From contig JAZSPB010000156.1 of the NCBI GenBank assembly GCA_045537235.1, positions 92,638 through 156,637 on the forward strand: 64,000 bases of DNA, given 5' to 3'. A program made the position numbers and the translations under genes. How positions within the stretch are numbered: the first letter of the stretch is position 1; the number at the start of each line of letters is the position of its first letter. Of this stretch, positions 1-64,000 are shown one piece after another. A model generated the notes under the pieces. It saw only the letters and a list, made by a program, of their open reading frames with translations. It was not told the DNA's origin and ran no database searches. The stretch is from Eubacteriales bacterium (GTDB taxonomy: Bacteria; Bacillota; Clostridia; Oscillospirales; CAG-272).

Positions 1-740
1 TAAAGTTCAAATTCATAGGACATACAGCTCAAAACAAACACGGGAGCCGTCTCGGTTCGAAGAATTCTTTTGCCGAGACTGACCGAAAAGATTCCGAGTG
101 CCTTTGCCAGCTTGACCTCATCGCGTGAAAATCCGCCTTCACTTCCTATCATGATGGCGATAGAACCGACTTTCTGTTCTTTCGCTTTGACAAGCGCCTG
201 TTTGAGTGAGGTTGTATCCTCATCCTCATAACAGATCAAAGCCAGTTCAGCCTTTGCCGCCTCCCGTAGCGCGTCCGCAAAGTCAATCGTTTGCTTCACT
301 TGAGGAATACACCCTCGACCGCATTGCTTTGCCGCCTCAACGGCAATTCGATTTCGCCGCTCCGTCTTGCGTCCTTCGGTGTCGGATTTGGATTTGGCAA
401 TACAGCGTTCACTTTCAAACGGGATAATTTCCGTTACTCCACACTCTACCGCTTTTTGTATTACTGTCTCCAATTTATCACCTTTGGGTAAACCTTGAAA
501 CAAACTGATTTTAAGAGGCGGCTCTCCGGGCGCATCCTGCTCACCGAGAATCTCGGCAACCACACAGGTTTCCTCAAAAGAGACCAACCTACAGTCATAT
601 TCACGCGCAGATTTATCACATACGGTAATGCACTCCCCTTTTGCCATTCGAAGCGAATACGAAATATGCTTGGCATCATCTCCGTATATTTTGATAAAGC
701 CGTCGGAAATTTGCTCACGATCTACAAAAAATTTTGGCAT
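1..740 (-). CDS. rsmE: 16S rRNA (uracil1498-N3)-methyltransferase RsmE; C-terminus at or just beyond the window edge
   Basis: Not in the ORF track because it runs to the edge. My own minus-strand translation from the ATG at 740-738 gives MPKFFVDREQISDGFIKIYGDDAKHISYSLRMAKGE...IMIGSEGGFSRDEV...RILRTETAPVFVLS. These are RsmE-type motifs, and the gene sits in the canonical dnaJ-prmA-rsmE order. Confidence 0.8.
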   Translation of the reverse strand, partial: MPKFFVDREQISDGFIKIYGDDAKHISYSLRMAKGECITVCDKSAREYDCRLVSFEETCVVAEILGEQDAPGEPPLKISLFQGLPKGDKLETVIQKAVECGVTEIIPFESERCIAKSKSDTEGRKTERRNRIAVEAAKQCGRGCIPQVKQTIDFADALREAAKAELALICYEDEDTTSLKQALVKAKEQKVGSIAIMIGSEGGFSRDEVKLAKALGIFSVSLGKRILRTETAPVFVLSCMSYEFEL

Positions 741-856
741 ATCCTTCTCCCAAACAATGATAGTATTAACATTATAATATATTTTTCACAAAATGTCAAA
801 GGTTTTTTTGTTAGTTTTGCTCCAAAATATTATTTTTTGAATTTTATTTTTAATAA

Positions 857-899
857 ATAAAAAAAGAAAAAGGCTAACGAAAAAAGAATCGTTAACCTT
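857..899 (-). terminator. Rho-independent terminator downstream of prmA
   Basis: On the minus strand, a GGTTAACGA / TCGTTAGCC stem (one mismatch) is followed by TTTTTCTTTTTTTATT. Confidence 0.6.
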
Positions 900-906
900 T
901 GATAAT

Positions 907-1875
907 TTACACTTTTTGTTTTTTGACAGCCAAAGCGCACCAGTCATTATCCAGTGAAGTTTCCACGATCACAAAGCCGTGAGCCTCAAATGCAGAGATC
1001 ACATCATCAGCTCTTGCACCGATAATGCCGGATGCCAACAGAACCGCATCTTCTTTCATGTACTTGCCCACGTCGGGTATCATTCTTATAATGATATCCG
1101 CAACGATATTGGCCGTGATGAGATCATAGGGACCGCCGTCAAGATCGACATTTTTCAGAAGGTCAGATTGTTCGCAGGTTACGTTTTCACAGTCATTGGT
1201 CAGGATATTATCCTCCGCAACACGAACAGCAACCTCGTCAATGTCATAGGCTTTACACTCCTTGGCTCCAAGCTTTGAGGCGCAAATGGCAAGGATTCCG
1301 CTTCCGCATCCCACGTCAAGCATTCTCTGCCCCGGCTTCGTATACTTTTCCAAAAGACCGATGACAAGTCGTGTCGTTTCATGAGTGCCTGTTCCAAATG
1401 CCATCCCGGGATCCATTGTAACAATAATGTCATTGGGCTGCTTATCATATTTTTCCCAAGCGGGCACGATAACGATTCGCTCACCGATTCGGATCGGCTT
1501 GTAATAATCCTTCCAAGAATTCGCCCAATCTTCTTCATTGACACCGACCACTTCCACCTTGGCTTCCAGCCCCTCCTCATCACACCGTTCGTTCAAGAAG
1601 GTAAGCGCTTCATTATAATTGCGCTCCACGGGAATGAATACGGAAACCGATGCAATCGTCTTGTCGGCGTTGAGGATAGACTCATCAATCAAGTCGCCAT
1701 AGCAGGTCTTGAGATCCACATCGCTAAAATCCTCGATCATCAAGTTGTTGCTGATCATGCTCATGATGGCGGTCAAGGAATCCAATTTTTCCAGCTTGAC
1801 GGTTGCCTTAATTTGATGCCATTCCTTGGTGTCGGAGGATGCACCGCACAAATAATCTTTATCAATCATAGTCAA
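907..1875 (-). CDS. prmA: Ribosomal protein L11 methyltransferase
   Basis: 322-aa ORF with the SAM-binding motif LDVGCGSGILAI and PrmA-like length. It lies directly downstream of dnaJ. Confidence 0.9.
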   Translation of the reverse strand: MTMIDKDYLCGASSDTKEWHQIKATVKLEKLDSLTAIMSMISNNLMIEDFSDVDLKTCYGDLIDESILNADKTIASVSVFIPVERNYNEALTFLNERCDEEGLEAKVEVVGVNEEDWANSWKDYYKPIRIGERIVIVPAWEKYDKQPNDIIVTMDPGMAFGTGTHETTRLVIGLLEKYTKPGQRMLDVGCGSGILAICASKLGAKECKAYDIDEVAVRVAEDNILTNDCENVTCEQSDLLKNVDLDGGPYDLITANIVADIIIRMIPDVGKYMKEDAVLLASGIIGARADDVISAFEAHGFVIVETSLDNDWCALAVKKQKV

Positions 1876-3024
1876 TCACTCAAACATCTTTCTGAATTTT
1901 TTGAAGATGGTGCTCTTCTTTTCGTAATTGTTTTCACCACAACTTTCAGCAAAGGCACGCATATGTTCCTTCTGCTTTTCGCTGAGCCCTTTGGGAACTT
2001 CCACATTGACGGTGAAAATGAGGTCTCCGCGCCGTCCCGAGTTGTTGACATACGGAATTCCCTTTTGCTTCACGGTAAAACGAGTGCCCGGTTGTGTCCC
2101 TTCGGGAATAGAATACTTCATCTCCCCTTCCAGTGTGGGAATGGAAATTTCCGCGCCCAAAGTCGCCTCGGCAATGGTAATGGGAACATCACAATAAATG
2201 TTATATCCGTCGCGTTCGAAAACATCATGTCTCTTGACGCGGACGGTTATGATCAAATCACCCGTCGAGCCGCCGTTTCGTCCGTCACAGCCCTCGCCGC
2301 GAAGCGCGATACGCTCTCCGTCATCGATACCTGCGGGAATGGACACACCCAGCTTCTTAACAACCTTAATAAAGCCGGTTCCGCGACAGTTACTGCAAGG
2401 ATTTTTGATGGTCTTTCCCGCGCCTCGGCAAGAATCGCAGGTAACAGTAGATTGGAACTGCATTCCGCCCATGCGTTGTACCACTCTTCTCTGTCCGCTT
2501 CCGCCGCAAGCACTGCACGTCTCGGGGCTGGTTCCTTTTGCCGCACCGCTTCCCGAACAATCGGGACACTTTTGGATGCGATTATAAGAAACATCCTTTT
2601 TCACACCAAAAGCGGCTTCCTCAAACGTAACAGTTACCGTTGCACCAATATCATCACCGCGTCTGGGGCCGTTTCTTCTGGCGCTCGAGTTGCCGCCAAA
2701 GCCGCCACCGAAGATATTACCAAATATATCCCCAAGGTCGCCAAAACCGCCGAAGCCACCAAAGCCATCAAAACCACCGGCTCCCGCACCGCCTTGTTCA
2801 AAGGCTGCATGACCGAACTGATCATACTGCGCACGTTTCTGTGAATCGGAAAGCACATCATATGCTTCATTTACTTCCTTAAATTTGACCTCGGCCTCTT
2901 TATCACCGGGATTCATATCGGGGTGATATTTTTTTGCAAGTCCGCGGTAAGCTTTTTTGATGGTCGCTTCATCCGCATTTTTAGCTACACCGAGGACTTC
3001 ATAATAGTCTCTTTTTTCTGCCAT
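1876..3024 (-). CDS. dnaJ: Molecular chaperone DnaJ
   Basis: J-domain with HPD (YHPDMNPGD), a G/F-rich linker, and four CxxCxGxG zinc-finger repeats ([32 protein letters not shown]). Confidence 0.97.
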
Positions 3025-3102
3025 ATCTGACTGTTCCTTTTATTGCCTTATGAAACAACTCTGTGGGAAAGGAGTGACCTTCCCCACGAGAGTGCGTATA
3101 TT

Positions 3103-4938
3103 TTAGCCTTGCGTCTTATCTTCGTAATCGGCGTTGTAGTAGGTAGAATCGCCGTTCTGCTGATCGCCGCCCATATTGCCCATATCGGGACCTGCGCCCT
3201 GTGCACCACTCTGCTTATAAAGCTTTTCGGAAAGTGCATAGAATGCCTTTTCCAGAGCTTCGGTATCAGCCTTGATTGCATCGGTGTCGCCGCCCTTAAG
3301 GGTCTCGCGAAGCTTTTCAATAGCTGCCTTAACCTCGGATTTATCGTCTTCGGGAATCTTATCTCCGATTTCGCCAAGCGTCTTCTCGCTCTGGAAAATA
3401 AGAGATTCGGCATGATTTTTGGTGTCTACCGCTTCCTTCTGCTTCTTGTCTTCCTCGGCATACTTCTCGGCTTCCTTCACAGCCTTATCGATATCCTCTT
3501 GAGACATATTGGTGGAAGACGTGATAGTGATATGAGTCTCCTTACCGGTGCCCTTATCCTGTGCACTTACGTTTACGATACCGTTCGCATCAATATCGAA
3601 GGTAACCTCGATCTGAGGAACGCCGCGAGGAGCTGCGGGAATACCGTCGAGGCTAAAGCGACCGAGAGTCGTATTGCCTGCCGCCATTTCACGCTCGCCC
3701 TGAAGAACATGGATCTCAACCGAAGTCTGACTGTCAGCCGCAGTGGAGAATACCTGGCTCTTCTTCACGGGGATGGTGGTGTTTCTGTCGATAATTCTGG
3801 TAAACACACCGCCAAGGGTCTCAATGCCCAGAGACAAAGGAGTAACGTCCAAAAGCAGAAGATCCTTTACATCGTCGCCAAGAACACCGCCTTGGATAGC
3901 AGCACCGAGAGCCACACACTCATCGGGATTAATACCCTTGAAGGGATCCTTGCCAATAAACTTCTTAACTGCATCCTGAACAGCGGGAATTCTGGTAGAA
4001 CCACCGACAAGAAGTACCTTGTCGATTTGAGATGCATTAATACCTGCATCGCGAAGAACCTGCTGAGTAGGCTTCATGGTAGCGTCTACAAGGTCGGCTG
4101 TAATGCGGTCGAACTCTGCTCTGGTGAGAGTTGCATCAAAGTGGAGAGGTCCGTTGGCATTTGCCGTAATAAAGGGCAGATTGATATTGCTGCTGGACAT
4201 ACCGGAAAGCTCGATCTTTGCTTTCTCTGCTGCTTCTTTAAGTCTCTGAAGAACCATCTTGTCATTACGAAGATCAATGCCGTTTTCAGCCTTGAACTTG
4301 TCAGCCATCCAGTCGATCACTCGCTGGTCGAAGTCATCTCCGCCCAGCTTGTTGTTTCCTGCCGTCGCAAGAACCTCGAACACACCGTCGGAAATCTCAA
4401 GAAGAGATACATCAAAGGTACCTCCGCCAAGGTCAAATACCATGATCTTCTGATCGGTCTCTTTATCCATACCGTAAGCAAGAGCGGCGGCCGTAGGCTC
4501 ATTGATGATTCTCTTAACATCAAGACCTGCGATCTTACCGGCGTCCTTCGTTGCCTGTCTCTGGGCATCCGAGAAGTAAGCGGGAACCGTAATAACCGCC
4601 TCGGTAACAGTGGTACCAAGATATGCTTCTGCATCCGATTTGAGTTTCTGAAGGATCATCGCGGAAATCTCCTGGGGAGTGTAGTCCTTTCCGTCGATAG
4701 AAGTCTTAAAATTGGTTCCCATCTCGCGCTTAACGCTACTGATCGTACGGTCAGGATTGGTGATTGCTTGACGCTTTGCCACCTGACCTACCATACGCTC
4801 TCCGGTCTTGGAGAATGCGACAACAGAGGGGGTGGTACGCGCCCCTTCGGGGTTGGGGATGACGATAGGCTCGCCGCCCTCAAACACTGCGACACAAGAG
4901 TTGGTCGTTCCAAGATCTATTCCGATAATTTTTCCCAT
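3103..4938 (-). CDS. dnaK: Molecular chaperone DnaK (Hsp70)
   Basis: 611 aa with [17 protein letters not shown] and [11 protein letters not shown] Hsp70 signatures. Confidence 0.98.
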
Positions 4939-4989
4939 GATTGTATTTCCTCCTAAATAGTTATTGATATTAATTTATAATGTAGCCAA

Positions 4990-5553
4990 TCAGTTGGCAA
5001 CCTTAACCATTGCATAACGGATGACCTTATCACCCTTGGTATAGCCCTTCATCAAGACCTCTGTGATCTCACTCTCGCCATACTTCTCGTCATCCACGTG
5101 CATTACTGCATTATGGAATTTCGGGTCGAAGGTTTTTCCCACACTCTCAATTTCCCGAACGCCCAGTTTTTCTAACGTCTCGCGGAAGCTCTTGAGAGTC
5201 AGCTCCAATCCTTTGGAAAGCCCCTCCGCATCTTTGCAAGCCTCGGCGCGTTCCAAATTGTCAAGAACCGGCAAAATAGAAGTCAACACATCGGCACAGG
5301 CATCCCCGTAAACACCTTCACGTTCCTTTGCCGAGCGCTTGCGGAAATTGTCATACTCTGCAAGCATACGCATATACTTTTCGTTGATTTCATCAGCGCG
5401 GCGGTTGGCTTCTTCCAAGTCGCTTTCCAGCTTCTTGATTTTCTTTTTATCCTTGTCGCCCGATTTGGACGCTTTAGTCTTTTCTTCTTTCTCCGCCTCG
5501 GAGGAAAGCTCCTCGTTAAGCTCTTGATTTTCAGTTGTCTTGTTTTCCTGCAT
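4990..5553 (-). CDS. grpE: Nucleotide exchange factor GrpE
   Basis: GrpE-like coiled-coil N-terminal half and a C-terminal beta domain (HNAVMHV...GYTKGDKVIRYAMVKV). I moved the start to the ATG at 5553 (MQENK), which has GGAGGG 8 nt upstream. The ORF-track start at 5589 has no RBS. Confidence 0.9.
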   Translation of the reverse strand: MQENKTTENQELNEELSSEAEKEEKTKASKSGDKDKKKIKKLESDLEEANRRADEINEKYMRMLAEYDNFRKRSAKEREGVYGDACADVLTSILPVLDNLERAEACKDAEGLSKGLELTLKSFRETLEKLGVREIESVGKTFDPKFHNAVMHVDDEKYGESEITEVLMKGYTKGDKVIRYAMVKVAN

Positions 5554-6616
5554 TTTTTGTTCCCTCCGGAAGTTTCTTGTTGTTTTCATCTATGATGTTA
5601 GCAATGTTTTCGCCAAGCTCCTCGACCGTTGCCAAAACCTTGGCATAGTCCATACGAAGCGGGCCGATAACACCAATGGCTCCCACTGTATGTCCGTTCT
5701 TTTTGATCGGTTTAAAAATGACCGAAGAATTGTTCATCACATTAACCGAACTTTCCGATCCGATAATCACGTTAACATCATCATCCGCCGTCTCGCCGGA
5801 TACCAAATTCAGAATATCCTCCTTGTGCTCAATAGCCGTCAGCAATTGGCCAAAGCGCTCGGAATCCGAGAATTCGGGATATTGAAGCAATCGATTCAAG
5901 CCGCTGATACGAAGCTCTCCATCCTCCACCTCGTTCATAGTGTCGTATATCACCTTAATGATCGGACGGATCAGCGTTGCATCCTCCCCCATTTCATCCT
6001 CTAACTTCATGAGGATGGGGAGTGTGATCTCATAATTGGATAAACCTGCCAAATTGTCATTAAGAACTTTATTGGTCTTTTCCAAAAGCGCGGGAGAGAC
6101 CTCACAAGGAAGAGAGATCTTTCGTGTTTTCACGGTTCCGCCGGCGGTGATCATGACCAACAGGATCCGAAATTCATCGATCTCTATTGCTTCAAATTTG
6201 GAAAAGCTCAAAGATGTGAACTTGGGCTTAACGGCAAAACCGGTGTAATTGGTCATATTGGATGCCAGCTTGGTTGCCGTTTCAAGCATCTGATCCAACT
6301 CATTCATCTTGGATTTGAGAATTTGATTGATCTCAGAGACTTCTTTGGCCGTCATAGCATAATGCTGTACCAAGGAATCCACATAAAACCGATATCCCAA
6401 CTCACTGGGAATTCTGCCGGCCGAGGTGTGCGGTTTCTCCAAGAAGCCCATTTCCTCAAGTTCTGACATTTCATTACGGATGGTAGCAGACGAGCAACTC
6501 AACTGCCGATTTTCCACAATATACTTGGAACCAACAGGCTCACCGCCCGCAATATGAGCCTCCACAATTGCCTTTAGTATTAGCTTTTTTCTTTCGCTCA
6601 ATTCAGCATCGGTCAC
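5531..6616 (-). CDS. hrcA: Heat-inducible transcription repressor HrcA
   Basis: HrcA-like winged-helix N-terminus (LSERKKLILKAIVEAHIAGGEPVGSKYI...SSATIRNEMSELEEMGFLEKPHTSAGRIPS). I moved the start to the GTG at 6616, preceded by GGAGGTG. The ORF-track start at 6682 would run through the CIRCE operator. Confidence 0.9.
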   Translation of the reverse strand: MTDAELSERKKLILKAIVEAHIAGGEPVGSKYIVENRQLSCSSATIRNEMSELEEMGFLEKPHTSAGRIPSELGYRFYVDSLVQHYAMTAKEVSEINQILKSKMNELDQMLETATKLASNMTNYTGFAVKPKFTSLSFSKFEAIEIDEFRILLVMITAGGTVKTRKISLPCEVSPALLEKTNKVLNDNLAGLSNYEITLPILMKLEDEMGEDATLIRPIIKVIYDTMNEVEDGELRISGLNRLLQYPEFSDSERFGQLLTAIEHKEDILNLVSGETADDDVNVIIGSESSVNVMNNSSVIFKPIKKNGHTVGAIGVIGPLRMDYAKVLATVEELGENIANIIDENNKKLPEGTKNAGKQDN

Positions 6617-6675
6617 GCGTTTCCACCTCCGTTCTGTTGAAAAAAAGACTCGAAGCGGTAAATTACAACTTGGTT

Positions 6676-6702
6676 TTAGCACTCCTTTGCTTTAAGTGCT
6701 AA
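6676..6702. promoter_or_regulatory. CIRCE operator (HrcA binding site)
   Basis: TTAGCACTC-N9-AAGTGCTAA, one mismatch to the consensus TTAGCACTC-N9-GAGTGCTAA. It lies between the promoter and the hrcA start. Confidence 0.9.
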
Positions 6703-6712
6703 CCACGCTAAT

Positions 6713-6741
6713 AATTTACCATCTTTCAAGTCTTTTGTCAA
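6713..6741 (-). promoter_or_regulatory. Sigma-A-type promoter of the hrcA-grpE-dnaK-dnaJ operon
   Basis: Minus strand: TTGACA, 17 nt, TAAATT, with TGg immediately upstream of the -10. It sits just upstream of CIRCE. Confidence 0.65.
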
Positions 6742-6832
6742 GAATTATTTCTATTTATTTTTGTTAATATTTTATGAACTACAAAAAAATTCAGCGATTT
6801 TTAGCAAACCACCCACATTTTTTGCTAACTCC

Positions 6833-7762
6833 TTAAAGGACACTCTGCAAGAACTGTTGCAATCTGGGACTCTTGGGGGCGGAGAAAATCTCCTCGGGCG
6901 TTCCCACTTCCTCGATTTCGCCGTCAGCCATAAATATGATCTTATCAGCGACCTCTCTTGCAAATCCCATCTCGTGGGTCACGGCGACCATGGTCATTCC
7001 CTCATCAGCAAGTTGCTTCATGAGATCAAGAACCTCTCCCACCATTTCGGGGTCAAGTGCCGAAGTAGGCTCATCGAAAAGCATGACCTTGGGATCCATG
7101 GCAAGAGCGCGAATGATCGCCACTCTCTGCTTTTGACCGCCCGAGAGCCTGGAAGGATACTCATCGCGTTTTTCGGCAAGACCGATACGCTCAAGAAGCT
7201 CCATGCCTCTCTTTTCCGCTTCCTCCTGGGTCTTAAGCTTCAACTGCACAGGAGCCAAAGTCAAATTCTGCATTACCGTCAAATTGTTAAACAGATTGAA
7301 GTGCTGGAATACCATTCCCATTTTTTGTCGGGCAATATTGATATCAATTCCATTTTCGGTCTGGATCAACTTCAGTGCGTTCTTGTAGTCACCGCCCTCA
7401 TTTTTTTTCAAAAGTTCTTCCTGTATGACCTTATTAGTCAAATACCGTTTCAGCTCATCCTCGGAATATTTTGAAAATGCCGTGTCTTCTCCATAGGCTT
7501 TAAGAAGCTTTTGAAAGGTTCGGCTACTCTCAATTACTTCCGAATGAAGATACGGATCTGCGGGAGTCAGCAAGTTCTCTCCTACCCAAACCTCACCTCG
7601 GGTAGGCTCCTCCAAAAGGTTGATGCACCGCAAAAGCGTACTTTTTCCACCGCCGGATGGGCCGATAATAACCACTTGCTCGCCGGCTTCGATGTCGCAA
7701 GATACTCCGTGCAAAACCTTTATCTTCCCAAAATTTTTATATACATTTTTAACGCTTATCAC
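6833..7762 (-). CDS. Amino-acid ABC transporter ATP-binding protein (GlnQ/HisP-like) with a large internal insertion
   Basis: Walker [11 protein letters not shown]-loop MVFQHFNLF, signature LSGGQKQR and Walker [12 protein letters not shown]. About 75 extra residues lie between Walker A and the Q-loop. Confidence 0.9.
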
Positions 7763-8444
7763 TTGCTCTCATCCTCCTCTCAATAAGCTTTATAATTCCC
7801 GTGACAATCAGTATGAGTACGAGGTAAACAAGTGCAAGCACGATATACGGGATAATATACTCGTAAGTGCTGTTTGCAATATTTTGGAATGCCTTTGTGA
7901 TATCCACGATCGTGATAAAACTTACAACCGAGGTCTCTTTTAAAAGAGCAATAAACTCATTTCCCAATGTAGGAACAACATTTTTGATAGCCTGCGGAAG
8001 AACGATCTTTATCATGGTTTTTCCATAAGACAGACCAAGGGCGCGACCCGCTTCTGTTTGACCAATATCCACCGAAAGAATTCCACCTCTCATGATCTCG
8101 GAAACATAAGCACCCGAATTAAGTCCGAAAGCCAAGATAGCCTCGGTCAACAAGGGAATGTTAATGCCAAGCATGGGAAACAAAACATAGTGGATCAGCA
8201 ACAACTGAACAACCATTGGTGTGCCGCGAAAAATAGCAACGTATGTACTGGTTGCTCCGGATAAAACCTTAATCAGCTTATTGGTTCTCGGAAGAATCTT
8301 ACAAGTTGCCAAAAGACATCCGACGACCATTCCGATTAAAAGACCAAACACCGCTATTAAAGCGGTGTTCTTTAGTCCGGTTAAAACATTACGATAACCT
8401 TCGAGTTCAATAAGCTGTCTGTAAAAACTCTGCCAAGCCTCCAT
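7749..8444 (-). CDS. Amino-acid ABC transporter permease (His/Glu/Gln/Arg/opine family)
   Basis: 231 aa, multi-pass membrane protein with an EAA-like loop ([23 protein letters not shown]). It overlaps the ATPase gene. Confidence 0.9.
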
Positions 8445-8447
8445 AGA

Positions 8448-9317
8448 TTACTTGTTAGTGCTTTCCGCAATCATAATTGCAGGCTGCTTATCGAGAATAA
8501 CGGCATCAATCTTACCGTTTGCAAGATCGAGAATTGCCAAAGCACCGGTGGTATATCCCTTGGTTTCCAGATTCTTGAATCCATCATAACCAAAGTCCTC
8601 GTTACCCTCGGAATACATGTACCCGGTGGTTCCATTCTGCGTACCGACCTTAAAAGAAGACGCTTGCTCAGCCAACTTTGCCACGATATCATCTGCGCTC
8701 TTACAATCAGCAAAAACCTTATCGTTCTCGCGCACAACAAGAACCTGAGCAGACTCATAATACTCTGTCGTGAAATCGATGGACTTCTGACGCTCTTCGT
8801 TTACTGTCATACCGGCCATTCCAATGTCAGCCTCGCCGTTCTTTACGGAAATGATAACGGAATCAAACTCCATATCGTAGATATAAAGAGTCTTACCCAA
8901 CTTCTCAGCAAGAAGGGATGCGATCTTCATATCCACACCTGTAAGCTTGTTACCCTCATAATACTCAAAGGGAGGGAAATACGCGTTTGTGGCCACAACA
9001 AGATAGTTGTCTCTCTCTGTACCGGAAGGAACCGAGGAAACAGGATTCTCGTAAACAAAGTCAGAAGAACCATCGAAGAAAGAGTTAATAATTTTATCAA
9101 GCTCTCCGTTTTCCTTCAGTTCGGCAAGAAGAGCGTTGGCTGCTTCCTTAAGAGCGGTGTTTTCCTTGCCAACGGCAAAGGCATACTTTTCTGCAGTAAG
9201 CTCATAGGCGGTATAAACCTTCACCTTACTTTTCTCTGCGCCACCGCACGATGCAAATGCGGTCACACAGCCAAGCACCATAACCAGTGCAAGCACAAAT
9301 GTAATGATCTTTTTCAT
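8448..9317 (-). CDS. Amino-acid ABC transporter substrate-binding lipoprotein
   Basis: Signal peptide with a lipobox (TAFASC). Type-2 periplasmic-binding fold motifs are present (YFPPFEY...GVDMKIA...DSVIISVKNGEADIGMAGMTV). Confidence 0.88.
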   Translation of the reverse strand: MKKIITFVLALVMVLGCVTAFASCGGAEKSKVKVYTAYELTAEKYAFAVGKENTALKEAANALLAELKENGELDKIINSFFDGSSDFVYENPVSSVPSGTERDNYLVVATNAYFPPFEYYEGNKLTGVDMKIASLLAEKLGKTLYIYDMEFDSVIISVKNGEADIGMAGMTVNEERQKSIDFTTEYYESAQVLVVRENDKVFADCKSADDIVAKLAEQASSFKVGTQNGTTGYMYSEGNEDFGYDGFKNLETKGYTTGALAILDLANGKIDAVILDKQPAIMIAESTNK

Positions 9318-9361
9318 TTCAAAAAACCTCCAAAGTTTTAATTTGCTATATTGCTATATTT

Positions 9362-9389
9362 ATTATAACTCTTTTGTTTGTTTTGTCAA
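9362..9389 (-). promoter_or_regulatory. Candidate sigma-A promoter of the ABC importer operon
   Basis: Minus strand: TTGACA, 16 nt, TATAAT, about 45 nt upstream of the RBS and ATG at 9317. Confidence 0.5.
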
Positions 9390-9458
9390 TAGATTTTTGA
9401 AAAAACATTCACTTTTAACGAAAAGTAAGGTGCCAATATTACAAATTCGAATATTTAT

Positions 9459-12290
9459 TCACTTATTTAACAACCGAGAAAGGTATTGACCCGTATAGGA
9501 TTTCTCCACCGCAGCAATCTCTTCCGGGGTTCCAACAGCCACTACCGTTCCGCCTTTATCTCCGCCATCCGGACCAAGGTCAATAATATAGTCTGCCGTC
9601 TTTATCACATCCAAATTGTGTTCGATGACCAAAATGGTGTTCCCTGCATCGCAAAACTGCTGCAAGACATTAAGAAGGTTAGCCACATCCGCAGTGTGGA
9701 GTCCCGTGGTCGGCTCATCAAGAATATAGATGGTCTTTCCCGTACTGCGCTTGGAAAGCTCAGTTGCCAATTTGACTCGCTGTGCCTCTCCGCCCGAAAG
9801 GGTTGTGGAAGACTGTCCGATCTTAATATATCCCAATCCCACATCATAGAGGGTCTGCAATCGACGGCGAATCTTTGGAAATCCGTCAAAGAACGTAACG
9901 CCCTCTTCTACCGTCATCTCAAGAATCTCGTAAATATTCTTTCCTTTATACTTGACTTCGAGCGTATCGGCATTATAGCGTCTTCCCTTGCAAACGTCGC
10001 ACTTGACATAAACATCGGGCAAAAAGTGCATCTCGATGCATTTCACACCGTCCCCTTCGCAAGCCTCACAACGTCCGCCTTTTATATTGAAAGAAAAACG
10101 TCCCGATCTATATCCCCTTGCCTTGGCATCGGGTGTCTGAGCAAAAAGCTCGCGAATGTCGGTAAACAGCCCCGTGTAGGTGGCAGGATTGGAACGCGGC
10201 GTTCTTCCGATGGGGCTTTGGTCGATGGCGATCACCTTGTCCAAGTGCTCCATTCCCTCTATGCGGTCATACTTGCCAACCGTAGCGGCATATGCGCCAT
10301 TGAGTTCGGATGCCAACTTGGGATAAATGATACCATTAACCAGCGACGATTTTCCCGATCCGGAAACACCGGTTACGCAAACAAAACATCCCAAGGGAAT
10401 CTTGACATCAATTTGCTTCAAATTGTTTTGTGCGGCACCAAAAACCTCGAGGAACTTGCCGTTCCCTTTTCTTCTCTCTTTGGGAATTTCTATCTTTTTA
10501 CGGCCCGACAAATAAGCTCCTGTTTCGGAAGTCTCTATTTTTTTGATCTCTTCGGGTGACCCGCAAGCTACCACAGTTCCACCGTGAATTCCCGCGCCGG
10601 GACCGATATCCACGATATAATCGGCAGACTCCATTGTCTCTTCGTCATGTTCCACGACTATGACCGTATTGCCCACATCGCGCAACCGTTTTAAAGTAGC
10701 AATCAGTTTAGAGTTGTCTCGCTGATGCAAACCAATACTCGGCTCATCGAGAATATACATGACACCGACAAGTGCCGAACCGATTTGCGTGGCAAGACGA
10801 ATTCGTTGAAGCTCGCCGCCGGAAAGTGTTCCCGCTTTGCGAGACAAGGTCAAATAATCCAACCCTACATTGATTAAGAAGCCCAAGCGTGCGCGAATTT
10901 CTTTGAATATATCTCTGGCAATCATCTGTTCGGTTTCGGTCAGCTTCAAATTGTCAAAGAAAGCCAATGCTTCGGTGACCGAAAGACAACAAAGCTCGTG
11001 GATGTTAAGTCCTCCGACCGTAACAGATGCAGAATTCGCCGAAAGACGGCTTCCATGACATTTTGGACAAACGGTCTGATCAATAAACTGCTCATAATAG
11101 TCGGAATTCATACCTTGCGCCATTCGCTGCTCAATCATTTTGATAAGACCTTCAAATTTGATCTTCTGCTTATATTCCTCATTTCCGAACCAGCGAGAGA
11201 CCGAATACAACTCATTTCCCGTGCCGTAAAGAAGCGCATTCATGGCATTTTCAGAGAAATCCTTGAGCGGCATATCCAATGTAAATCCACACCGCTCTCC
11301 CACCGCGGCAAACAGCGGACCGTTCCAACTTTCCTCCTCCAAGGACTTAAAACCATTGACAGCGATGGCTCCTTCATGGAGGGAAAGCTTTTTGTTGGGG
11401 ATCATCTTCTCCACCGATATCTTGTTCAGCTCACCGATGCCAAGGCAGAAATCACAGGCTCCGGCAGGATTGTTAAAGGAAAACATTCTCGGCTCCAGTT
11501 CGCCAAAGGAAATTCCGTGCTCTTCGCAGGCATAAGATTGGGAAAACTCCAGCTCATAGGCTTCCATCTCACGCGGCATGACCACCACGGTCAAGTGACC
11601 GTCGGCAATATGGAGCGCATTTTCAATCGAATCCGAAAGACGGGAACGAATATCGACACGCATAACCAAACGATCTACAATGATCTCAATCTTATGTTTT
11701 AAATTTTTATCCAGCTTAATGCTTTCTGAAAGATCGTATACACTGCCGTCCACACGAACACGGGAATAACCGCTTTTCTTGGCATCCGAAAAGACCTTCT
11801 CATGCATTCCCTTTTTATCCTTAACCACGGGAGCCAGCACCATAAAACGCTCCCCGTCGGGCAACTCCAAAATGCGATCAATGATCTGATCGGTGCTTTG
11901 CTGGCGAATCTCCTTATGACAAACGGGACAGTGCGGAATACCAATGCGCGCATAAAGCAAACGCAGGTAGTCGTAGATCTCTGTTACGGTTCCCACAGTG
12001 GACCGCGGATTTTTAGAGGTCGTCTTTTGATCAATGGAGATTGCCGGTGACAGTCCCTCGATCAGATCCACGTCGGGCTTATCCATCTGCCCCAAAAACT
12101 GACGGGCATAGGAGGACAAAGATTCCACAAACCGTCTATGCCCTTCGGCATAAAGTGTATCAAATGCCAGTGAGGATTTACCCGACCCCGACAGGCCGGT
12201 CAAAACCACCAGTTTATCCCTTGGAATGGTTACATCTATATTCTTTAAATTATTAACTCTTGCGCCCTTTATTGTAATTTCACTTGCCAT
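9459..12290 (-). CDS. uvrA: Excinuclease ABC subunit A
   Basis: 943 aa with tandem ABC ATPase modules (GLSGSGKSS, GVSGSGKSS, LSGGE signatures) and zinc-finger cysteines. Confidence 0.98.
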   Translation of the reverse strand: MASEITIKGARVNNLKNIDVTIPRDKLVVLTGLSGSGKSSLAFDTLYAEGHRRFVESLSSYARQFLGQMDKPDVDLIEGLSPAISIDQKTTSKNPRSTVGTVTEIYDYLRLLYARIGIPHCPVCHKEIRQQSTDQIIDRILELPDGERFMVLAPVVKDKKGMHEKVFSDAKKSGYSRVRVDGSVYDLSESIKLDKNLKHKIEIIVDRLVMRVDIRSRLSDSIENALHIADGHLTVVVMPREMEAYELEFSQSYACEEHGISFGELEPRMFSFNNPAGACDFCLGIGELNKISVEKMIPNKKLSLHEGAIAVNGFKSLEEESWNGPLFAAVGERCGFTLDMPLKDFSENAMNALLYGTGNELYSVSRWFGNEEYKQKIKFEGLIKMIEQRMAQGMNSDYYEQFIDQTVCPKCHGSRLSANSASVTVGGLNIHELCCLSVTEALAFFDNLKLTETEQMIARDIFKEIRARLGFLINVGLDYLTLSRKAGTLSGGELQRIRLATQIGSALVGVMYILDEPSIGLHQRDNSKLIATLKRLRDVGNTVIVVEHDEETMESADYIVDIGPGAGIHGGTVVACGSPEEIKKIETSETGAYLSGRKKIEIPKERRKGNGKFLEVFGAAQNNLKQIDVKIPLGCFVCVTGVSGSGKSSLVNGIIYPKLASELNGAYAATVGKYDRIEGMEHLDKVIAIDQSPIGRTPRSNPATYTGLFTDIRELFAQTPDAKARGYRSGRFSFNIKGGRCEACEGDGVKCIEMHFLPDVYVKCDVCKGRRYNADTLEVKYKGKNIYEILEMTVEEGVTFFDGFPKIRRRLQTLYDVGLGYIKIGQSSTTLSGGEAQRVKLATELSKRSTGKTIYILDEPTTGLHTADVANLLNVLQQFCDAGNTILVIEHNLDVIKTADYIIDLGPDGGDKGGTVVAVGTPEEIAAVEKSYTGQYLSRLLNK

Positions 12291-12298
12291 GGTTTCTC

Positions 12299-14290
12299 CT
12301 ATTTTTTCTCGGAAAGACTCTTGATCTTATCTCGGTAATAAACAGCCTGCTCAAAATCAAGACGTTTGGCACAATCCTTCATCTTGACCGTAAGCTCGGC
12401 AATCAACTTTTCCTTTTCTTTTTGTGTCAGCTTGCCCGCTTTGGTCTTGGCTTTGATTCGCGGGTTGTCGGAAAGCTCGCCTTGAATACCGATCTCGATC
12501 ACATCGCGAATCCCTTTAGTGATGGTCCGCGGAACAATATTGTTTTTAATATTAAACTCGTTTTGAATGGTACGACGCCGCTCGGTCTCGACAATGGCGC
12601 GGCGCATGGATTCGGTAACGGTATCGGCATACATAATAACCTTACCTTCCGCATTTCTGGCCGCGCGCCCCACGGTCTGGATCAATCCTCGCTCGGCGCG
12701 CAGAAAACCTTCCTTATCGGCATCGAGGATGGCGACCAAAGAGACCTCCGGAATATCCAATCCCTCACGCAGAAGATTGATACCGATCAGCACATCAAAC
12801 ACGCCCAAACGAAGATCGCGTATGATCTCCATGCGTTCGATGGTCTGAACATTATAATGGATATACTTAACCTTAACCCCGTTGGACTCAAAATAATCAC
12901 TCAAATCCTCGGCCATCTTTCGTGTGAGAGTGGTCACCAAAACGCGCTCATTTTTTGCGGCTCTTATTCGGATCTCACCAAGAAGATCGTCCACCTGACC
13001 ACCGATGGGACGCACCTCGATCTTGGGATCGAGAAGTCCTGTGGGACGGATGATCTGCTCGACTACCTGCTCCGAATGCTCCATCTCGTAATCACCCGGC
13101 GTTGCACTGACACACACCACTTGATTGAGCTTACTCTCAAACTCTTCAAAGAAAAGCGGTCGATTATCATAGGCGGATGGCAGGCGAAAACCGTATTCCA
13201 CAAGGTTTTGTTTTCGTGCCCGATCGCCTCCGCTCATTCCGCGCACCTGCGGAAGGGTCATATGCGACTCATCCACAAACAAAATAAAGTCCTTTGGGAA
13301 ATAATCCAAAAGCGTATACGGTGTAGATCCCTTCGGACGACCCGAAAGGATACGGGAATAGTTTTCCACCCCCGAACAAAAACCGACCTCGCGCAACATC
13401 TCCAAGTCGTACTTTACACGTTCTTCGATGCGCTGTGCTTCCAGCAATTTATTCTCTGCGCGGAAGAACTCCACGCGCTCTTTCATTTCCCGCTCGATCT
13501 CTGCCAACGCCACTTCCCGCTTCTCATCGGAAACAGCATAGTGGGATGCAGGATAGATCGGTACATAGGACAATACGCGAACCAGCTCACCCGTCACCAC
13601 ATTGATCTCACTGACACGTTCGATCTCATCTCCCCAAAACTCCACACGAATTGCCTTGTCCGAATTGGAGGCGGGAAATACATCCACGGTATCTCCGTGA
13701 ACTCGGAACTTATCGCGCACGAAATTGAGATCGTTTCGATCATAATTGATCGCAATCAAATGGTGAACAAAATCGTCTCGACTCATCAACATTCCCGGGC
13801 GAACAGCAAGCACCAAATTCTTATATTCCTCGGGATCACCCAGCGAATAAATACAAGAAACACTGGCAACGATGATGACATCTCTGCGCTCAAATAAAGC
13901 CGATGTGGCGCTATGCCGAAGCATATCGATTTCGTCGTTGATCTGCGCATCCTTCTCAATATACATATCCCGTCCGGGGATATAGGCCTCGGGCTGATAA
14001 TAATCATAGTAGGAAACAAAATATTCCACTGCATTTTCGGGAAAGAACTCACGAAATTCCGAACAAAGCTGTGCTGCGAGTATCTTATTATGCGCAAGGA
14101 CAAGGGTAGGACGGTTCACGTTGGCAATCACATTGGCCATGGTGAAGGTCTTACCCGATCCCGTAACACCAAGAAGCGTCTGAATCCGTTCACCCGAAAG
14201 AATGCCTTTGGTCAATGCTTCAATGGCCTCGGGCTGATCACCTGTGGGACGGTATTCGCTATGCAGTTTAAAACGGGGGGATTCTGTCAT
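12299..14290 (-). CDS. uvrB: Excinuclease ABC subunit B
   Basis: 663 aa with helicase motifs ([12 protein letters not shown]) and a C-terminal UVR domain ([16 protein letters not shown]). Confidence 0.98.
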
Positions 14291-14309
14291 ATTTATCTTT
14301 TATCTCCTA

Positions 14310-15320
14310 TTACAGTTTGTCCTTATCCACTTTTGCAAGGGGGTTCTGACTCATAGCTTTCTCCATGCTTTCATTGCTCACATGGGTATATATCTGCGTA
14401 GTATTAAGTTGTTCATGCCCCAAAATATCCTTGAGCACACGAACATCTACATTTCCCGATTGATACATCAGCGTTGCCGCGGTGTGTCTGAGTTTATGTA
14501 CCGAATAATGCTTGGATTCCAAGCCCGCAAGATCCAAATATTTGTAAACCATCCACTGTACTGTCTTTTCGCTGATCCTTTTTTCCAAGCGACTGAGGAA
14601 AAGTGCATTGGTGTTGATCTTTGTATTTCTTGCCAGCTCCAACCGCTCGGTTATGTGAGGCATCAGCGCATCACGGCAAGCCTCGTTGAGATAAATGATC
14701 CGTTCCTTATTTCCCTTTCCCAGCACGCGAAGTGAGCGAAGATCGCGATCTATGTCATTAATATTGATCCCAACAAGCTCGGACAAACGCATTCCGCAAT
14801 TGAGAAACAAGGTAATAATAGCATAATCGCGAGTTGTGCTTTTGGACTCCTTATCATTTTTTACGGTTTCCAACAAAACCAGTGACTCCTCAAGACTCAA
14901 ATACTTAGGCAAAGACTTTCGCTGTTTAGGCGACTCAATGTTGATCGCCGGATTGTCATCAAAATAGTGTCTTTTTGCCACAAGATATCTGTAAAAGGCT
15001 TTGATAGCAGACAATTTTCTTGCTTTTGACGCATTTTGGTTATTCCTCGTATTGGTTGCGTACATAAGAAAGGCATAGATGTCCTCGGTCTTTACGCTTT
15101 GAACCATTTCCAAATCTACCGAATCGATAGAAACTTCTTCAAACTCCTCTCCGTCGGTAGAAATACCGCAACGGGAGGCAATCAAGAATTTGAAAAAGAT
15201 CTTCAGATCCAAAACATATTCATCCACCGTCTTCGAGGAGCAACCTTGAATTACGGATTTATACGATATAAATTCTTGAATAATGGGGGGATATTGAGTA
15301 TAATCCATCGAATTTTTCAT
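14310..15320 (-). CDS. Tyrosine recombinase, XerC/XerD-like
   Basis: SAM-like N-terminal domain and catalytic motifs NCGMRLSEL, HKLRHTAAT and LGHEQLNTTQIYTHV. I moved the start to the ATG at 15320 (MKNSMDY), preceded by GGAGGTG. Confidence 0.85.
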   Translation of the reverse strand: MKNSMDYTQYPPIIQEFISYKSVIQGCSSKTVDEYVLDLKIFFKFLIASRCGISTDGEEFEEVSIDSVDLEMVQSVKTEDIYAFLMYATNTRNNQNASKARKLSAIKAFYRYLVAKRHYFDDNPAINIESPKQRKSLPKYLSLEESLVLLETVKNDKESKSTTRDYAIITLFLNCGMRLSELVGININDIDRDLRSLRVLGKGNKERIIYLNEACRDALMPHITERLELARNTKINTNALFLSRLEKRISEKTVQWMVYKYLDLAGLESKHYSVHKLRHTAATLMYQSGNVDVRVLKDILGHEQLNTTQIYTHVSNESMEKAMSQNPLAKVDKDKL

Positions 15321-15399
15321 TTTTTGCACCTCCATTATAGTTATTATACAACAACTCTTGATATTTTAGTGGATAAAGTGTAAACTTTTGTCTTTTTTG

Positions 15400-15428
15400 T
15401 TGAAATTCTTTTTCTTTCGCGCTATAAT
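15400..15428 (+). promoter_or_regulatory. Sigma-A promoter for the 176-aa membrane protein gene
   Basis: TTGAAA (15400-15405), 17 nt, TATAAT (15423-15428). Confidence 0.65.
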
Positions 15429-15441
15429 GATGGTACCATCA
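15428..15441. promoter_or_regulatory. Perfect 14-bp palindrome at the transcription start region (candidate operator)
   Basis: TGATGGTACCATCA overlaps the last base of the -10 hexamer. Confidence 0.4.
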
Positions 15442-15461
15442 AAAATAACACGGAGTTATCT

Positions 15462-15992
15462 ATGTTACTGTTTTTAAAAAATCGCTCTTATGAGATTGTC
15501 AGACTTTTTTTAAATCAAATCGCCATTTCTATTTTCGGCTTTTCGCTTAACTTGGCCACAAAAACCAATCACACAGGTCTCAGCGTCGGTACCAGTGTGT
15601 TCTCCATCTTGTTTTATCTCTTCATCACATATGTTATGATGTGGGAGCTGGGCGCCAAGGACAGCCACAAGATTGAAAGACATGACAAAGGTCAATCTCG
15701 TGCTTCCGGTTTTTTCATGGGACTTGTTGCAAGTTCACTGAATTTTATTCTCGCCATTCTTATCATGCTTGGCACTTTGATCCCCGGCATGGGGAATGTG
15801 GGCGGCGTATCGCAGCTTATTGCCCTCCTCACCGAAGGAATGTATTCCGGGCTTCTCTCTCTTAAGATCGGAGGAAGCGCCCTCTCCAGTTTGTGGTTCA
15901 TGTATTTCCTTCTCCCGCTCCCCCGTATCGGCGTCACTACACTGGCTTACTTCGCCGGCAGCAAAAATTTCAAGCTTTTTGGAAAAAAATAA
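15462..15992 (+). CDS. Hypothetical integral membrane protein
   Basis: 176 aa with four to five hydrophobic helices. It has its own promoter and a downstream hairpin. I recognise no family. Confidence 0.6.
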   Translation: MLLFLKNRSYEIVRLFLNQIAISIFGFSLNLATKTNHTGLSVGTSVFSILFYLFITYVMMWELGAKDSHKIERHDKGQSRASGFFMGLVASSLNFILAILIMLGTLIPGMGNVGGVSQLIALLTEGMYSGLLSLKIGGSALSSLWFMYFLLPLPRIGVTTLAYFAGSKNFKLFGKK

Positions 15993-16005
15993 TTCTTACC
16001 TTCAA

Positions 16006-16060
16006 TTCCCCTCTCATTTCGTCTTCATCTAAAAGGCGATATGCAGAGGGGAACTTTTTA
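16006..16060 (+). terminator. Candidate terminator after the membrane protein gene
   Basis: TTCCCCTCT (16006-16014) pairs with AGAGGGGAA (16045-16053) and is followed by CTTTTTATT. The 30-nt loop lowers confidence. Confidence 0.45.
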
Positions 16061-16110
16061 TTCAATCAAAAATTACGGTAAATGCCAAAGATTTAAAAAG
16101 GAAGCAGAAT

Positions 16111-16968
16111 TTAGACCTCTTCAAATTTTGAAACCAGAAAACGCCCTACACTTTCAGCATAAGCCAAAGCATTCGGAACAAGCTCTTGGGGCAATTTTTT
16201 GATGAACCAAAACACCTCGAAAGTCAGATCACCACGGTACCGAACATCTTTTAAGGCGGAAATTATGGCATCCCAATCCAATTTTCCCATAAACGGAACA
16301 AGGTGACGGTCGGCAAGATAATCGGTATCTTGAATATGCAAAGATTGCAGAAGCCCATCTTTCATGCCCAAGATAAAGTCTTCCGGAGACATACCCGTAA
16401 TCGCCGCATGACCAACATCCAAACAGGCAGTAAACCAAGGAGAATCCAATTTCTTAATAAAATTACACAACAATTTGGGTGTGCCCAACCGTCCGAAAAA
16501 CGAATTGCACTTTGTGTTATGCGTAAACAAATTTTCCACTGCTATTTGGATTCCAAACCTTTCGCAATAAGGCTCAAAGCTTTTATAGAAACAAAAATTG
16601 TATTCCTCGAAATCCTCGTTGGCAGGTACCTCCAAGGAGTGGATCACAATATTTTCCGCACCGAGTATGGCGGCAGCTTCTATTGCACGAACCAATGCCC
16701 GATAATTAGACTCGGACACATCCATTTTTTCTCCGTAACGAAAATCAAGCGGAGCATGTGCTTGATTGCAAGCAAGACCGTTTTCATCCAAGCATTTACG
16801 AATCCTTGCCGCATATTCCGCATAGCCGTCTCCTAAAACCGGGGCATCTTTCGGAAACCAATAAAACGAATAATCAACAGCATCAAATCCCGCATCTTTG
16901 ATCAAGCGAAGGGCCTCTTCGTCTCCGAATTTTTCTCTTACAGCATAGGTTTCAATCGACAATTTCAT
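16111..16968 (-). CDS. Sugar phosphate isomerase/epimerase (xylose-isomerase-like TIM barrel)
   Basis: 285 aa with AP-endonuclease-2/TIM-barrel family features (AVENL..., LDVGHA...). It lies 31 nt downstream of the HTH-GH51 gene. Confidence 0.75.
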   Translation of the reverse strand: MKLSIETYAVREKFGDEEALRLIKDAGFDAVDYSFYWFPKDAPVLGDGYAEYAARIRKCLDENGLACNQAHAPLDFRYGEKMDVSESNYRALVRAIEAAAILGAENIVIHSLEVPANEDFEEYNFCFYKSFEPYCERFGIQIAVENLFTHNTKCNSFFGRLGTPKLLCNFIKKLDSPWFTACLDVGHAAITGMSPEDFILGMKDGLLQSLHIQDTDYLADRHLVPFMGKLDWDAIISALKDVRYRGDLTFEVFWFIKKLPQELVPNALAYAESVGRFLVSKFEEV

Positions 16969-16999
16969 AAAAGATCACCTTATTTGTACAAATCGCTTT

Positions 17000-19096
17000 T
17001 TAATACTGTATCAGTGCCATACTGTGTGGCGGCAATTCAAATTCGCACCGCCCTCCGTCTTTGTTAACGGCAATGTCCAGAATTGAAAAATCGGAATGAG
17101 GAAGCAAACAGTCTCCTACATATATCTTAACATTTACCGCTTTTCCCGGATCCTCAAACGAGACTGTCTGCGATTCATCGAATGAAGAATTGACAACCGT
17201 TACTGTGACCTCTCCGTTTTTCTCTGTAGCAACCACACGGTCGGTAGCCAAATGCACTTTGCCGTTCACATGATGCTTCATCAAGGCAAGTGCTTGACCG
17301 GTTGCTGTCAGTGAAACACCTTGCGGCGTAACCTTAATGGCACTTTCATTTACCGCTTCAAACTGGCAGGCAAGTTCAATTCCGCAATTCTGTGCCTCTT
17401 CGATGATCATATGCATCATAAGCGCTGTATAAATACCGTCGATCACACACGAGGGGCGGAACCAAGCATACCAAACATTCCACTCATCAAACGAGATCTT
17501 TACACACCCGTCGACCATTTCATGAATTTCTCGAACATTACTGCGTGCACGTTCCACCGCGCCCATACATCTTTCATATTCTGCCCTCAATTTGGTCATA
17601 TCGGCATATTGAGGTTCTTTATTATAAAAATGAAATGATATGAGAGAGGAAATATCCGAAAGAGGTCTTGCCGAATGGTCTACCCACTCCCGATTCGGAT
17701 ACGGACCCGAAGAACAGAAGGTTAGATTGGGGCAGACCTCAAACATCTTTTTTCCATTCTCTCTTGCAAGACGAGCATATCCGTATGCACTGTTGTCCCC
17801 CTCCATATGCCCATATCCAAACTCATTTCCCAACGACCAAAGCATGACATTGTAAGGCTCCGGATTTCCTCTTTGCGCCCGAAGTTTTCCGTACACGGTG
17901 GTTTCATCACCGTTGCAATATTCAACCCACGCCGCGTTTTCTGCCGGGGTATTCCAAGCAAGATTGATGGTAAGATACGGCTCCGCGCCGATCTCGCGGC
18001 AAAGGGCGATAAAATCATCGGTGTTGATCTCATGAAAATCATATCCTAAAGTATGGGGCTGAGTTTCAAGATTCATGTAGGACTCAAAGGGGGCACGTTC
18101 ATCAACGGGTAACATGCCGTCAAACCAGTTGTATTCTCCGGCGAAATTTCCTCCCGGCCAACGCAGCAGTTTGATGCCGATCTCTTTCATAGCCTCGATC
18201 ACATCCGGACGCATTCCTCTGAAATTGTTAACATTCATCAAAGAAACGCAACCAACCGTCACACATCCTTTTTTCTCAAATGTAATTCGAAAATCGGCCT
18301 CAGAATCGCTGTATTTTGGAGTAAGTACTACCGTTTGACGCTCCCACGCATCTCCCGCGTTCAACCGCAAACATTTTTGAGCATACACATTTTTTCCGCC
18401 TCGCGACGTTATGCTTACCGTAAGCTCCATGTCAACAAAAGCTTGCAAAACCAAGGCGACCTCATAGGACTCGCCGGCAGAAAAAGCTATATCATGCTGA
18501 CCGATCCCGCTCAACTCATCTCGAAAATAATTCGATACGCGTTGGGAATTACACTCAACGTTTCTATGCATATGATAATGCTCTTCGTCATGGTGGGTAT
18601 AGGGTTCCGCAAACGAGCAATAAGTCTTTTCACCGATCACATACCATTCCTTTGCCACCCCCTCCATGGCAGAAGGTTTTCCTACAAATTTTCGATTGCG
18701 AAGCATTTGTGCGGAAAGACCTCCGCACATACAAGAACGCGTATGCTCAAGATTGTTTCCAAAAAGATATGGCGAAACCATTCCCAAGTCGCTCCCTTGT
18801 CCAAACTCGATTCGACAATGCTTTTCAAAAGGACGAATACGCCCCGCATCATTTTTTTGTATGGAGTTGCTGCTCAAAGCCATATTCTCTGCTTTGCCGT
18901 CCATCAGTTGGGCAATACTCACCTTCAATTCAGTGGCGATTCGGTTCAGTAGAGAAACATCAGGGCAACTCAATCCCCTCTCCCACTTAGAAACTGCCTT
19001 TCCCGTAACACCCAGGATCTTTCCAAAATCATCCTGTGTATATCCAAGTGAACTTCTTCGTGTCGCGATAAACTTGCCGATCTTTCTCATGTCCAT
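17000..19096 (-). CDS. XRE-family HTH domain fused to a GH51-like alpha-L-arabinofuranosidase-type glycoside hydrolase
   Basis: N-terminus MDMRKIGKFIATRRSSLGYTQDDFGKILGVTGKAVSKWERGLSCPDVSLLNRIATELKVSIAQL is an HTH_3/XRE domain. The rest carries GH51 hallmarks RWPGGNFAGEYNW, WSLGNEFGYG (acid/base Glu) and ISFDEWNVWY (nucleophile Glu). No signal peptide. I moved the start to the ATG at 19096, preceded by GGGAGG. Confidence 0.8.
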   Translation of the reverse strand: MDMRKIGKFIATRRSSLGYTQDDFGKILGVTGKAVSKWERGLSCPDVSLLNRIATELKVSIAQLMDGKAENMALSSNSIQKNDAGRIRPFEKHCRIEFGQGSDLGMVSPYLFGNNLEHTRSCMCGGLSAQMLRNRKFVGKPSAMEGVAKEWYVIGEKTYCSFAEPYTHHDEEHYHMHRNVECNSQRVSNYFRDELSGIGQHDIAFSAGESYEVALVLQAFVDMELTVSITSRGGKNVYAQKCLRLNAGDAWERQTVVLTPKYSDSEADFRITFEKKGCVTVGCVSLMNVNNFRGMRPDVIEAMKEIGIKLLRWPGGNFAGEYNWFDGMLPVDERAPFESYMNLETQPHTLGYDFHEINTDDFIALCREIGAEPYLTINLAWNTPAENAAWVEYCNGDETTVYGKLRAQRGNPEPYNVMLWSLGNEFGYGHMEGDNSAYGYARLARENGKKMFEVCPNLTFCSSGPYPNREWVDHSARPLSDISSLISFHFYNKEPQYADMTKLRAEYERCMGAVERARSNVREIHEMVDGCVKISFDEWNVWYAWFRPSCVIDGIYTALMMHMIIEEAQNCGIELACQFEAVNESAIKVTPQGVSLTATGQALALMKHHVNGKVHLATDRVVATEKNGEVTVTVVNSSFDESQTVSFEDPGKAVNVKIYVGDCLLPHSDFSILDIAVNKDGGRCEFELPPHSMALIQY

Positions 19097-19153
19097 AGCT
19101 TCGTTTCCTCCCAAGCATATATTTTGTGCAACCGCACATATGATCTTGATTTC

Positions 19154-19182
19154 ATTATAATATGCTTTTTAAGGTTTGTCAA
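19154..19182 (-). promoter_or_regulatory. Consensus sigma-A promoter of the HTH-GH51 gene
   Basis: Minus strand: TTGACA (19182-19177), 17 nt, TATAAT (19159-19154). Confidence 0.7.
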
Positions 19183-19261
19183 TCGACTGTCGGTTTCCTT
19201 GATTAGAGCGTGGCACGGGGTGGCACACATTTTTGTCCCCGTGCAAGTTTTAAAAGTGGCG

Positions 19262-19296
19262 AAAACCTCCTATGGCTTTGGTGCCAAGGGAGGTTT
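19262..19296 (-). terminator. Candidate terminator after yebC
   Basis: Minus strand: AAACCTCC, 18-nt loop, GGAGGTTT, then T. The U-tail is short. Confidence 0.4.
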
Positions 19297-19319
19297 ACGG
19301 TCAAATTCTATTTTAATGA

Positions 19320-20051
19320 TTAGTCGCAATTTTCGCAGTTGTGATAAACTTCCATCACATCGTCATCGTCTTCGAATTTCTCAATCAGAAGATTCATAAA
19401 CTTGATATCTTCCTCATTATCAAGCGTGACGTAAGTCGAAGGGATCTTGGACTTTTCTGCCGAAAGAAGCGTATAGCCTGCTGCCTCCAGTGCTTCCTTC
19501 ACAGCGTAAAGGTCATCCGCAACGGTGTAGATCTCAAATGCACCTTCCTGTGCCATAAAGTCCTCGGCTCCTGCTTCCAGGGCTTGCTCCATCAGCTTAT
19601 CCTCATCGATATCGCCGTCCTCATTCTCAATAATGATAACGCCCTTCTCCTCAAACATAAAGCTGACGCAACCCGTCTGTCCCATGTTGCCGTGATACTT
19701 GGCAAAATAAGAACGAACATTGCCCGCCGTGCGGTTTCTGTTGTCAGTGGTTGTCTCTACGATGACCGCAACACCGCCGGGACCGTAACCCTCATAAACG
19801 ATCTCCTCGTAGGATTCTCCCGTGCCGCCCATGGACTTTTTGATAATTCTGTCGATGTTATCGTTGGGCACGTTATTAGCTTTTGCCTTCTGGATCAGAT
19901 CGCGAAGCTTGGAGTTGGAGTTGGGATCTCCGCCGCCCTCTTTAACGGCAATGGAAATCTCCTTACCGATCTTGGTAAATACCTTGGCGCGTTGTGCGTC
20001 AGTCTTTTCTTTCTTGTGCTTAATATTGGCCCACTTGCTATGTCCTGACAT
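19320..20051 (-). CDS. yebC: YebC/PmpR family DNA-binding transcriptional regulator
   Basis: MSGHSKWANIKHKK N-terminus and a 243-aa family-typical length. Confidence 0.93.
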   Translation of the reverse strand: MSGHSKWANIKHKKEKTDAQRAKVFTKIGKEISIAVKEGGGDPNSNSKLRDLIQKAKANNVPNDNIDRIIKKSMGGTGESYEEIVYEGYGPGGVAVIVETTTDNRNRTAGNVRSYFAKYHGNMGQTGCVSFMFEEKGVIIIENEDGDIDEDKLMEQALEAGAEDFMAQEGAFEIYTVADDLYAVKEALEAAGYTLLSAEKSKIPSTYVTLDNEEDIKFMNLLIEKFEDDDDVMEVYHNCENCD

Positions 20052-20078
20052 AATGATTTAACCTCTCGTTCCGTATTT

Positions 20079-21791
20079 TTATATTTTTTCTTCTTTTTTC
20101 AGACAGATCAGATCGAACGCATTTCCGAGAACGATCTTGGTGACAAGGGTGAGCAAGCAACGGGTGTTCTTGACCTCCTCGCTTTCCGCGTTCAAAATCT
20201 TACAGTTATGATAGAAACGGTTGAATGCCGCTGCCACATCGAGAATGTAGCGAGTGATCACTGAAGGCTCATAGTCGCGAATAGCCTCCAACACCTTCTC
20301 GGGGAATCTGGCAAGAACCTTGCAAAGCGCACTTTCTGCCTCGTCGGTAATTGTAATCGGCTTGTCTGCATCGGGCATACCGCTGCGAGAAAGGATCGAG
20401 CACGCACGCGCGTAAGTATACTGAACGTACGGACCGGTATTGCCTTCAAAGCTGAGCGCGTCCTCCAACACAAAGTTGATATCCTTCATGCGGTTGTTGG
20501 ACAAATAATAGAAAACGATCGCGCCCACACCGACAGACTCGGCGATCTCCTTCTTGTTTTCCAAATCGGGATTCTTCTGCTCCATGATCTCGCTGACCTT
20601 TTCAATGGCCATTGCCAAAAGGTCTTTCAAAAGAATCACGTTACCGGTTCTCGTCGCCAGCTTGGCACCGTTGAGACTCACCATTCCGTAAGGAACATGA
20701 ACCAGCTTGTCTGCCCAATCGTAGCCCATCAGTTCAACCACCTTGAACCACTGTTGGAAGTGCAAACACTGTGCTGCGGCGGTGACGTAAATAGCTTTTT
20801 CAAAATTATAGGTCTCTTTGCGATATACCGCAGCCGCAATATCACGGGTAGGATAAAGGGTGGAGCCGTCGCGTTTCAAAATCAAGCAAGGCGGCATCCC
20901 GTATTCTTCAAGAGAAACGATGGAGGCACCATCATCGATCTTGAGCAGCCCCGAATCACGAAGCTTTTGAACCTGCGCGGGCATCTTATCACTGTAAAAG
21001 CTCTCGCCCTTGTAGCTGTCAAATTCAACACCGAGAAGTCCGTAGGTTTTGTTATACTCTTTCAAGCTGACTTCAATAAACCACTTCCAAAGTGCCGTGT
21101 TTTCTTCGTCGCCCAGCTCCAACTTATGAAATTCAGCTCTTGCTTCATCCTCAAGTGCTTTGTTTGTTTCCGCCTCGCTGTGGAATTTCACATAAAGCTC
21201 AACCAGCTTGTCTACTCCGCCTGCCTCAACTTCATCGCGATCGCCCCACTTTTTATAAGCAACGATCATCTTACCGAACTGGGTTCCCCAGTCACCGAGA
21301 TAGTTAATACCTACGCAATGATAGCCCACAAACTCATGGAGCTTTTTGAGAGAATGACCAATCATAGTGCTTCCCAAATGTCCGATATGGAAGGGTTTAG
21401 CCACATTGGGAGAAGAATAGTCAAGCACTACCGTCTTGCCTTCACCGAAGGTGTGTGCACCGTATCGTTCTCCTTGTGCCAAAACATTCTTGACTACGGT
21501 TTCTCCAAAGTACGCATTGTTAAGATAAAAATTGAGATAGCCGTTGAGATTTTCCACGCGGTCAATACATTCGTCGGTGATTGCTTCCGCCAAAGCCGTG
21601 GCGATCTGGACGGGAGAGCGACGCATAGATTTGCTCAACTTAAAGCAAGGGAGAGCAAGATCTCCCATAGATGCATCGGGGGGATACTCGAGCATACCCG
21701 CAATATCCTCGGCAGAAAGACCGATCTGCGGATTCGCGGCAACCAGCTGTTCAGCAATCTTGGCCGAAAGCTTTTCCTTGATTTTTAACAT
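20079..21791 (-). CDS. argS: Arginine--tRNA ligase
   Basis: Class I HIGH motif (PFHIGHLGS), an Arg-tRNA synthetase core and a DALR anticodon-binding C-terminus. I moved the start to the ATG at 21791 (MLKIKEKL). The ORF-track start at 21911 would overlap the end of ybaK. Confidence 0.93.
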   Translation of the reverse strand: MLKIKEKLSAKIAEQLVAANPQIGLSAEDIAGMLEYPPDASMGDLALPCFKLSKSMRRSPVQIATALAEAITDECIDRVENLNGYLNFYLNNAYFGETVVKNVLAQGERYGAHTFGEGKTVVLDYSSPNVAKPFHIGHLGSTMIGHSLKKLHEFVGYHCVGINYLGDWGTQFGKMIVAYKKWGDRDEVEAGGVDKLVELYVKFHSEAETNKALEDEARAEFHKLELGDEENTALWKWFIEVSLKEYNKTYGLLGVEFDSYKGESFYSDKMPAQVQKLRDSGLLKIDDGASIVSLEEYGMPPCLILKRDGSTLYPTRDIAAAVYRKETYNFEKAIYVTAAAQCLHFQQWFKVVELMGYDWADKLVHVPYGMVSLNGAKLATRTGNVILLKDLLAMAIEKVSEIMEQKNPDLENKKEIAESVGVGAIVFYYLSNNRMKDINFVLEDALSFEGNTGPYVQYTYARACSILSRSGMPDADKPITITDEAESALCKVLARFPEKVLEAIRDYEPSVITRYILDVAAAFNRFYHNCKILNAESEEVKNTRCLLTLVTKIVLGNAFDLICLKKEEKI

Positions 21792-21885
21792 AAAATAAAT
21801 ATATTCCTTTCTGCAAACCTCGGTTTGCTTCCTTGTCAAAACATTTCTATTATACAACAATGTGAAAATTTTTTCAATAGGTAAA

Positions 21886-22353
21886 TCACACGATTTGGCA
21901 CAATTTAGCATCTACAAATTTGACCAGCTCGTCTACTCGCAAAAGCAGTTGTGCCCCCCTTACTCCCGCGCTCACCGTGATACGTTCAAAACTCGTCGCA
22001 CTCGCATCGATAAACGTGGGAAATTTCTTCTTCATTCCGATTGGTGAACAACCGCCTCGAATATAACCTGTGGTACCAAGCAGATCCTTGACATGAAGCA
22101 TCTCGATCTTTTTATTACCCGTGACCGCAGCTGCGTGCTTGAGGTCGATCTCCTTGTCTGTGGGAATACAAAATACCACAATTCCCGTTTTGTCTCCTTT
22201 GGCAACCAGTGTTTTAAAGACTTGCGCAAAAGGCAATCCGATCTGGGTGGCAATGTGAATGCCCGACAAGTCATTCTCATCCACCGTATATTCTTTTACT
22301 TCATAGGGTATCTTGACCGCATCGAGGCGGCGCATGGCATTGGTCTTGTTCAT
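21886..22353 (-). CDS. ybaK: Cys-tRNA(Pro)/Cys-tRNA(Cys) deacylase YbaK
   Basis: 155 aa, YbaK/EbsC family (MNKTNAMRRLD...GYIRGGCSPIG). Confidence 0.88.
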   Translation of the reverse strand: MNKTNAMRRLDAVKIPYEVKEYTVDENDLSGIHIATQIGLPFAQVFKTLVAKGDKTGIVVFCIPTDKEIDLKHAAAVTGNKKIEMLHVKDLLGTTGYIRGGCSPIGMKKKFPTFIDASATSFERITVSAGVRGAQLLLRVDELVKFVDAKLCQIV

Positions 22354-22354
22354 A

Positions 22355-24022
22355 TCAGTACTGTTTTCCGTCCTCTATCATTTCTACAGCAGCGCAAAGC
22401 TGGGAATCGGTGACCTCAATACCACCGAGGATGCGCGCCACTTCACGGACACGCCCTTCGCTGTCAAGCAAAGATATGTCGGTCTGTGTTCGTCCATCCA
22501 CGTCATGCTTGGCAATCAAAAAGTGACTGTCAGCAAGAGAGGCGATCTGCGCCGAGTGGGTTACGCAAATGACTTGGGTGCTCTTGGCGATCTGTTTGAG
22601 TTTGATTCCCACCTTTCGCGAGGTCTTGCCGGAAATCCCCGCATCCACCTCGTCAAACACAACAGTTCCCACGCCGTCCTTATCGGAAAGAACGCTTTTC
22701 AGTGCCAACATGATGCGGGAAAGTTCTCCTCCGGAAGCAATTTTTTCCAAAGGCATGGGCGGCTCACCCGTATTGGCCGATATCAAAAATTCGATCTCGT
22801 CATAACCATTGGATCGAAGCTTATCGGTCTTGGTGATGCGGATTTCAAACCGAACCTTCGGCATATCCAAAAAGGTCAGTGTTTGCATCACCTCTCGTAC
22901 TACAGCCTCGCAAGCCTTGCCTCGTTTTTGATGGATGGCATCTGCGATTCGCTCGGCTTCGGTGCGAACAATTTCATATTCTGCCAGAAGCGCCTCTCTT
23001 TTTTCGTCGGCGTTTTCGATATCGTCCAACTGTGCTTCGGCCTGTGCTTTAAATTCCAGAATTTCTTGTATTGTCGAGCCATATTTGCGTTTGAGCTTAG
23101 TTATCGTATTCAATCGACTTTCGATGCGATTAAGCTTTTCCGTGGGATTCTCATCTACTTCCGCAAAGTCGCGTACTCGCTCGGCAATATCCTCGATCTC
23201 ATAGCGGTAATCGGACAGTTTCTCGGAAAACTCGGTCGCCTCGGGAAGCGCATCGGAAATCTTGGAAAGCGCCGCACAAACACGATCCAGCAACGAAACG
23301 ACTCCTTTTTCGCTACCGTAAAGCATTCGGTAAGAAAGATTCGCCGTATCGGTGATCTTTTCGATACTGCCCAACCGTTTTCTCTCGGCCTCCAAAATAT
23401 CCTCTTCGTCTTCCGAGCGGAGCTTTGCTTTCCCAATCTCGTCCAACTGGAATTTCAACATATCCCTCATACGGATCTTTTGCGCTTCGTCAGCCTCCAG
23501 TGCATCCAATTTTTCGCGGATATCTGACAATCTGCGGTATTGCTCGCCGTAATCGGACAGCAATCCATCATTGCCCGCAAAAGAGTCCAATATTTCGATC
23601 TGGGAGGAACGTTGCATTAAGCGTTGGTTATCATGCTGACCGTGAATGTTGATCAGCAATCGACACAATTCCCTTTGCAGAGTCTGCGTCACGGTTCTGC
23701 CATTAAGCTTGACCATGCTTTTTCCGTCGCGGGATAAAATTCGAGACAGCATAACAGAGCCGTCAAAATCTATGCCATAGCTTTCCAACAGTTCCCCGAC
23801 CGCTTCGCCGCAATCGGTAAAAACGGCACTTACCGTAGCTTTGTCCTCTCCGGTTCGGATCAGATCTCGCGACACGCGATTGCCCGACAGTAAATTAATG
23901 CTGTCGATGATGATCGATTTTCCCGCGCCTGTCTCTCCGCTCAATACCAAAAATCCATCGCCAAGATCCATATCCAAGGATTTGATCACCGCGGCATTTT
24001 CTATATGCAAAGATTGAAGCAT
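22355..24022 (-). CDS. recN: DNA repair protein RecN
   Basis: 555 aa SMC-like protein: N-terminal Walker A (GETGAGKS), long coiled coil, and C-terminal signature and Walker B (SGGELSR...VVFDEVD). Confidence 0.96.
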   Translation of the reverse strand: MLQSLHIENAAVIKSLDMDLGDGFLVLSGETGAGKSIIIDSINLLSGNRVSRDLIRTGEDKATVSAVFTDCGEAVGELLESYGIDFDGSVMLSRILSRDGKSMVKLNGRTVTQTLQRELCRLLINIHGQHDNQRLMQRSSQIEILDSFAGNDGLLSDYGEQYRRLSDIREKLDALEADEAQKIRMRDMLKFQLDEIGKAKLRSEDEEDILEAERKRLGSIEKITDTANLSYRMLYGSEKGVVSLLDRVCAALSKISDALPEATEFSEKLSDYRYEIEDIAERVRDFAEVDENPTEKLNRIESRLNTITKLKRKYGSTIQEILEFKAQAEAQLDDIENADEKREALLAEYEIVRTEAERIADAIHQKRGKACEAVVREVMQTLTFLDMPKVRFEIRITKTDKLRSNGYDEIEFLISANTGEPPMPLEKIASGGELSRIMLALKSVLSDKDGVGTVVFDEVDAGISGKTSRKVGIKLKQIAKSTQVICVTHSAQIASLADSHFLIAKHDVDGRTQTDISLLDSEGRVREVARILGGIEVTDSQLCAAVEMIEDGKQY

Positions 24023-24078
24023 CTCGTACCTCCTTTCCGATTTATCAAATCTTTTAATTTAACTTTTCAACTTTTAAT

Positions 24079-24537
24079 TTAGTGAGAAGAATTCACATGA
24101 GCCAAAAAACGTATCGTGAGTCTTTCGGCGGTCTCCGCATCGTGGGTCACCGCAAAAATAGTATCATCCCCCGCCACGCATCCGAGGATCTCGGGGATGT
24201 GCATACTGTCGATCCCGGCCGCCACTGCTTGTGCGAGCCCCGGATGGGTCTTGATCACCACAATATTCCCACCGGAGGTAACACCGACAACAGAGGCCAT
24301 ATAAGTATTTCGCAGATCCTTCTTGCCAAAATCCGCCGTGGCTTTGGGAAGCACATAGTGATATTTACCGCCCTCACCGAGAATTTTGGAGATCTTCAAT
24401 TCGCGAATATCTCTGGAAATGGTAGCTTGGGTCACCGAGTATCCTTCCTCTACCAGCTTTTCGATCAACTCATCCTGGGTTTCGATAATGTGTTCGGTAA
24501 TCAGACTAACAATTCTGTCTTGTCTTTTGGATTTCAT
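24079..24537 (-). CDS. argR: Arginine repressor ArgR/AhrC
   Basis: MKSKRQDRIVSLITEHIIETQDELIEKLVEEGYSVTQATISRDIRELK matches the AhrC N-terminus in register. The C-terminal oligomerisation domain has GDDT. The second ATG was chosen by length match to AhrC. Confidence 0.9.
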   Translation of the reverse strand: MKSKRQDRIVSLITEHIIETQDELIEKLVEEGYSVTQATISRDIRELKISKILGEGGKYHYVLPKATADFGKKDLRNTYMASVVGVTSGGNIVVIKTHPGLAQAVAAGIDSMHIPEILGCVAGDDTIFAVTHDAETAERLTIRFLAHVNSSH

Positions 24538-24557
24538 TTGTTTTCCATCCCTTCTCA

Positions 24558-25424
24558 TTAAAGCGTTTTGTGGCGAAGTTTATCATAAAAGCTACGATCC
24601 TTCACACGGATGATCGATGCGGTAAGATCGGATCTCGTGAGCCTTACAACATCGTTTCGCGTAAGCTCGTAATTCAGCTTTCCGTCCAATGTCAAATACA
24701 AAACCTTTTCCCGCCTACAGATATGCTTGACCTCCAGCACCGTATCATCGGGAAAAAGAATGGGGCGCGCAGACAGCATATGCGGACAAACAGGCGTAAC
24801 GCAAAAGCAGGAGATTCGAGGATCTGCCACGGGACCGCCCGCCGACATAGAATAAGCGGTGGAGCCTGTCGGCGTGGAAATGATCAAACCGTCGGCACGG
24901 TAATTGTTAATAAATGTACCGCCTTCACTGAGCTGAAGGTCGATAATGCGGGAAACAAAGCCATTGGAAATAACCGCATCGTTAAGTGCATAGCCGGCCT
25001 GCTTGATCTTTTGTCCGCCTGCACTTATGATCTCAGCATTGAGCATGGTGCGATTATCCAATCGGTATTTTCCTTCCATGACGGTATCAAGAAGATGCAA
25101 CTCATTCATTTCCAGTTCTGCCAAATATCCCACACGTCCGAGGTTGATCCCCAAAACCGGTGTGCCTCTCAAAGCGGCTCTTCTGGCCGACTCCATAATG
25201 GTACCGTCGCCCCCGAGAACAATGATCATATCGGCCGAAAGATATATATTTTGCGCCGATTCAAATTGAATGTACGGTCTTTGCTTATGCATCCGCTCGA
25301 TCCGTTCCCGATAGTTGGATGGGATCAACAGCTTCGCTCCGTGACCGATCAATCGCTCGGCAACAGTCATTGCGGCAGTCGCTTTTTCGCTAATATTATA
25401 ATTGGTAATCAATGCAATGTTCAA
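24558..25424 (-). CDS. nadK: NAD(+) kinase
   Basis: GGDGT motif (VLGGDGTIM), and NDAVI and TPTGSTAYS motifs. Confidence 0.95.
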   Translation of the reverse strand: MNIALITNYNISEKATAAMTVAERLIGHGAKLLIPSNYRERIERMHKQRPYIQFESAQNIYLSADMIIVLGGDGTIMESARRAALRGTPVLGINLGRVGYLAELEMNELHLLDTVMEGKYRLDNRTMLNAEIISAGGQKIKQAGYALNDAVISNGFVSRIIDLQLSEGGTFINNYRADGLIISTPTGSTAYSMSAGGPVADPRISCFCVTPVCPHMLSARPILFPDDTVLEVKHICRREKVLYLTLDGKLNYELTRNDVVRLTRSDLTASIIRVKDRSFYDKLRHKTL

Positions 25425-26203
25425 ATTCGTCCCTCCGCAATCTCTCTCATCTGTAAATTATCCACTGTGGTCGGCGCGCCCTTACGAAAGGCCGCCAAAA
25501 ATTCAATATTTCCATCGCCCCCCGTAATCGGTGAACGGGTAATTGCAAAGCAACCCAAACCGTGCTCTGCGGCACAAATCATGACACCTCGCACCGCATT
25601 CCATCGGTCACCTGCGTGCTTGACAATGCCCTTTTTTCCAACCGCACTTCGTCCCACCTCAAATTGCGGTTTGATCAACGTGACAACAACCGTTCCGTCC
25701 CTCATAACCGAGGAAAGCGCAGGCAAGATCAAGGTCTGCGAAATAAATGACACATCCATGACTGCAATATCGGGTGAAAAGGAAAAATCCTCTGCTTTCA
25801 TATAACGTGCATTGTATTTCTCAATACAGAAAACCCGTGTATCCTCGCGCAAAGAAACATCCAACTGATTTTCCCCCGAATCCACGGCGATCACTCTCGA
25901 CGCACCGCGCTTTAGCAAGCAATCGGTAAAACCGCCTGTAGAGGCTCCCACGTCCAACGCGGTAAGTCCGCTTACCGAGATACCGAACACATCCAACGCG
26001 TGTTCCAGTTTAAGACCGCCGCGACTGACAAACGGAAGCTGATATAAGAGCTCTACTTGATTCTCTGCCTTCTCATCAACCGATTCCGAGGACTTTTGAA
26101 CGACCCGTCCGTTGATAACGACATGACCCGAATCAATCAATTCTTTCGCTTGAGAGCGGCTTTTGGCATAACCGCGCTCCGCTAAAAAGACATCACACCG
26201 CAT
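25421..26203 (-). CDS. tlyA: TlyA family rRNA 2'-O-ribose methyltransferase
   Basis: S4-like N-terminus (RCDVFLAERGYAKSRSQAKELI) plus an FtsJ-type SAM fold (LDVGASTGGFTDCLL). Confidence 0.9.
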   Translation of the reverse strand: MRCDVFLAERGYAKSRSQAKELIDSGHVVINGRVVQKSSESVDEKAENQVELLYQLPFVSRGGLKLEHALDVFGISVSGLTALDVGASTGGFTDCLLKRGASRVIAVDSGENQLDVSLREDTRVFCIEKYNARYMKAEDFSFSPDIAVMDVSFISQTLILPALSSVMRDGTVVVTLIKPQFEVGRSAVGKKGIVKHAGDRWNAVRGVMICAAEHGLGCFAITRSPITGGDGNIEFLAAFRKGAPTTVDNLQMREIAEGRI

Positions 26204-26207
26204 GATA

Positions 26208-26669
26208 TCACCGCATCAGCAAGCCAACCGTCAGACCGACGATCGCCCCCAAGACACCGCCGACAAAAACCTGAAATGGGGTATGCCCGATCAGCGTTTT
26301 AAGATTCTGGTTGAAATCCGTTGCTTTGCCGGAAAAAATTTCTTTGACCAACTCATTAATAATAGTAGCCTGTTTTCCTGTTTCGTAACGAACTCCCGTC
26401 GCATCGCGCATAACGATAATGGCAAGCAACAGCGAAGCCGCGATCTCAAAGCCGGCAAAGCCGTATCGGATCGCACTGGATACCAACAGCGACACAACAG
26501 TTGCCGAATGAGAGCTTGGCATTCCGCCCGTTCCACTCAACAGCTTGACCAAGCTGAATTTCCTTTCACTGAAATATCCCGTGAAAATTTTAAAAATCTG
26601 TGCCAAGAGCCATGCAATGATGACACTGATCAAACAAGAATTGCTCGCAAGAGCGGAAAAACTGTACAT
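26208..26669 (-). CDS. Divergent PAP2 family membrane protein (DUF212-like)
   Basis: 153 aa membrane protein with a GGMPSSHSA motif. Confidence 0.75.
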   Translation of the reverse strand: MYSFSALASNSCLISVIIAWLLAQIFKIFTGYFSERKFSLVKLLSGTGGMPSSHSATVVSLLVSSAIRYGFAGFEIAASLLLAIIVMRDATGVRYETGKQATIINELVKEIFSGKATDFNQNLKTLIGHTPFQVFVGGVLGAIVGLTVGLLMR

Positions 26670-26689
26670 TCCCGAATCGATTTCCCTTC

Positions 26690-27592
26690 TTAATGAGTTC
26701 TTTGTAACAAATAATACGCAAGTGCCTCAAGCTCTCCACCACCATCATACCGCGTTATGGCATTTACTGCCTCTTCGGTAAGTTTTTGTGCATACGCCTT
26801 GGCCTGTTCTACCGTGTAAAAGTTTGTAAACGTCAATTTATTGGCCGCCTTATCGACTCCAACATTTTTTCCAAGCAGTTTAGCATCGCCTACCACATCC
26901 AGCACGTCGTCAACGATCTGAAAGGCAAGACCGATCTTTTCCGCATAGCAGTCAGCCGCAAGAGCTTCCTCACTGTCAACGGCTTTTCCGGCGGCAATGC
27001 ACCCCAACTTGGCAGATGCGCGGATCAATGCACCGGTCTTCATTCCGTGCATTTTGATCAAATATTCAAGGTCACAAGCCTTGGCAGTCTCTGCCGCCAT
27101 ATCCATGGTTTGCCCCCCAATCATACCGCGATCGCCCGCCGAAAGCGCGACAAGCGCCACCGCCTGCATCTTGGCCTCATTCGTCAGAAAAGGAGCCGAT
27201 GCAATCACCTCGAAAGCCTTGGTCAGAAGTGCATCACCCGCAAGAACCGCCGTAGCCTCACCGTAGACCTTGTGATTGGTCAACTTTCCACGCCGATAAT
27301 CGTCATTATCCATGCAAGGAAGATCGTCATGGATCAAAGAGTAGGTATGGATCATCTCAATAGCACACGCGAGAGGGAGGGCGGCTTGCTCTTTTCCGCC
27401 GAACATACGGCAAAAAGCAAGAACCAAATAAGGACGAATGCGCTTTCCTCCACCAAGGAGACTGTATTTCTGAGCATCAAAAATTGTGGCAAGCGTCGGA
27501 TCGTCGCCGTCAAAATATGACATCAGTTCCTTTTCTGTCATTTCAGCGCCAAAAGAAAGCGCTTTGTTTGTGTCAAAATTCACATTCATCAT
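26690..27592 (-). CDS. ispA: Polyprenyl (farnesyl/geranylgeranyl) diphosphate synthase
   Basis: First and second aspartate-rich motifs (LIHDDLPCMDNDDYRRG and FQIVDDVLD). Confidence 0.92.
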   Translation of the reverse strand: MMNVNFDTNKALSFGAEMTEKELMSYFDGDDPTLATIFDAQKYSLLGGGKRIRPYLVLAFCRMFGGKEQAALPLACAIEMIHTYSLIHDDLPCMDNDDYRRGKLTNHKVYGEATAVLAGDALLTKAFEVIASAPFLTNEAKMQAVALVALSAGDRGMIGGQTMDMAAETAKACDLEYLIKMHGMKTGALIRASAKLGCIAAGKAVDSEEALAADCYAEKIGLAFQIVDDVLDVVGDAKLLGKNVGVDKAANKLTFTNFYTVEQAKAYAQKLTEEAVNAITRYDGGGELEALAYYLLQRTH

Positions 27593-27813
27593 TCGTTCTC
27601 CGACTCCTCAACAACCCCATCAGCTGTCAAATTCAAAAACTTGATCTTTTTCTCCGCATCGTCCAACTTTAACGAACAGGTGCGCACCAAAGCAATTCCC
27701 TCTTCATATAACTTCAGGGATTCCTCCAAAGTGGCAGAACCGTTTTCCAAGGTTCGTACGATCTCCTCCAACCGCATCATGGACGCCTCAAAGCTTTTGG
27801 TTGTTTTCGCCAT
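27589..27813 (-). CDS. xseB: Exodeoxyribonuclease VII small subunit
   Basis: 74 aa with FEASMMRLEEIVRTLENG..LEESLKLYEEG. It overlaps xseA and ispA in operon fashion. Confidence 0.93.
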   Translation of the reverse strand: MAKTTKSFEASMMRLEEIVRTLENGSATLEESLKLYEEGIALVRTCSLKLDDAEKKIKFLNLTADGVVEESENE

Positions 27814-29035
27814 GTTTTCTTCTCTCCTTGCTAATGGATTTTACAGTCGCATTTAACTTGCCGTCGCCAAGGCGAACGGTTATCTCTTCCTCGCGCTTAA
27901 CTTGCGAGACACTTTTTACGGCATTTCCTTCCGAATCGGTCGTTACACTGTATCCGCGAGCCAACACAGACAGCGGATTGAGCGACTCCATGCGCGCGGC
28001 AACGGATGAAAGCTCCGAGGCTCGAAGCCGTGTAATATTGTTTATATTGGTATCCATCTGCCGAGCCAAGTACAAAAGACTCATGCGCTTATCTCCCAAA
28101 ATGGGTGCAGCGCTTGACAAAACGCCCGACTCTCGCAGATACTTAAGATTGTTCTTTCCATTTTGAATTCTTTGCAAGACCGTTCTTCCCATCTTGCTCG
28201 CCACAGCATCCAAAGATCGCATCAGCTCACTGCGATCAGGAACGGCCAGTTCCGCAGCTGCCGACGGTGTCGGTGCTCGCCGGTCTGCCACAAGATCACA
28301 AATCGTAAAATCACTTTCGTGACCGACCGCAGAGATCACGGGAATTTCAGACTCGGCAATGCACCTTGCCAATCGCTCGTCGTTAAATGCCCAAAGATCC
28401 TCTGCCGAGCCACCGCCTCGACCGATGATGATCACATCTGCCGAACGGCTCTCATTGAAATAACGAACGCCCTTCATCAACTGCGGAGGTGCTTCGGCTC
28501 CCTGCACTTGCGCGGGATACAGAACGATCTCGGCACACGGAAATCTTCTGCCGAGAATATTCAGCATATCCTGTATGGCAGCGCCCGTAGGAGAGGTCAC
28601 GATACCGATACGCTCGGGATACCGCGGCAAGGGCTTTTTTCGCGATTCATCAAACAGCCCTTCTTCCCCCAGTTTCCATTTTAACTGCTCAAAAGCAAGA
28701 TACAGAGAGCCGATGCCGTCCGGTATGATCTCATCTGCATAGATCTGATACTGGCCGTCACGCACAAAAGCAGAGACCCTTCCGTGGATCAACACCTTCA
28801 TGCCGTCTTGAGGATCAAACGGTACATTTTGCGCATAGGAACGAAACATCACTGCACGAACGATTGCGCTGTCATCCTTGACCGAAAAATAAAAATGTCC
28901 CGTGCTGTAGTGATTTTTAAAGTTGGAGATCTCTCCCTTGATCCAAACACTTTTGAGGATCGGGTTGGAATCCATCAACATTTTAACATATTCGTTTAGC
29001 TGTGAAACCGTGAGAAATCTGATTTTGGATTCCAT
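27788..29035 (-). CDS. xseA: Exodeoxyribonuclease VII large subunit
   Basis: 415 aa with an OB-fold N-terminus (VWIKGEISNFK...SGHFYFSVKD) and the catalytic region RGGGS.EDLW.FN. Confidence 0.95.
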   Translation of the reverse strand: MESKIRFLTVSQLNEYVKMLMDSNPILKSVWIKGEISNFKNHYSTGHFYFSVKDDSAIVRAVMFRSYAQNVPFDPQDGMKVLIHGRVSAFVRDGQYQIYADEIIPDGIGSLYLAFEQLKWKLGEEGLFDESRKKPLPRYPERIGIVTSPTGAAIQDMLNILGRRFPCAEIVLYPAQVQGAEAPPQLMKGVRYFNESRSADVIIIGRGGGSAEDLWAFNDERLARCIAESEIPVISAVGHESDFTICDLVADRRAPTPSAAAELAVPDRSELMRSLDAVASKMGRTVLQRIQNGKNNLKYLRESGVLSSAAPILGDKRMSLLYLARQMDTNINNITRLRASELSSVAARMESLNPLSVLARGYSVTTDSEGNAVKSVSQVKREEEITVRLGDGKLNATVKSISKERRKHGENNQKL

Positions 29036-29051
29036 GAGAGCTTCTCCTTTC

Positions 29052-29999
29052 TTATTTCATATGTTGTCTCCGAGCCAGCAAAGCAACACCCGCCGCGTTG
29101 TCAGCCGAGAACTGAGGTTCGGCAAAATAAGTGTTGTCCCCCGTCAAACGCTTTTGGAGAATGGAACAACTCATCACACCGCCACTGTAGACCACAGGGA
29201 GTTCGGGATACAAAGTTCGAACGTCTTTGGTGATCTGCGCCAAGGTCTCGGAAATAAAATCCAACACATACTTTGCCGTCACCGCACGGTCTTCGGTTTC
29301 GGCAAACAGCTTGATCGCCTTATTTTCCAGTCCGGAAAGATTACATTTGCCATCTCTGACACTCACCTTAATCCCGCGCGTCTTTTTTTCGCCCACAGTC
29401 AGCGCAAGACGTTCCATTTCGGGACCGCACGGAAAAGCAAGCCCCATTGCAACACCTACACGATCAATGGCTTGTCCCGCATTCATATCCATGGTTCCGC
29501 CGATCAATTCGCAACGGAAATCGCCCTCAAAAGGTCTGACAAGCACCACTTCTGTGGTTCCGCCCGACACATGGAAGGCGATAAAGTCGTCATCCAAAAC
29601 CGCCGTCGGCGCACCGCTTGAATAGAGCGCCGCCATGATATGTCCGTTTTGATGGGAAAACTCATAGACGGGAATCCCCATAGCCGCTCCCAACGCAAAA
29701 GCCGAAGCTTTCCCCGTCAAAAAGCACGGCATATACGATCCTTCCACCGTGCGAGGACAAACCGAAACACCAACCGCCACGGGACAGTATTCCAAAAACA
29801 AAGCCCTCGCCTTTTCATAAAGAATCGGTAAATTTCTTGTATGATGAAACACCGCGTCACTTTGTCTCAAACCTCTTTCGCCCTCCTTGACAGGCAATGG
29901 ACATTTGAGGTTGGCAATAACGCGACCGTCCTCACTGCAAAAGGCAAGAGAGGTAGTATAATTACTGGTGTCGATTCCCAAAAAGCAAGGCTTACGCAT
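29052..29999 (-). CDS. Kae1/TsaD-like (glycoprotease/peptidase M22 family) protein
   Basis: ASKHA-fold N-terminus GIDTSNYTTS, an HxxxH metal motif (HQNGH) and a GGV C-terminal motif. Whether it is the true TsaD orthologue or a paralogue cannot be decided here. Confidence 0.7.
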   Translation of the reverse strand: MRKPCFLGIDTSNYTTSLAFCSEDGRVIANLKCPLPVKEGERGLRQSDAVFHHTRNLPILYEKARALFLEYCPVAVGVSVCPRTVEGSYMPCFLTGKASAFALGAAMGIPVYEFSHQNGHIMAALYSSGAPTAVLDDDFIAFHVSGGTTEVVLVRPFEGDFRCELIGGTMDMNAGQAIDRVGVAMGLAFPCGPEMERLALTVGEKKTRGIKVSVRDGKCNLSGLENKAIKLFAETEDRAVTAKYVLDFISETLAQITKDVRTLYPELPVVYSGGVMSCSILQKRLTGDNTYFAEPQFSADNAAGVALLARRQHMK

Positions 30000-30450
30000 T
30001 GCCCTTTTCCTCGGAGGATTCTACCGTTTTTTTCTCATCCTCCAGCTTATTCTTTACACCGTTGAGTACACCGTTAATAAAAGATTTTGCTTTAGGCTCG
30101 TCAAAGGTTTTGGAAAGCTCTATCGCCTCATTCAGAGAGACGCTTACGGGGATGTCATCTCGATACATCATTTCGTACACACAAAGTCGCATGATGCTCA
30201 GCGACAGTTTGGTGATACGGGAGGTCTTCCATCCGGAAGAGCACGCATTGATCAATGCATCGATCTCCTCTTTGTGAGCAAGAATATCAAAGTATATCTT
30301 GCGGATCTCATTTTTGTCGGAATCGGCGTATTCTCTGTTTTCCGCGGAGATCATAAAAATATCTTCGGGAAGCTCGTCACTGCGAAATTCGGTCTCAAAC
30401 AGCATTTGCAAAACTGCTTCTCGCAACTCTCGTCTTGTCATAATTTCCAA
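29992..30450 (-). CDS. nusB: Transcription antitermination factor NusB
   Basis: RRELREAVLQMLF... and NusB-family helices, in a position conserved with xseA. It has a longer acidic/lysine-rich C-terminal tail than the roughly 130-aa norm. Confidence 0.88.
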   Translation of the reverse strand: MEIMTRRELREAVLQMLFETEFRSDELPEDIFMISAENREYADSDKNEIRKIYFDILAHKEEIDALINACSSGWKTSRITKLSLSIMRLCVYEMMYRDDIPVSVSLNEAIELSKTFDEPKAKSFINGVLNGVKNKLEDEKKTVESSEEKGNA

Positions 30451-30607
30451 GCCTTTCTTGTTCTTATCCGAAAATGGACATACTTATCATAATACTATAT
30501 TATAATTCTTTTTACTCAAAAAGTCAACAGGCTTTGAATATTTTATATAAAAATCATGAATATTTATAAATATTGAACATTCTTTCGGAAAAGTTTGCTG
30601 ATTCCTA

Positions 30608-30636
30608 TTGAAAAAAGACGTCAAATGTTATATAAT
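30608..30636 (+). promoter_or_regulatory. Sigma-A promoter of ireB-ribF
   Basis: TTGAAA (30608-30613), 17 nt, TATAAT (30631-30636). The RBS AAGGAGG follows. Confidence 0.65.
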
Positions 30637-30666
30637 AATGAAAAAGAAAATTAAGGAGGTCGGATC

Positions 30667-30918
30667 ATGATAAGTGATAGAACAAAACCCTTTCCCGTAG
30701 CCAGAGACAACGGCGCGGAAACCAAGCAGATCCTTCGTGAGATCTATGTTGCATTGAGCGAAAAGGGCTATGATCCCATCAATCAGATCGTCGGATATCT
30801 TCTTTCCGAGGATCCCACCTATATCACCAACTACAAAAACGCAAGAGCACTGGTGCGCCGCATCGACCGAGACGAGCTTCTCAATGCCCTTGTCAAAAAC
30901 TATCTCGGAGTCAAATAA
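30667..30918 (+). CDS. ireB: IreB family regulatory phosphoprotein (UPF0297)
   Basis: 83 aa with ILREIYVALSEKGYDPINQIVGYLLSEDPTYITNYKNARALVRRIDRDELL, typical of UPF0297/IreB. Confidence 0.88.
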   Translation: MISDRTKPFPVARDNGAETKQILREIYVALSEKGYDPINQIVGYLLSEDPTYITNYKNARALVRRIDRDELLNALVKNYLGVK

Positions 30919-30924
30919 TCCCCA

Positions 30925-31860
30925 ATGACCATCATAGACCTAAAAACCATGCGGGAGGCCTCACCTCCTCCCTTTTCTGTTCTCTGTTTGGGCAACTTTG
31001 ACGGCGTGCATTTCGGACATATCGCACTGGTCAAGGAGGCTGTCGATCAATGCGAAAAAAAATGCAGCGAATATGACGGCATCGTAAGCGGCGCGTGTTT
31101 TTTCCGTACCCCACCATCCAATTATTTTCTCTCCGCCCCCATTCCGCAGTTAACTACCTTTGAGCAAAAGCTGCATCTTTTTGCCGACTGTGGATTGGAG
31201 ATGGCTTTTGTCATGGATTTTGAGGAAGTGGGTGGGCTGTCCCCCGAACAATTTGTCAAACAGGTCTTGGCGGAAACTTGCCATTGCGTTTTTGCTGTCT
31301 GCGGTTTTGATTTCCGCTTTGGAAAAAATGCTGTGGGAACGGCCGACACCTTGAAAACACTTATGTGCGGTGCCGCATCGATCATCCCACCGATCTGCCG
31401 AGAGAACCAAGTTGTCAGCTCCAGCGCCATACGGCAAAGGATCGCGGACGGTGAAATGCATCTCGTTCCTGCGCTCCTCGGTCGTCCCTTTTGCCTTTAT
31501 GCAGAAGTGCTCCACGGAAAAGCTTTAGGGCGCACCATCGGCATTCCCACCGTCAATCAATATTTCCCCGGAAATCTCGCCATTCCCAAATACGGCATCT
31601 ACATTACGCAAACTGTTATCGACGGAACCGTCTATCCCTCTGTTTCCAATGTAGGGATTCGACCTACGGTAAATGACGGCTCGCAAATCAACTGCGAAAC
31701 ACACATCCTCGATTTTGACGGTGATCTTTACGGTCGTACCGTTGAGGTGCGTTTTCTCAAGCGACTTCGGGACGAAATGCGCTTTCACTCCATTGATGCC
31801 CTTCGAGCGCAGATCCACCGTGATATTTTGCAAACCAGAGAATACTATAAGGAGGCATGA
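30925..31860 (+). CDS. ribF: Bifunctional riboflavin kinase / FAD synthetase
   Basis: N-terminal FMN adenylyltransferase (GNFDGVHFGH) and C-terminal riboflavin kinase (GIPTVN...GIRPT...ETHILDFDGDLYG). Confidence 0.95.
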   Translation: MTIIDLKTMREASPPPFSVLCLGNFDGVHFGHIALVKEAVDQCEKKCSEYDGIVSGACFFRTPPSNYFLSAPIPQLTTFEQKLHLFADCGLEMAFVMDFEEVGGLSPEQFVKQVLAETCHCVFAVCGFDFRFGKNAVGTADTLKTLMCGAASIIPPICRENQVVSSSAIRQRIADGEMHLVPALLGRPFCLYAEVLHGKALGRTIGIPTVNQYFPGNLAIPKYGIYITQTVIDGTVYPSVSNVGIRPTVNDGSQINCETHILDFDGDLYGRTVEVRFLKRLRDEMRFHSIDALRAQIHRDILQTREYYKEA

Positions 31861-31864
31861 TCTT

Positions 31865-33223
31865 ATGAGCGTCAAGAAAAGCGTAAGAATTATGTCTCTT
31901 GTTCTCTTTCTCATAACCTTGATCTCAACGGCGCTCCCCGCCAACGCAGCATCGGCTTCACCGCCGGAGGCCAAAAACGTAGATTCGGTATGCGTCATCA
32001 ACACAGAACACAATGAGATCGTCATTGAAAAGGATATGAATAAAATCATATACCCCACCTCAACGGTAAAGCTGATGACCGCCCTCGTGGCTGCCGAACA
32101 TTTTGCCGATGATCTGGAGGGCACGATCATTGTGACACAAAAGATGGTGGATTCCTCTTCCGCTCGAAATTTTGAAGCGGGCGAATGGTTGAGCGTAACC
32201 GATCTTCTTCATGCAATGCTGGTCGGCGGCTACAATGATGCGGCTGTTATTTTGGCTTATGCTACTTCGGGCAGCATCGAAGCATTCTGCGCAAAAATGA
32301 ATGAGAAGGCCAAAGCGATCGGCGCCATGAACACGCATTATACCAACCCCACAGGACTTCACGATGATGCCATGGTGACCACAGCATACGATACGGCACT
32401 GATCGGTTGGGAGATCATGAAAAACGATTTTCTCCTCACCGTAACCAAAACCGTAAAATACACCATCCCCCTAACCTTTAAGCACGGCGAACGTACCATC
32501 TACAACCGCAACACTCTGATCACAACCAACTTGACAGAAGAATATTACTATTCTTATGCCGAGGGAATGAATTCGGGCGGTACCGATGAAGGTGGTGATT
32601 GTGTGGTAACAGCCGGACGGTTGGATGGATTATCCTACGTTTGCGTTGTTATGGGAGGTCGTCAAACCTCGGAGGATGATAAAGCCAACCATGCTTGCGC
32701 GGCGGCTAAAGAGTTGCTTCGATACTCCCTTATCAGTTACGAGGTGAAGACCCTCTTCTCTGCCAAAGAAACGGTCGGCACCATTCCCGTTCGGTTTTCC
32801 GCAACCGAGGAATCGGTGAGTGTCAAAGCGTTACGCGACCTTTCTTCCCTTCTTTACATAGGAGTCGATCTTGAAAAAGAAGTAGAGATCCAAATCGAAA
32901 TTCTTCCCGAGTTACTGGAGGCTCCCATAAAAGAGGGAGAGGTTGTCGGCTCGGTCAAGGCGATCTACAAAGGCGAGATTCTTGACAGCACCGATCTTAT
33001 CACTGCAAAGTCTATCGATTCTCATGGCTTTCTCGTTTTTATGTACGATCTCAAAAACACTACCCGGCATCCCGCCTTCATCATCTCTGCGGCGGTTATT
33101 GTGTTTGCTGTTCTCTTCTTTTTGATCCGCAAACTCGTACGCAGTAAAAAGAAGGATATTCACAAACGGAATCGGTACATGGATACCTTCGATGATTACG
33201 ACACCTTTGACCCATCCGAATAA
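31865..33223 (+). CDS. D-alanyl-D-alanine carboxypeptidase family (PBP5/6-like) protein with a C-terminal membrane anchor
   Basis: Signal peptide (MSVKKSVRIMSLVLFLITLISTALPANA), an SxxK motif (STVK) and the family-typical THYTNPTGL. I moved the start to the ATG at 31865, because the ORF-track start overlaps ribF. The expected SxN and KTG motifs look degenerate (see findings). Confidence 0.8.
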   Translation: MSVKKSVRIMSLVLFLITLISTALPANAASASPPEAKNVDSVCVINTEHNEIVIEKDMNKIIYPTSTVKLMTALVAAEHFADDLEGTIIVTQKMVDSSSARNFEAGEWLSVTDLLHAMLVGGYNDAAVILAYATSGSIEAFCAKMNEKAKAIGAMNTHYTNPTGLHDDAMVTTAYDTALIGWEIMKNDFLLTVTKTVKYTIPLTFKHGERTIYNRNTLITTNLTEEYYYSYAEGMNSGGTDEGGDCVVTAGRLDGLSYVCVVMGGRQTSEDDKANHACAAAKELLRYSLISYEVKTLFSAKETVGTIPVRFSATEESVSVKALRDLSSLLYIGVDLEKEVEIQIEILPELLEAPIKEGEVVGSVKAIYKGEILDSTDLITAKSIDSHGFLVFMYDLKNTTRHPAFIISAAVIVFAVLFFLIRKLVRSKKKDIHKRNRYMDTFDDYDTFDPSE

Positions 33224-33256
33224 TCTATCATTGATATACAACGAAAGGACAACAAT

Positions 33257-34048
33257 ATGACTGCAAAATACCCCGAACTTATGGCAAAAAAGGCCTTCAT
33301 CTGCGACATGGACGGTGTGATCTATCACGGCAACAATTTGCTTCCCACGGTTCCCAAGTTTGTAGAATGGCTGAACGAAAACAATAAACAATTCCTGTTT
33401 CTGACCAACAGCTCCGAGCGCTCTCCTCGTGAATTGGCGCAAAAGCTCGCGCGCATGGGATTGGAGGTGGGCGAGGAGCATTTCTATACCAGCGCTCTTG
33501 CTACCGCGTCTTTCCTCGCCAGCCAAAAACCGGGTGGCTCGGTATATGTGATCGGAGAACCGGGACTGATGAATGCCCTTTATGAAGCCGGCTTTTCCAT
33601 GAATGACTACGATCCCGACTACGTAGTGTTCGGTGAGACTCGTGCACTCAGCTATGAGAAGATCCGTCACGCCGTTCGCCTGGTTCAGAAAGGTGCCAAA
33701 TTGATCGGTACCAATTCCGACCTGACCGGTCCCGACGAAAGCGGAATCGTCCCCGCCTGCCGCGCCCTCATCGCCCCCATCGAAATGACCACAGGCAAAA
33801 AGGCATACTTTATCGGAAAGCCCAATCCGCTCATGATGCGCCATGCGCTCAAACGACTTCAATGCAGCAAAGTAGATACCGCGCTCATCGGTGACCGCAT
33901 GGATACCGATATTATCGCGGGTATCGAAAGCGAGATCGACACCGTTTTGGTTCTCTCGGGTGTCAGCAACCGAGAGACGATCGACCAATTCCCCTACCGC
34001 CCCAAGTTTGTTCTTGAAAACGTTGGCGAGATTGTGGCGGAAATATAA
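33257..34048 (+). CDS. HAD-IIA family hydrolase (NagD-like sugar phosphatase)
   Basis: DMDGVIY nucleophile motif, FLTNSS, and GDRMDTDI motif IV. Confidence 0.88.
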   Translation: MTAKYPELMAKKAFICDMDGVIYHGNNLLPTVPKFVEWLNENNKQFLFLTNSSERSPRELAQKLARMGLEVGEEHFYTSALATASFLASQKPGGSVYVIGEPGLMNALYEAGFSMNDYDPDYVVFGETRALSYEKIRHAVRLVQKGAKLIGTNSDLTGPDESGIVPACRALIAPIEMTTGKKAYFIGKPNPLMMRHALKRLQCSKVDTALIGDRMDTDIIAGIESEIDTVLVLSGVSNRETIDQFPYRPKFVLENVGEIVAEI

Positions 34049-34091
34049 CGATCCTCATCTTCAATCGATTGCATAAAACCAAACACAATTC

Positions 34092-34127
34092 AGCGCACCT
34101 GCGAAAAACCGGTGCGCTTTTCTTTTT
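34092..34127 (+). terminator. Rho-independent terminator after the HAD-IIA gene
   Basis: AGCGCACC (34092-34099), loop, GGTGCGCT (34111-34118), followed by TTTTCTTTTT. Confidence 0.75.
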
Positions 34128-34173
34128 CACCGATTGTACCAACCGTTAATAAAAATACGCACCAAAAGGGCAG

Positions 34174-34221
34174 AAAAAAGATGTGCACCTCAAAAGTCCG
34201 ATGCTTTCGGAGGTGCACATC
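34174..34221 (-). terminator. Rho-independent terminator after the YwaF-like gene
   Basis: 12-bp stem GATGTGCACCTC / GAGGTGCACATC (34180-34191 and 34210-34221), followed on the minus strand by TTTTTT. Confidence 0.75.
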
Positions 34222-34257
34222 ATATTCGGTTTCTGCCTTTTTCTTTTTATCCAAAAA

Positions 34258-34998
34258 TTATTTCGCACTTCTCTTTTGACGGAAAAACGCTACCCACTGT
34301 TTGATATAGATCAATGTCAAGTACACAACAACGATGGGAATTGCCAAAAACATATACCAGTACGAGAACGGAAGGATGTTATAAAACACTTGCAACAATG
34401 GGTTTTCGGGTTGCAATGAATACATATAATTCACGGTAATAACATTTCCGGCATAGTCCAAACAGTTGTTAGCCACGGTGTATGCATTGACGCCGAGATT
34501 GATAAAATGGACTGCGGTATACGCGAGAACAGTGATCACAACCGTGGACAAAATGCAACGAAGTTCTTTTTTCACGAGTTTGAGTTTGAACATCAAAATC
34601 GGAATTCCCAACTCCAGTACATGGGGGAAATAGTAGAAAGCAAAGGTGGGGCTGAAGATTTCGAAATTGGCTTGTGCCGTATTTACCACCAATGCAAACA
34701 AGGCGCCCAATGCCCAAAACAAAAGCAAATTGTTCAGCACTTTATTGCGAGTAAACACAGCAAACGGAAGCACCATTGCGTTCAGCGAGCAAAGATGAAA
34801 AGGAAGATATTCAAGGGGAGAGCCCCATGTTACCAAGTTAAAAATCATCGCGGCGAAGCCGGAAAATGACAAGATCCCCAGCACGAAGACCTGCACTTTT
34901 TGAGAGCGTTTTTTCAAAACAAAATACAAACCGACGATCATCAACACCGCCAAAAGCAATGACAGAAGATGAATGTGACCAAAAGAGCCCCAGGCCAT
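34258..34998 (-). CDS. Integral membrane protein, YwaF/TIGR02206-like
   Basis: About 246 aa and seven hydrophobic helices. The start was placed at MAWGSFGHIHLL. The family assignment is from memory of similar sequences, not a search. Confidence 0.55.
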   Translation of the reverse strand: MAWGSFGHIHLLSLLLAVLMIVGLYFVLKKRSQKVQVFVLGILSFSGFAAMIFNLVTWGSPLEYLPFHLCSLNAMVLPFAVFTRNKVLNNLLLFWALGALFALVVNTAQANFEIFSPTFAFYYFPHVLELGIPILMFKLKLVKKELRCILSTVVITVLAYTAVHFINLGVNAYTVANNCLDYAGNVITVNYMYSLQPENPLLQVFYNILPFSYWYMFLAIPIVVVYLTLIYIKQWVAFFRQKRSAK

Positions 34999-35133
34999 AA
35001 TAAACCTCCAAAGTAAATTTTCGCGGTTCTCCTTAATTTTTCGGATACAAGGAAGAACAAAAATCAAGGCTTCTTTTTTTGCAAAGTTTCTTGATTATAA
35101 CATTTATCGACATCTTTGTCAAGCCTTTTTTCA

Positions 35134-35168
35134 AAATAAAAAAAGAAACCGACAAAAGCCGATTTCTT
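35134..35168 (-). terminator. Rho-independent terminator after sigG
   Basis: Minus strand: GAAATCGGC, TTTT loop, GTCGGTTTC (two G-U pairs), followed by TTTTTTTATTTT. Confidence 0.65.
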
Positions 35169-35177
35169 GATTACTTG

Positions 35178-35951
35178 TCATATTTGTTTTCTCATCCGCT
35201 CCAATGCCCCTTTTTCGAGACGGGAAACCTGTGCTTGGGATATACCAATCTCCTCCGCGATCTCAACCTGCGTTTTGTTTTTGTAAAAACGAAGATTGAT
35301 AATGGTACGCTCGCGCTCGGAGAGGGTCTTCATAGCTTCGCGAAGCGCGATGCTCTCCAGCCAAGTGTCGCCGCTGTTATCGGTGTCGCAAAGCTGATCC
35401 ATCACATACAGCGAGTCTCCGTTTTCACTGTAAACCGGCTCATAAAGAGAGATAGGCTCGACGATCGCCTCCATGGCACGGTAGACATTTTCTCGCGTTT
35501 CCCCGATCTTCGCGGCGATCTCGTCGGTTGTCGGCTCTCGCTGATTGATACGAATGAGTTCTTCCCTCGCCTGCAAGGAACGGTATGCCAGATCACGCAC
35601 CGAACGGCTGATGCGAATGGAATTGTTGTCCCGAAGGTAGCGGCGAATCTCTCCAATGATCATGGGGACGGCATAAGTGGAAAATTTCACATCCAGATCG
35701 ATATTGAAATTGTCAACAGCCTTGACAAGACCGATGCAGCCAACCTGAAACAGATCGTCAAGATTCTCATTCCGATTGGTAAACCGCTGAATGATGCTCA
35801 ACACAAGCCGAAGATTGCCGTAGATCAGCTTTTGCCGCGCCTCCTCGTCCCCTGCTTTGCTCTTGACCAGCAGATCGCGCTTTTCTTCATCAGTAAGGGT
35901 CTGCAATTTTGAGGTATTGACTCCGCATATTTCAACTTTATTATAATACAT
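35178..35951 (-). CDS. sigG: Sporulation (forespore) sigma factor SigG
   Basis: Near-colinear with B. subtilis SigG as I recall it: NKVEICGV.TSKL, GNLRLVLS.IQRF.NR, DDLFQVGCIGL, KFSTYAVPMIIGEIRRYLRDNN.IR.SRS, EIGISQAQVSRLEK. Confidence 0.85.
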   Translation of the reverse strand: MYYNKVEICGVNTSKLQTLTDEEKRDLLVKSKAGDEEARQKLIYGNLRLVLSIIQRFTNRNENLDDLFQVGCIGLVKAVDNFNIDLDVKFSTYAVPMIIGEIRRYLRDNNSIRISRSVRDLAYRSLQAREELIRINQREPTTDEIAAKIGETRENVYRAMEAIVEPISLYEPVYSENGDSLYVMDQLCDTDNSGDTWLESIALREAMKTLSERERTIINLRFYKNKTQVEIAEEIGISQAQVSRLEKGALERMRKQI

Positions 35952-36084
35952 CCGTTTTCTCCTGTTATTGCTTACAACAGAAGTATTGACGGATTCGCGG
36001 CTGTCATATTCATCAAAGCTCGGATGTAAAAACTTTACAAAAACGGTAGTTCAGACTCCCGCAAAAAATCGTTGCCGCCTTCCC

Positions 36085-36130
36085 TCAAAAAAGCAGATAG
36101 ATCCCTACCAAAGAACCTATCTGCTTTTTC
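36085..36130. terminator. Bidirectional rho-independent terminator (ends nrdR)
   Basis: AGCAGATAG (36092-36100) pairs with CTATCTGCT (36117-36125). An A-run lies on one side and a T-run on the other. Confidence 0.75.
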
Positions 36131-36164
36131 TATACATTTTATGCACTACACAAAATACGGAAAT

Positions 36165-36617
36165 TTAATCGTTTCTCTCTTCCTTGAGCTCCTTCAATTC
36201 CGCGAAGAAGGTATCGATATCTTGGAACTCGCGATAAACCGAAGCAAAACGAACATATGCGACTTTGTCTACCGCTTTGAGGCGGCGCATGACCATTTCA
36301 CCAAGCTCACGCGACGGAATCTCTTGATTTAGAGAATTCAACAACTCGGCCTCAATATCCGAAACGATATCCTCTGCGTTCACAGGACGCTTCTGACACG
36401 CCTTGAGAAGCCCCGATAACAATTTAGAACGGTCGAACAGCTCTTTGCTTCCGTCCTTTTTGACCACGATAGGCTGGATCGCCTCTATAATTTCAAAGGT
36501 GGTAAACCTTTTCTGACACGCAAGACATTCCCGTCTGCGTCTGATACTTGCTAAATCCTGAGTAGGTCTGGAATCCACAACCTTGCTGTCAGGATATCCG
36601 CACACTGGACATTTCAT
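36165..36617 (-). CDS. nrdR: Transcriptional repressor NrdR
   Basis: MKCPVCGYPDSKVVDSRP zinc ribbon plus an ATP-cone. I moved the start to the ATG at 36617. Confidence 0.93.
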   Translation of the reverse strand: MKCPVCGYPDSKVVDSRPTQDLASIRRRRECLACQKRFTTFEIIEAIQPIVVKKDGSKELFDRSKLLSGLLKACQKRPVNAEDIVSDIEAELLNSLNQEIPSRELGEMVMRRLKAVDKVAYVRFASVYREFQDIDTFFAELKELKEERND

Positions 36618-36660
36618 AAACCTTTCGCCCTTTGGCTCCCCTTTCCGATTGCTGTTACCT

Positions 36661-36689
36661 ATTATAGCAGAAACCGAAAGATTTGTAAA
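36661..36689 (-). promoter_or_regulatory. Sigma-A promoter of nrdR
   Basis: Minus strand: TTTACA (36689-36684), 17 nt, TATAAT (36666-36661). Confidence 0.6.
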
Positions 36690-36715
36690 GGGTTTTTTAT
36701 ACATTTTTTGAGATT

Positions 36716-37015
36716 TTATGCACTTTCGTCATTCCTGTTTTTCATCTCCTGCCAATAATCTTCCACGATCTCGGAAAGTGAATATGGAAACACTTCTCCT
36801 TCTACGATCTTTCTGAAAAAGGCCACGGCCGAAAAGAGGTCATTGCCGAGAAAACAGCTCTCTCTTTCAGCACCTTTGGCAATGGCGGCGGCATACTGCT
36901 TCTGCCCCTCATGATTCCGAACAAGAAGTGAATATACTACCATTTCTCCCAAAAGCATTTTCTCCGAGCGTCCGATTTCCGTCATCTTTCCTTCATTCTG
37001 ATTTGCAAAGTCCAT
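36716..37015 (-). CDS. Hypothetical protein
   Basis: ORF with a probable start at MDFANQNEG (AAAGGAA upstream). I recognise no family. Confidence 0.5.
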   Translation of the reverse strand: MDFANQNEGKMTEIGRSEKMLLGEMVVYSLLVRNHEGQKQYAAAIAKGAERESCFLGNDLFSAVAFFRKIVEGEVFPYSLSEIVEDYWQEMKNRNDESA

Positions 37016-37241
37016 TTCGCAATTCCTTTCTGTCGTACTGATACAATTGAAACGCGGTTCCCCTCCATTATAACACAAGGGTATTAAAAATTCGCGCACT
37101 TTTTGTCGAGTCGAAAAACTCCCAAATTCTCCTTGTTTTTTCCAATTTTGTTATTTTTTGTTTTGGGAAATATTACTCGTAGACAGAGACACACATCCTA
37201 TGATATTATATTAGTAGATACGCAAGAAAGGAGATTTCACA

Positions 37242-37499
37242 TTGAAAAAAGTCATCCGTTTTTTGAATCGACCGATTTCCCGCCAAGCCTTCCTCGTTTT
37301 TGCCATTGGCTCCCTTGTAGTGCTTTTCCAGTTGGGATACATAACGTGGGATATTCTTTACGGAAATCACACACATATGCTGTACACCTTGGCACTCTAC
37401 CGCAAATGCCTTTCACAAATCTTGTTGGAGGTTGTAATTCTCTTGGTCGGTTCCTTTCTCTTTGATATAACCGTTCGAGAATGCACGGGAATTCAATAG
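37242..37499 (+). CDS. Hypothetical small membrane protein
   Basis: 85 aa with a TTG start preceded by AAAGGAG, and two hydrophobic helices. Confidence 0.5.
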   Translation: MKKVIRFLNRPISRQAFLVFAIGSLVVLFQLGYITWDILYGNHTHMLYTLALYRKCLSQILLEVVILLVGSFLFDITVRECTGIQ

Positions 37500-37501
37500 A
37501 A

Positions 37502-38806
37502 TCAACCGCGAGTCAGAGCCAGTCGGTAAAGCATTTCCGCACATTGCGCTTTGGATACCACGGAATCGGCGGATACATAGCCACCGCTATAGGTCATGAT
37601 TCCCGAAGATGTCAGCGCATACACCGCATCCTTTGCCCACGCGGGAACCGTTCCCAAATCCAAAAACAAAGGCTTGATCACAGGAACGGCAAAGGAGGTC
37701 ATATTTTGCAAGATCGTGGCCGCTTCGGCACGGGTGATCCCGTCATTGGGAGCGAAGACCAATTGTCCGTCCCCATTGATCTTTCCGCAAATGTACCCCA
37801 GTTTTTGAGCGGCATTGACATACCCTCTGTGCTCATCGGAAATATCTTCGTCATCGGAAAACACCGACTTCTCCTCTCCGGAAAGATGATCGATCCCCAG
37901 CGTCTTCATGGCCATAACAAGAAACTCGGCACGCGTGACCCGGGCTTCGGGATTAAAATAATACTGCCCGTCAAGCGCAGAAGATGCGATAATTCCCTGC
38001 TCGGTAAGCGAAATAGCAGCCACATGGGAGGCATGATCTTCAAGATCGCGATAAACCAACGCGTTGCTTTGCTGTGTCACATTTAAACACACCTCTGCGG
38101 AGGAAGAATAGCTGCCGTACCGATCAACAACAACATACCGAAAGCTGTCATTTCCCGTATAACCCGCGTCGGGGATATACTTATAGTCACCGGAATTGCT
38201 GTCGGTCACGATCAAAAGACCATGCTCGGGATAGTCAACGATCTCAAATACCAGTTGGTCACCGTCCGGATCATAGGCATCCATTTTGCCGTAGACCGTA
38301 ATATCCCGATAGGTACCGACTGTGAGAGAAAGATCGTCAGCGACAGAAACGGTCGGGCGCAAATTTTCATACTCCAACCGATACAATGAGCAAGGGATAT
38401 CGTAGGTGCCGAGATTGGTGGAAAAGCAAAATGAAGTATCTCGAACCTCTTCGTTCATGAAAACAAATTTCATATAGGAAATATTGGCGCGGGATATGAC
38501 CTGCCCCTCGCGCACCTCACTGTCTCCCAAATACAAGATTCCGTCGGAGCGTTCCGGCAAAGACGTAACCTTGATCGACGAAATTCGGGATAGGTTGAGG
38601 GCTTTTTCGAAATCATTGGCTTCAAAACCGATCTCCCGACCGTCACTTTCCGACATCGCCACCGTACATTGCTCCGCTAAAATCTCAAGGGCCGGAGAAA
38701 CCGAAGCGTCATTTTCTGCCGCAGCGGGATAGACCAAAAGCATCCCCCAAGCAGCCAGGACCGTGATCAGATATACCATCCATTTTCCAAATACCATAAT
38801 TCTCAC
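37502..38806 (-). CDS. S-layer homology (SLH) domain cell-surface protein with a cadherin-like/Ig-like repeat
   Basis: Signal peptide. A central motif YDPDGDQLVFEIVDYPEHGLLIV...YIPDAGYTGNDSFRYVVVD is of the cadherin-like tandem-repeat type. Three C-terminal SLH-like segments are present (RAEFLVMAMKTLG, ITRAEAATILQNM, SKAQCAEMLYRL). Confidence 0.8.
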   Translation of the reverse strand: MRIMVFGKWMVYLITVLAAWGMLLVYPAAAENDASVSPALEILAEQCTVAMSESDGREIGFEANDFEKALNLSRISSIKVTSLPERSDGILYLGDSEVREGQVISRANISYMKFVFMNEEVRDTSFCFSTNLGTYDIPCSLYRLEYENLRPTVSVADDLSLTVGTYRDITVYGKMDAYDPDGDQLVFEIVDYPEHGLLIVTDSNSGDYKYIPDAGYTGNDSFRYVVVDRYGSYSSSAEVCLNVTQQSNALVYRDLEDHASHVAAISLTEQGIIASSALDGQYYFNPEARVTRAEFLVMAMKTLGIDHLSGEEKSVFSDDEDISDEHRGYVNAAQKLGYICGKINGDGQLVFAPNDGITRAEAATILQNMTSFAVPVIKPLFLDLGTVPAWAKDAVYALTSSGIMTYSGGYVSADSVVSKAQCAEMLYRLALTRG

Positions 38807-38990
38807 TCCTTTTTCAAACTCGTTGAAATCTTGTTACCATTATATCGTCTTTGGTGTCAATATATGACTTGCGAGGGTATTTCACAAAAAAGATACAAGC
38901 GATATTCTTTTCCTTCTTGATTCGACATGAAAAATGTGGTAAAATAATAAAAGATTTCTAAAAAAGCAAGTACAAAAAGGGGTGTTTTTT

Positions 38991-39950
38991 ATGAAGATCG
39001 AGATCGATCACGCAAAAAGCGGAAAGTGCGTTTTGGATATCCTTCGCGGAGAACTGAATTTTTCCTCTTCCGTCATCACCTTTTTGAAAAAGCGAAGCGA
39101 CGGCATTCTTGTCAATGGTGAGCACGCAACGGTGCGAAAAAAGCTGTGCTTGGGAGATGTGCTTTGTTTGAACTATCAAGATACCGAATCCGACGAGAAT
39201 AATACCATCGTCCCCGTTAACTTGCCGGTTGAAATACTTTACAAAGATAGGGACATAATAGTGGTAAACAAGCCCCCGCATATGCCCACTCATCCTTCTC
39301 ATGATCACCAACGCGATACCTTGGCCAATGCTTTGGCATATTATTTTCAAGATTTGAAAACACCCTTTGTTTTTCGTGCCATCAACCGTCTGGATGCTCA
39401 AACCAGCGGTATTGTTTTGTTGGCACGCAACAAGGTTGCGGCGCAGCATCTTTCCGATGACATGACCCGCGGCCATATACATAAGCAATATTTTACTGTC
39501 CTGCACGGAAGACCCGATCCCGAAGAAGGAAAAATAGAGGCACCTATTTGTCGTGCCGAGGACAGTAAGATCAAGCGCGTGGTAAGAGAAGACGGCGCCC
39601 GAGCTCTCACCCGCTATCGAACCCTTGTCGCCAATGAAATGTACTCCGCCGTCATCGCAGCACCCATCACGGGGCGTACACATCAGCTACGCGTACATTT
39701 TTCCCACATAGGACACTGTATCTGCGGAGACACCCTTTACGGTTATCCGTGTCAGTATATCAACCGCCAAGCATTGCACGCAGTGTGGTTGGAATTTCCG
39801 CATCCATCCGACGGCAGGATCATGCAAATAACCGCCCCCTTGCCAAACGATATTCAAATGCTTTGTGAAAACGTGTTCTCTTCGCACCTGCTCCAAACAC
39901 TCCATGCTCAAAAAAGTTTATTTAAAAAGGAGGACGATTATGATAACTGA
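38991..39950 (+). CDS. RluA family pseudouridine synthase
   Basis: S4-like N-terminus, a catalytic HRLD-type motif (AINRLDAQTSGIVLLA) and RTHQLRVH. The start was placed at ATG 38991 after AAAGGGGTG. Confidence 0.9.
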   Translation: MKIEIDHAKSGKCVLDILRGELNFSSSVITFLKKRSDGILVNGEHATVRKKLCLGDVLCLNYQDTESDENNTIVPVNLPVEILYKDRDIIVVNKPPHMPTHPSHDHQRDTLANALAYYFQDLKTPFVFRAINRLDAQTSGIVLLARNKVAAQHLSDDMTRGHIHKQYFTVLHGRPDPEEGKIEAPICRAEDSKIKRVVREDGARALTRYRTLVANEMYSAVIAAPITGRTHQLRVHFSHIGHCICGDTLYGYPCQYINRQALHAVWLEFPHPSDGRIMQITAPLPNDIQMLCENVFSSHLLQTLHAQKSLFKKEDDYDN

Positions 39951-41082
39951 GAATGACAAGCCAATCCACACCGCCGACCCAAAAAAGAAACGGCACTCGG
40001 AAGATCGGATCCACCCGGTCGCCCTGATTCTTTTGGGCATTGCACTTCTCTCCTTGGTCATTATCGTCATCGCCCGAAACAATATGGCATTTGCCGACTT
40101 TTTCAATAGCCATGTCAGTTCAAAAATCCGTGCGTTCTTGGCACTTCTTACCAATTGGATCCCCTTTTCGTTGGCTGAGCTTCTTATTCTTCTTCTCCCG
40201 TTTCTTCTCTTGGGAATCATTGTTTACGCCATCCGACGAAAAAGTAAAACTTGGCGCGGCGTTCTCTCTTATTTTGTCTCTTTGCTCTCCGCTGTCTCTG
40301 TTATTTTCTCTCTTTTTGCGCTCAGCTTTGGCGTGGGGTACTATGTCCCCTCACTGGATACAAAATTAAACCTGACCCAAGACAACGTCTCAACGGAAGA
40401 CCTGCGAGACACGGCGCTTTGGCTATCCGAGGAAATTGCCACGCTCACACCCGATATCTATTTCACCTCCGACGGCTCCTCTGCCATGCCATACTCGCTC
40501 TCCGAGATGAATGATAAGCTGATGGACGCCTACCGCTCTCTTTGTGAAAAATACGGATTTCTTCAAAAGCTTAACAGTAACATCAAACCGGTCATGATCA
40601 GCGTCGGAATGTCCTATGCTCATCTTACCGGAATCTATACCTTTTTCACGGGAGAATCCAACCTCAACATCGATTTTCCGGATTATACCCTCCCGTTTAC
40701 GGCAGCCCATGAGCTTGCCCATCAACGAGGAATCGCGAGGGAAAACGAGGCCAATTTTATCGCTTTTCTTGCGTGTGTCGAATCGGACGATCCTTATTTG
40801 CGATACAGCGGATACCTGAATCTGTACGAATATGTTGTCACCGCCCTGTATTCAGCCGATAAAGCCGTATACAAAAATGTCCGCTCCTATTTGCCCGAAT
40901 GTGCCAACGGAGAGATGCGTGCCTATTCCGCATTCTATGACAAATACAGGAACTCCGAAGCGGGAAAGGTCAATAACGCAGTCAACAATGCCTATCTTCA
41001 AGCAAATGGAGCAACGGCGGGAACCAAAAGCTACGGAATGGTCGTTGATCTGGCCGTGGCTTACTTTAGATCCACTGATTGA
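39940..41082 (+). CDS. DUF3810-like membrane-anchored putative metallopeptidase
   Basis: N-terminal TM helices plus HELAHQRG (an HExxH zinc motif). I moved the start to the ATG at 39940 after AAAAGGAGG. The family name is from memory. Confidence 0.6.
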   Translation: MITENDKPIHTADPKKKRHSEDRIHPVALILLGIALLSLVIIVIARNNMAFADFFNSHVSSKIRAFLALLTNWIPFSLAELLILLLPFLLLGIIVYAIRRKSKTWRGVLSYFVSLLSAVSVIFSLFALSFGVGYYVPSLDTKLNLTQDNVSTEDLRDTALWLSEEIATLTPDIYFTSDGSSAMPYSLSEMNDKLMDAYRSLCEKYGFLQKLNSNIKPVMISVGMSYAHLTGIYTFFTGESNLNIDFPDYTLPFTAAHELAHQRGIARENEANFIAFLACVESDDPYLRYSGYLNLYEYVVTALYSADKAVYKNVRSYLPECANGEMRAYSAFYDKYRNSEAGKVNNAVNNAYLQANGATAGTKSYGMVVDLAVAYFRSTD

Positions 41083-41294
41083 TCAAGGTCAAGGAACCTT
41101 CCCTGCGTCGCCACCGTATACTGATAATGGAAAAGGTTTGATATGCCCAATATCGACAAAATTCTGCACAAAAGTCATTTTTGATTAAAAACATTGGTTT
41201 TTACGCAAAAAATATCCAAAAAACTATTTCTTTTTTACAAAATATATGTTATAATTATGTTTGTATCAACAACTCTGAAAAAGGAGTGACCATC

Positions 41295-42599
41295 GTGATT
41301 GAAAATATTGAGTCTGTCCGCAAAGACAGAATTGTCATAAACGGAGGAAATCCTCTTTACGGCGATGTCTTCATCAACGGCATGAAAAACGCCGCTCTGC
41401 CGATTATTTTTGCCACCGTTCTTACCAAAAGCAAATGTGTGATCGAAAATCTCCCCGAGGTAAGCGATGTCGCGATCTCTTTGGAAATTCTTCGCGAAAT
41501 GGGAGCCTCGGTCATCTACCAGTCCCCCACAACGGTAGAGATCGACACTTCCACTTTGGAATACGGCGAGGCACCTTATGAGCTTGTGGGAAAGATGCGC
41601 GCCTCCACCTATTTGATCGGTGCGGAACTCGGTCGATTCGGCAAGGCACAGGTCGGCTGGCCCGGCGGATGTGATTTTGGTGTTCGCCCCATCGACCTTC
41701 ACATAAAAGGCTTCGAAGCCCTTGGAGCCAACGTTTCTATTGAAAACGGTTACATCAATGCCTCAGCCGAAAACGGGCTTGTGGGCAATATGGTTTACTT
41801 TGACGTGGCATCGGTAGGCGCCACGGTCAATGTCATTCTCGCTTCGGTACTGGCCGACGGTATGACCGTCATTGACAATGCCGCTCGCGAGCCTCACATC
41901 GTTGACTTGGCAAACTTTTTCAACACTTGCGGTGCTAACATCATGGGTGCCGGTACCAGTGTAATTAAGATCCGCGGTGTCAAAGAGCTTCACGGATGCA
42001 CCTATACCATCATTCCCGACATGATCGAGGCAGGTACCTTCATGGTTGCCGTTGCCGCAACGGGAGGCAAGGTCAACATTCAGAATGTCATTCCGAAGCA
42101 TATGGAAACGGTTTCCACCAAGCTGTCGGAAATGGGCGTTGATATTGAAGAATATGACGATTCCATCACGGTAACCTCCACGGGAAAGACCAAGGGTGTG
42201 ACGATCAAAACGCTTCCCTATCCCGGCTTCCCTACCGATATGCATCCCCAATTCACTGCGGCTCTTTGTTTCTCGGAAACACCGGGCTTTATATCCGAAG
42301 GTATTTGGGAAAATCGGTTCAAGTACACCGAGGAGCTTCGTAAAATGGGCGCCAATATTCGCGTAGACGGTAACACCGCAACCATCACGGGGGGCTCCAA
42401 GATCACGGGAGCACGCTTGAAAGCGGTAGACCTTCGCGGCGGTGCCGCAGTTCTTATTGCCGCTCTCGCCGCAGACGGAATTTCCGAGATCACGGGAATC
42501 GAGATCATTGAGCGCGGTTATTACGACATCGTCGGTAAATTCCGTGCTTTGGGCGCCGATATTGCCTACGATCCGTCCGAGTTGTCCACGGTTAACTAA
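41295..42599 (+). CDS. murA: UDP-N-acetylglucosamine 1-carboxyvinyltransferase
   Basis: MurA fold repeats, an active-site loop region (KMRASTYLIG; PGGCDFGVRPIDLH with Cys) and a C-terminus of ...IERGYYDIVGKFRALGADI. I moved the start to the GTG at 41295 after AAAGGAG. Confidence 0.93.
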   Translation: MIENIESVRKDRIVINGGNPLYGDVFINGMKNAALPIIFATVLTKSKCVIENLPEVSDVAISLEILREMGASVIYQSPTTVEIDTSTLEYGEAPYELVGKMRASTYLIGAELGRFGKAQVGWPGGCDFGVRPIDLHIKGFEALGANVSIENGYINASAENGLVGNMVYFDVASVGATVNVILASVLADGMTVIDNAAREPHIVDLANFFNTCGANIMGAGTSVIKIRGVKELHGCTYTIIPDMIEAGTFMVAVAATGGKVNIQNVIPKHMETVSTKLSEMGVDIEEYDDSITVTSTGKTKGVTIKTLPYPGFPTDMHPQFTAALCFSETPGFISEGIWENRFKYTEELRKMGANIRVDGNTATITGGSKITGARLKAVDLRGGAAVLIAALAADGISEITGIEIIERGYYDIVGKFRALGADIAYDPSELSTVN

Positions 42600-42695
42600 A
42601 TCCATGATATACGGGACTGTCGCAATGGTCTGCTACGGCAGATCGTCGGCGGTCCTGTTTTGTGAGTCACTAAAAAACGAAAGGACTGTTCTATT

Positions 42696-44429
42696 ATGAG
42701 ATCCATTCTGAAGTACATGAGATCCTATAAAAAAGAGATCGTGCTGGCACCGCTTTTCAAGCTGCTGGAAGCGATCTTCGAGTTGTTTGTCCCCTTGGTC
42801 GTTGCCTCCATCATCGATGTAGGAATCCGTAAGGGCGACACGGGATATATCGTCAAGTGTTGCCTGATCATGCTGGCACTGGGCATTATCGGTCTTGTTT
42901 GCGCCATCAGTGCCCAATTTTTTGCCGCCCGTGCCGCTGTTGGTTTTTCCGCAAAGGTCAAGCAGGTACTCTTTGATCATATTCAAAAATTCTCATATAC
43001 TGACCTTGACACGGTCGGAACCTCCTCGCTGATCACCAACATGACCAGCGACATCAACCAAGTGCAAACCGGGGTCAATCTGGTACTCCGTCTGTTTTTG
43101 CGTTCCCCCGTTATCGTTTTCGGTGCTATGATCATGGCCTTTACCATCGATCTCAAGGCGGCTATTCCCTTTGCAGTACTCATTCCCGTGCTGTCGGCGG
43201 TGGTTTTTGGCATCATGCTGGCAAGCATTCCGTTATACAAAAAGGTGCAAAGCAAGCTGGACAAGCTTTTGGGAATCACGCGTGAAAATTTGAACGGAAC
43301 TCGTGTTGTCCGCGCCTTCAATCGGCAAAATCAAGAAATTCACGAATTCCGCGAAGCCAATGAACAGCTCAACGGCTTGCAAAAATTCGTGGGCATGATC
43401 TCGGCACTCATGAATCCGATAACCTTTATTATTGTGAATGCCGCAATCATCGTACTGATCCACGGCGGCGCTCTGCAAGTCGATTCCGGCGCCATCTCGC
43501 AGGGAGAACTGATTGCCCTCTACAATTATATGACTCAAATATTGGTAGAACTTGTCAAGCTTGCCGGTTTGATCATCACCATCACCAAAGCCACCGCTTG
43601 CGGAAACCGTATCGGAGATGTTTTGAACAAGAAACCGGAAGCCGCACAACAACCCAAAAACACGACGGACGTGACCAAGCCTTCGGCCATCACCTTCCGC
43701 AATGTGTCTATGACCTATCAAAACGCCGGTGCGGAATCCCTTGAAAAGGTCTCCTTTGAGATCGGTCACGGGCAGACCCTTGGTATCATCGGCTCTACCG
43801 GCTCGGGAAAATCCACTTTGGTCAATTTGATTCCCCGATTTTATCATGCCAACAAGGGCGAGATCCTCATTGACGGCAAGGATATCGAAAGTTATTCCGA
43901 GCAAGATCTTCGCGACAAGATCGGAGTCGTTGCCCAAAGATCCGTCCTTTTCAAAGGTACCATCCGTTCCAATTTGCAGTGGGGTGATGCTGCAGCCGAT
44001 GACGGTGTGATCGATGAAGCGCTGAAAGCGGCACAAGCCTATGATTTCGTTATGCAAAAGGACGGCGCCGTTGATGCCCCCGTTGAGCAAGGCGGAAAGA
44101 ACTTCTCCGGCGGTCAACGCCAGCGCCTATGCATCGCCCGTGCACTGACCAAACGCCCCGAGATCCTCATACTCGATGACAGCTCCTCCGCATTGGACTA
44201 TGCAACCGATGCCAAGCTACGAACGGCTCTTCGCGAACTTCCCTATCATCCCACTACGGTCATCGTATCCCAGCGAACAGCATCCATCATGCACGCTGAC
44301 AAGATCGTAGTGCTTGATGACGGCGAGCCTGTGGGTGTCGGCACTCATGATGAACTGATGCAAAACTGTCCTGTATATATCGAGATATACAACTCTCAAT
44401 TCACGGGAAGCGAGGGACAAAACAAATGA
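42696..44429 (+). CDS. ABC transporter ATP-binding/permease protein (type I exporter half-transporter)
   Basis: Six-TM domain plus an NBD (GSTGSGKST, FSGGQRQRL, ILILDDSSSALD). Confidence 0.92.
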   Translation: MRSILKYMRSYKKEIVLAPLFKLLEAIFELFVPLVVASIIDVGIRKGDTGYIVKCCLIMLALGIIGLVCAISAQFFAARAAVGFSAKVKQVLFDHIQKFSYTDLDTVGTSSLITNMTSDINQVQTGVNLVLRLFLRSPVIVFGAMIMAFTIDLKAAIPFAVLIPVLSAVVFGIMLASIPLYKKVQSKLDKLLGITRENLNGTRVVRAFNRQNQEIHEFREANEQLNGLQKFVGMISALMNPITFIIVNAAIIVLIHGGALQVDSGAISQGELIALYNYMTQILVELVKLAGLIITITKATACGNRIGDVLNKKPEAAQQPKNTTDVTKPSAITFRNVSMTYQNAGAESLEKVSFEIGHGQTLGIIGSTGSGKSTLVNLIPRFYHANKGEILIDGKDIESYSEQDLRDKIGVVAQRSVLFKGTIRSNLQWGDAAADDGVIDEALKAAQAYDFVMQKDGAVDAPVEQGGKNFSGGQRQRLCIARALTKRPEILILDDSSSALDYATDAKLRTALRELPYHPTTVIVSQRTASIMHADKIVVLDDGEPVGVGTHDELMQNCPVYIEIYNSQFTGSEGQNK

Positions 44430-46189
44430 AAAAGAAAAATGTCAAAAAAATGGACACGGGAACCGTAAAAAAGTTACTGTCATACCTTCGTCCCCATATG
44501 ATCTGGTTTGTTATTTCCCTGCTTTTAGCCGTGGTCGGTGTCGCTATGACACTGTACATTCCCATTTTGATCGGCAATGCCATTGATCAAATTCCCGGTG
44601 CGGGAAGCGTAGCCCTTGACAAGGTCATTGCCGTTCTTATCAAGATCGCTGTTTGCATAGGCATTGGTGCCGTTGCCCAATGGCTGATGAATGTCTGCAA
44701 TAACAAAATCACATACGAGGTAGTTCGGAATATTCGCAATGAAGCATTTGAAAAACTGCAAAAGCTCCCTGTCCGCTACCTCGACTCCCATCGCACGGGT
44801 GAGACGGTCAGTAAGATCATCACCGATGTAGAGCAATTCGCAGACGGTCTTCTTATGGGCTTCACCCAGTTCTTCACAGGCATTCTCACCATTGTGGGAA
44901 CGCTGGGCTTTATGATTTCCATTAACCTTTCCATCACGCTTGTTGTGGTACTGGTTACGCCTCTTTCCCTCTTTGTGGCGGCTTTCATTGCCAAACGAAC
45001 CCACTCCATGTTCACCGAGCAATCCAAGACTCGCGCCGAACAGACTGCTTTTATTGACGAGATCATCAGCAATCAAAAAACCGTCAAAGCATTTAACCAC
45101 GAGGACGAAGCAAGCGCAGAATTTGCCGATATCAACGAGCGACTTCGCAAATGCTCTTTGAAGGCGACCTTCTTCTCTTCCTTGACCAACCCATCCACCC
45201 GATTTGTCAACAGCATTGTTTACACGGGTGTAGCCTTGGCCGGTGCCCTTACTTGCCTCGGTGGCGGCGCGGCACTTTCCATCGGAAATCTAACCATTTT
45301 CCTAAGCTATGCCAACCAGTATACCAAGCCCTTCAACGAAATTTCGGGTGTGGTCACCGAATTGCAAAATGCCCTTGCCTGTGCCGCAAGAATCTTTGAA
45401 CTGATCGACGAAGAACCGCTGACCCCCGACAAGGAAACCGCTATAACGATTTCCGGCTGTGATAACGGCATCACCTTCTCCGATGTATCCTTCTCTTATG
45501 TTCCCGATCAAAAGCTGATCGAGCATCTAAACCTTAACGTCAAACGCGGTCAACGCATTGCCATTGTCGGTCCCACGGGTTGCGGAAAGACTACATTGAT
45601 CAATCTAATCATGCGCTTCTACGATGTATGCGACGGAAGCATCGCCATTGACGGCGCCGACATTCGTGATATCACTCGTCACAGTCTCCGCGAATCCTTC
45701 GGCATGGTTCTACAAGACACTTGGCTGAGATCGGGCACCATCCGAGACAACATCATTATCGGAAAACCCGATGCCACCGATGAAGAGATGATCGCGGCGG
45801 CCAAGCTATCTCACGCTCACAGCTTCATCAAGCGACTTCCCAATGGCTATGACACCATCATTGGAGAAGGCGGCGGAATGCTTTCTCAAGGTCAAAAACA
45901 GCTTCTCTGTATCACTCGTGTCATGCTCCGTCTGCCCCCCTTGCTCATTCTCGACGAAGCGACATCCTCCATCGACACCCGAACCGAGATCCGCATCCAA
46001 AGTGCCTTCTCGGAAATGATGAAGGGGCGCACGTCCTTTATCGTCGCGCACCGACTCTCTACCATCAAAGAGGCAGATATCATCCTTGTCATGAAAGATG
46101 GCAACATCATTGAGCAAGGCTCGCATGAACAGCTTCTCGCCGCAGGCGGATTCTATCATTCATTGTATTACAGTCAGTTTGAACATTGA
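44426..46189 (+). CDS. ABC transporter ATP-binding/permease protein (partner half-transporter)
   Basis: Six-TM domain plus an NBD (GPTGCGKTT, LSQGQKQLL, LLILDEATSSID). Its start overlaps the stop of the upstream paralogue, which suggests a heterodimer. Confidence 0.92.
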   Translation: MKKKNVKKMDTGTVKKLLSYLRPHMIWFVISLLLAVVGVAMTLYIPILIGNAIDQIPGAGSVALDKVIAVLIKIAVCIGIGAVAQWLMNVCNNKITYEVVRNIRNEAFEKLQKLPVRYLDSHRTGETVSKIITDVEQFADGLLMGFTQFFTGILTIVGTLGFMISINLSITLVVVLVTPLSLFVAAFIAKRTHSMFTEQSKTRAEQTAFIDEIISNQKTVKAFNHEDEASAEFADINERLRKCSLKATFFSSLTNPSTRFVNSIVYTGVALAGALTCLGGGAALSIGNLTIFLSYANQYTKPFNEISGVVTELQNALACAARIFELIDEEPLTPDKETAITISGCDNGITFSDVSFSYVPDQKLIEHLNLNVKRGQRIAIVGPTGCGKTTLINLIMRFYDVCDGSIAIDGADIRDITRHSLRESFGMVLQDTWLRSGTIRDNIIIGKPDATDEEMIAAAKLSHAHSFIKRLPNGYDTIIGEGGGMLSQGQKQLLCITRVMLRLPPLLILDEATSSIDTRTEIRIQSAFSEMMKGRTSFIVAHRLSTIKEADIILVMKDGNIIEQGSHEQLLAAGGFYHSLYYSQFEH

Positions 46190-46197
46190 CGGTTGAA

Positions 46198-46392
46198 GCG
46201 CCTGCGGGCGCAGAAGGTCGCTTTTTTGAAAAAAAGCTCCGCAAAAAACTTTTGTCGCTCGCTCTTATTATAGTTTGTGCAAACATAGCGTTATGCCGTA
46301 GTAGGCAGTGTGTTTGCGCTCACATTAACAAGGGCGTGTGATAAAGTTTTTGCGGAGCTTTTTTAGCAAATTTCGTCCTGCGGCCGCAGGCG
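46198..46392 (-). repeat. Long-hairpin intergenic repeat, copy A (opposite orientation to B-D by its central loop)
   Basis: The left arm is GCGCCTGCGGGCGCAGAAGGTCGCTTTTTTGAAAAAAAGCTCCGCAAAAAACTTTT. The right arm is its near reverse complement (AAAGTTTTTGCGGAGCTTTTTT...CCTGCGGCCGCAGGCG). The inner stem is GCAAACA/TGTTTGC. It sits between convergent gene ends. Confidence 0.85.
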
Positions 46393-46397
46393 TTTAA

Positions 46398-49300
46398 TTA
46401 TTTCAAAACAACCGTTTTGGTATCGATCACCTTTCCGGACAGATCCGTTAAGGTCACCGTAACCTCATCTCCACTCTTGGCGGTGATATCGGTTTCAATG
46501 ATAAAGTTTCCGGCAGTCTCAAAGGTGGTTGTATATTCCTTTGTGACACCGTTAGCTTTGACGGTAACCTTGTGAGAAGTCTCGTTGTGTCCGAGTTCCC
46601 AAACTTCCACACATATCTTGCCGTCCACCGAGATATCTGCGCCGTGAATGTTGGCATCGGACAAGGTGGCAAGGAACGGGAAGGCAGGCTGGCTAATGCT
46701 GTTCTCAAGGTTGCCTCCCAAGGTATCAGGTGCCCCTGACACCGCATAAGAGTTGACATAAGAATACTGAACTGCAACGGGATTCTTGATCGAGGTGGCG
46801 GTCACGACAACGGTATCTCCGACGATCGTCGCAGTGGCATCCACAAAGGTCTTGCCATTCGCACTGATCTTGAAGCCTGTCAGTTTGGTGTCGCCGTCCT
46901 TGATCTTAAGACCGTCGCCAATGTGTGAGAAGTGAAGGATGACTCGGTCTCCGTCTACCTCCATATACTCGTACATGGGACCGGTATATTCCGTCGTTCC
47001 TTCATAGTAGGTCTTGCCGTAAACAGTGGCGAGGATGGTCGCCGCCATACGGTTACCGACGGGCACCTTGGTTCCGGGATGAATGGTTCCACCCGTATCC
47101 TTGTCGTCAAAGGTTCCCTCGTATGCCGTAGAGATGACCTCCACATTGTTAAGACGTTTGGCGGTGTCGATCTGCACCTGGCGAATCTCGAAGAAGTTTC
47201 TTCCGCTACCCGCCGCGTACGGTGCCAACTGAACCAACATAATGGGAAGATTCTCATCTCTGAAATCCTCTCTCCATTGCTCGATCAAATCGTAAAGAAT
47301 GTAGTTGTACTGTTGAGCGATTCTGGCATTGGGTTGAGACTCACCTTGGTACCACATCACACCGGCAACGGCATAGTTGGCAAGGGGACCTTGCATTGCG
47401 TTGTACAGACCGGTGGGAGCAAATCTTCTTCCTGTGCTTCCCTCGGTACCGTTGATAAGGGTACCTGCCGCCTTGGTGGTTTTATAAATCTTTCCGAGAC
47501 TCCAGTAAAAATCGTAATCCTGCCACAGCGTTCTTCCCTCACAGCCCCAGTTATTTCTGACAGAGGGGAGAATGGAAGGATCGTTGTAGATAAATTCTCT
47601 GTCCGAAGCAAACAGCCGCTCATAGTTAAGCCATGCTTGCGCGGAGCTACCGCCCTCGTAACATTCGATAATTGCGACCGGCACTCCCAGCTCTGCTTGA
47701 ATCTGATAAGCAGAAATATAGGCAATTGCGGAAACACCGGAAACATTGGAAGCCGTGACCTGTTTCCATGCGCCGTTGGTAACGTCCTTTTGAAGCTCAT
47801 AGCTTGCCGTCACACCTATCTTAAAGCTTCTGACATCATAGTTTTTGGCACCCGAAACGATATCCGCTGTGTCAAAAACACTGCTCATTTTAAGCTCCAT
47901 ATTGGACTGACCGCTACAATACCAAACCTCACCGATGCCCACATTCTTGAAGGTCTTTCCCGCCACTCCGTTCTTGACCAAGAGCGTCTTGCCGGATCCG
48001 CCTTCCATTTCGGGAAGCTCTAAATAAAATTCACCGTTGGCATCTACCACTGAACTTGCGGTATATTGGTCGATCTCCGCCGTTATGGTATCACCGGGGG
48101 TTCCGCCCCAGCCCCAAATCGGCACTTTTTTATTTCTCTGCAAAACCATATCGTCCGCAAAAATGGACGGAAGTATTACTCCAATATTGGTATTCAGCAT
48201 AGCAAACTCCACCGTGAAATCATCAATATAAACTGTCTTGGGGAAATTGGTCGAAGAAGTTCCAAAGTTGATGAAGGGTCTTACGGGATAGTGTTCCTTG
48301 ATACTTGCATCATCAAAGACCAACTCGGTTTTTGATAGAAAATCCTTGGTGATATCCATCTCATATTCCACAAAAGTCCATTCACCCTCGTAAATATCAT
48401 AAGAAGTGTAGGCCAACTGTGTTGTCTTCTTATCTCCCATCAATCCGATAGACGAACTCACGGGCTTTGCGGGATCTTTAAAGCCCTCCATCAAAACATA
48501 AGCCGAGATCTTGACAGTCTGACCGATATAAGGTGTCAGATCCTTTGGCATCAGATTGTTGAGCTTGACTCTGGCACCGAAATCTCCGTTGGCGTTGGGT
48601 TGGAAATTATAAAGCGCCATTGCTTTGTCTCCCGAATGTGACTGCCAATTAAGCGCACCGACCTGAAGTAAGGAATTGGCGTAATTTCCGCCCATTTTAT
48701 ACTCATTGGCCGCATCGGTCAGCTCCGCATAAGTGGAGGTCTTATACTGAGTAAAAGAAGCATCGGCATTCTCAAAATCCTCGGTTTTATATACCGTATA
48801 CTCGGGCACATAGGCATCCTTGTGAAGAGAGGCCTTTACATCATCCACGTAGAAGGTACTGCAAAGATCGGATGCAGGTGCATCGACAGCCGCCGCTACG
48901 TTTTGGTCGATCTTGACCGTAATCAAGCCGGCAGCGGTATTTTCAGCGGTAACCTTATAGAACAAGGTGAGCTGATTCCATTCATTGGCTCGCAGCTCGA
49001 ACTTGTGCGACTCAGCCGCTGTATCGTCGGAGCCTTCTTTGGAAACCGACATTCTGAACGCAGCATTCTCACCGATCGGCATAACGTATGCGGTGATCTT
49101 ATAAGTCTTTCCGACATTTCTGGGGGTCATATACACCTCCAGAACATCCAAAACACCTACACCGCCATCAGCACTTGAAGATTCAACCTTGATGGATTGA
49201 TCTTTTGTACGAATATAAGCCTTGTCAGTATTGATGCTGACCTTGGCAGCGGGATTTCCCGCCACATAAAAGGGGTCGGGCTCCTTGTCGTCGCCGCCGG

Positions 49301-49475
49301 GAGCCGCTGTTTCAAATCCTTGTTCGGACTCCTCCGGATCGCTCTCACTCTCGCTCTCATTCGACTCGGATTCGGTGACCTCATGGGTATCCGTCTCGGA
49401 CTCCGTTTCTCCGCCGCAAGCGACAAAACTCAATAAAAGCGTGAATATCAAAAGAATGGATAATAGCTTTTTCAT
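46398..49475 (-). CDS. Large lipoprotein with N-terminal CBM-like beta-sandwich regions and a sialate O-acetylesterase-like (SASA/DUF303) domain
   Basis: Lipobox LLLSFVAC and an acidic linker. The SASA-type nucleophile motif GEVWYCSGQSNME and downstream GVMWYQGES are present. The C-terminal region is Ig-like. Confidence 0.75.
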   Translation of the reverse strand: MKKLLSILLIFTLLLSFVACGGETESETDTHEVTESESNESESESDPEESEQGFETAAPGGDDKEPDPFYVAGNPAAKVSINTDKAYIRTKDQSIKVESSSADGGVGVLDVLEVYMTPRNVGKTYKITAYVMPIGENAAFRMSVSKEGSDDTAAESHKFELRANEWNQLTLFYKVTAENTAAGLITVKIDQNVAAAVDAPASDLCSTFYVDDVKASLHKDAYVPEYTVYKTEDFENADASFTQYKTSTYAELTDAANEYKMGGNYANSLLQVGALNWQSHSGDKAMALYNFQPNANGDFGARVKLNNLMPKDLTPYIGQTVKISAYVLMEGFKDPAKPVSSSIGLMGDKKTTQLAYTSYDIYEGEWTFVEYEMDITKDFLSKTELVFDDASIKEHYPVRPFINFGTSSTNFPKTVYIDDFTVEFAMLNTNIGVILPSIFADDMVLQRNKKVPIWGWGGTPGDTITAEIDQYTASSVVDANGEFYLELPEMEGGSGKTLLVKNGVAGKTFKNVGIGEVWYCSGQSNMELKMSSVFDTADIVSGAKNYDVRSFKIGVTASYELQKDVTNGAWKQVTASNVSGVSAIAYISAYQIQAELGVPVAIIECYEGGSSAQAWLNYERLFASDREFIYNDPSILPSVRNNWGCEGRTLWQDYDFYWSLGKIYKTTKAAGTLINGTEGSTGRRFAPTGLYNAMQGPLANYAVAGVMWYQGESQPNARIAQQYNYILYDLIEQWREDFRDENLPIMLVQLAPYAAGSGRNFFEIRQVQIDTAKRLNNVEVISTAYEGTFDDKDTGGTIHPGTKVPVGNRMAATILATVYGKTYYEGTTEYTGPMYEYMEVDGDRVILHFSHIGDGLKIKDGDTKLTGFKISANGKTFVDATATIVGDTVVVTATSIKNPVAVQYSYVNSYAVSGAPDTLGGNLENSISQPAFPFLATLSDANIHGADISVDGKICVEVWELGHNETSHKVTVKANGVTKEYTTTFETAGNFIIETDITAKSGDEVTVTLTDLSGKVIDTKTVVLK

Positions 49476-49504
49476 AAAGATTCCTCCACTATATAATTGT
49501 ACTT

Positions 49505-49533
49505 ATTATAACATACGTCTCAAAAATATGCAA
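49505..49533 (-). promoter_or_regulatory. Sigma-A promoter of the esterase lipoprotein gene
   Basis: Minus strand: TTGCAT (49533-49528), 17 nt, TGtTATAAT (49513-49505). Confidence 0.65.
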
Positions 49534-49588
49534 TCGGTTTTGAAGTTTTTTGTATAACTTGCGAAAAATTTGTGCAAAAGAGCGAAAA

Positions 49589-49806
49589 GGGCGCCTGTGG
49601 GCGCGGGAGGTCGCTTTTTTGAAAAAAAGCTCCGCAAAAAACTTTTCTATTGCACCCTGCCGAATTTGAGCGAACATACTGCCCCCTAATGGGTATCGCT
49701 ATGTTCGCATAAACTACAATAAGGCGCAATAGAAAAGTTTTTGCGCACTTTCGAAGAAAGTGTGCTTTTCTTCAAAAAGCGACCTCCCCGCGCCCGCAGG
49801 CGCCCC
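49589..49806 (+). repeat. Long-hairpin intergenic repeat, copy B
   Basis: GGGCGCCTGTGGGCGCGGGAGGTCGCTTTTTTGAAAAAAAGCTCCGCAAAAAACTTTTCTATTGC ... GCGAACATA-loop-TATGTTCGC ... GCAATAGAAAAGTTTTTGCG...AAAAAGCGACCTCCCCGCGCCCGCAGGCGCC. It folds as one nested palindrome. Confidence 0.9.
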
Positions 49807-49818
49807 GAAGAAAACTTT

Positions 49819-50409
49819 TCAAAACAATGCTTTTAACTTTTGTCTGACTCTAAAAATTGCGTTATCAATAGATTTTTCACTTTTACCAAGCGTTCGGGCG
49901 ATCTCCCGCGAAGAACAACCGGCAACATAGGAACGCCACACCTTATTTTCGAAATCCGAAAGTGCTCGGTCGATGCGGCGGTTAAGTTCCCGCATTTCCT
50001 CGCGTTTGATAAGTGCTACGGCAGGATCCTCTTGATTCTCATGCTCGTCCGAAATCCAGTCCTCAGACTCAAGCGATAGCATCTCTGTTCCCTTGCGCTT
50101 TTTCATGGCACGAATTTGAGTAATCAAAGCGTTGTTCAAGCAAATTTTGGCATACAATCCAAAACTGACGTCATTTTGTCCCAAATCGTAAGATAAAATG
50201 GAATTATAAAAAACCAATGTCAACTCCTGCTTGAGATCCTCTGCATCTTGTTCGGTCACATCATTCCGCCAAAAGCGGTTGACAAACGAGGTGATAAGCG
50301 GATCATAAAGCTGCAACATCTCCTCAAAAGCCTCTTGATTTTCTTTTCGCACCTGCAAAATGAGATTTTTTACGATCTTATCGTAGGAATCGAACATCTC
50401 GCGCATCAT
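49819..50409 (-). CDS. Sigma-70 family RNA polymerase sigma factor (SigH-like)
   Basis: Region 2 (DAEDLKQELTLVFYNSI) and region 4 HTH (SSREIARTLGKSEKSIDNAIFRVRQKLK). It resembles SigH-type sigmas as I recall them. Confidence 0.75.
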   Translation of the reverse strand: MMREMFDSYDKIVKNLILQVRKENQEAFEEMLQLYDPLITSFVNRFWRNDVTEQDAEDLKQELTLVFYNSILSYDLGQNDVSFGLYAKICLNNALITQIRAMKKRKGTEMLSLESEDWISDEHENQEDPAVALIKREEMRELNRRIDRALSDFENKVWRSYVAGCSSREIARTLGKSEKSIDNAIFRVRQKLKALF

Positions 50410-50419
50410 GCCCTCCCGA

Positions 50420-50965
50420 TCAAGTAAATAAGTATCCGATTTTTCCGGTCAGCAACGCCACGTTTCCGCGATAGATCACATCGGGACGTTCCATATAAAG
50501 TTGCTTCATTCTCTCCACGCGGTTTTCGGTATCCACCACCATGGTGATCTCGAATATTTTTTCTTTTTTCTCGTAAAGTGTGCAAGTAAGATCAAAGCGA
50601 CCGTCCGAACGGCGCTCGGAGGCGCATCTGGCCTCAATTCCTCGCTTCTTGAAGTCCAAATAGCGGAATGCCGCCTCCAAGCTCTTATCCAAAATGGAGG
50701 AAAGAATATCACTGTGCAGCTCGCGTGCCACCAAACGACCTCTCTTGGTCACGGAATAGTACTTTTCCCCGTCCACCTCGGTGTATTCGATCAACTCGGA
50801 ATCCAAAAGCTCGTGAAAGCTCTCGGCAAAATCCAAATACATCACATAGTCGGTCTGCATAACAATGTCATTAATGGAAATAAAATCCAACGGATAATTG
50901 ATATTTTCCATCAAAAACAATACAAATATCTTTACATTTCTTTTCGCAATAACTCCTGCACCCAT
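50420..50965 (-). CDS. DUF4364 family protein (putative winged-helix regulator)
   Basis: 181 aa with a strong RBS (GGAAGGAG) before the ATG at 50965. The N-terminus KIFVLFLMENINYPLD resembles DUF4364 proteins. The family name is from memory. Confidence 0.55.
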   Translation of the reverse strand: MGAGVIAKRNVKIFVLFLMENINYPLDFISINDIVMQTDYVMYLDFAESFHELLDSELIEYTEVDGEKYYSVTKRGRLVARELHSDILSSILDKSLEAAFRYLDFKKRGIEARCASERRSDGRFDLTCTLYEKKEKIFEITMVVDTENRVERMKQLYMERPDVIYRGNVALLTGKIGYLFT

Positions 50966-51056
50966 AAAAAGCTCCTTCCTGAGCGGGATATGCCCTAAAA
51001 ATCCCCTTTTTCAATAATTATTTTACCATATTTCTATGTTTTTTTCAATAGTTTTA

Positions 51057-51085
51057 TTGCATTTGTCAGAAAAATATGGTATACT
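51057..51085 (+). promoter_or_regulatory. Sigma-A promoter of hom
   Basis: TTGCAT (51057-51062), 17 nt, TGgTATACT (51077-51085). Confidence 0.6.
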
Positions 51086-51117
51086 ATTCCTAATCTATAT
51101 TTTTTGTGAGGTATATT

Positions 51118-52335
51118 ATGGTAAACGTAGCCATTCTCGGATTTGGCGTAGTGGGTAGCGGAACCGCAGAGGTTTTGACAGAAAATCTCACGCTCATTGA
51201 AGCACGCATCCACAAAAAGCTGAACATCAAATACATTTTGGATCTGCGCGATTTCCCCGACAGTCCCTTTGCCGACCGCGTGATCCACGACTTTAATATC
51301 ATTCTTGAGGATCCCGAGGTAACGCTTGTGGCAGAGATGATGGGCGGTTCCCATCCTGCGTACGACTTTTCTATTGCCTGCCTTCGCGCCGGCAAGAGCG
51401 TAGTGACATCCAACAAGGAAGTAGTGGCTAACTTCGGTGACGAATTGCTGGCGGTGGCCAAAGAAAACAATGTACGTTATATGTTTGAAGCGAGTGTTGG
51501 TGGCGGCATTCCGATCATTCGACCTCTTGCCAACGACCTTGCGGCTAACCAAGTGCTTTCCATTGACGGAATTCTTAACGGAACCACCAACTATATTTTG
51601 ACGCAAATGGGCACCACCGGCGCTGCCTTTTCCGATGCACTCAAAGAGGCACAGGCCAAAGGTTATGCAGAAGCCAATCCTTCTGCCGACATTGACGGTA
51701 TTGATGCGGCACGCAAGATCACCATTCTCGCGGCTCTTTCTTACGGTGTTCTGTTAGATCCCAACAAGATCTACACGGAAGGCATTACCAAGATTACAAC
51801 CTCTGACATGAAGATCGCAAGCGAGTTGGGCTATGCAATCAAGCTGATCGGTCACTGCGAGAAGATCGGTGACAAAGTGCTTGCTATGGTCAGCCCCCGT
51901 CTCATCCCCGCAAGCAATCCTCTTCACACGATCGACGATGTGTTCAACGGCATTTTGGTTGATACCGATATGCTGGGTGCCACCATGTTCTACGGGCGCG
52001 GTGCAGGCAAGCTTCCCACGGCGAGTGCTGTGGTAGGAGACATCATCGACATCGCCAAAAGCCCCGAAAATGACCCCGCGTTCCCCATGTTCACCAAAGC
52101 TTGCGATTGTAAGATCGCAGATATCGCGGATTACCGTTGCCGCAATATGCTGGTATTGGAAGGAAATCTGAAGGAAAACGGTGCCGAAATAGACAGTTTG
52201 CCCGTTAAAGCTCTTGAGGTTTTCGTTGACAACGGAAGGACTGCGATCATCACGGAAGAAATCACCGAAAAGCAGTGCAGTGATCTTTGCACATCTCTCG
52301 GGGATAAGCTCCTTTCCCGTATCCGCGTTCTTTAA
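51118..52335 (+). CDS. hom: Homoserine dehydrogenase
   Basis: NAD-binding N-terminus VAILGFGVVGSG, catalytic-domain motifs (NGTTNYIL, EADP..DIDG.DAA.K) and a C-terminal ACT-like region. The start is at ATG 51118. Confidence 0.92.
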   Translation: MVNVAILGFGVVGSGTAEVLTENLTLIEARIHKKLNIKYILDLRDFPDSPFADRVIHDFNIILEDPEVTLVAEMMGGSHPAYDFSIACLRAGKSVVTSNKEVVANFGDELLAVAKENNVRYMFEASVGGGIPIIRPLANDLAANQVLSIDGILNGTTNYILTQMGTTGAAFSDALKEAQAKGYAEANPSADIDGIDAARKITILAALSYGVLLDPNKIYTEGITKITTSDMKIASELGYAIKLIGHCEKIGDKVLAMVSPRLIPASNPLHTIDDVFNGILVDTDMLGATMFYGRGAGKLPTASAVVGDIIDIAKSPENDPAFPMFTKACDCKIADIADYRCRNMLVLEGNLKENGAEIDSLPVKALEVFVDNGRTAIITEEITEKQCSDLCTSLGDKLLSRIRVL

Positions 52336-52380
52336 ATGAATATTTAAAAAGGCTGTTGCAAAAACAACAGTCTTTTTTGT

Positions 52381-52588
52381 GGGGGCGCCTGCGGGCGCAG
52401 GAGGTCGCTTTTTTGAAAAAAAGCTCCGCAAAAAACTTTTTTTGATGCGCCTTGGTAAAGTTTGAGCGAACATACAGCTTCCCTTTTGGGCGCCGCTATG
52501 TTTGCAAAAATTCATGAAAGGGTGCTTTAAAAAGTTTTGTGCTCTTTCGAAGAATGTGCTGTTTTTCTCAAAAACGACCGCTGCGGGC
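52381..52588 (+). repeat. Long-hairpin intergenic repeat, copy C
   Basis: GGGGGCGCCTGCGGGCGCAGGAGGTCGCTTTTTTGAAAAAAAGCTCCGCAAAAAACTTTTT ... GAGCGAACATA-loop-TATGTTTGC ... AAAAAGTTTTGTGCTCTTTCGAAGAATGTGC...AAAAACGACC. The left arm is nearly identical to copies A and B. Confidence 0.9.
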
Positions 52589-52609
52589 ATCTTTTGAAAG
52601 CAAAAAATA

Positions 52610-52638
52610 TTGATATCCGGAGTCATCTTTGGTATAAT
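52610..52638 (+). promoter_or_regulatory. Sigma-A promoter of the 133-aa gene
   Basis: TTGATA (52610-52615), 17 nt, TGgTATAAT (52630-52638). Confidence 0.6.
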
Positions 52639-52667
52639 GATGTAAATATTTCGAAAGGTAAAAAAAG

Positions 52668-53069
52668 ATGTTCAACAAATTTTTCGGTCATAACAAAAAA
52701 TGGTATGAAGATTGTAAAAAACTCATCGACGGCACGATTGCCATTCAAGACTTTATAAAACAAAATGCGACCGTAACGCTGTATTATTCCACTCCTTTCG
52801 GTGAAGATGCAAACGGTCGGCAGCAAATATGGGTGCTGTCCAATCGGAAAAATGAAATTCAACATTTCCCTGCATTTTCTTCCAAGAAAAAATGTGCCGA
52901 TTTCCTTTTAGCAATGGGAAGGAAAGACTTTATGATCATCAAGGGCGATCTAATTTCCTTATTGGATTCACTGAACGCTCATCCGCTTCTTCAAAAATTC
53001 GGTGTTGTGATCGATCCCAACTCTGATCTATCCGTTGCCATTGACCCGCAAATACGCGCGATTCATTAA
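52668..53069 (+). CDS. Hypothetical protein (possibly SseB-like)
   Basis: 133-aa ORF with its own promoter and RBS. The SseB-like suggestion rests only on a loose resemblance (PAFSSKKKCADFL...). Confidence 0.45.
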   Translation: MFNKFFGHNKKWYEDCKKLIDGTIAIQDFIKQNATVTLYYSTPFGEDANGRQQIWVLSNRKNEIQHFPAFSSKKKCADFLLAMGRKDFMIIKGDLISLLDSLNAHPLLQKFGVVIDPNSDLSVAIDPQIRAIH

Positions 53070-53154
53070 ATCTTTTCTCTCGCGTGGGAGCCATGCAGCA
53101 ATCGCCCTGCTATTAAAAAAGCGACCGATAAAACCGATCGCTTTGGAATTCTTT

Positions 53155-53940
53155 TTAGTTCATGAAATGAGCCTTGATGTAGTCGCAGCTGGTCTTGATG
53201 CTTTCCATTGCATCACCGGTTGCAAAGTTGGTGTCCTGCTCGACAACAAAGTCTTTGACGCCGATCTTCTCACCCAGAGGAATGATATCCTCAAAGTTGA
53301 TGTTACCGTTACCGATCTCGGTGATGTAAGGCGAATTGCCCTTCTCGCCGCCGCAAGCGCCCATATCCTTCAAGTGAAGAATATCTACGCGACCGGCCAA
53401 ACGCTCCATCATCTTTCTGACATCATATCCGCCGTGCTGTACCCAGTAGGTATCCAAAACGAAGCTGACATTGTCCTTATCAAAGCCCTCAATGAGGTAA
53501 TCCATCACGGTCTTGCCTTCGACTTTCTTGAACTCGAAGCTGTGATTGTGATAAGTAAACTTCATGCCGACTTTAGCCAGCTTTGCGGCGATATCATTGA
53601 CCTGATCAATAAAAGCAAGAATGGCCTCCTTGGAGGTACGAGCCTCACCGGGCATACTTCCAATACCCATATTGGTTGTTCCGAGAATCTTGTGAACCTC
53701 AATGGCCTCGTCCAAATTCTCAACGATCAGTTTCCAGTTATAGTGCGTACCGCAGATAGCAACACCTGCATTATCAGCGCACTCCTTGAAGTACTTTGCA
53801 CTCTCAATATCGGTAATCAAGCCTGCGGTCTGAACCGAATCGTAACCTGCGGCCTTGATCTTAAGGAACGCATCCTTGAGTCCTTCGGGGGTTCCGGTAA
53901 AATCACGAACCGTATAGATCTGAAGTCCTACGCTTTTCAT
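53155..53940 (-). CDS. Sugar phosphate isomerase/epimerase (xylose-isomerase-like TIM barrel)
   Basis: 261 aa with TIM-barrel family motifs (GLQIYTVRD, YHNHSFEF, HLKD). Confidence 0.78.
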   Translation of the reverse strand: MKSVGLQIYTVRDFTGTPEGLKDAFLKIKAAGYDSVQTAGLITDIESAKYFKECADNAGVAICGTHYNWKLIVENLDEAIEVHKILGTTNMGIGSMPGEARTSKEAILAFIDQVNDIAAKLAKVGMKFTYHNHSFEFKKVEGKTVMDYLIEGFDKDNVSFVLDTYWVQHGGYDVRKMMERLAGRVDILHLKDMGACGGEKGNSPYITEIGNGNINFEDIIPLGEKIGVKDFVVEQDTNFATGDAMESIKTSCDYIKAHFMN

Positions 53941-54120
53941 AATAATCCTCTTTCCACGGGAATTCCCGCTGTTTTATTGATAATTTTATTATAATGACCC
54001 CAATGGGAAAAGTCAAGTCTTTTTTTGCACTTTGGGAGAAAATAATTGCCAAGGTTATTGCAAATTTTATAAAATTCATGTATAATATATTGGTAACAAA
54101 GCGAAAAGGAATATCATATA

Positions 54121-54813
54121 ATGAAATATCGGACGATTTTATTGGATGCCGACGGAACACTTCTCGACTTTGTAAAAGCCGAACATGCTGCTCTTTCGGA
54201 TACACTTCGCCATTTTTCTCTTCCCGAAAGTGAATCGATCCACCGCGGATACTCCGAGGCCAATGCCGAGCAGTGGCTCCTTTTGGAAAAGAAGTTAGTG
54301 ACCGGCACACAGCTCAAAATCAATCGCTTTCAGTCATTTTGCAGTAAATTCAATTTTTCACAAGACGCAAAAGCCATGGCCGTCTACTATGAAAATGCTC
54401 TTTCTCGAAAGAGCTATTTGCTTAAGGGCGCGCAAAACATCTGCCGACTTCTTTCGCAACACTGTGAGCTTTTCCTTGTGACAAACGGATTTCAAAAAAT
54501 ACAAAGCACTCGTTTTTACGCCACTCCCCTGCCTCCCTATTTCAAAGGATGCTTTATTTCCGAGGAAATCGGTGTAGAAAAGCCGGATCCTCTGTTCTTT
54601 GAGCGAGTGGCACAGCGCATTCCCGACTTTGAAAAGAAGTCAACACTCATCGTTGGTGATTCCTTGTCCTCTGACATGGCCGGTGGAATCGGATTCGGCA
54701 TTGACACTTGCTGGTATAATCCTTCCGGCAAGGAACCGCCCGCCAATATGACGCTGACTTACATTATATCTTCGCTTTCGCAACTTCAACATATTATTCT
54801 ACGAGGTGAGTAA
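54121..54813 (+). CDS. HAD family hydrolase, YjjG/noncanonical pyrimidine nucleotidase-like
   Basis: DADGTLLDF nucleophile motif, VTNG, and GDSLSSDMAGG motif IV. Confidence 0.82.
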   Translation: MKYRTILLDADGTLLDFVKAEHAALSDTLRHFSLPESESIHRGYSEANAEQWLLLEKKLVTGTQLKINRFQSFCSKFNFSQDAKAMAVYYENALSRKSYLLKGAQNICRLLSQHCELFLVTNGFQKIQSTRFYATPLPPYFKGCFISEEIGVEKPDPLFFERVAQRIPDFEKKSTLIVGDSLSSDMAGGIGFGIDTCWYNPSGKEPPANMTLTYIISSLSQLQHIILRGE

Positions 54814-55722
54814 ATGTTCAACATATCCGCGCTCTGTGCAAAACTTAAAGAACTGAACATTCCCTACTGCGAATCGGTCCCCATGTCGGGATACACCACC
54901 ATGAAGGTGGGAGGCATCGCTTCTGTTGTTGCCGCAGTACGCTCTACAGAGCAATTGGTTACTGCCGTTCGGGAAGCCAAGGCGCACCAAGTGCGATTCG
55001 CCGTCATTGGAAACGGAAGCAATGTTATCTTTGCCGACGATGGCTTTGACGGGCTTGTCATCGTAACATCAGATATCAAAAATCACTTGGTGGAAGGAAA
55101 CACGATCAAGGCAGATTGCGGCGCATCGCTTACCGGGCTTGCTGTCGAGGCACAACGTGCCGGTCTTTCCGGGTTGGAATTCGCTTACGGCATTCCCGGA
55201 ACGCTCGGCGGCGGCATCTATATGAATGCAGGTGCTTACGGAGGAAGTCTTTCAGATGTGGTGATCTCTTCCATCTGCTTTGATACAGAAAACGAAACGG
55301 TGCGCAAGGTCGATATGGAGGAGCATGAATTTTCCTACCGTCACAGCATCTACACCAAGAATCCCAATCTCATTATTCTTGCCGCCATGCTCAAACTGAC
55401 CGAGGATAATCCCATTGAGATCGCCGCCATAATGAGTCAAAACAGAAAGGCGCGAAAGGAAAAGCAGCCCCTTGAATTTCCCAGTGCGGGGAGTGTTTTC
55501 AAGCGTCCTGTTGGATATTATGCAGGCGAACTGATCGAAAAGAGCGGTTTGAAAGGCTACCGTATCGGCGGCGCCGAGGTTTCGGAAAAGCACGCGGGAT
55601 TTATCATCAATCGCGGCGGAGCTACAGCCAATGACGTTATGCAATTGGTGGAGCACATCCGTCACACCGTCTATCGCAATTATCAAGTGGATCTTGACTG
55701 CGAGATCAAATTCATCCGATAA
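54814..55722 (+). CDS. murB: UDP-N-acetylenolpyruvoylglucosamine reductase
   Basis: FAD-binding PCMH domain (TMKVGG...IGNGSN) and a C-terminal domain with AGSVFKRP and GGA.VS.KHAGFIIN. Confidence 0.95.
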   Translation: MFNISALCAKLKELNIPYCESVPMSGYTTMKVGGIASVVAAVRSTEQLVTAVREAKAHQVRFAVIGNGSNVIFADDGFDGLVIVTSDIKNHLVEGNTIKADCGASLTGLAVEAQRAGLSGLEFAYGIPGTLGGGIYMNAGAYGGSLSDVVISSICFDTENETVRKVDMEEHEFSYRHSIYTKNPNLIILAAMLKLTEDNPIEIAAIMSQNRKARKEKQPLEFPSAGSVFKRPVGYYAGELIEKSGLKGYRIGGAEVSEKHAGFIINRGGATANDVMQLVEHIRHTVYRNYQVDLDCEIKFIR

Positions 55723-55724
55723 TT

Positions 55725-58013
55725 ATGAACTTGTTTTACCGAAGAAATTTAGCACTCTTTTGTGCATTGTTTGCAGTCGCTTGTATTGGCGGCTGCTTTT
55801 TGCAATCATGGATAAAATTGATGGTCGGTTTGATATTGTTCGGCTTTTCGGCGGTGCTGTTGTTATTGCTCATCTTTCTGAAACCGCACAGAGCCGCCTT
55901 TTTGAAGCTTCTCCTCTGTTTCGTTTTCATCGCTTCGGCACTTCTTGAATCCTATGCTTTCATCGATCGGAAAAAGGAACAGTTTGACTCGCTCATCGGA
56001 ACCGAAGCAGAAGCGGAATGCCTTATCGTCAGTCGAAAATACACTGCGGTCTACGCATCTTCCTTTGATGTGATCGCCAGCATAAACGGTATTTCCTTCA
56101 ACAGCATCCTCGACTGTGAGTATGCGGGAGATTTCTCCGTGGGAGATTTAGTAACGGGAACCGTCTCGGTCGCTCCCATCGGAGAAAAATATCAAAATAC
56201 CGACTACTATCTTGCCCGCGGAATCCGTGTTTATCTCACATCCTTCACCGATAGTCTCGAAACGGTCGAAACCGGCCTCGTCAATTTTTCCATCCAAATG
56301 CAACGTCTGAACACTCGTCTGTCACGCATCTTTGAGTTGGAGATCGGCGGTGATGAAGCCGACCTTGCCTCAGCGATCACACTGGGCAATAAAGATCTTT
56401 TGGCCAACGATATCGTCCGTGACTTCGGTCGCTGCGGACTTTCTCACATCCTCGCTATCAGCGGTATGCACCTTTCGATCATTATGACGGCATTGGAAGC
56501 ATTGCTCAACCGGATCGGGATTCGAAAAAAGTGGCGTTGCTTTTGGGTGTTCTCGATCGCGCTGTTTTTTCTTGCACTGACCGGATTTTCGCTCTCTACT
56601 GTCCGCGCATTCATCATGATGACCTTTGTCTATCTCGCGTCACTTGCACACGCGGATAATGACGCAATTACCTCCTTGTTTTTCTCGCTGTTCATCATTC
56701 TTGCCGTGTCTCCCGAATCGGTACATGACATCGGTCTTTGGCTTTCCGTACTTGCCGTCCTCGGCATTCTCGTGTTCAATGAGCTCAACAAATATTTCAA
56801 AAAGAAGCTGTATCAAAGCCACCTCAATAAACGTGCGGCAAAAATCCTGTTGTCTCTGATCTCGGCACTCGGCATTACGCTCGCCGTCAACATCTTTGTA
56901 TGCTTTCTTATTTGGTTGTATTTCGGTGAGCTTTCCTTGGTCGCCCCTTTGACCAACTGGGTCATCTCACCGCTTGCCAACCTATTTTTGTTTCTCTCGC
57001 CGATCAAGCTGATCACCTCGATCTTTTCGCCGCTCGCCTTTCTCTCACAGCCGTTGACGGAAGTCCTCCGCTTGATCGGCGGCTTGATGATCGATATCAT
57101 TGCCGAAATGTCTTCGTGGGAAAGCATTACGGTCTCACTGGAATATCGCTTTGCGGGCTATATCATTCTTCCCGCTTCCCTTCTTCTCTTGGTCTGTCTG
57201 ATCTTACCCTTACGGCGGAAAATATGGATCCCGCTTATCCCCACAGTCGCCTCTCTGATTTTTTGCGGGTGTTTGATGCACTATAACCACACCAATGCAG
57301 ACAAGATTACCCTTGATTTCTTATCATCGGGGGAATCCGAAATGATGGTACTGACAACAACCAAAGATACTGTAATATGCGATGTGTCGACGGGCGCCAA
57401 CAAATATCTGTATGAAGCCATTGCTTTTTCGGAACAACGAATGTCCACCGAGGTTTCAGCGCTGGTTCTCACGCACTATCATTCCTATCACATCAGCACA
57501 TTCTCCAAAAATGCAGACCGATTCATGATTCGAAAGCTATATCTCCCCATTCCGCAAAACGAAAACGAGCATTCTTTCATGCAATCGCTGATTAATGTTT
57601 CACAAAACAAAGGGATTGATGTGGTAATTTTTGACAGCAACAAACCACTCTCGCCCACCGAAAATATTACGTTGGAGTTGTCCGAGCGAGTTCTGCTTTC
57701 CCGCTCCACGCATCCGACCTTTGTTCTGACCGTCTCGGCATTTGGCGATCAGTTGACCTACATTGCCGAATCGGCACACGATTCCGAAATACTCCGAGAA
57801 AAGGCCTCGCGGGAGATTGAAACGGCGGACTATGTGATCTTTGGCACACACGGTCCGATTACCAAGACTGATTTTTCTTACGAAGGGTTATCGGACAAGC
57901 AATATGTAGTTATTTTTGACGAAAATGTATTGTCGCATTTTGATCCGAGTGACACACGAAATTTGATCGTTGAATCTTCTGTCGTTACGTTCCGTTTTGA
58001 GGCAGATGATTGA
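55725..58013 (+). CDS. comEC: DNA internalization-related competence protein ComEC/Rec2
   Basis: 762 aa with N-terminal TM/DUF4131-like, central competence-channel domain (GLSHILAISGMHL) and a C-terminal metallo-beta-lactamase-like domain. Confidence 0.88.
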   Translation: MNLFYRRNLALFCALFAVACIGGCFLQSWIKLMVGLILFGFSAVLLLLLIFLKPHRAAFLKLLLCFVFIASALLESYAFIDRKKEQFDSLIGTEAEAECLIVSRKYTAVYASSFDVIASINGISFNSILDCEYAGDFSVGDLVTGTVSVAPIGEKYQNTDYYLARGIRVYLTSFTDSLETVETGLVNFSIQMQRLNTRLSRIFELEIGGDEADLASAITLGNKDLLANDIVRDFGRCGLSHILAISGMHLSIIMTALEALLNRIGIRKKWRCFWVFSIALFFLALTGFSLSTVRAFIMMTFVYLASLAHADNDAITSLFFSLFIILAVSPESVHDIGLWLSVLAVLGILVFNELNKYFKKKLYQSHLNKRAAKILLSLISALGITLAVNIFVCFLIWLYFGELSLVAPLTNWVISPLANLFLFLSPIKLITSIFSPLAFLSQPLTEVLRLIGGLMIDIIAEMSSWESITVSLEYRFAGYIILPASLLLLVCLILPLRRKIWIPLIPTVASLIFCGCLMHYNHTNADKITLDFLSSGESEMMVLTTTKDTVICDVSTGANKYLYEAIAFSEQRMSTEVSALVLTHYHSYHISTFSKNADRFMIRKLYLPIPQNENEHSFMQSLINVSQNKGIDVVIFDSNKPLSPTENITLELSERVLLSRSTHPTFVLTVSAFGDQLTYIAESAHDSEILREKASREIETADYVIFGTHGPITKTDFSYEGLSDKQYVVIFDENVLSHFDPSDTRNLIVESSVVTFRFEADD

Positions 58014-58390
58014 TGACACCTGTGGCAGGGAGAGGGACACTTTTTTGAAGCCGCGTTTTCACATCCATCGGTTGATTTTCAGCAAAGTCGGATAGGGCAA
58101 ACGGTTTGAACGTGCTAAATAAGGCTTTCTCCGAGAGGAAGCTGTCGCTGTAGGCGATTGAGGGAGACTGCGCAACCTTGTCATTTGTGCTCTTGATATG
58201 GCAAGTTCTCCCCGCTTGTGCCGCAAACTCCTTCCGTCACGGCTACGCCGTGCCACCTCCCTCTCGGAGGTAGGCTTTTGCTCACCATTTTGCGAGTGCT
58301 AGCTCATCAATAAATCCAAATTCAAATACATCAAATCGTATGACAAATTAAATTAGAAATCAATTCCAAGAATCCTTCATCTAATATGAA

Positions 58391-58576
58391 AGAGCCTTTG
58401 AAAAAACTCCGCAAAAATCTCTTGTCTTGCCCCCATGGTAGTGTTTGAGCCAACATACTGCTTCCATTAGGATATCAGTATGTTTGCCAAAACTACCAAA
58501 AAGAGCAGATCAAAAGTTTTTGCGGAGTTTTTTAGAGCAACAGACATTTTACAAAATGTCCTAATGCCGAAGGCGC
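58391..58576 (+). repeat. Long-hairpin intergenic repeat, copy D (shorter; outer GC-rich ends degenerate or absent)
   Basis: GAGCCTTTGAAAAAACTCCGCAAAAATCT...GTTTGAGCCAACATACTG-loop-CAGTATGTTTGCCAAAACTA...AAAAGTTTTTGCGGAGTTTTTTAGAGC. A weak match to the outer arm lies at 58558-58576. Confidence 0.8.
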
Positions 58577-58637
58577 ACTGCGCTCTCCCCTTTTTGTATC
58601 CCTTTACGCTTCAGCCTTATCTGCTTTTGAGAGGATT

Positions 58638-61600
58638 TTAATCAAAACATTTGAGCGTCGGAGCCTGACCGTTTACGATGTTCCAAATCTCGGGGTCAAA
58701 ATACAAGGTGTTGAGAAGGAAATCTTTACTCAAAAGGACGGAAGTTGCCTTGGCTTCGCCTGCGGTACAGGTGGGGGTTACAGTGGTGTTGTTCTGTGCC
58801 ACATTTGCTTGATTGGAGTAATAGCAAGAAAGCACTGTTCCTTCTGTTTTTCCAAGGAACTTACCATAACCGACAGCAAGAGAAAAATTAACATCGCCCA
58901 AAGAAAAACATTTGGTGACAACCGCGCCGGCCTCATTATTGCCTACAAAACCACCAAGATAACCGCTGTCAGTTACAGCATTCAGAATGTTGACGGAAGT
59001 ATATACATTCTTTATAATTGCCTTATCTCCACTATTTAATCCAACGGCACCACCGCTGCAATTATATACACCATAGTCGCTATTTATTTGAGTGTTTGTT
59101 CCCGTAGAAAAGCTATCAAGAAGTGTACCGCGGTTTTCTCCAATCAATCCACCACTCCAATAGTTCTTTCCGGCATTTCCAACATATTTTACATCAAACG
59201 AAATATCCGCCATACATTCTCTAACTATAGCGGTTTCATCCGCTGTATTTTTTCCTACAATACCTCCAAGTACTAACTCCAAATGAGACCAACCAGCGGT
59301 ACCAACTGAAGACGATTTTGTTCCAACCAAAATGAACTCTGCTTCGCTCTTTTCAACAACATTTGTATTTAATCCTGCAATTCCACCAAAATAGGCATAA
59401 CAATAAATACTATATTTGTAATAACTACTCGTATATAGATAAATAGCCGAATCTACAGCGACTTCAAGGTGGCATTCGGAAATAACTCCATTATTGGTAC
59501 CAGCGACACCGCCCAAAATTGCTTGCCAATTCACTGCCCCATAGTGTTCAGAGTTATACGTATAGTCTATCTTGGCTGAAAGCACATCACAATTAATAAT
59601 ATTTCCTTCGTTAATACCGGCAATTACTCCCGTATTAGTGGAACTTACAGAATTGTTGGTTGTCGTTAATAAAACATTCTCGAATCCAACATTCTTAATC
59701 GTACCACTATTCACTCTAAAGAACCCAACATCAATTGCCGTGGTGGAAAGGGCGGATATAGCAAAGTTGTAAATCTTAAAACCCTTACCATCAAACGTAC
59801 CCGTAAACTTATCAATCGGTGTCCAGATATCGCCCTTGTAGTTAATATCGTTCCCCAGCACATAATTGCCCGACGGATTGGTTGCGATCGCGGCAAGCTC
59901 TTCGGCGGTCTTGATCACGATCATCTCGCCGCCCAACATCTTTGCGTAGATCGTGGTACTGGCATTCAGTGCATAGTCAAATTTATATTCTTTGGTAAAG
60001 GCACTGTCAAGATACCATCCCAAGAAAGCATAGCCACTCTTTACGGGATCGGCGGGTTTCGTGGGGATCTCGCCCTTATAAACCCCTTCGCTTGCGATCT
60101 GGGTTCCGCCGGCGGTGTTATAGGTGACAGTATACATCTGCTTAACATACTGCGCCTTTACCGTCATGTCAGCCTTCACCGAGCTGAATGACTTATCCCA
60201 TCCGCTGAAAGGGATATCGTTTACATAAGAAGGCATAGAGGGCGCCTTGGCAGACGTTCCGTAGTCAACACTCTGCACACTCACAACCTCGCCGTAATAA
60301 TCCAAGAAGGTCACCTTTACTTTGTTCGGTGTCCATCTTGCCACAAGCTTCATGTCGCCCATCACGGGATCGGTGGTAGTAAAGATACCGTCAACTACCG
60401 TCTTTCCCGTATACCAACCGTCAAAGGTATATCCCGTCTTGGTCGGCACGGTGAGGGCAACTGTTTGTCCGTGATTCACCTTGACACTGGACTGGTAACC
60501 TGCGGCGGCTGTACCTCCATTCAGGTCAAAGGTTACGGTATGCTTCAACAGACCGCCCGAAATAAATTCCTCTATCCATTGTTCTTCGGTTCCTGTATAG
60601 GAAGGATTCTTTTCAATATAAATTTCATAAGCGGACTTTCCGGGGGTACCTTGTGCACCTGCGGCACCTGTGGCTCCCGTATCACCCTTATCTCCCTTAT
60701 CTCCCTTGGCTCCATCCTCACCGTCCTTGCCGGTTGCTTGAACGTCAAGAGATGTCCAATTTTTGCCGCCATCGTAGGAAACTTCCCACATATTGGTGGT
60801 CTTATTGATCTTGATCTGAGGGGTAATACCATCGGTTCCGTCTTTTCCGTCTTTTCCGTCTTCGCCACGGTCTCCCTTATCGCCCTTATCGCCCTTATCG
60901 CCCTTGGCGCCGACAAGAGAGGTCAGCCACTGGGACTCGCTGCCCTTGTAGCCATTCTCCACGGCAAGCTCGTAGGCAGACTTTCCGTCCTCGCCATCCT
61001 CGCCGTCCTCACCGTCATTTCCGTTCTTACCGTTGGTTCCGACCAAAGACGCAAGCCATTCCTGCACATCGCCCTTGTAGCCATTCTCAACAGCAAGCTC
61101 GTAAGCCGACTTACCTGCCGCACCGTCTGTTCCGTTAACGCCTGCCGTTCCAACAAGCGAGGCAAGCCACTCTTCTTCGGTACCCTCAAAGCCAAGCTCA
61201 ACAGCAAGCGCATATGCAGACTGTCCGTCTTTTCCGTCGGCTCCCTTTTCTCCAACCAAGGAGGTCAGCCAAGACCGAATATCGCCTTCATAACCGTTTT
61301 CCACGGCGATCTCATAAGCGGATTTACCCGCCGCACCGACAAGCGATGCCAGCCAATCGGTCTCGGAGCCTTCGTAGCCTTTTTCCACGGCAAGCTCATA
61401 GGCAGAAGTACCGCCAGCGCCTGTTGCACCCGTTTCACCGACCAAAGAAGCCAGCCATTCGGTCATGGTTCCGCGGTAGCCGTTTTCCAAGGCCAACTGA
61501 TAGGCGGATTTTCCGTCGGCACCCACATCCCCCTTGTCACCTTTATCACCCTTATCGCCCTTCGCAGCGGCTGTTCCATCACGACCTACAAGTGACGCAA

Positions 61601-62132
61601 GCCACTCGGTCAAGGTTCCTTCAAAGCCGTTGTCGCAAGCAAGCTCATAGGCAGACTTTCCGTCCGCACCGTCTTTACCGTTGACGCCATCCGTGCCGAC
61701 AAGAGAATCCAACCACTCCGAAAGGGTGCCTCCAAAGCCTGTCTCCACGGCAAGCTCATAGGCAGATTTTCCGTCTGTTCCGTTGATTCCCGCGACTCCC
61801 ACAAGAGAGGAAAGCCACTCGCTCTCGGTACCCTTGTAGCCCTTTTCCACCGCAAGCGCGTATGCGGACTGACCGTCTGCACCGTTTTGTCCTGCGGCAC
61901 CTGTTTCGCCCACAAGAGAGGCGAGCCACTCTTCTACGGTGCCGTCATATCCTTTTTCCACGGCAAGCTCATAGGCCGACTTTCCGTCTGCACCCGTAGC
62001 GCCTTGCTCTCCCGTAGGACCTTGTTCGCCCTTCGGTCCTTGCTTTGCGCAGGAAGCAAACATACAAAGCACCATCATTGCAACGAGCATTATGGACACG
62101 ATTCTCACAATGCTACTCTGTCTTTTTGTCAT
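58638..62132 (-). CDS. Giant surface lipoprotein with collagen-like G-X-Y tracts, 11 tail-fibre-like SAYELAVE modules, three Listeria-Bacteroides (Flg_new) repeats and a GLUG-motif region
   Basis: Lipobox MFASC. GPKGEQGPTGEQGATG and GDKGDKGDKGD tracts are present, with repeated SAYELAVE.GY.G...EWL.SLVG modules. Flg_new-type repeats include TVTFDLNGG...GYTFDGWY. GLUG-like motifs include GGIAGLN, GGLIGEN and GGFVGNN. I moved the start to the ATG at 62132 (MTKRQSS), 8 nt after AAGGAGG. The ORF-track start at 62171 has no RBS. Confidence 0.85.
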   Translation of the reverse strand: MTKRQSSIVRIVSIMLVAMMVLCMFASCAKQGPKGEQGPTGEQGATGADGKSAYELAVEKGYDGTVEEWLASLVGETGAAGQNGADGQSAYALAVEKGYKGTESEWLSSLVGVAGINGTDGKSAYELAVETGFGGTLSEWLDSLVGTDGVNGKDGADGKSAYELACDNGFEGTLTEWLASLVGRDGTAAAKGDKGDKGDKGDVGADGKSAYQLALENGYRGTMTEWLASLVGETGATGAGGTSAYELAVEKGYEGSETDWLASLVGAAGKSAYEIAVENGYEGDIRSWLTSLVGEKGADGKDGQSAYALAVELGFEGTEEEWLASLVGTAGVNGTDGAAGKSAYELAVENGYKGDVQEWLASLVGTNGKNGNDGEDGEDGEDGKSAYELAVENGYKGSESQWLTSLVGAKGDKGDKGDKGDRGEDGKDGKDGTDGITPQIKINKTTNMWEVSYDGGKNWTSLDVQATGKDGEDGAKGDKGDKGDTGATGAAGAQGTPGKSAYEIYIEKNPSYTGTEEQWIEEFISGGLLKHTVTFDLNGGTAAAGYQSSVKVNHGQTVALTVPTKTGYTFDGWYTGKTVVDGIFTTTDPVMGDMKLVARWTPNKVKVTFLDYYGEVVSVQSVDYGTSAKAPSMPSYVNDIPFSGWDKSFSSVKADMTVKAQYVKQMYTVTYNTAGGTQIASEGVYKGEIPTKPADPVKSGYAFLGWYLDSAFTKEYKFDYALNASTTIYAKMLGGEMIVIKTAEELAAIATNPSGNYVLGNDINYKGDIWTPIDKFTGTFDGKGFKIYNFAISALSTTAIDVGFFRVNSGTIKNVGFENVLLTTTNNSVSSTNTGVIAGINEGNIINCDVLSAKIDYTYNSEHYGAVNWQAILGGVAGTNNGVISECHLEVAVDSAIYLYTSSYYKYSIYCYAYFGGIAGLNTNVVEKSEAEFILVGTKSSSVGTAGWSHLELVLGGIVGKNTADETAIVRECMADISFDVKYVGNAGKNYWSGGLIGENRGTLLDSFSTGTNTQINSDYGVYNCSGGAVGLNSGDKAIIKNVYTSVNILNAVTDSGYLGGFVGNNEAGAVVTKCFSLGDVNFSLAVGYGKFLGKTEGTVLSCYYSNQANVAQNNTTVTPTCTAGEAKATSVLLSKDFLLNTLYFDPEIWNIVNGQAPTLKCFD
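60912..61979 (-). repeat. In-frame tandem coding repeats (10 consecutive modules of about 28-50 aa)
   Basis: The modules are repeated at protein level: SAYELAVEKGYDGTVEEWLASLVG, SAYALAVEKGYKGTESEWLSSLVG, SAYELAVETGFGGTLSEWLDSLVG and so on. They are separated by G-X-Y spacers of variable length. An eleventh, degenerate module lies at about 60552-60640. Confidence 0.85.
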
Positions 62133-62176
62133 CGTAATGACCTCCTTTTTGAATTTCATAGAGGATGTCACTCCAG

Positions 62177-62193
62177 AATAACAATTATGTAGT
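62177..62193. repeat. Left inverted repeat of the candidate invertible promoter
   Basis: AATAACAATTATGTAGT is the exact reverse complement of 62359-62375. Confidence 0.9.
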
Positions 62194-62358
62194 ATGCTTT
62201 TTTGTTAAAAAGAATTTTTTCGCTCCAAAGTGCATAGCTTTTTGACCAATGAAAATTTTTTGTCTTTCATTGGTCTTGTTGCTATGTCTTTTTTGATATT
62301 TTTTCCTTGACAAATTGCTCGGTTGGTGGTATCATTTTATATGTATAGACGGAAATGC
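62194..62358 (+). promoter_or_regulatory. Candidate invertible DNA segment carrying a near-consensus sigma-A promoter, currently facing the + strand
   Basis: TTGACA (62307-62312), 17 nt, TGgTATCAT (62327-62335) on the + strand. An internal 11-bp-stem hairpin is GACCAATGAAA (62244-62254) / TTTCATTGGTC (62265-62275). Confidence 0.7.
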
Positions 62359-62375
62359 ACTACATAATTGTTATT
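62359..62375. repeat. Right inverted repeat of the candidate invertible promoter
   Basis: ACTACATAATTGTTATT overlaps the recombinase stop codon (62374-62376) by 2 nt. Confidence 0.9.
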
Positions 62376-63216
62376 ATGTTATTAACAGCAATCCCAACCT
62401 TTGAATCTGCCTTCGATGAACCTCACCGCTCTCCATTGTATATATCCTCGTGGTATTTACGCTGGAATGCCCGAGGATATCCGCGAGGCAGACAATATCC
62501 TTTTGTACAGTATAATAAGTGCGCGCAAAAATATGGCGGAGATTGTGGGGAAAAACCTTTTTCTCCGACACTCCTGCGAGCTTACACAACCTTTTCATGT
62601 CCGTCCATATATTAGAGCGATTCAGCGGATTCCCGTTTTTTGTCACGAAAACGGCTCCGCTTTTTATTTTTTGCTGACGGATATAGTTTTTCAGAATTTT
62701 ACAAAGTCCTTGTGGAAGAAATACACTTCGATGCTTCCCTTTGCAATGAATCTCCGCGCGCCCTCGGTTTACCGCCTCAACGGTGATATGTCTTAACTCG
62801 GAAACACGAATGCCGGTGGAGCAAATAGCTTGCATCAGCAAATACAGACGTTGATTTTTCTTTTGCTGCGCCGCTTTCAGCAATCGCTCATATTCGCTCT
62901 TGGTCAATTCCCTTTCATCGCTCGCAAAAAGTTGTTTTTGAATTTTGACCGTCTTGACTCGCAACTCATACCATTCGCAGTAGTCAAAAAAGCTGTTCAA
63001 TGATGACAGCGCAGCATTGACACTGGCAAGCGCATAGTGATCCAATAAAAAAGCCTTGTATCTCAAGACCGCCTCCTTATCCACCGATGCGCTAGGCAAC
63101 CAACGAAGAAACGCAACAATTTCGTGCATATATTTTTCAACCGTTGCCGCAGTCTTTTCCTCATAAAGCAAATATGTGCGATATTCGGCAAGCAACTCAT
63201 TTTTCAATTTTCTCAT
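62374..63216 (-). CDS. Small tyrosine recombinase (Xer/phage-integrase family), candidate invertase
   Basis: 280 aa with a SAM-like N-terminal domain, then STGIRVSELRHI (Arg), HNLRHIFART (H-x-x-R) and LGHSSVNTTRIYT (Tyr). Confidence 0.85.
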   Translation of the reverse strand: MRKLKNELLAEYRTYLLYEEKTAATVEKYMHEIVAFLRWLPSASVDKEAVLRYKAFLLDHYALASVNAALSSLNSFFDYCEWYELRVKTVKIQKQLFASDERELTKSEYERLLKAAQQKKNQRLYLLMQAICSTGIRVSELRHITVEAVNRGRAEIHCKGKHRSVFLPQGLCKILKNYIRQQKIKSGAVFVTKNGNPLNRSNIWTDMKRLCKLAGVSEKKVFPHNLRHIFARTYYTVQKDIVCLADILGHSSVNTTRIYTMESGEVHRRQIQRLGLLLIT

Positions 63217-63310
63217 AGTTCACACCCTCTCTTTCACCTATATCTTACCACCAAAATCCCATTGTTATAGATTAAAAAAAAGATTTGAACGTAATGTACT
63301 CTCAGACGCC

Positions 63311-63344
63311 AAAAAAAAGAGCCATCCAAAGGGCGCGCGCTCTT
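63311..63344 (-). terminator. Candidate second terminator hairpin upstream of the recombinase gene
   Basis: Minus strand: AAGAGC, 16-nt GC-rich loop, GCTCTT, followed by TTTTTTGG. Confidence 0.45.
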
Positions 63345-63399
63345 AAGGACAGTTTTTGAAATTTAATAGAACACGTTACCTACCGACAGTAAAAATTGA

Positions 63400-63443
63400 G
63401 GGGTGTCTCAAATGCGATAAAAAGCATTTGAGACACCCCTTTT
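63400..63443 (-). terminator. Strong rho-independent (bidirectional) terminator after the partial upstream gene
   Basis: 16-bp perfect stem GGGGTGTCTCAAATGC (63400-63415) / GCATTTGAGACACCCC (63424-63439). TTTT follows on the + strand and TCAATTTTT on the minus strand. Confidence 0.85.
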
Positions 63444-63516
63444 ATTGTTCATCTATACTTGTCAATTTTCTTGACAAGCACTGCTTTTGTGGACACAAAA
63501 GAATAAATAATACTCC

Positions 63517-64000
63517 TTAAAAAATTTCAAAATTGAATATATGGGCAGTAGATGAACCGTAATCTTCGGTTTTTCTTTCGCTGTGGTACGTACTGATCGG
63601 AATTAAACGAACTGCTTTCGTTACTGTATTTAATTCATGTTTAATAAAGCGCTGATGATTGTCAGATATCTCTATAACGGTTTTCCAATTTTCCAATTCA
63701 TCCAAAATCTCAATTTTATAATGCTTGATCAGGCATTTTGGGAAGCCAAAGCTCGTATGATTATAGCTTTTTGGGAAAAACAACGTTGACGAGGTATGCA
63801 AAGCATCGGGGTTTCCATCTGTGTATTCTCTGTCAAGATCGCTGTCAAAGACCAATCTGACGCCGTTTACGTGCTTGGGCGAATCAAAGGTATACGTGAT
63901 GGCTTTGTTTGTTTTTCCAAAATATCCATTATCGTTCCCCCATATGCGACGGTCTATCCCGTTGAGCAAAGCAGACGGATCGCCGTAATCTGCCGTAAGC
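63517..64000 (-). CDS. C-terminal part of a larger protein (5' end outside the window); beta-sandwich-like domain, function unknown
   Basis: The reading frame stays open upstream of the ORF-track TTG start to the window edge (my own translation: ...LTADYGDPSALLNGIDRR...). I make no confident family call. Confidence 0.55.
   Translation of the reverse strand, partial: LTADYGDPSALLNGIDRRIWGNDNGYFGKTNKAITYTFDSPKHVNGVRLVFDSDLDREYTDGNPDALHTSSTLFFPKSYNHTSFGFPKCLIKHYKIEILDELENWKTVIEISDNHQRFIKHELNTVTKAVRLIPISTYHSERKTEDYGSSTAHIFNFEIF

Follow-up and report, generated by a model that had tools for sequence, protein, structure and literature searches.

We found that a 698-aa protein encoded in a 64-kb stretch of DNA (hereafter the window, meaning the whole stretch analyzed) joins an XRE-type helix-turn-helix (HTH) DNA-binding domain to a GH51-type glycoside hydrolase, and that genes of this fused architecture share a conserved palindrome in their upstream regions. 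Pfam, phmmer, and AF2 agree that a DNA-binding domain and an enzyme domain reside in one polypeptide, as trigger enzymes require. The best reading of these sequence features, to which we assign a probability of roughly 60%, is that the protein is an autoregulated enzyme–transcription factor (i.e., a trigger enzyme) for arabinofuranoside-containing oligosaccharides. Such an enzyme would probably control its own synthesis and that of neighboring plant-fiber genes in response to its substrate.

The fusion gene (17000..19096, minus strand) is complete and runs in a single uninterrupted frame from an ATG (MDMRKIG...) to a stop codon at 17000-17002. A TTG codon six codons upstream (19114) is a possible start but a less likely one, because a GGGAGG ribosome-binding site (19107..19112, minus strand) sits 10 nt before the ATG. 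The consensus promoter claimed in a preliminary description of this DNA was recovered by a promoter scan as a Sigma-70-type TTGACA-17-TATAAT element (19154..19182, minus strand) that matches the consensus at 12/12 positions and whose -10 and -35 hexamers are kept in close relatives. This promoter is insulated by a hairpin (19260..19299, minus strand; an inverted repeat with 17-nt arms, then a T-run on the minus strand) that terminates the upstream YebC-family gene. The downstream gene, described earlier as a sugar-phosphate isomerase/epimerase, indeed encodes a 285-aa xylose-isomerase-like TIM-barrel protein (16111..16968, minus strand; Pfam AP_endonuc_2, E = 1.5e-30). It begins 31 nt past the fusion stop codon with no terminator predicted in the gap, and is probably co-transcribed with the fusion gene. 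Another palindrome, TGTGCGGTTGCACA in the 5'UTR (19126-19139), was dropped as an operator because even relatives with 71-81% identity do not share it.

Residues 1-66 (18899..19096, minus strand) constitute the XRE/HTH_3 domain. Pfam HTH_3 (PF01381) matched residues 13-63 with a score of 38.5 bits (cutoff 23), the previously noted GYTQDDFGKILGVTGKAVSKWERG is present at residues 18-41, and AF2 placed five helices at residues 3-16, 21-28, 32-39, 47-56, and 61-66 (pLDDT 79-97). In a PDB search this part of the query weakly matched P22 C2 and SinR and was matched by no GH51 structure; in NCBIfam it weakly matched the BzdR family (PRK08154, E = 0.053). A linker follows (residues 67-105; 18782..18898, minus strand; pLDDT <50 at residues 71-79) that is variable in sequence and always present and in frame in the homologue alignment. 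Mean identity to 14 homologues was 0.69 for the HTH, 0.71 for the catalytic barrel, and 0.29 for the linker, and both the HTH and the barrel appear to be under selection. As had been noted, the protein has no signal peptide, and it has no transmembrane segment either; the highest 19-aa Kyte-Doolittle hydropathy (1.45) lies inside a beta-sandwich. A RodZ-like membrane topology (HTH, transmembrane segment, extracellular domain) was rejected because a hydrophobic segment is absent, with a hydropathy maximum of 0.89 in residues 1-128 and 1.45 overall.

The C-terminal ~590 aa belong to GH51. Profile, sequence, and fold searches agree on this assignment, and a non-glycoside-hydrolase fold was not found in them. 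The first part (residues 106-290; 18227..18781, minus strand; alignments and AF2) holds the N-terminal strand with Glu117 (NLEHTR), the subfamily motif SAQMLRNRKFVGKP, and the CBM-like insertion that had been noted from the sequence. AF2 strands in this insertion span residues 152-288, forming a beta-sandwich (residues ~150-290) that resembles the N-terminal domain of MgGH51 (6zps), a fungal enzyme with three domains. The (beta/alpha)8 catalytic barrel follows (residues 291-610; 17267..18226, minus strand), for which phmmer returned E = 2e-49 to Thermotoga Araf51 (3s2c/3ug3) over residues 289-614 with both catalytic-Glu motifs aligned, together with 7.5e-29 to 1pz3 and 6.5e-28 to 2c7f among characterized GH51 enzymes. 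A C-terminal beta-sandwich (residues 611-698; 17003..17266, minus strand; AF2 strands 613-697, pLDDT 89-97) completes the protein and is covered by the Foldseek alignment to GH51 structures. A first AF2 model built from 15 close homologues (pLDDT 75, active-site loops <50) was replaced by one built from a 40-sequence alignment that included unfused enzymes (pLDDT 92.1, pTM 0.86). With the latter, the top 46 Foldseek matches in the PDB were all GH51 (TMt 0.64-0.72), the best being MgGH51 (696 aligned columns, TMt 0.71), in agreement with a (beta/alpha)8 barrel followed by a C-terminal beta-sandwich. All four motifs on which the original assignment was based are present: LFGNNLEHTR (111-120), RWPGGNFAGEYNW (312-324), WSLGNEF (420-426), and ISFDEWNVWY (534-543). 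However, NCBIfam ArfA (NF051901) gave 139.5 bits where 625 are required, Pfam ASD1_dom (PF22848) scored 20.8 against 22.2, and Alpha-L-AF_C (PF06964) was not detected by Pfam. The fusion protein therefore represents a separate GH51 subfamily and is not an ArfA/AbfA orthologue. In this distinct 'long' subfamily, a CBM-like beta-sandwich precedes the (beta/alpha)8 barrel and a C-terminal beta-sandwich follows it; the subfamily also has its own motif, SAQMLRNRKF.

Apart from one variable position, the active site appears intact at the level of its residues. The acid/base E425 (codon 17822-17824; WSLGNEF) and the nucleophile E538 (codon 17483-17485; SFDEWNVW) have their counterparts in the GNEM and DEWNVWY motifs of Thermotoga Araf51, and both were invariant after proper alignment, so that the catalytic glutamates are not substituted. 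Mapping through an alignment to a canonical AbfA equated E117, R312, N317, N424, E425, H489, Y491, and E538 with GsAbfA E29, R69, N74, N174, E175, H244, Y246, and E294. Of these GsAbfA positions, we take E29, R69, N74, N174, H244, and Y246, along with Q351, to be residues of the arabinofuranose -1 subsite. The eight mapped residues, which are those of retaining exo-alpha-L-arabinofuranosidases, are kept in the aligned fused and unfused members except a truncated representative (P0129) and a divergent outlier (P0239). The equivalent of GsAbfA Gln351 is Glu580 in the window protein and E, Q, or A across the family, and substrate specificity may therefore differ from that of classical arabinofuranosidases. 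Judged by its residues, the window protein is apparently a working glycosidase.

It is nonetheless conceivable that the GH51 body serves ligand binding and oligomerization with little or no turnover. Enzyme folds have been turned into sensors in BzdR (PMC3602430), in NrtR/BtAraR (PMC2330246, PMC4666351), and in RsgI6, where the activity of the GH10 module is very low (PMC4711584). The variable Gln351-equivalent position would suit such a role, as would a locus (L014) where a canonical AbfA lies just downstream and could make a second active arabinofuranosidase redundant. Against this, the eight canonical residues are invariant in fused members down to ~44% identity, just as they are in the unfused enzymes. 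Enzyme-derived sensors usually lose catalytic or -1-subsite residues. Furthermore, the barrel is as highly conserved as any part of the protein, and several fused loci have no other arabinofuranosidase nearby. We consider a pure sensor unlikely and favor an enzyme that retains its activity.

The upstream regions of the fused genes contain a 21-nt imperfect palindrome (consensus GTAAACCAACAGTCGGTTGAC, core AACCGAC-N-GTCGGTT), which is new here and was found at 22 of the 23 fused genes examined. It lies 72-130 nt from the start codon and abuts the -35 box, and the surrounding DNA is otherwise unrelated; even in close relatives the operator block is kept while the flanking DNA has diverged. The candidate operator of the window, GGAAACCGACAGTCGATTGAC (19178..19198, minus strand; core AACCGAC-A-GTCGATT at 19181-19195), is centered at about -41 from the predicted transcription start. 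It scored 25.7 bits with a position weight matrix (PWM; 22.5 when left out of the matrix), no other distinct site in the 64-kb window exceeded 13.6, and the scan of the window revealed no further operator above shuffle level. Leave-one-out scores upstream of fused genes were at least 13.2 bits (median 21.4), scores upstream of unfused homologues were at most 12.6 bits (median 2.5), and three further loci scored 25-31 bits. A search for a regulon by exact motif in metagenome contigs was abandoned: it gave 13 matches, roughly chance level by our estimate, of which only two (L090 and L093) lay upstream of fused orthologues. With strong comparative support, the palindrome is the predicted operator of the HTH and is linked with HTH-bearing genes. 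Because the fused gene has a conserved predicted site in its own promoter, the enzyme probably controls its own synthesis. In the window we favor repression since the promoter already matches the consensus, whereas several fused orthologues have a poor -35; the -41 center would also fit a class-II or lambda cI/PRM-type activator.

Gene neighborhoods were viewed within 10 kb on either side of each gene. The fused gene is often the first in operons with GH43, GH127, GH36, GH51, or ABC sugar-transporter genes. It heads a GH43 gene with a substrate-binding protein (SBP) and two permeases at L106, an operon with GH36 at L105, and a lipoprotein-GH127-lipoprotein operon at L040; at L014 it overlaps the canonical AbfA (GH51) gene by 4 nt. 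No single conserved neighborhood or polysaccharide utilization locus (PUL) emerged, as partners vary among GH127, GH43, GH36, GH2, GH3, GH10, GH29, GFO_IDH_MocA, ABC transporters, or none. The isomerase/epimerase gene was likewise rejected as a conserved partner: it is lineage-specific, occurring only in the window and L102 and missing from L099 and L101, which are syntenic. In the 64-kb window, no sugar transporter or CAZyme operon was found near the fusion gene.

These surroundings bear on whether operator binding might do nothing more than steady the enzyme level by constitutive negative autoregulation, with no modulation by sugar. The sole site in the window is the gene's own promoter, close relatives carry the fused gene as a monocistronic unit in a housekeeping context, and the disordered, variable linker offers no visible allosteric path between the domains, all of which would be expected from such an arrangement. 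However, at L014 a second perfect operator copy precedes a separate gene, overlapping the -35 of a secreted GH127. Where the fused gene heads sugar-uptake or CAZyme operons (L106, L040, and L105), substrate-independent control would be wasteful, and the HTH-enzyme fusions NadR, PutA, and BirA are ligand-responsive (PMC2330246, PMC5397151). We regard purely constitutive autoregulation as quite unlikely, and substrate-responsive control by the fused enzyme remains the preferred reading.

A further concern is that the motif could belong to the promoter itself or serve some other regulator, in which case the HTH would act elsewhere or have no regulatory function. Since the -35 hexamer occupies the 3' third of the motif, part of the motif's conservation reflects the promoter; in addition, one unfused homologue (L023, from Congzhengia) has a similar motif in the equivalent place. 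Yet the motif occurs at nearly all fused genes in unrelated contexts and is missing in 31 of 32 unfused homologues, L023 being the exception. It is also lacking in fused members whose recognition helix has diverged (P0081/L105, L030, and L051). No promoter hexamer reaches into the conserved 5' half of the motif (AAACC), which is the palindromic counterpart of its 3' half. L023 itself falls inside the fused clade in a neighbor-joining (NJ) tree without bootstrap, a position that would fit recent loss of the HTH. An unrelated element at this position is thus very improbable, and the palindrome is best taken as the predicted target of the fused HTH.

The fusion recurs in >100 full-length homologues (53-81% identity) from independent Clostridia assemblies in NCBI, ENA, JGI, and Logan, including one from a cultured Acutalibacter strain, and the fused gene occurs in gut and rumen Clostridia. 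Cultured carriers include Acutalibacter sp. LFL-21 and A. caecimuris. A frameshift or assembly error joining two genes therefore has a negligible probability, the more so as the reading frame is uninterrupted and the linker is retained in frame throughout. At 50% identity, ~5 clusters of full-length sequences were fused, against a far larger number of unfused enzymes, which start at about residue 105. Versions of the enzyme that lack the HTH are common across other phyla, and the GH51 subfamily extends widely through Bacteroidales, Clostridia, Planctomycetes, and Chloroflexi. The architecture had been called unusual, but public metagenomes already contain it in large numbers under generic names. 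Our literature search for XRE-GH or HTH-glycosidase fusions returned nothing relevant, and no publication on the family was found. Separately, a relative (L001) carries the same XRE-type HTH on a PfkB sugar kinase, a hint that XRE-enzyme regulators of carbohydrate metabolism in Oscillospiraceae may form a wider class that has so far gone undescribed.

We propose that, within one Clostridia lineage, an XRE-type HTH became joined through a flexible linker to an enzyme that would most likely act as a cytoplasmic bifunctional protein, binding and cleaving imported arabinofuranosyl-decorated oligosaccharides. The HTH, probably dimerized by an oligomeric enzyme body, would bind AACCGAC-N-GTCGGTT abutting its own -35. 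It would thereby control its own gene and those co-transcribed with it, here the isomerase/epimerase-like gene and elsewhere GH43 with an ABC transporter, GH127, GH36, or canonical GH51. Substrate occupancy or turnover in the GH51 active site may alter DNA binding so that expression tracks substrate supply, with a coupling logic as in NadR or PutA. A bolder version, which we put at somewhat short of even odds, is that the glycosidase's own active site is the sensor of the transcription factor. The protein would then sit on its promoter until substrate arrives, expression would stop (or start) again after hydrolysis, and the whole would form a portable cassette for various plant-glycan operons in gut and rumen Clostridia.

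To our knowledge, and in the literature searched, no regulator has been described so far that would use a complete and apparently active glycosidase as its sensor. The regulation of plant-fiber breakdown is poorly understood in gut and rumen Clostridia compared with Bacteroides. A system of one protein and one 21-bp site would be compact enough for studying how catalysis is coupled to DNA binding, and could serve in anaerobes as a self-contained biosensor, or as an inducible promoter, that responds to arabinose-decorated oligosaccharides. Attention is also drawn to a widespread GH51 subfamily. Even if the protein were a plain autoregulated arabinofuranosidase, it would be a clean natural case of an enzyme gaining a DNA-binding domain, in parallel to NadR.

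As an enzyme, the fusion protein shares the barrel, the C-terminal beta-sandwich, the GNE and DEW motifs, and the -1-subsite residues other than the variable Gln351 equivalent with GsAbfA (1pz3), TmAraf51 (3ug3), and CtAraf51 (2c7f), and the N-terminal beta-sandwich additionally with MgGH51, although its identity is only 20-28% to the bacterial GH51 structures and 14% to MgGH51. Among regulators, it resembles RsgI6, an anti-sigma factor of the plant-fiber-degrading Clostridium thermocellum, in placing a glycoside-hydrolase fold within a transcription-control protein; sensing in RsgI6 falls to the GH10 module (PMC4711584). RsgI6 is, however, a membrane protein that senses extracellular polysaccharide and exerts its effect via a sigma factor, whereas the fusion protein is predicted to be cytoplasmic and soluble and has its own DNA-binding domain. 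BzdR of Azoarcus likewise combines an XRE-type HTH, a linker, and an enzyme-derived (shikimate-kinase-like) effector domain, but that domain is a benzoyl-CoA-binding module and not a working enzyme, while the fusion protein retains every catalytic residue. PutA, BirA, and RbkR each unite an enzyme and a transcription factor in one polypeptide that autoregulates its own operon (PMC5397151), as predicted for the fusion protein. They use other DNA-binding folds (RHH, winged helix) and other chemistry, and none is a glycosidase. NadR of Enterobacteria consists of an HTH, an NMN adenylyltransferase, and a ribosylnicotinamide kinase; its HTH is fused to active enzyme domains, is limited to one clade, and binds a palindrome as a dimer, with DNA binding under the control of the enzyme's metabolite (PMC2330246). 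The fusion protein parallels NadR in its N-terminal HTH on an enzyme, in the confinement of the HTH to a compact clade of an otherwise widely distributed enzyme, and in its predicted palindromic operator. The enzymes of NadR belong to nucleotide metabolism and are not glycoside hydrolases, and neither its operator (TGTTTA-N6-TAAACA) nor its regulon is related to those predicted for the fusion protein. NadR has been characterized by experiment, and the fusion protein is known here from its sequence and a structural model.

The XRE-GH51 fusion gene is a single uninterrupted minus-strand frame encoding 698 aa (ATG at 19096, stop at 17000-17002). It is preceded by a ribosome-binding site read from the sequence (GGGAGG, 10 nt before the ATG) and by a TTGACA-17-TATAAT promoter at 19182..19154 (minus strand) that matches the consensus at 12 of 12 positions; the preliminary description had claimed a consensus promoter for the gene. 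The peptide motifs it quoted all occur in the ORF where it placed them, and its XRE/HTH_3 domain was recovered by Pfam (HTH_3, residues 13-63, 38.5 bits against a cutoff of 23). Because the protein contains no hydrophobic segment (hydropathy maximum 1.45), it is predicted to be cytoplasmic, in agreement with the earlier claim that a signal peptide is lacking; the same absence ruled out a RodZ-like topology (HTH-TM-ectodomain).

The fusion is genuine. A search covering 5.8 billion clustered proteins gave 2160 matches; nearly all of the best 120 are proteins of ~700 aa that combine HTH_3 with a GH51 catalytic-domain match, and their identity is 53-81%. These 120 come from Clostridia (Ruminococcaceae/Oscillospiraceae, Acutalibacter) in NCBI, ENA, JGI and Logan assemblies. 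The fused family is plentiful in public data, yet unnamed and unstudied, and NCBI labels its members merely "helix-turn-helix domain-containing protein". Among protein clusters formed at 50% identity, the HTH is confined to ~5 full-length ones, and most other best matches are ~600-660-aa enzymes that align from query residue ~105. A survey with one genome per species divided in the same way: Oscillospiraceae, Acutalibacter, Neglectibacter, some Lachnospiraceae and Christensenella encode fused forms, and the enzyme-only forms (27-52% identity) come from Bacteroidales, Prevotella, other Clostridia, Victivallis, Planctomycetes, Chloroflexi and Alphaproteobacteria. Most unfused members lack a signal peptide and a few have one. 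The HTH was thus joined onto an enzyme subfamily that already existed, whose hallmark motif is SAQ(M/L)LRNRKF. In a rough neighbor-joining tree without bootstrap, one clade holds most fused proteins, with an unfused Congzhengia protein (locus L023) nested in it, and the Lachnospiraceae type lies elsewhere. Fused proteins of the latter type, about 40% identical, are encoded by a Lachnospiraceae MAG (L030:5544-7700) and Christensenella sp. UBA7102 (L051:9986-12170). Their catalytic motifs are all intact, and in the tree this type, with P0129 as its representative, clusters among unfused enzymes; it may reflect a separate fusion event or a diverged operator.

A sequence search of the PDB aligned residues 289-614 with Thermotoga GH51 arabinofuranosidases (E=2e-49), placing WSLGNEF at the acid/base motif and SFDEWNVWY at the nucleophile motif, as had been suggested by eye; the alignment to the fungal three-domain MgGH51 begins at residue 110. 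With the canonical AbfA encoded in L014 as a ruler, GsAbfA E29, R69, N74, N174, E175, H244, Y246 and E294 (E175 being the acid/base and E294 the nucleophile) correspond to E117, R312, N317, N424, E425, H489, Y491 and E538. These eight positions are kept in the aligned fused and unfused members, except in P0129, a truncated representative, and P0239, a divergent outlier. The Gln351 position alone varies (E580 in the fusion protein; E, Q or A elsewhere). AlphaFold gave a mediocre model (pLDDT 75) from 15 close homologues, and one built on a 40-sequence alignment reached pLDDT 92.1 and pTM 0.86. Its disorder is confined to the linker (residues 71-79), and it comprises a five-helix HTH (3-66), a beta-sandwich (about 150-290), a barrel (about 295-610) and a C-terminal beta-sandwich (613-697). 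In Foldseek against the PDB, the top match was MgGH51 (696 aligned columns, TMt 0.71), followed by 45 more GH51 chains and then GH79. The fusion protein falls short of the NCBIfam equivalog cutoff for ArfA (139.5 versus 625) and of the one for Pfam Alpha-L-AF_C; it is therefore a GH51-fold member of a separate, uncharacterised subfamily and not an AbfA orthologue. The enzyme half looks functional from its residues and predicted fold.

Across 14 homologues, identity averages 0.69 in the HTH, 0.71 in the barrel and 0.29 in the linker; the DNA-binding half is constrained to the same degree as the barrel. When the DNA preceding the fused orthologues was aligned, a 21-nt motif emerged with the consensus GTAAACCAACAGTCGGTTGAC, an imperfect palindrome (AACCGAC-N-GTCGGTT) 72-102 nt upstream of the start codon whose 3' end enters the -35 hexamer. 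In the window, this candidate operator (GGAAACCGACAGTCGATTGAC, 19198..19178, minus strand) scores 25.7 bits, and the runner-up in the 64 kb, excluding the opposite-strand reading of the palindrome, scores 13.6 bits, as in shuffled sequence. With leave-one-out matrices, the 19 fused genes scored at least 13.2 bits upstream (median 21.4) versus at most 12.6 bits (median 2.5) for 32 unfused homologues. Three fused loci added later scored 25.1, 27.1 and 31.1 bits, 78-82 nt upstream. Relatives at 71-81% identity keep the operator block and the -10 within otherwise diverged intergenic DNA. Furthermore, the motif is absent upstream where the recognition helix is altered (CAETVDKWEKG in P0081/L105; TNKAVSRWETG / TNKAVSKWECG in L030/L051), as expected if the HTH reads the motif. 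Together, these observations provide strong comparative evidence for autoregulation of the fusion gene through the candidate operator.

Other palindromes were also observed. The unfused maximum belongs to L023, a Congzhengia sp. MAG, where a 632-aa homologue (10001-11899) starts inside the linker region, 79 nt downstream of the operator-like TCAAGCTAAAAGTCGCTTGAC (9922-9942), which abuts a TTGACA -35; the HTH may have been lost recently there, or a separate regulator may act in trans. At an Acutalibacter-type locus (L002:7753-7773, identical to L003:375-395), another operator-like sequence, CTCAACCAATGGTAGATTGCA (19 bits), was seen on the opposite strand, 174 nt upstream of the main operator, and such paired sites could permit looping or cooperative binding. 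A perfect 5+5 palindrome between the -10 and ribosome-binding site of the fusion gene (TGTGC-GGTT-GCACA, 19126-19139, minus strand) was dropped because it is not conserved in the 71-81%-identity relatives, and is probably functionless. Finally, a perfect palindrome, TAAACCGACAGTCGGTTGACG, stands at the head of a ~120-nt sequence containing GCGTTTGCGTGTG, GTTGCCGCAAAATGCC and AAGCTTGACGCTGCTGCACGGCC in that order, nearly identical on four contigs (L089, L091 and L097 from JGI sample Ga0302347; L095 from Ga0256410). No ORF of at least 60 aa starts within ~220 nt downstream, and the sequence could be a repeated element, regulatory or mobile, from an unrelated organism.

No gene neighbourhood is conserved around the fused genes. 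The fused gene recurrently heads short plant-glycan operons, followed by GH43, SBP_bac_1 and two ABC permease genes (L106), a Melibiase-family (GH36) gene (L105), lipoprotein, GH127 and lipoprotein genes (L040), a lipoprotein gene with GH43 nearby (L026) or, with a 4-nt overlap, the canonical AbfA GH51 (L014). GH127, the beta-L-arabinofuranosidase family, also adjoins the fused gene in L004. L014 has a second, perfect operator copy, overlapping the -35 of the gene that follows; the product of that gene is a secreted protein (>1300 aa) that combines a GH127 catalytic domain with Laminin_G_3 domains. The fused gene of the Acutalibacter/Neglectibacter subclade always has a near-identical GFO_IDH_MocA oxidoreductase and an AraC-type regulator as flanking genes (L008:2765-3922, L010:8185-9342, L002:6569-7726); this association, specific to the subclade, may hint at oxidative sugar metabolism. 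The sole gene in the window that is probably co-transcribed with it is the isomerase/epimerase-like gene noted previously, a xylose-isomerase-like TIM barrel (AP_endonuc_2, E=1.5e-30) starting 31 nt past the fusion stop; it is present in L102 (81% identical) and absent from the syntenic L099 and L101 (78% and 71%). The window also encodes a 176-aa multi-pass membrane protein without a Pfam match (15462-15992, plus strand), and L099 and L101 have a convergent 179-aa Pfam-less protein at the syntenic position, following the fusion gene. The remaining window genes are housekeeping (uvrAB, xerC-like, yebC, argS, recN, murB, comEC-like). The operator motif was not found upstream of three minus-strand genes encoding a 1025-aa SASA carbohydrate-esterase-domain protein (46398-49475), a second AP_endonuc_2 TIM-barrel paralogue (53155-53940) and a 1177-aa surface protein with Listeria-Bacteroides repeats, collagen repeats and GLUG motifs (58638-62171). 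When metagenome contigs were scanned for the exact motif, two further autoregulatory sites were recovered, and all other matches were at chance level.

We propose, with a probability of about 0.6, that the fusion protein is an autoregulating, DNA-binding GH51-type enzyme. The HTH would bind the palindrome in dimeric form, held together through the enzyme body, since classical GH51s are oligomers, and the enzyme half would bind and cleave imported arabinofuranosyl oligosaccharides. That ligand occupancy would in turn change DNA binding is more tentative, and we give such coupling slightly less than even odds. The predicted operator centre lies at about -41 relative to the transcription start. 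We favour repression in the window, where operator occupancy would occlude the -35, because the promoter matches consensus. Activation at the operator is a less favoured, realistic alternative, as class-II activators and lambda cI at PRM have the same site geometry and several orthologues (L013, L014, L016, L026) have a poor -35.

A second XRE-enzyme fusion was found in the Clostridia MAG GCA_054266115.1 (L001:15830-17047), 6 kb downstream of its HTH-GH51 gene: an HTH of the same kind, containing SDKAVSKWENGQGYPD, is fused straight onto a PfkB-family sugar kinase (405 aa). Lyx_isomer-like and F_bP_aldolase genes lie downstream, and no copy of the GH51 operator motif precedes the gene. This suggests that XRE-enzyme fusions regulating sugar metabolism form a wider class in these bacteria.

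The observation made in the preliminary description is confirmed, and its regulatory interpretation is supported to the limit of computation and strengthened by the candidate operator. The system would be a one-component regulator fused to an enzyme, here a glycoside hydrolase. The full-text literature searched, with few subscription journals among it, gave no account of a glycosidase fused to an XRE or other HTH domain. The nearest functional analogue is NadR, in which an HTH restricted to one clade is fused to still-active enzyme domains and the dimeric protein recognises a palindromic operator (PMC2330246). BzdR links an enzyme-derived sensor to an XRE HTH (PMC3602430), and PutA, BirA and RbkR are other bifunctional enzyme-regulators (PMC5397151). 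RsgI6 uses a GH10 fold as a carbohydrate sensor for transcription control in Clostridium, but differs in that sensing is extracellular and acts via a sigma factor, with little enzymatic activity (PMC4711584).

Follow-up and report, generated by a model that had tools for sequence, protein, structure and literature searches.

The window, the whole 64-kb stretch of DNA analysed, contains four nested palindromes (copies A–D) of 155–218 nt, which are its longest local inverted repeats. In the list of local inverted repeats for the window, seven of the 25 pairs, and the top four by length, fall within these copies. The 18-mer GCTCCGCAAAAAACTTTT, with up to three mismatches allowed, occurs seven times in the window compared to 0.18 times in shuffled sequence (none of 100 shuffles reached seven); six of the seven matches are inside copies A–D. 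A profile of the arm run over the 64 kb matched sites A–D only. The first-pass annotation had placed a repeat at each of these sites and all four are present. Its start for copy D (58391) holds, while the end that it gave (58576) takes in an unrelated small hairpin at 58543–58560; the true end is 58545. The copies and their parts are as follows.

46198–46392, no strand: copy A, a complete, nearly symmetric nested palindrome in the gap between the ABC-transporter gene (+) and the SASA-esterase gene (−)
46216–46253, plus strand: left core cassette of copy A, GGTCGC T6 G A7 GCTCCGC A6 C TTTT
46279–46318, minus strand: centre hairpin of copy A, an inverted homologue of the B, C and D centres
46342–46380, minus strand: mirror cassette (right arm) of copy A, its outer half degenerate
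49589–49806, no strand: copy B, best preserved of the hairpins, lying past the sigma-factor gene (−) and ahead of the SASA gene (−)
49609–49646, plus strand: core cassette of copy B
49665–49710, plus strand: centre of copy B, TTTGAGCGAACATAC, a small apical hairpin, then GCTATGTTCGC
49743–49765, plus strand: side hairpin of copy B, GCGCACTTTC-GAA-GAAAGTGTGC followed by TTTTCTTC, replacing the GCGGAGC of the right arm
52381–52588, no strand: copy C, left arm intact, right arm decayed or truncated, inserted just past the terminator native to hom, the homoserine dehydrogenase gene
52403–52440, plus strand: core cassette of copy C
52463–52510, plus strand: centre hairpin of copy C
58391–58545, no strand: copy D, divergent and without GC-rich ends; A6, ACTCCGC, a long hairpin, GCGGAGT, T6
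58443–58493, plus strand: centre hairpin of copy D

The palindrome is layered: a GC-rich end hairpin, where present, is outermost; next come the strongly conserved A/T-tract cassette and a self-complementary stem that evolves fast; the innermost layer is a conserved centre hairpin. The outer hairpin, GCGCCTGCGGGCGC, does not have a GTAG-type head; it is missing from copy D, as had been described, and from most relatives. The inverted arms of A, B and D are 38–45 nt long and 71–79% complementary, and the right arm of C has decayed. The left arms of A, B and C, previously called nearly identical, show 1–4 differences over the left 56 nt. The side hairpin reported for B and C is intact in B and is found in degraded form in C (52539–52561). 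Copy A is indeed inverted relative to the others, its centre matching the reverse complement of the B, C and D centres. Mirror cassettes, in which two inverted units form one hairpin, occur in copies A and D and in the relative L144. The single strands of A, B and D are predicted to fold with energies of −104.8, −128.6 and −74.1 kcal/mol (z = −10.4, −13.8 and −9.2 versus shuffles); for the decayed copy C z is −2.1. In each of B, C and D, the strand that carries the nearest upstream gene gives the better fold. Only spurious open reading frames of at most 69 aa overlap copies A–D, and a conserved reading frame is excluded by run lengths that vary by single bases between copies.

The conserved unit is the cassette and not the whole hairpin, a point missed in the first-pass annotation. 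It is an A/T-rich segment of 34–37 nt, GGTCGC-T5/6-G-A6/7-GCTCCGC-A5/6-C-TTT, nearly letter-for-letter constant across phyla. We checked whether the four window copies might be the only ones, with no relatives elsewhere; instead, a genome scan located the arm with its cassette at at least 106 loci in many genomes, several per genome. The cassette is multi-copy in Clostridia, in Desulfoluna isolates and in metagenome-assembled genomes (MAGs) of Acetobacteraceae, Omnitrophota, Aminicenantes and Bacteroidota; one genome with an identical cassette is that of a GC-rich Acetobacteraceae. The elements that host it differ in their outer inverted repeats and interiors, its sharp GGTCGC boundary is abutted by at least six different sequence contexts, and a Desulfobacterota family with the ends GCCTCCGGCGG...CCGCCGGAGGC exists both with and without it. 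Subfamilies of 230–330 nt are 70–90% identical at non-orthologous loci in different genomes. The cassette is thus shown to be an exchangeable module, carried in several phyla by elements whose outer inverted repeats differ. This suggests that it spreads horizontally and that a conserved factor recognises it. In 16 of the 21 listed whole contigs shorter than 8 kb the cassette is at most 350 nt from an end of the contig, as would be expected if assemblies broke at the repeats.

The copies had been described as lying directly after stop codons. The exact placement is as follows. Copy A occupies all of the space left by a convergent pair of stop codons, at distances of 8 and 5 nt. Copy B ends 13 nt from the sigma-factor stop codon, and the SASA-esterase start codon lies 113 nt downstream of its left end. 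Copy C starts 45 nt past the hom stop codon and is preceded by an intact native hom terminator (52345–52378). Copy D is 62 nt from the stop codon of a collagen-like gene but 378 nt from that of ComEC. Five related species (homoserine dehydrogenase 76–88% identical), which jointly cover sites A, B and C, share the gene order and have plain terminators of 40–50 nt with no cassette at these sites. This comparison shows gain of the repeat in this lineage. Copy C is present in all three other contigs of the same species, and no strain-level polymorphism was seen among them. An origin of the centre hairpin from the native terminator at site A was considered, as the relative L231 shares GGGCAGTATGT and ACATACTGCC there; the GCGAACA motif, however, is also found after the cassette in other Clostridia.

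Confinement of the four copies to 12.4 of the 64 kb, noted earlier, has a chance of roughly 0.03 (an estimate, 4 × (12.4/64)^3) and is suggestive only. The region from 46 to 62 kb contains genes without counterpart in the relatives: two open reading frames at 52668–53994, a larger SASA gene and the collagen-like gene. Exact-protein look-up of two window proteins returned no record. If the copies were structure-specific recombination sites of the integron attC or folded Xer type, bounding exchangeable gene cassettes, their clustering around lineage-specific genes would be explained; they also follow genes and combine conserved ends with a variable, paired middle. We nevertheless consider this very improbable. 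The copies contain no attC core sites (R''/L'', L'/R', GTTRRRY) and are not uniformly oriented, and no integrase is found in the window region or near the at least 106 loci listed. Moreover, the genes between the copies (sigma factor, DUF4364, hom, MurB and ComEC) are housekeeping genes that are syntenic in the repeat-free relatives.

Copies A, B and D are each the sole hairpin-plus-T-run structure between their flanking genes, and for this reason probably also serve as bidirectional terminators. The suggested terminator role fits their anatomy of A-run, GC-clamped hairpin and T-run. Copy A reads A7-GCTCCGC...GCGGAGC-T6; in copy B the side hairpin runs into TTTTCTTC and, on the other strand, the hairpin is followed by T7. 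A GC-rich stem with a T-run, the mark of a bidirectional terminator, is therefore found on each strand. In one subfamily all five members lie about 10 nt past a native terminator. At the 58 loci where both neighbouring genes could be called, 25 gene pairs are convergent, 29 tandem and 4 divergent.

Exact 8-bp direct repeats flank the inverted ends of four of 112 elements (L190 twice, L222 and L208), indicating that at least some elements were made by transposition. Among the 112 there were no 7- or 9-bp repeats, and none with flanks displaced by 9–12 nt. No target duplications were seen at window copies A–D, in agreement with the first-pass annotation. The duplications fall in elements with three different outer inverted repeats, thus the mobile unit may be the host element rather than the cassette. 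Outer repeats among cassette-bearing elements include GTAAC..., CAGGG... and AAATTCCGGTTT...; those starting GTAAC or GTAAG belong to L190, L189, L207, L241 and L144, and those starting (G)CAGGG to L190 and L222. The combination of GTAAC/GTAAG ends and 8-bp repeats occurs in some Desulfobacterota and Acetobacteraceae-like relatives and not in the window copies. The ends of IS66 start with GTAAGCG and are accompanied by 8-bp repeats, while those of ISAs1 start with CAGGG and are accompanied by a 10-bp repeat (PMC11946415). The beginnings and 8-bp duplications of some relatives thus resemble those of MITEs derived from IS66 or ISAs1. The terminal match extends to only 4–5 bases, however, the same interior carries different outer ends, and the window copies have neither such ends nor such duplications. 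We did not find IS66 genes (tnpA/B/C) or an ISAs1 transposase with ends of this kind.

All-against-all clustering of 2340 open reading frames and Pfam scans of 150 neighbours identified housekeeping genes only, with no transposase, integrase or other recurrent protein near the at least 106 loci listed. No RAYT family was among the 25 commonest of the 137 Pfam families in the 150 neighbouring open reading frames, a ranking in which single-member families may not appear. A full-length parent element was likewise not found in viral contigs, which yielded short elements or chance matches and, with a looser pattern, chance matches only (L001–L120). A metagenome scan with the centre motif gave two chance matches inside an integrase gene. 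The elements share several hallmarks of MITEs: they are short (below about 600 bp) and non-coding, have terminal inverted repeats and are dispersed in multiple copies with variable presence. No autonomous parent with matching ends emerged beside the at least 106 loci or in viral contigs, and 8-bp target duplications were seen at four of the 112 related elements.

We put the probability at about 0.6 that the four copies are non-autonomous, mosaic palindromic repeats of the MITE/REPIN type, placed in trans, settling at gene ends and terminator-like in design. The MITE/REP-like reading offered in the first-pass annotation is supported by multiple non-coding copies with inverted ends, their absence from orthologous sites and the 8-bp duplications in related elements elsewhere; the terminator fit is supported as well, and the structured-RNA alternative gained no support. 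The repeats probably represent a mobile, non-coding family, apparently undescribed; literature searches by sequence turned up no relevant papers for the cassette, for the T/A-run motif or for the right-end module of Desulfobacterota elements. In the mechanism we envisage, an enzyme supplied in trans would place new copies, and these would settle or persist in the short non-coding stretch past genes, beside intrinsic terminators or replacing them. The layout of A-run, GC-clamped long hairpin and T-run should halt transcription from both sides; such a two-sided stop would account for the ability of copies A, B and D to take the place of the native terminator. Counting against this reading are the lack of target duplications at the window copies, their presence in only four of 112 relatives, and the failure to find a transposase or other recurrent protein near the loci or a full-length parent in viral contigs. 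Two further observations weigh against it. The A/T-rich 34-mer is conserved across phyla more strongly than the ends of MITEs usually are, and the joint change in run length, (5,6,5) in 68 elements and (6,7,6) in 30, is not explained by simple transposase binding.

The replacement of native terminators at A, B and D is also compatible with REP/BIME-type structural elements that are maintained by the host and currently immobile, selected as bidirectional terminators, insulators, mRNA 3′-end stabilisers or nucleoid-protein sites. Such elements would spread slowly, through recombination or template switching between hairpins. The location at gene 3′ ends and in convergent gaps, the strong conservation of the cassette, the stems that vary yet remain paired and the lack of target duplications in the window copies are all in keeping with this possibility, as are the mosaics of Anaerotruncus, where the motif lies among several unrelated modules as in BIMEs. 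We regard it as rather unlikely. The elements are missing at orthologous sites in all five related species and so are not needed there, horizontal spread accounts better than a vertically inherited host function for identical cassettes in distant phyla, some relatives have 8-bp target duplications, and there is no strand or orientation preference.

That the copies are structured non-coding RNAs or cis-acting 3′-UTR elements, with the cassette as a functional loop and the stems as covarying helices, appears improbable. The folds are very stable, those of B, C and D favour the strand of the nearest upstream gene, and the stems differ yet pair, with double changes at four of the 31 consensus pairs among copies A–D. 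Paired changes are also explicable by template switching from arm to arm, which yields them in DNA palindromes too. Rfam 15 returned no matches at the gathering score for the window or for the elements in 18 related loci; at E ≤ 10 the window gave chance-level matches only, the best being generic hairpins resembling plant microRNA precursors. Folding is better on the cassette-sense strand in 47 elements and on the opposite strand in 48; in tandem contexts the transcribed strand is the better in 10 and the opposite in 11. Mismatches across about 100 elements comprise 37 G·T and 44 A·C, with no excess of wobble pairs, and no orientation bias to neighbouring genes was detected at the 58 loci. The elements are also high-copy and variably present. 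The absence of bias in strand folding, mismatch type and orientation, together with that of an Rfam match, favours a MITE/REPIN-like DNA repeat over a structured RNA. Strand-specific RNA selection was rejected after three negative tests, the agreement in three of three window copies being absent in 21 other loci.

Other candidate functions of the cassette were tried and set aside. A promoter (TTGAAA, a 17–18-nt spacer and a −10 box) was discarded as there is no consistent −10 box past the cassette, which also speaks against the structured-RNA reading. A small open reading frame or frameshift site (TTG-AAA-AAA..., with A AAA AAG as slippery site) conflicts with run lengths that vary by single bases; the TGA of the motif is the stop codon of a gene in 10 of 111 cases, which was counted against this idea. 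Likeness to an SOS box, boxA or the CRISPR I-C repeat is too weak or low in complexity.

Returning to the MITE/REPIN-type reading, the closest parallel is with the RAYT-mobilised REPIN/REP-BIME repeats of Proteobacteria. Both are short, non-coding and multi-copy, with inverted arms that form a long hairpin, small-hairpin ends and mosaic modules; both lie after genes or between convergent genes, are linked to termination and mRNA stability, and have arms that remain complementary while diverging. A REP unit, however, is a GC-rich imperfect palindrome of 20–40 nt with a GTAG-type head, a form not found here, where A/T-rich homopolymer runs are punctuated by G/C. REP families are species- or genus-specific, whereas this cassette crosses phyla; no RAYT gene was seen, and 8-bp target duplications such as those of some relatives are not a product of HUH-type RAYT or IS200 chemistry. 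The Correia (Neisseria), ERIC/IRU (Enterobacteria) and RUP/BOX/SPRITE (pneumococcus) elements are also intergenic, 100–250 nt long with inverted ends, form long hairpins when transcribed, occur both complete and with internal rearrangements, and are able to end or destabilise transcripts. We know of no sequence similarity to any of them. The window copies do not have their typical TA or other short duplications, and the nested layers, hypervariable perfect inner hairpin and cross-phylum cassette set the present repeats apart from their descriptions. The order of A-run, GC-clamped stem, loop, stem and T-run between convergent genes is that of a bidirectional intrinsic terminator, but the "stem" here is 60–90 bp, has internal loops and conserved blocks, and is repeated at unrelated loci and in different phyla.

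For the annotation of gut Clostridia, such repeats explain oversized intergenic gaps and broken assemblies, and where they take over the job of a terminator operon boundaries are affected. Small bacterial repeats are normally lineage-specific, and a cassette nearly unchanged in Clostridia, Thermodesulfobacteriota, Alphaproteobacteria, Bacteroidota, Omnitrophota and Aminicenantes is for that reason unusual. This means that either a mobilising machinery has been transferred broadly and not yet tied to these sequences, or a portable regulatory module hitch-hikes on several transposon families. Either way, the cassette provides a defined sequence with which the enzyme or factor that recognises it can be sought. 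We suggest only tentatively that the cassette is a self-contained portable module, moving between unrelated miniature elements and phyla by means of a widely distributed DNA-processing system. A transposase, primase or recombinase that acts on the folded A/T hairpin might be its recogniser, and the window copies would then be a local branch of a pan-bacterial class of elements with its own mechanism. The homopolymer runs of the cassette co-vary in length, and the right-end module of the Desulfobacterota elements is 97–100% identical, over about 30 nt, to a non-coding stretch in more than 120 gammaproteobacterial plasmids; together these hint at plasmid-borne spread. The matching stretch, CGTTTGGCCCCCGGCAGGGCCGCCGGAGGC, lies near the replication region of the plasmids.

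The four long palindromes that the first-pass annotation had proposed in the window are real, layered structures. Allowing up to 3 mismatches, the window has 7 occurrences of the 18-mer GCTCCGCAAAAAACTTTT against 0.18 in shuffles, an arm profile run over the 64 kb matches at the four copy sites only, and the four longest local inverted repeats of the window are those of the copies. Folding z scores are −10.4 (A), −13.8 (B) and −9.2 (D), and −2.1 for the decayed copy C. Taken together, these measures place the repeat far beyond chance. The copies are located as follows.

46198-46392: copy A, which occupies the whole space separating two convergent stop codons
49589-49806: copy B, 13 nt past the sigma-factor gene
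52381-52588: copy C, behind the intact terminator of hom (homoserine dehydrogenase)
58391-58545: copy D, 62 nt past the collagen-like gene

Copy D had been drawn to 58576, which takes in an unrelated small hairpin; it stops at 58545. The outermost layer is a GC hairpin, GCGCCTGCGGGCGC, found in A, B and C only, in line with the earlier remark that D is without GC-rich ends. The second layer is the cassette, GGTCGC T6 G A7 GCTCCGC A6 C TTTT, which A, B and C share letter for letter. The third is a stem whose sequence agrees only to about 60% among copies, self-pairing being kept inside each one. At the centre sit TTTGAGCGAACATAC, a small hairpin and GCTATGTTCGC; this centre runs in the opposite orientation in A, which was indeed described as inverted. 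In B and C a small hairpin takes the place of the right-arm GCGGAGC; this is the extra side hairpin already noted there. The flanking genes are ordinary Clostridia chromosomal genes (two ABC transporters, SASA esterase, sigma factor, DUF4364, hom, MurB, ComEC and a collagen-like surface protein).

The gene order is conserved in contigs of five related species, whose Hom proteins are 76-88% identical. In these species nothing but simple terminators stands at sites A, B and C, and no cassette was found in their contigs (about 150 kb); the copies were therefore gained in the source lineage. Three further contigs of the source species all have copy C, and no strain-level polymorphism was seen at its site in these three. 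At the position orthologous to site A, one relative (L231:5476-5512) carries only a 45-nt bidirectional terminator with the stem ACACATACTGCC / GGCAGTATGTGT, which has GGGCAGTATGT and ACATACTGCC (10-11 nt) in common with the centre of the window copies. In another contig (L238:8335-8715) the loop of a terminator that is simple in L237 holds an unrelated insert, palindromic and some 390 nt long, with AGTGATATT repeats; the filling of terminator hairpins by long palindromes thus seems common in this bacterial group. A close relative without the cassette has a GC-rich hairpin, GTAGGGGCG...CGCCCCTAC, with a GTAG head that looks REP-like (L244:1186-1233).

The copies belong to a large multi-copy family. 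Scanning one genome per species for the cassette gave at least 106 loci, nearly all with an upstream GTCGC-T-run-G beyond the bases required by the pattern, so the loci are homologous and not chance matches. Carriers among the matches listed include many Clostridia MAGs, and several of the listed loci share a genome. Further carriers are the isolates Desulfoluna spongiiphila and D. butyratoxydans (Thermodesulfobacteriota), Acetobacteraceae, Omnitrophota and Aminicenantes MAGs, and Tidjanibacter (Bacteroidota). This strictly conserved cross-phylum cassette is the part worth following up. Of the 21 whole contigs shorter than 8 kb among the matches listed, 16 have the cassette no more than 350 nt from one end, an assembly effect expected of high-copy repeats. 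A Gut-1 RNA (Rfam RF01706, 53 bits) was noted at L202:5946-6024, about 2.9 kb from a cassette-bearing element and outside it.

Most elements have a single strong cassette and a different opposite end. Members of subfamilies 230-330 nt long share 70-90% identity when compared between genomes, although their loci are unrelated. One subfamily from Clostridia is bounded by outer inverted repeats of its own (AAATTCCGGTTTAxCGGGGAGGGG), with the cassette just inside them and then a perfect hairpin whose sequence is unrelated from copy to copy; all five members lie about 10 nt past a native terminator. The Desulfobacterota family, with ends GCCTCCGGCGG...CCGCCGGAGGC, occurs with and without the cassette. 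The sharp GGTCGC boundary is adjoined by at least six different sequence contexts, small hairpins can stand in for the middle GCTCCGC, and the three homopolymer runs co-vary in length, being (5,6,5) in 68 and (6,7,6) in 30 of 112 elements. The cassette thus acts like a module that can be exchanged. On an Anaerotruncus colihominis plasmid (L227, NZ_CP094683) a variant with GCCTCGGC in its middle stands at no fewer than five gene ends (among them 12333-12365, 13598-13628 and 32375-32446), joined with other repeat modules into mosaics. The TGA stops of the ade, radical-SAM and PfkB genes fall within its T6-TGA-A7 motif, and behind it come tandem GC-rich units, ACAGGCTGCGCCGCAAACAGTGGGGCGGG. The module at the right end of the Desulfobacterota elements, GTTTGGCCCCCGGCAGGGCCGCCGGAGGC (noted at L190:317-524), matches a non-coding stretch in 121 plasmids with 97-100% identity over 27-34 nt; most of these plasmids are from Klebsiella, Aeromonas, Citrobacter, Enterobacter and Pseudomonas. 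In both plasmids examined the match is in non-coding DNA (L250:2501-2530; L251:2501-2534), in L251 about 350 nt from iterons adjoining repA. These matches suggest that such modules spread by way of plasmids.

A structured RNA had been offered as an alternative to a MITE- or REP-like repeat. Paired changes do exist among the four window copies; DNA palindromes can also gain these through arm-to-arm templating, and they are thus no proof of RNA. No Rfam family matched. The sense strand, oriented by the cassette, folds better in 47 elements and the antisense in 48; in 21 tandem-gene contexts the transcribed strand folds better in 10 and worse in 11. Mismatches in long stems are 37 G·T and 44 A·C, and orientation to neighbouring genes is even. 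A DNA-level element is accordingly favoured, and the RNA alternative is left unsupported. The elements lie preferentially at gene ends (25 convergent, 29 tandem, 4 divergent).

Exact 8-bp direct repeats stand just outside the inverted ends of 4 of 112 elements (L190 twice, L222 and L208), with near-cases at L189 and L207. The 112 elements gave no 7- or 9-bp cases, and no 8-bp repeats when the flanks were displaced by 9-12 nt. Some family members thus carry transposition footprints; at A to D we found no target duplications, as first reported. The ends of these elements start GTAAC, (G)CAGGG or TATAGCC. Those of IS66 start GTAAGCG with 8-bp repeats and those of ISAs1 start CAGGG (PMC11946415), a resemblance that may serve as a lead. 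No transposase or other recurrent gene was found near the at least 106 cassette loci. A scan of viral contigs gave five short elements and no parent element. Two of these contigs (L241 and L078) carry a symmetric cassette-bearing element with ends GTAAG(A/T)AAGCGGTCGC, which at the same viral locus in L242 has lost its right mirror arm through internal deletion.

Small palindromic intergenic repeats are a known class, of which this family is a new, modular variant. Placement near terminators would be the work of a trans-acting enzyme. The succession of A-run, GC clamp, long hairpin, GC clamp and T-run would stop transcription from both sides, and A, B and D could thus occupy the sites of plain terminators in relatives.

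Directly past copy C, between hom and a HAD-hydrolase gene, two ORFs of 133 and 319 aa (52668-53994) gave no Pfam match and are missing from relatives. Between ComEC and copy D, about 380 nt (58014-58390) hold no convincing ORF and an imperfect inverted repeat (58121-58144 / 58254-58277), and may be a gene remnant. The 1177-aa surface protein (58638-62171, minus strand) combines collagen GXY repeats with Listeria-Bacteroides repeats and a GLUG motif. Its gene, with many internal DNA repeats, stands in place of the sugar-ABC/Bmp operon found 3′ of ComEC in all relatives.

Follow-up and report, generated by a model that had tools for sequence, protein, structure and literature searches.

In the window, that is, the whole 64,000-nucleotide stretch of DNA analysed here, a long minus-strand gene next to a tyrosine recombinase gene encodes a mosaic of collagen-like, phage-fibre-like and adhesin-like parts, and the locus raises the question of what this protein is, how it might be displayed and whether its expression is switched. 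The best explanation appears to be a phase-variable, lipid-anchored, trimeric collagen-like surface fibre of an uncultured, monoderm gut Clostridia bacterium, to which we assign a probability of about 0.6; as a phase-variable surface protein the product is credible without being extraordinary.

Gene organization and lipid anchor

The open reading frame extends over 58638–62171 on the minus strand, and the ATG at 62132, chosen from the ORF list and a start-codon analysis, is the best start candidate, as the initial annotation had it, with an AAGGAGG just upstream.

58638–62132, minus strand: coding sequence (ORF list, start-codon analysis; Pfam, NCBIfam and PHROGs scans)
62141–62147, minus strand: Shine-Dalgarno sequence AAGGAGG, about 7–8 nt 5′ of the ATG at 62132 (direct reading)
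62049–62132, minus strand: signal peptide with lipobox F-A-S-C, Cys28 (sequence; homologues share the layout signal peptide-Cys-GXY)
58395–58533, no strand assigned: imperfect long hairpin with a T/U run (inverted-repeat search; RNAfold ΔG −71.4 kcal/mol, then U6)

The product has 1164 residues plus the stop, arranged as a lipoprotein signal peptide, a module/collagen array, a 3-beta domain, three Flg_new repeats and a GLUG β-helix. The architecture of the mosaic lipoprotein as earlier described is real: domain scans recover an exported protein with collagen-like tracts, a tail-fibre-type module, Flg_new and a GLUG β-helix, with the Collagen, Flg_new and Glug models above their Pfam cut-offs and the array similar to PHROGs tail-fibre families. 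The gene is flanked by murB and comEC on one side and by the recombinase and an ORF with an F5/8-type-C domain on the other, and the hairpin between the convergent gene and comEC is a probable bidirectional terminator. A reading of this hairpin as a miRNA was rejected, the Rfam matches being spurious and far under the gathering score.

The N-terminus, MTKRQSSIVRIVSIMLVAMMVLCMFAS followed by Cys, carries a charged n-region (Lys3, Arg4, Arg10) and a 17-residue hydrophobic core comprising residues 11–27, and Phe25-Ala26-Ser27-Cys28 form the lipobox, in line with the signal peptide originally proposed. Lipoproteins are defined by a lipobox of the form [LVI..][AST..][GAS]-C no further than ~35 residues from the N-terminus; the lipobox here lies in that range, the n-region is basic and the h-region uncharged, and we also take the N-terminus to fit the PROSITE PS51257 rule. 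Many homologues have an identical signal layout with G-X-Y starting directly after the Cys, and among the 120 best homologues a lipobox N-terminus is present in 41 and absent, as in phage fibres, in 58. Pfam and motif scans of the full protein revealed no LPXTG, SLH or HExxH motif, which agrees with the earlier remark on the missing LPXTG and SLH anchors, and attachment is probably via the lipid. Judged from the sequence, the protein is thus probably exported and lipid-anchored: the precursor would be exported by its lipoprotein signal peptide, Lgt/Lsp processing would follow, and the lipidated Cys28 would, as the motif suggests, hold the protein in the outer leaflet of the membrane. The Phe at lipobox position −3, where Phe is rarer than Leu, Val or Ile, counts against the lipoprotein reading.

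The module and collagen-like array

The signal peptide is followed by an array in which a 24-residue module, SAYELAVE.GY.G....WL.SLVG (searched for with the regular expression SAY..A....G..G....WL.SLVG), alternates with G-X-Y tracts.

60909–61979, minus strand: ten 24-residue modules with in-register G-X-Y linkers of 2–9 triplets (regular expression, identity matrices, alignment, AF2)
60564–60635, minus strand: degenerate eleventh module, SAYEIYIEKNPSYTGTEEQWIEEF (sequence, alignment, hmmsearch)
60735–60827, minus strand: small three-stranded β domain, residues 436–466 (AF2)
60836–60905, minus strand: perfect in-frame 9-nt microrepeats encoding GKD/GDK triplets (Tandem Repeats Finder)

The regular expression places ten canonical modules at residues 52, 89, 123, 160, 209, 243, 271, 305, 342 and 385, and the degenerate eleventh starts at residue 500; a local hmmsearch likewise counts 11, so that the eleven copies of the initial annotation are recovered, as are the tracts GPKGEQGPTGEQGATG, GDKGDKGDKGD and GEDGEDGEDG that it quoted. 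Over the whole array the tracts span 2–11 triplets, 64 triplets occur in runs of at least three, and the composition is rich in Asp, Lys and Glu and poor in proline (5 in 507 residues); the Pfam Collagen model (PF01391) scores 43.2 bits against a cut-off of 27.2. In the AF2 monomer each module is predicted as helix(7)-loop(6)-helix(8–9) with a pLDDT of 83–93, and the linkers remain below 50, as is expected of collagen in a monomer model. The β domain at residues 436–466, with three strands and a block pLDDT of 91–95, sits between the two longest tracts (10 and 11 triplets) and resembles, by description only, the '3-beta domains' of streptococcal phage Tal (PMC9437275). In phage fibres (E. coli prophage EPcl, PMC3368898; streptococcal Tal, PMC9437275) collagen segments are flanked by separate trimerising elements and by small 3-beta domains. 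The G-X-Y segments of the present protein, which are short (11 triplets at most) and nearly proline-free, count against a trimer, and the triple helix is putative.

All linkers hold the G-X-Y register across the module boundaries, every linker length being 3n+1, a pattern that is only suggestive of a triple helix. Residues 29–523 would probably come together in a segmented stalk of three identical chains, in which the short charged G-X-Y segments (2–11 triplets) form collagen-type triple helices and the eleven helix-loop-helix modules pack three-fold into small helical nodes. The nodes would nucleate the segments and keep their register, the segments probably being too short and proline-poor for stability alone, and the extended stalk would reach roughly 70–90 nm. 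Such trimer and node function is suggested by the collagen register, by the monomer prediction and by the occurrence of such module arrays in the trimeric tail fibres of phages.

An unlikely but serious alternative would make the protein a monomer that serves as a flexible fibrillar adhesin or spacer, in which the G-X-Y tracts are extended low-complexity linkers and the modules fold singly, with no triple helix or trimer. The brevity of the runs and the five prolines would suit such a protein, the AF2 monomer alone gives confident hairpins, and the solved structures matched by Flg_new and by the GLUG helix show these domains as monomers; however, a mere flexible linker would not readily account for a strict register over every module boundary, arrays of the same module are found in phage tail fibres, trimeric by established knowledge, and the hydrophobic core of a 24-residue hairpin would seem too small for stability alone.

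The modules had also been described as near-identical tandem coding repeats (60912–61979) with scope for length variation by slippage or recombination, of which the first does not hold and the second, given the divergence of the module DNA, has little support. The ten modules share 62–83% identity in protein (mean 72%) and 54–81% in DNA (mean 69%), the longest exact DNA word common to modules is 26 nt, and Tandem Repeats Finder sees no array of module period, only 9- and 18-nt G-X-Y microrepeats in 2–3.8 copies. The perfect microrepeats at 60836–60862 (3.0 copies) and 60874–60905 (3.6 copies) and a further 9-nt repeat at 60985–61016 (86% identical) are the sole plausible slippage substrates, and slippage in them could change the length by one G-X-Y triplet per step. 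The layout of anchor, repetitive stalk and distal binding domain is shared with fibrillar adhesins and periscope proteins (PMC9210967), but the stalk repeats here are not Ig-like. The periscope property of copy-number variation through highly identical repeats does not extend to this protein because its repeat DNA is on average only 69% identical, and the periscope or length-variable repeat class, defined by very high DNA identity, was rejected on the same mean and a maximum of 81%.

The promoter segment and the recombinase

The initial annotation had placed the gene behind a switch, and a promoter flanked by inverted repeats and a recombinase gene are indeed present directly upstream.

62174–62193, no strand assigned: gene-proximal inverted repeat, CAGAATAACAATTATGTAGT (repeat search, 19/20 complementary)
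62359–62378, no strand assigned: recombinase-proximal inverted repeat (repeat search; overlaps the recombinase stop codon at 62374–62376)
62307–62335, plus strand: promoter-like TTGACA-17 nt (ending TGG)-TATCAT (promoter scan, 11/12 plus extended −10)
62228–62289, no strand assigned: hairpin within the invertible segment (inverted-repeat search; RNAfold ΔG −23.8 and −21.8 kcal/mol)
62374–63216, minus strand: Xer-like tyrosine recombinase of 280 residues, directly upstream of the gene (Pfam Phage_integrase, 113.6 bits)

The inverted repeats are 20 nt each with 165 nt between them, and their 16-nt core occurs exactly twice in the window. The locus displays the full anatomy of an invertible promoter, namely inverted repeats, a short promoter-bearing segment, an adjoining recombinase and a regulated gene downstream, and it is from this anatomy alone that we infer inversion itself. 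As assembled, the strong promoter-like site is directed away from the gene, and inversion in silico brings it to 62245→62217 on the minus strand. Expression would thus be ON or OFF, with the sole good promoter lying in the 165-bp segment between the 20-nt repeats; the assembled orientation would be OFF, and inversion would put the promoter ~78 nt 5′ of the start codon. A U-rich tract follows the hairpin within the segment only in the reading that faces the gene after inversion, and in the ON orientation the hairpin may shield the promoter against transcription running on from the recombinase gene. The recombinase lies upstream of the gene on the same strand, and read-through from it could leave the gene partly expressed when OFF.

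At locus L002, the closest full-length homologue (43% identity across the whole length) is directly preceded by a small serine recombinase and a pair of 22-nt inverted repeats flanking 108 nt, and the segment between them holds a promoter-like site that likewise points away from the gene, an analogy that lends independent support to a switch at the present locus. A recombinase is absent from five of the seven homologous loci that were inspected, and phase variation is therefore not general in the family; four of these five have a divergent gene of ~80 residues upstream, which in three is a small XRE-type HTH by Pfam.

The opposite view, that the repeats are not a working switch, that the gene is constitutive or expressed via recombinase read-through and that the recombinase serves another purpose, is quite doubtful. 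The scarcity of recombinases at homologous loci would speak for it, as would the scores of the recombinase, which stay under the cut-off in all specific NCBIfam families, FimB/E-type invertases included (38.8 bits against 221). Nevertheless, by our own estimate chance would produce a 19/20 inverted repeat with this 165-nt spacing about 1e-4 times in the region, the repeats enclose the region's best promoter match and abut the recombinase stop codon and the 5′ UTR of the gene, and the analogous layout at L002 involves a different recombinase class.

A promoter switch at this locus would resemble fimS of E. coli (FimB/FimE), cwpV of C. difficile (RecV) and gut-microbiome invertons, where a segment with a promoter lies within short inverted repeats, between tyrosine recombinase and surface-protein genes; precedents from C. 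difficile are found in PMC5914908 and PMC5903667. It differs from fim and cwpV in that the recombinase is Xer-like and falls short of the FimB/E-type models, and in that the product would be a lipoprotein fibre, not fimbriae or the S-layer-type CwpV. The cwpV switch works by terminator formation and not by promoter orientation, whereas the inverted element here would be a promoter.

Module distribution and distal domains

The module is present in at least 19,721 protein clusters at E ≤ 1e-3 and in 853 at E ≤ 1e-30, with jumbo-phage tail fibres and many lipoproteins among the carriers and up to 38–39 copies per protein. The notion that it usually occurs once or twice is correct for the bulk of carriers but not for the high scorers, where arrays of 11 to 38–39 copies are common in phage-fibre-like proteins and lipoproteins alike; eleven copies are high but not unusual. 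A Pfam scan and a PDB search gave no family and no structural match for the module, and a literature search returned no description of this helix-loop-helix unit. A weak alignment to positions 10–30 of the 37 in the DUF2934 profile (PF11154) was considered and rejected: the protein scores 9.6 bits (E 0.95) against a gathering threshold of 22 bits, no single module passes, and many-module homologues pass only via summed sub-threshold matches, which amounts to a remote resemblance, not membership. In homologues the domains that follow the array vary (among them cohesin, SLH, LRR, fibritin-C and GLUG), as fits a generic stalk with interchangeable heads.

Similarity to tail fibres is limited to the module/collagen array, which matches PHROGs families 14726, 15437, 4440 and others with E-values of 1e-40 to 1e-86 and tail-fibre families of PHROGs down to 1e-117, and most of the 247 phage records with the module bear the annotation tail fibre or tail protein. 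The best phage matches are in Pseudomonas and Ralstonia jumbo phages, together with Listeria, Streptomyces, Staphylococcus and mycobacterial phages; the proposed tie to tail fibres accordingly stands and its restriction to Gram-positive phages does not. Fibres of jumbo phages (201phi2-1, phiKZ-like, Ralstonia RSF1/RSL2) contain the same arrays of 24-residue modules alternating with G-X-Y, but the present gene is chromosomal and its product, unlike phage fibres, carries a lipoprotein signal peptide; the product also has cellular-type distal domains and no baseplate-attachment N-terminus. That the gene belongs to a phage or prophage and encodes its tail fibre (receptor-binding protein), or is what remains of such a gene after recent domestication, is very improbable: although the array matches tail-fibre genes of many phages, the adjoining tyrosine recombinase is of the phage-integrase family and phage Tal likewise has 3-beta domains amid collagen tracts (PMC9437275), the neighbours are housekeeping genes (murB, comEC, uvrAB, dnaK, argS, recN) with no other phage gene nearby, a search of viral contigs found no relative with the full architecture, and the recombinase is short, Xer-like and placed beside a 165-bp invertible segment rather than att sites.

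Beyond the array, the protein continues with two further regions.

59928–60545, minus strand: three Flg_new / InlB B-repeat-type domains, residues 530–735 (Pfam, phmmer)
58641–59927, minus strand: C-terminal GLUG β-helix, residues 736–1164 (AF2, Foldseek, Glug motif)

The three Listeria-Bacteroides repeats noted earlier are found as two Flg_new stretches (PF09479; 112.1 bits against 27, E 1.3e-32) and a third repeat detected only as Flg_new_2 at residues 538–603, with 22.0 bits just under the cut-off of 23.6; TIGR02543 scores 55.2 bits against 20.95, and phmmer matches the region to Internalin B B-repeat structures. The β-helix-like GLUG region is likewise borne out: Glug (PF07581) scores 35.8 bits against 20.5, six GG[LIVFA][VAI]G motifs lie at residues 874–1060, and AF2 predicts a β-helix of ~430 residues with an all-β coil pattern (pLDDT 94.8, pTM 0.93). 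The best Foldseek matches in the PDB, 3n6z (E 1.9e-6) and 6xjb (E 3e-4), both with probability 1.00 and TM 0.30–0.38, are N-terminal helices of the IgA1-protease type, including that of the S. pneumoniae IgA1 protease, and the label 'IgA-protease type' is apt for a non-catalytic β-helix but not for a protease, no metalloprotease motif or domain being found. A secreted IgA1-protease-like (M26) enzyme in place of an adhesin is barely credible, for although Peptidase_M26_N matches weakly and the proteins most similar in structure comprise IgA1 proteases and a 'putative IgA1 protease', the M26_N match scores 18.2 bits, below its cut-off of 27.7, Pfam gives no M26_C match, the protein has neither HExxH nor an M26 catalytic domain and ends with the β-helix, and the structural similarity is limited to the non-catalytic N-terminal helix.

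In the lipid-anchored fibre that we favour, the stalk would lift the three Flg_new domains and the non-catalytic GLUG β-helix beyond the wall, with the helix as a putative binding head. Among fibrillar adhesins Flg_new is listed as a stalk domain and β-solenoids as candidate adhesive domains (PMC9210967). The NCBIfam models of Scl2, Scl1 and Lcl match the protein only partially, and assignment to the Scl1/Scl2 LPXTG adhesin class (NF038329 / NF038330) was rejected at 79.4 bits against 325 and 57 against 400, LPXTG being absent. Scl1/Scl2 of S. pyogenes, BclA of B. anthracis and Lcl of Legionella nevertheless resemble it in that a proline-poor, charged G-X-Y stalk carries a globular head away from the cell surface. 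In topology it is like BclA, which has its anchor at the N-terminus and its head at the C-terminus. The protein departs from Scl, BclA and Lcl in its probable lipid anchorage without LPXTG, in a collagen split by the modules into 12 short segments instead of the single long tract of the known proteins, and in a head that consists of Flg_new and the GLUG β-helix and not of a V-domain or a C1q-like domain.

Architecture of the cargo, a predicted lipoprotein

58638..62171, minus strand: open reading frame of the cargo protein, as given in the ORF listing

The cargo protein comprises 1164 residues when read from the ATG at 62132, which is the best start candidate because an AAGGAGG is located 7 nt upstream of it, and the start chosen in the initial annotation is thus upheld. 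The N-terminus, MTKRQSSIVRIVSIMLVAMMVLCMFAS followed by CAKQG, combines a basic n-region with a hydrophobic core of 17 residues and an F-A-S-C28 lipobox, which bears out the previously proposed lipobox signal peptide, and lipidation is predicted to occur at Cys28. LPXTG, SLH and HExxH motifs were all absent from the protein in a Pfam scan and motif search, in line with the earlier statement that there is no LPXTG or SLH anchor. The host is presumably monoderm, and the lipoprotein would therefore be exposed at the outer surface of its membrane.

The stalk is built of a 24-residue module, SAYELAVE.GY.G....WL.SLVG, which alternates with collagen-like G-X-Y tracts. Ten copies match the regular expression SAY..A....G..G....WL.SLVG (at residues 52, 89, 123, 160, 209, 243, 271, 305, 342 and 385), a degenerate eleventh, SAYEIYIEKNPSYTGTEEQWIEEF, begins at residue 500, and a local hmmsearch with a module profile likewise finds eleven copies, the number originally claimed. 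The linkers between the modules are 4, 10, 13, 19 or 25 residues long, always 3n+1, so that G-X-Y triplets run on without a break from the last Gly of one module through the linker to the Ser of the following one, except at a single A-for-G interruption; after module 10 come two longer tracts, with 10 and 11 triplets. In total, 64 triplets occur in runs of three or more, with D, K, E and A abundant and only five prolines within residues 29-535. All the G-X-Y tracts quoted in the initial annotation are present, and the protein belongs to the Pfam Collagen family with 43.2 bits against a cut-off of 27.2. In an AlphaFold2 monomer model based on a 60-sequence alignment, the module is predicted to form a helix (7 residues), a loop (6) and a second helix (8-9) with pLDDT values of 83-93, and the G-X-Y linkers fall below 50, as is expected for collagen modelled as a monomer. 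Between two collagen tracts, a three-stranded mini-domain is confidently predicted, ITPQIKINKTTNMWEVSYDGGKNWTSLDV (residues 436-466, window 60735-60827; pLDDT 91-95), and the equivalent position in the homologous metagenomic locus L002 is occupied by a TPYIGENGNWWIG motif. As modelled, the mini-domain recalls the "3-beta domains" located between collagen-like linkers in the Tal proteins of streptococcal phages (PMC9437275).

The suggestion of near-identical tandem coding repeats at 60912-61979 did not hold. Identity among the ten modules is 62-83% at the protein level (mean 72%) and 54-81% at the DNA level (mean 69%), no two of them share an exact DNA word longer than 26 nt, and Tandem Repeats Finder reported no array of the module period, only 9- and 18-nt G-X-Y microrepeats in 2-3.8 copies, two of which (60836-60862 and 60874-60905) are perfect. 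Since the modules have diverged as much in DNA as in protein, the duplications appear to be old and free of recent gene conversion, and therefore gain or loss of whole modules by slippage or homologous recombination should be rare, as judged from the sequence. The proposed length variation thus stands in a reduced form: change by whole modules is not expected to be frequent, but change by one triplet in the GDK, GKD or GED runs is realistic. The protein lacks the defining property of the periscope (length-variable) class.

Distal to the stalk, residues 530-735 form three Flg_new/InlB B-repeat domains, which matches the three Listeria-Bacteroides repeats initially recognized, and are followed by the GLUG region.

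Pfam matches of the cargo head (score; cut-off; extent or remark)
Flg_new: 112 bits; 27; two stretches
Flg_new_2: 22.0 bits; 23.6; third repeat, residues 538-603
Glug: 35.8 bits; 20.5
Peptidase_M26_N: 18.2 bits; 27.7; sub-threshold

Membership of Flg_new and Glug is accordingly clear. Six GG[LIVFA][VAI]G motifs are found within residues 874-1060, and residues 735-1164 are modelled as a regular all-beta coil (pLDDT 94.8, pTM 0.93; 34-sequence alignment), in agreement with the beta-helix-like GLUG region anticipated. Foldseek against the PDB ranked first both 3n6z ("putative immunoglobulin A1 protease BACOVA_03286", E 1.9e-6) and the N-terminal helix of the Streptococcus pneumoniae IgA1 protease (6xjb, E 3e-4), with a probability of 1.00 but TM scores of just 0.30-0.38. 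Among viral models, the best matches were giant-virus GLUG-type helices and a siphovirus "putative IgA1 protease", and classical tailspikes were not among the best. Since the cargo has no catalytic domain, the suggested likeness to IgA-protease-type proteins is limited to the non-catalytic helix, and an M26 protease function is rejected on the sub-threshold Peptidase_M26_N score together with the lack of both a catalytic domain and HExxH.

The putative promoter switch and its counterparts

62174-62193 and 62359-62378: switch inverted repeats, 20 nt each, 19/20 complementary, 165 nt apart
62307-62335, plus strand: the region's best promoter match, located inside the segment: TTGACA-17-TATCAT plus an extended -10 TG

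The cargo locus has the anatomy of an invertible promoter. The 16-nt core of the inverted repeats occurs exactly twice in the window, and a gene for a 280-residue, Xer-like tyrosine recombinase, read from the cargo strand, has its stop codon overlapped by the distal repeat. The recombinase scores 113.6 bits with Pfam Phage_integrase and reaches the cut-off of no specific NCBIfam family. As assembled, the promoter faces away from the cargo and a promoter scan found no comparable one facing it, so the assembly represents the OFF state. Inversion in silico brings the promoter to 62245->62217 on the cargo strand, approximately 78 nt 5′ of the ATG, and the 165-bp segment probably inverts. Inside the segment, a hairpin (dG about -24 kcal/mol) precedes a U-tract in the ON-sense reading only, in which it would halt read-through from the recombinase gene directly before the ON promoter. 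A possible third recombinase site at 49488-49503 has three mismatches, is consistent with chance and was discarded.

Several other structured elements are present in the window. A short way 5′ of the recombinase gene, a perfect GC-rich stem of 17-18 bp, flanked on each side by T-runs (63398-63441), resembles a bidirectional terminator and would insulate the recombinase-switch-cargo unit from the upstream ORF with an F5/8-type-C domain. At the other end, an imperfect 133-nt hairpin (58395-58533, dG -71 kcal/mol), accompanied by T-runs in either strand, separates the convergent comEC and cargo genes and is probably a bidirectional terminator for both; Rfam matches at 58397-58537, to plant miRNA precursor models only, were far below the gathering score and were rejected as generic long-hairpin matches. 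Nested inverted repeats at 49589-49805 (42 nt at 79% with a 23-nt core at 87%, enclosing 20 nt at 95%) are intergenic, 5′ of a 1025-residue SASA-esterase/Big-domain ORF (46398-49475 on the minus strand) and 3′ of a gene for an ECF-like sigma factor; they show no sequence relation to the switch repeats and may be either another invertible element or a large hairpin with a regulatory role.

Seven loci that share the cargo's overall architecture were compared, and five of them have no recombinase. Four of these five carry a divergent gene of approximately 80-96 codons just upstream of the cargo homologue, and its product has an XRE-type HTH according to Pfam in three cases, the exception being L084.

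Divergent small genes upstream of cargo homologues in metagenomic loci
L001: 5284-5878
L083: 3572-3814
L084: 3639-3881
L086: 3569-3859

A metagenome scan with a narrower alignment added one full-length relative, L087, and distant GLUG proteins, all of them without a recombinase. The four loci with a divergent small gene suggest that conventional transcriptional control is the commoner state for the family.

The closest full-length homologue, in L002 (ENA ERZ27271072 k141_287131, 4357-8795), is 43% identical from the modules to the shared C-terminal PTLKCFD and is located directly behind the gene of a 203-residue serine recombinase. A pair of 22-nt inverted repeats (4982-5003 and 5112-5133) flanks 108 nt with a promoter-like TTGACT-17-TGnTAAAAT, which likewise faces away from the gene, and from its sequence the locus looks like a second, independent inverton of the family with the other class of recombinase. 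Since these two genes, the most alike of all, have recombinases of different classes, they seem to have recruited ON/OFF control independently, although with n=2 this is a lead and not a rule. At 5780-5900, an out-of-frame deletion within a module (GKDGSA/VEK..) divides the L002 gene into the overlapping ORFs 5156-5899 and 5802-8795. Either the assembly may have collapsed between repeats, or a genuine deletion between modules may have produced a pseudogene.

A proposed switchable segmented fibre

In the most likely mechanism, the cargo would be a lipid-anchored, probably homotrimeric, segmented fibre, in which three-fold helix-loop-helix nodes staple short collagen triple helices in register. 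The extended stalk would measure about 70-90 nm, as calculated from approximately 200 G-X-Y residues of 0.29 nm with the nodes added, and would display the Flg_new domains and the GLUG beta-helix as an adhesive, binding head, with expression switched by inversion of the 165-bp promoter segment. We give this mechanism as a whole a probability of roughly 60%.

Such a protein would work like the bacterial collagen-like surface proteins Scl, BclA and Lcl and like fibrillar adhesins; its matches to the NCBIfam models of the collagen-like adhesins Scl1, Scl2 and Lcl are partial and far below threshold, and it is not of the Scl type. Surface proteins that are phase-varied by tyrosine recombinases are well known, as in fim and the cwpV and flgB switches of Clostridioides difficile. 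What is new is the combination of a phage-fibre-borrowed stalk of segmented collagen and helix hairpins with a lipid anchor and an inverton. If correct, the model adds a third anchoring and architectural solution for bacterial collagen-like surface proteins, namely lipid anchoring combined with a segmented stalk that has helical nodes, which extends known themes and does not overturn the current understanding. The closest homologue seems to have gained control of this kind through a recombinase of another class, a hint that turning the protein off has been selected for repeatedly.

The locus would also be a concrete case of a surface fibre under invertible-promoter control in a poorly sampled gut Clostridia lineage. 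The sampling is evident from UvrA, which is at most 76% identical to its relatives (the best from uncultured gut "Eubacteriales bacterium" MAGs), from an exact look-up in a 153-billion-gene index, where neither cargo nor recombinase is on record, and from the best cargo homologue being just 42-43% identical. Genome contigs scanned with the C-terminal half of the cargo yielded no relative.

The module family in phages and bacteria

The module is clearly associated with phage tails. In PHROGs, the cargo matches many tail-fibre and tail families with E-values down to 1e-117 and 5-10 matched stretches each, and tblastn of the module array against 50,697 phage records matched 247, most of them annotated as tail fibre or tail proteins. 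The link to tail fibres proposed in the initial annotation is therefore sound, but not its restriction to Gram-positive hosts, as jumbo phages infecting Pseudomonas (phiKZ-like, 201phi2-1) and Ralstonia (RSF1, RSL2) match best, and phages of Listeria, Streptomyces, Staphylococcus, Lactobacillus and mycobacteria come next. The cargo itself does not qualify as a phage tail fibre. A prophage origin is rejected, since no phage genes are found near the cargo and viral contigs hold only distant relatives of its beta-helix; the window is chromosomal and carries dnaK, uvrA, uvrB, argS, recN, xseA, murB and comEC.

Protein clusters with the module (eleven-module profile against 1.84 billion representative proteins)
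E<=1e-3: 19,721
E<=1e-10: 4,912
E<=1e-30: 853

The top protein of the search has 39 matched stretches, and 77 of the 227 proteins retrieved have at least eleven copies; the module was said to occur usually once or twice, and while most carriers do have few copies, eleven is unexceptional. Pfam has no family for the module. Its sole resemblance there, DUF2934, was dismissed, with the cargo reaching 9.6 bits and homologues passing the whole-protein cut-off only by summing sub-threshold per-module matches. When its profile was run against all PDB sequences, just two matches came back, both at chance level (E 0.31 and 1.4; an unrelated AROM polypeptide), and the module is therefore in no solved structure; a literature search on the module, DUF2934 and the domain combination of the cargo found nothing relevant, its matches being names of authors or "GLUG" in other senses. 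That a module so widespread has neither a curated family nor a structure is also new.

The homologues fuse an N-terminal array to various distal domains (GLUG helix, cohesin, SLH, LRR, DUF4988, fibritin-C), and among the best 120 the N-terminus is a lipobox in 41, otherwise signal-like in 21 and without a signal, like phage fibres, in 58. At the sequence level, both patterns fit an array that would be a generic stalk with interchangeable heads. A wider reading is put forward tentatively and seems doubtful in its full extent: the module may be an undescribed node that trimerises short collagen triple helices and sets their register, present in at least 19,721 clusters and exchanged between jumbo-phage tail fibres and Clostridia surface lipoproteins, in which case phage-type segmented fibres would serve bacteria as long phase-variable appendages. 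Switching would have arisen repeatedly, by way of a tyrosine recombinase in this locus and of a serine recombinase in that of the closest homologue, and the likely pressure would be the targeting of the fibre by phages or host immunity. If the fibre model itself is right, this large uncurated domain family, common to phage fibres and cell-surface proteins, deserves a structure, and the module could act as a compact natural "staple" in the design of short collagen triple helices.

Finally, seven of the homologous metagenomic proteins (P0008, P0016, P0025, P0031, P0035, P0041 and P0048) carry the module/collagen array fused to cohesin and/or SLH domains, and thus some cellulosome-type or S-layer-anchored proteins appear to use a stalk of the phage-fibre type.

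Follow-up and report, generated by a model that had tools for sequence, protein, structure and literature searches.

Does the short intergenic segment between a tyrosine recombinase gene and the gene for a very large lipoprotein act as an invertible promoter that switches the lipoprotein on and off? The question was raised by a sequence-only reading of the stretch of DNA analysed here (64,000 nucleotides, referred to as the window), which had proposed that the segment is an inverton, sequenced in the OFF orientation. Invertons beside surface-protein genes are common in gut bacteria and such switches are well known and frequent in gut Clostridia, and this general picture is unchanged by the switch in the window. 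The inverton reading was borne out in that the structure of the locus fits, the module recurs in 67 homologous loci and two homologous switches were caught both ways. In our judgement the locus is very probably a functional phase-variation promoter switch that is driven by the adjacent recombinase.

Core sites, promoter and genes of the probable switch

The perfect 17-bp inverted repeat claimed earlier was recovered exactly, with AATAACAATTATGTAGT at positions 62177-62193 and its exact reverse complement at 62359-62375, 165 nt apart. At 95% identity the repeat grows to 20 nt (62174-62193 and 62359-62378). The window contains no further perfect copy of the 17-mer, for which shuffles predict 0.18 matches at three or fewer mismatches, and 40 random windows of the same first-order composition gave zero perfect inverted repeats of at least 17 nt with a spacing of 50-500 nt. 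A repeat copy with three mismatches at 49488-49504 was considered as a third site and ruled out, as it lies in the leader of another lipoprotein gene, behind a fixed promoter.

Comparison with relatives revealed that the 17-bp repeats are the inner portions of two complete, inverted 24-bp core sites, each of which is a near-palindrome made of two 9-nt arms with a 6-nt centre between them. Site 1, on the side of the recombinase gene (62359-62382; plus strand ACTACATAA-TTGTTA-TTATGTTAT), has one mismatch to the family consensus ACWACATAATNNNNATTATGTWGT, and site 2, on the side of the cargo gene (62170-62193; plus strand ACTCCAGAA-TAACAA-TTATGTAGT), has two mismatches. Zero chance matches to this consensus are expected and none was obtained with shuffles. 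The two centres, at 62179-62184 in site 2 and at 62368-62373 in site 1, are exact reverse complements. Site 2 has a degenerate outer arm (ACTCCAGAA compared to ACWACATAA in the consensus), so that recombination activity could be reduced. The interior between the core sites covers 62194-62358 (165 bp), and the DNA predicted to invert covers 62185-62367, based on the site structure and on the crossover positions in two pairs of homologous contigs described below (L101 compared to L100, and L051 compared to L053). Judged from their sequence, the core sites are palindromic with a 9-6-9 layout (..ACATAA-N6-TTATGT..), which follows the plan of tyrosine recombinase sites and is specifically dif-like; the dif site of E. 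coli reads ..GCGCATAA-TGTATA-TTATGTTAAAT. A megablast of the locus against plasmid sequences gave no match.

The gene of the presumed invertase (280 aa; 62374-63216, minus strand), identified by its ORF and Pfam match, reads toward the switch and ends in site 1, with its stop codon (62374-62376) within the right repeat. The protein matched Pfam PF00589 (Phage_integrase) with E = 1.1e-32, in addition to N-terminal SAM-like domains, and the catalytic residues R137, K159, H224, R227, H250 and Y259 were invariant in an alignment of 26 homologues. The top NCBIfam models were XerA, XerD and XerC, and the recombinase scored under the equivalog cut-off of each (148.4 versus 220 for XerA, 120.5 versus 329.6 for XerD and 113.3 versus 335 for XerC). 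The models for FimB/E-type invertases were missed as well (NF007370, 38.8 bits versus 221; NF007371, 26.5 versus 222), and the nearest solved structures were those of an XerC-like protein (4a8e), XerA (5hxy) and XerD (1a0p). By these scores the recombinase is Xer-like and outside the FimB/E clade, with the Xer dimer-resolution proteins as its closest apparent relatives, yet it is not a member of them; the scores and structures agree with the dif-like reading of the core sites. Another 280-aa ORF, at 41763-42605, was considered as a second recombinase and ruled out as a shadow of an EPSP synthase gene. Upstream of the recombinase gene we found a bidirectional, terminator-like hairpin (63398-63441) with 17-18 pairs, nine of them G-C, and T runs on both strands. 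This hairpin bounds the module on its outer side and is likely where any antisense RNA from the OFF-state promoter would stop.

The candidate switch promoter is located at 62307-62335 on the plus strand and consists of a -35 element TTGACA (62307-62312), a 17-nt spacer and an extended -10 element TGgTATCAT (62327-62335). It had been called the best promoter of the region and this was confirmed as far as consensus matching goes, as it is the sole 11/12 match in 61900-63600. Equally, the claim that there is no rival minus-strand promoter was upheld, with no match of at least 9/12 between the recombinase gene and the lipoprotein gene. As sequenced, the predicted promoter is directed across site 1, antisense to the recombinase gene and away from the lipoprotein gene, which is the OFF orientation. 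No terminator-like site was found inside the switch, nor between the recombinase gene and the cargo gene in the OFF orientation. The cargo could therefore be expressed at a basal level by transcripts that run on from the recombinase gene, and OFF may mean low and not zero.

The cargo gene (58638-62132, minus strand) is an ORF for a predicted surface lipoprotein of 1164 aa, with the RBS GGAGG at 62141-62145 and the ATG at 62130-62132. Its start was correctly described as close to the left repeat, the GGAGG being 8 nt before the ATG and the ATG 44 nt past the repeat. The N terminus (...VLCMFAS-C) agrees with the lipoprotein signal pattern when it is read against PROSITE PS51257. The Pfam domains found were Flg_new, Collagen, GLUG and Flg_new_2, and the matches to models of Scl-like collagen adhesins were weak and under the cut-off. 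Between residues 30 and 500, 11 collagen-like GXY runs alternate with 10 'SAYxxAV' modules of about 35 aa (..KSAYELAVEKGYxGTxxEWLASLVG..), which correspond to a tandem repeat of 102-111 nt in the DNA. Two short contigs that carry the same switch, L001 and L002, both end within this repeat-rich coding stretch, in its 5' part. If the switch is real, an uncultured gut Clostridia lineage would have, in this collagen-like lipoprotein with Flg_new and GLUG repeats, a surface antigen or adhesin that is subject to phase variation. Whether the lipoprotein shows up in expression data, and whether strains appear to differ in their assemblies, would then be a matter of switch orientation.

The window also contains long, near-perfect palindromic intergenic elements at 49589-49805, 46196-46395 and 58401-58533, with the common sequence GGCGCCTGCGGGCGC..GGTCGCTTTTTTGAAAAAAAGCTCCGCAAAAA. 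The element at 49589-49805, flanked by the genes for an ECF-type sigma factor and a 1025-aa SASA-esterase lipoprotein, folds as a single hairpin (-140.6 kcal/mol, z = -15.95) and gave no Rfam match. One copy of the element is found directly 3' of the cargo gene of the switch. These elements could be MITE-like elements or giant terminators.

Related switches and natural inversion of two homologues

More than 8000 homologues of the recombinase were scored, a number that is a lower bound. Among the matches listed, a dense cloud of 279-aa proteins with 71-74% identity was found in Clostridia MAGs and gut metagenomes, and the names of the members of the recombinase cluster included no cultured host. 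From species-representative genomes, metagenome contigs and look-ups of exact proteins we gathered 110 loci (L002-L111). The recombinase stop was located in 107 of these loci, and 87 of the 107 had at least 330 nt downstream. A site at 0-45 nt past the recombinase stop, followed by a second, inverted site 110-320 nt further on, was present in 67 of the 87 loci; these 67 come from Clostridia genomes and from metagenomes. The definition of a site pair demanded exactly reverse-complementary 6-nt centres, and an unconstrained repeat search gave a matching picture; there were 30 different centres among the 67 switches, always matched within one locus. The arm sequence tracks the recombinase clade, with CATAA/TTATG, CAGAA/TTCTG and CGGAA/TTCCG as the classes. 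Across the family the repeats measured 17-32 nt and the segments 110-320 nt. The possibility that assemblies break at the switch was also considered. As 20 of the 107 contigs end less than 330 nt past the stop, compared to about 15 that start less than 330 nt upstream, contig ends were not clearly enriched and the argument was dropped.

A near-consensus promoter with an extended -10 was found inside 59 of the 67 switches, about 35-97 nt (mostly 51-74) from one site and firing outward across that site. It is equivalent to the promoter in the window, which it matches in its distance from a site (51-66 nt). On 52 of these 59 contigs it was oriented toward the recombinase and on seven, in mirrored geometry, toward the cargo, and the distance from promoter to site was the same in the ON-state loci (51-74 nt) as in the OFF-state loci. 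Past site 2, a co-directional ORF with a plausible RBS begins within 10-193 nt in 46 of the 52 switches checked. The cargo products are mostly envelope or surface proteins, such as BspA-type LRR, Flg_new and cohesin/dockerin proteins, SPFH proteins with zinc ribbons, TM2, Wzz and a pectate-lyase-like adhesin. The cargo further includes TetR regulators, one YpsA protein and one protein that resembles a methyltransferase. One Clostridiaceae MAG (L015) has three family-type sites past the recombinase (4868-4892, 4932-4962 and 5184-5215), with no strong promoter call, and may represent a multi-site, shufflon-like variant.

The segment in the window carries an internal palindrome, GACCAATGAAA-N10-TTTCATTGGTC, at 62244-62275, with an outer extension to 62233-62286. 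The motif AGRCCAATG-N12-18-CATTGGYCT was found in 19 of 45 distinct switch interiors examined, every one of which belongs to the CATAA/TTATG class, and a copy is present at 2497-2530 of contig L100. It always lies upstream of the -35 element, 50-160 nt (mostly 50-73) from the promoter-distal end. The loop varies and the stem sequence itself is kept, which points to a site bound by a protein and not just to an RNA hairpin. The palindrome does not have the form of a canonical terminator, and the switch, the leader and the palindrome gave no Rfam match. It may be a site for an accessory protein.

The most direct evidence for inversion came from homologous switches. A recombinase that is 72% identical to that of the window (P0077) was found together with the same cargo on four contigs from different samples. 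The promoter faces the recombinase in L100, L102 and L105, and it faces the cargo in L101. Between L101 and the other three contigs the flanks were identical at 400/400 and 399/400 positions, and the interior matched at 217/217 positions as the reverse complement, compared to 138/217 in the same orientation. Similarly, in a human-gut sub-family (51% identical) the flanks of L051 matched those of L053 and L054 at 300/300 and 298/300 positions and the interior at 226/229 as the reverse complement. In L051 compared to L053 the inner half-sites were swapped, matching strand exchange within the centre. These differences are natural inversions at homologous switches. The cargo-side site 2 of the L051/L053 sub-family has an equally degenerate outer arm (TTTTGTTTT versus TTCTGTTAT). 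It was also observed that L051, which is ON, has the centre variant TTTCCA/TGGAAA at both of its sites (3801-3824 and 4060-4083), and its siblings have TTTCCC/GGGAAA.

Some variation was observed in what the homologous segments carry and where they are found. In L100, a canonical terminator in the sense of the recombinase is located at 2535-2560, just before site 2 in the OFF state, and in L101 (ON) the same terminator is now on the other strand (2174-2199). Inversion in this pair thus shifts the terminator along with the promoter; the shorter 165-bp segment of the window is without it. The P0077 protein is identical in L100, L103 and L104. L103 has a different upstream gene and the centre TTCCCA compared to TTCTCG. 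L104 matches L100 as far as 19 nt into the segment, site 1 included, after which follow unrelated sequence and a DUF2971 gene. The differing contexts of P0077 suggest duplication or mobility of the recombinase-switch cassette, or else rearrangements of another kind.

Proposed mechanism and alternative explanations

Copies of the switch itself were found in the window and on the short contigs L001 and L002 (P0001, 99% identical), and all three were OFF. The exact recombinase sequence was not found in public assemblies, and the source genome was not among the GTDB species representatives. A scan of JGI metagenomes for the repeat together with either inner junction gave zero matches. Flipping of this copy is therefore inferred, and the same holds for the action of the recombinase on the two sites and for promoter activity. 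The junctions predicted for the inverted orientation join ...CATAATAACAATTATGTAGT to ATGCTTTTTTG... and ...CGGAAATGC to ACTACATAATTGTTATTCTGG...; the in-silico junctions of the flipped form can also be written as ...ACATAATAACAATTATGTAGT joined to ATGCTTTTTTGTT... and ...GACGGAAATGC joined to ACTACATAATTGTTATTCTGGAG....

In the proposed mechanism, the recombinase would bind both inverted 24-bp core sites and synapse them, and strand exchange inside the identical 6-nt centres (TAACAA and TTGTTA) would invert about 189 bp. A single strong promoter of the sigma-70 type, with an extended -10, is predicted in the segment. In the OFF state, RNA would start near 62342 on the plus strand, cross site 1 and run antisense through the whole recombinase gene, probably ending at the bidirectional terminator at 63398-63441. 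In the ON state, the -35 and -10 elements would lie at 62245-62240 and 62222-62217 on the minus strand; these mirrored positions, with a leader of about 80 nt, had been calculated earlier and the arithmetic is correct. Transcription would then start near 62210 and pass over site 2, giving a leader of about 78 nt before the ATG. As a speculation, the antisense RNA made in the OFF state might lower the amount of recombinase and bias the switch toward OFF, which would account for the 52:7 excess among the contigs. Such antisense feedback would not be general, as a hairpin and T run at site 1 of L100 resemble a terminator for the antisense RNA.

Among the alternatives, the one that survives best, and which we still regard as unlikely, is that the module derives from an active inverton and is now a relic, decayed or locked. 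In that case the degenerate outer arm at site 2 would block synapsis or cleavage, the promoter would be frozen in OFF, and the lipoprotein would be silent or expressed by read-through only. The two consensus mismatches in that arm are in line with a relic, but the sub-family that is proven to invert has a site 2 outer arm that is equally degenerate. Also, the OFF state of all three available copies would fit; however, OFF is the majority state in the family (52 of 59 contigs), and because it prevails three OFF copies are unsurprising. A relic would further agree with a recombinase gene and cargo that have no terminator between them. Against this stand an intact recombinase ORF with every catalytic residue present, and inner arms and centres that are perfect over 17 nt and would decay without selection or ongoing recombination.

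It is more doubtful still, to the point of being very improbable, that the main output of the switch is self-control of the recombinase, or that the pair is primarily a mobile module for integration and excision, with regulation of the lipoprotein being incidental. The promoter is indeed antisense to the recombinase gene in the common orientation, but in the ON contigs it aims into the cargo at the mirrored distance. An identical recombinase (P0077) is found beside different neighbours, as would be expected of a mobile module, whereas inverted sites lead to inversion and not to excision. The cargo genes are highly diverse, and this too would be consistent with an incidental role; however, a co-directional ORF with an RBS lies 10-193 nt from site 2 in 46 of 52 switches, and in the window the 44 nt before the cargo ATG are too short for another promoter. 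Finally, that the inverted repeat arose by chance or has a purely structural role (an operator pair or an RNA structure) unrelated to recombination has next to no credibility, as nothing specific speaks for it beyond the fact that short repeats do arise in AT-rich intergenic DNA, and against it are a chance expectation of essentially zero, an architecture kept over 67 loci with centres matched per locus, homologues that really invert and a region without any Rfam match.

The reading of the locus as a promoter switch driven by the adjacent recombinase can be extended to the whole family, and this extension is tentative. It holds that there is a very large family of cis-acting, Xer-derived invertases, mechanistically undissected, in which each recombinase might be paired with its own dif-like sites and their private 6-nt centres, forming a library of orthogonal pairs. 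The shared AGRCCAATG..CATTGGYCT element would bind an accessory factor, and the OFF promoter would feed back by antisense. The family could in that case supply synthetic biology with invertases that are possibly orthogonal to one another. In addition, the 9-6-9 dif-like site model with a locus-specific centre could find such switches from sequence alone.

Comparison with known systems

The analogy with fimS and FimB/FimE of E. coli that was drawn earlier holds for the logic of the switch and fails for the recombinase, which is not of the FimB/E clade (38.8 bits versus 221 for NF007370). In fimS, as here, one or more recombinase genes are found directly upstream, reading toward a short invertible element whose sigma-70 promoter serves a surface-structure gene downstream; the switch has an ON and an OFF state, and the recombinase gene is exposed to orientation-dependent effects. 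In contrast, fimS has two recombinases, FimB and FimE, 9-bp repeats with flanking half-sites, and sites for IHF and Lrp, whereas the switch in the window has one recombinase and 24-bp dif-like palindromes.

RecV of C. difficile is a tyrosine recombinase that inverts short segments upstream of surface and motility genes and thereby causes phase variation (PMC2784873, PMC5386303). Its switches (cwpV, flgB and cmrRST) resemble the present one in belonging to the class Clostridia and in combining a tyrosine recombinase with short segments. RecV is encoded away from its several targets, and the cwpV and flgB switches act after initiation, through the effect of a terminator or of Rho in the leader, and the promoter is not part of them. 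By its layout the switch in the window is different, with an adjacent recombinase that is dedicated to it and with a promoter that is itself turned around. Xer-like or other tyrosine recombinases that are encoded beside the surface-protein loci they invert are also found in Mycoplasma (Xer1/HvsR-type) and in Bacteroides (Tsr). By description these are set apart by their phyla and site sequences, and the Mycoplasma systems, unlike the present one, shuffle coding sequences or promoters among several genes.

With the Xer/dif systems (XerC/XerD, XerA, XerH and XerS) the switch shares the best relatives of its recombinase and sites with arms around a 6-nt centre that end in ..CATAA-N6-TTATG... Unlike in Xer/dif, there are two inverted sites about 190 bp apart beside a gene, the outcome is inversion and the centre varies by locus.

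In the full text of the literature searched, the half-site sequences matched unrelated primers only, and no paper prints them in an inverton context. The DeepInverton paper (PMC11602134) contained nothing specific on the present family. The statement in the sequence-only reading that the combination is not a recognised one was nevertheless too strong, as excerpts of a published survey describe a Clostridia inverton group with adjacent tyrosine recombinases (PMC11892184). According to these excerpts of the survey, performed with PhaseFinderDC on the hCom2 community (Microbiome 2025), inverton group 139 comprises 33 invertons, 32 of them in Clostridia, in 17 strains. The same excerpts report that this group has the most significant link of the study to adjacent tyrosine recombinases (invertase group 35), that nearly all group 139 invertons have a tyrosine-type recombinase no more than 5 kb away, and that read-level orientation shifts are documented for the group (PMC11892184). 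Its examples in the excerpts, located around 3,525,576-3,525,832 in Clostridium sp. D5 and around 1,750,639-1,750,893 in Intestinimonas butyriciproducens DSM 26588, combine repeats of 14-26 nt with a spacing of 205-227 nt (PMC11892184). As far as these excerpts go, group 139 is like the present family in its class, Clostridia, in the adjacent tyrosine recombinase and in the geometry of repeat and segment, and dif-like 9-6-9 sites, locus-specific centres and the internal palindrome are absent from the excerpted text. The present analysis adds a precise model of the sites, centres that are specific to each locus, a conserved palindrome and the size of the family. Matched to the excerpts on taxon, adjacency and geometry alone, the present family is probably the same as inverton group 139 with invertase group 35.
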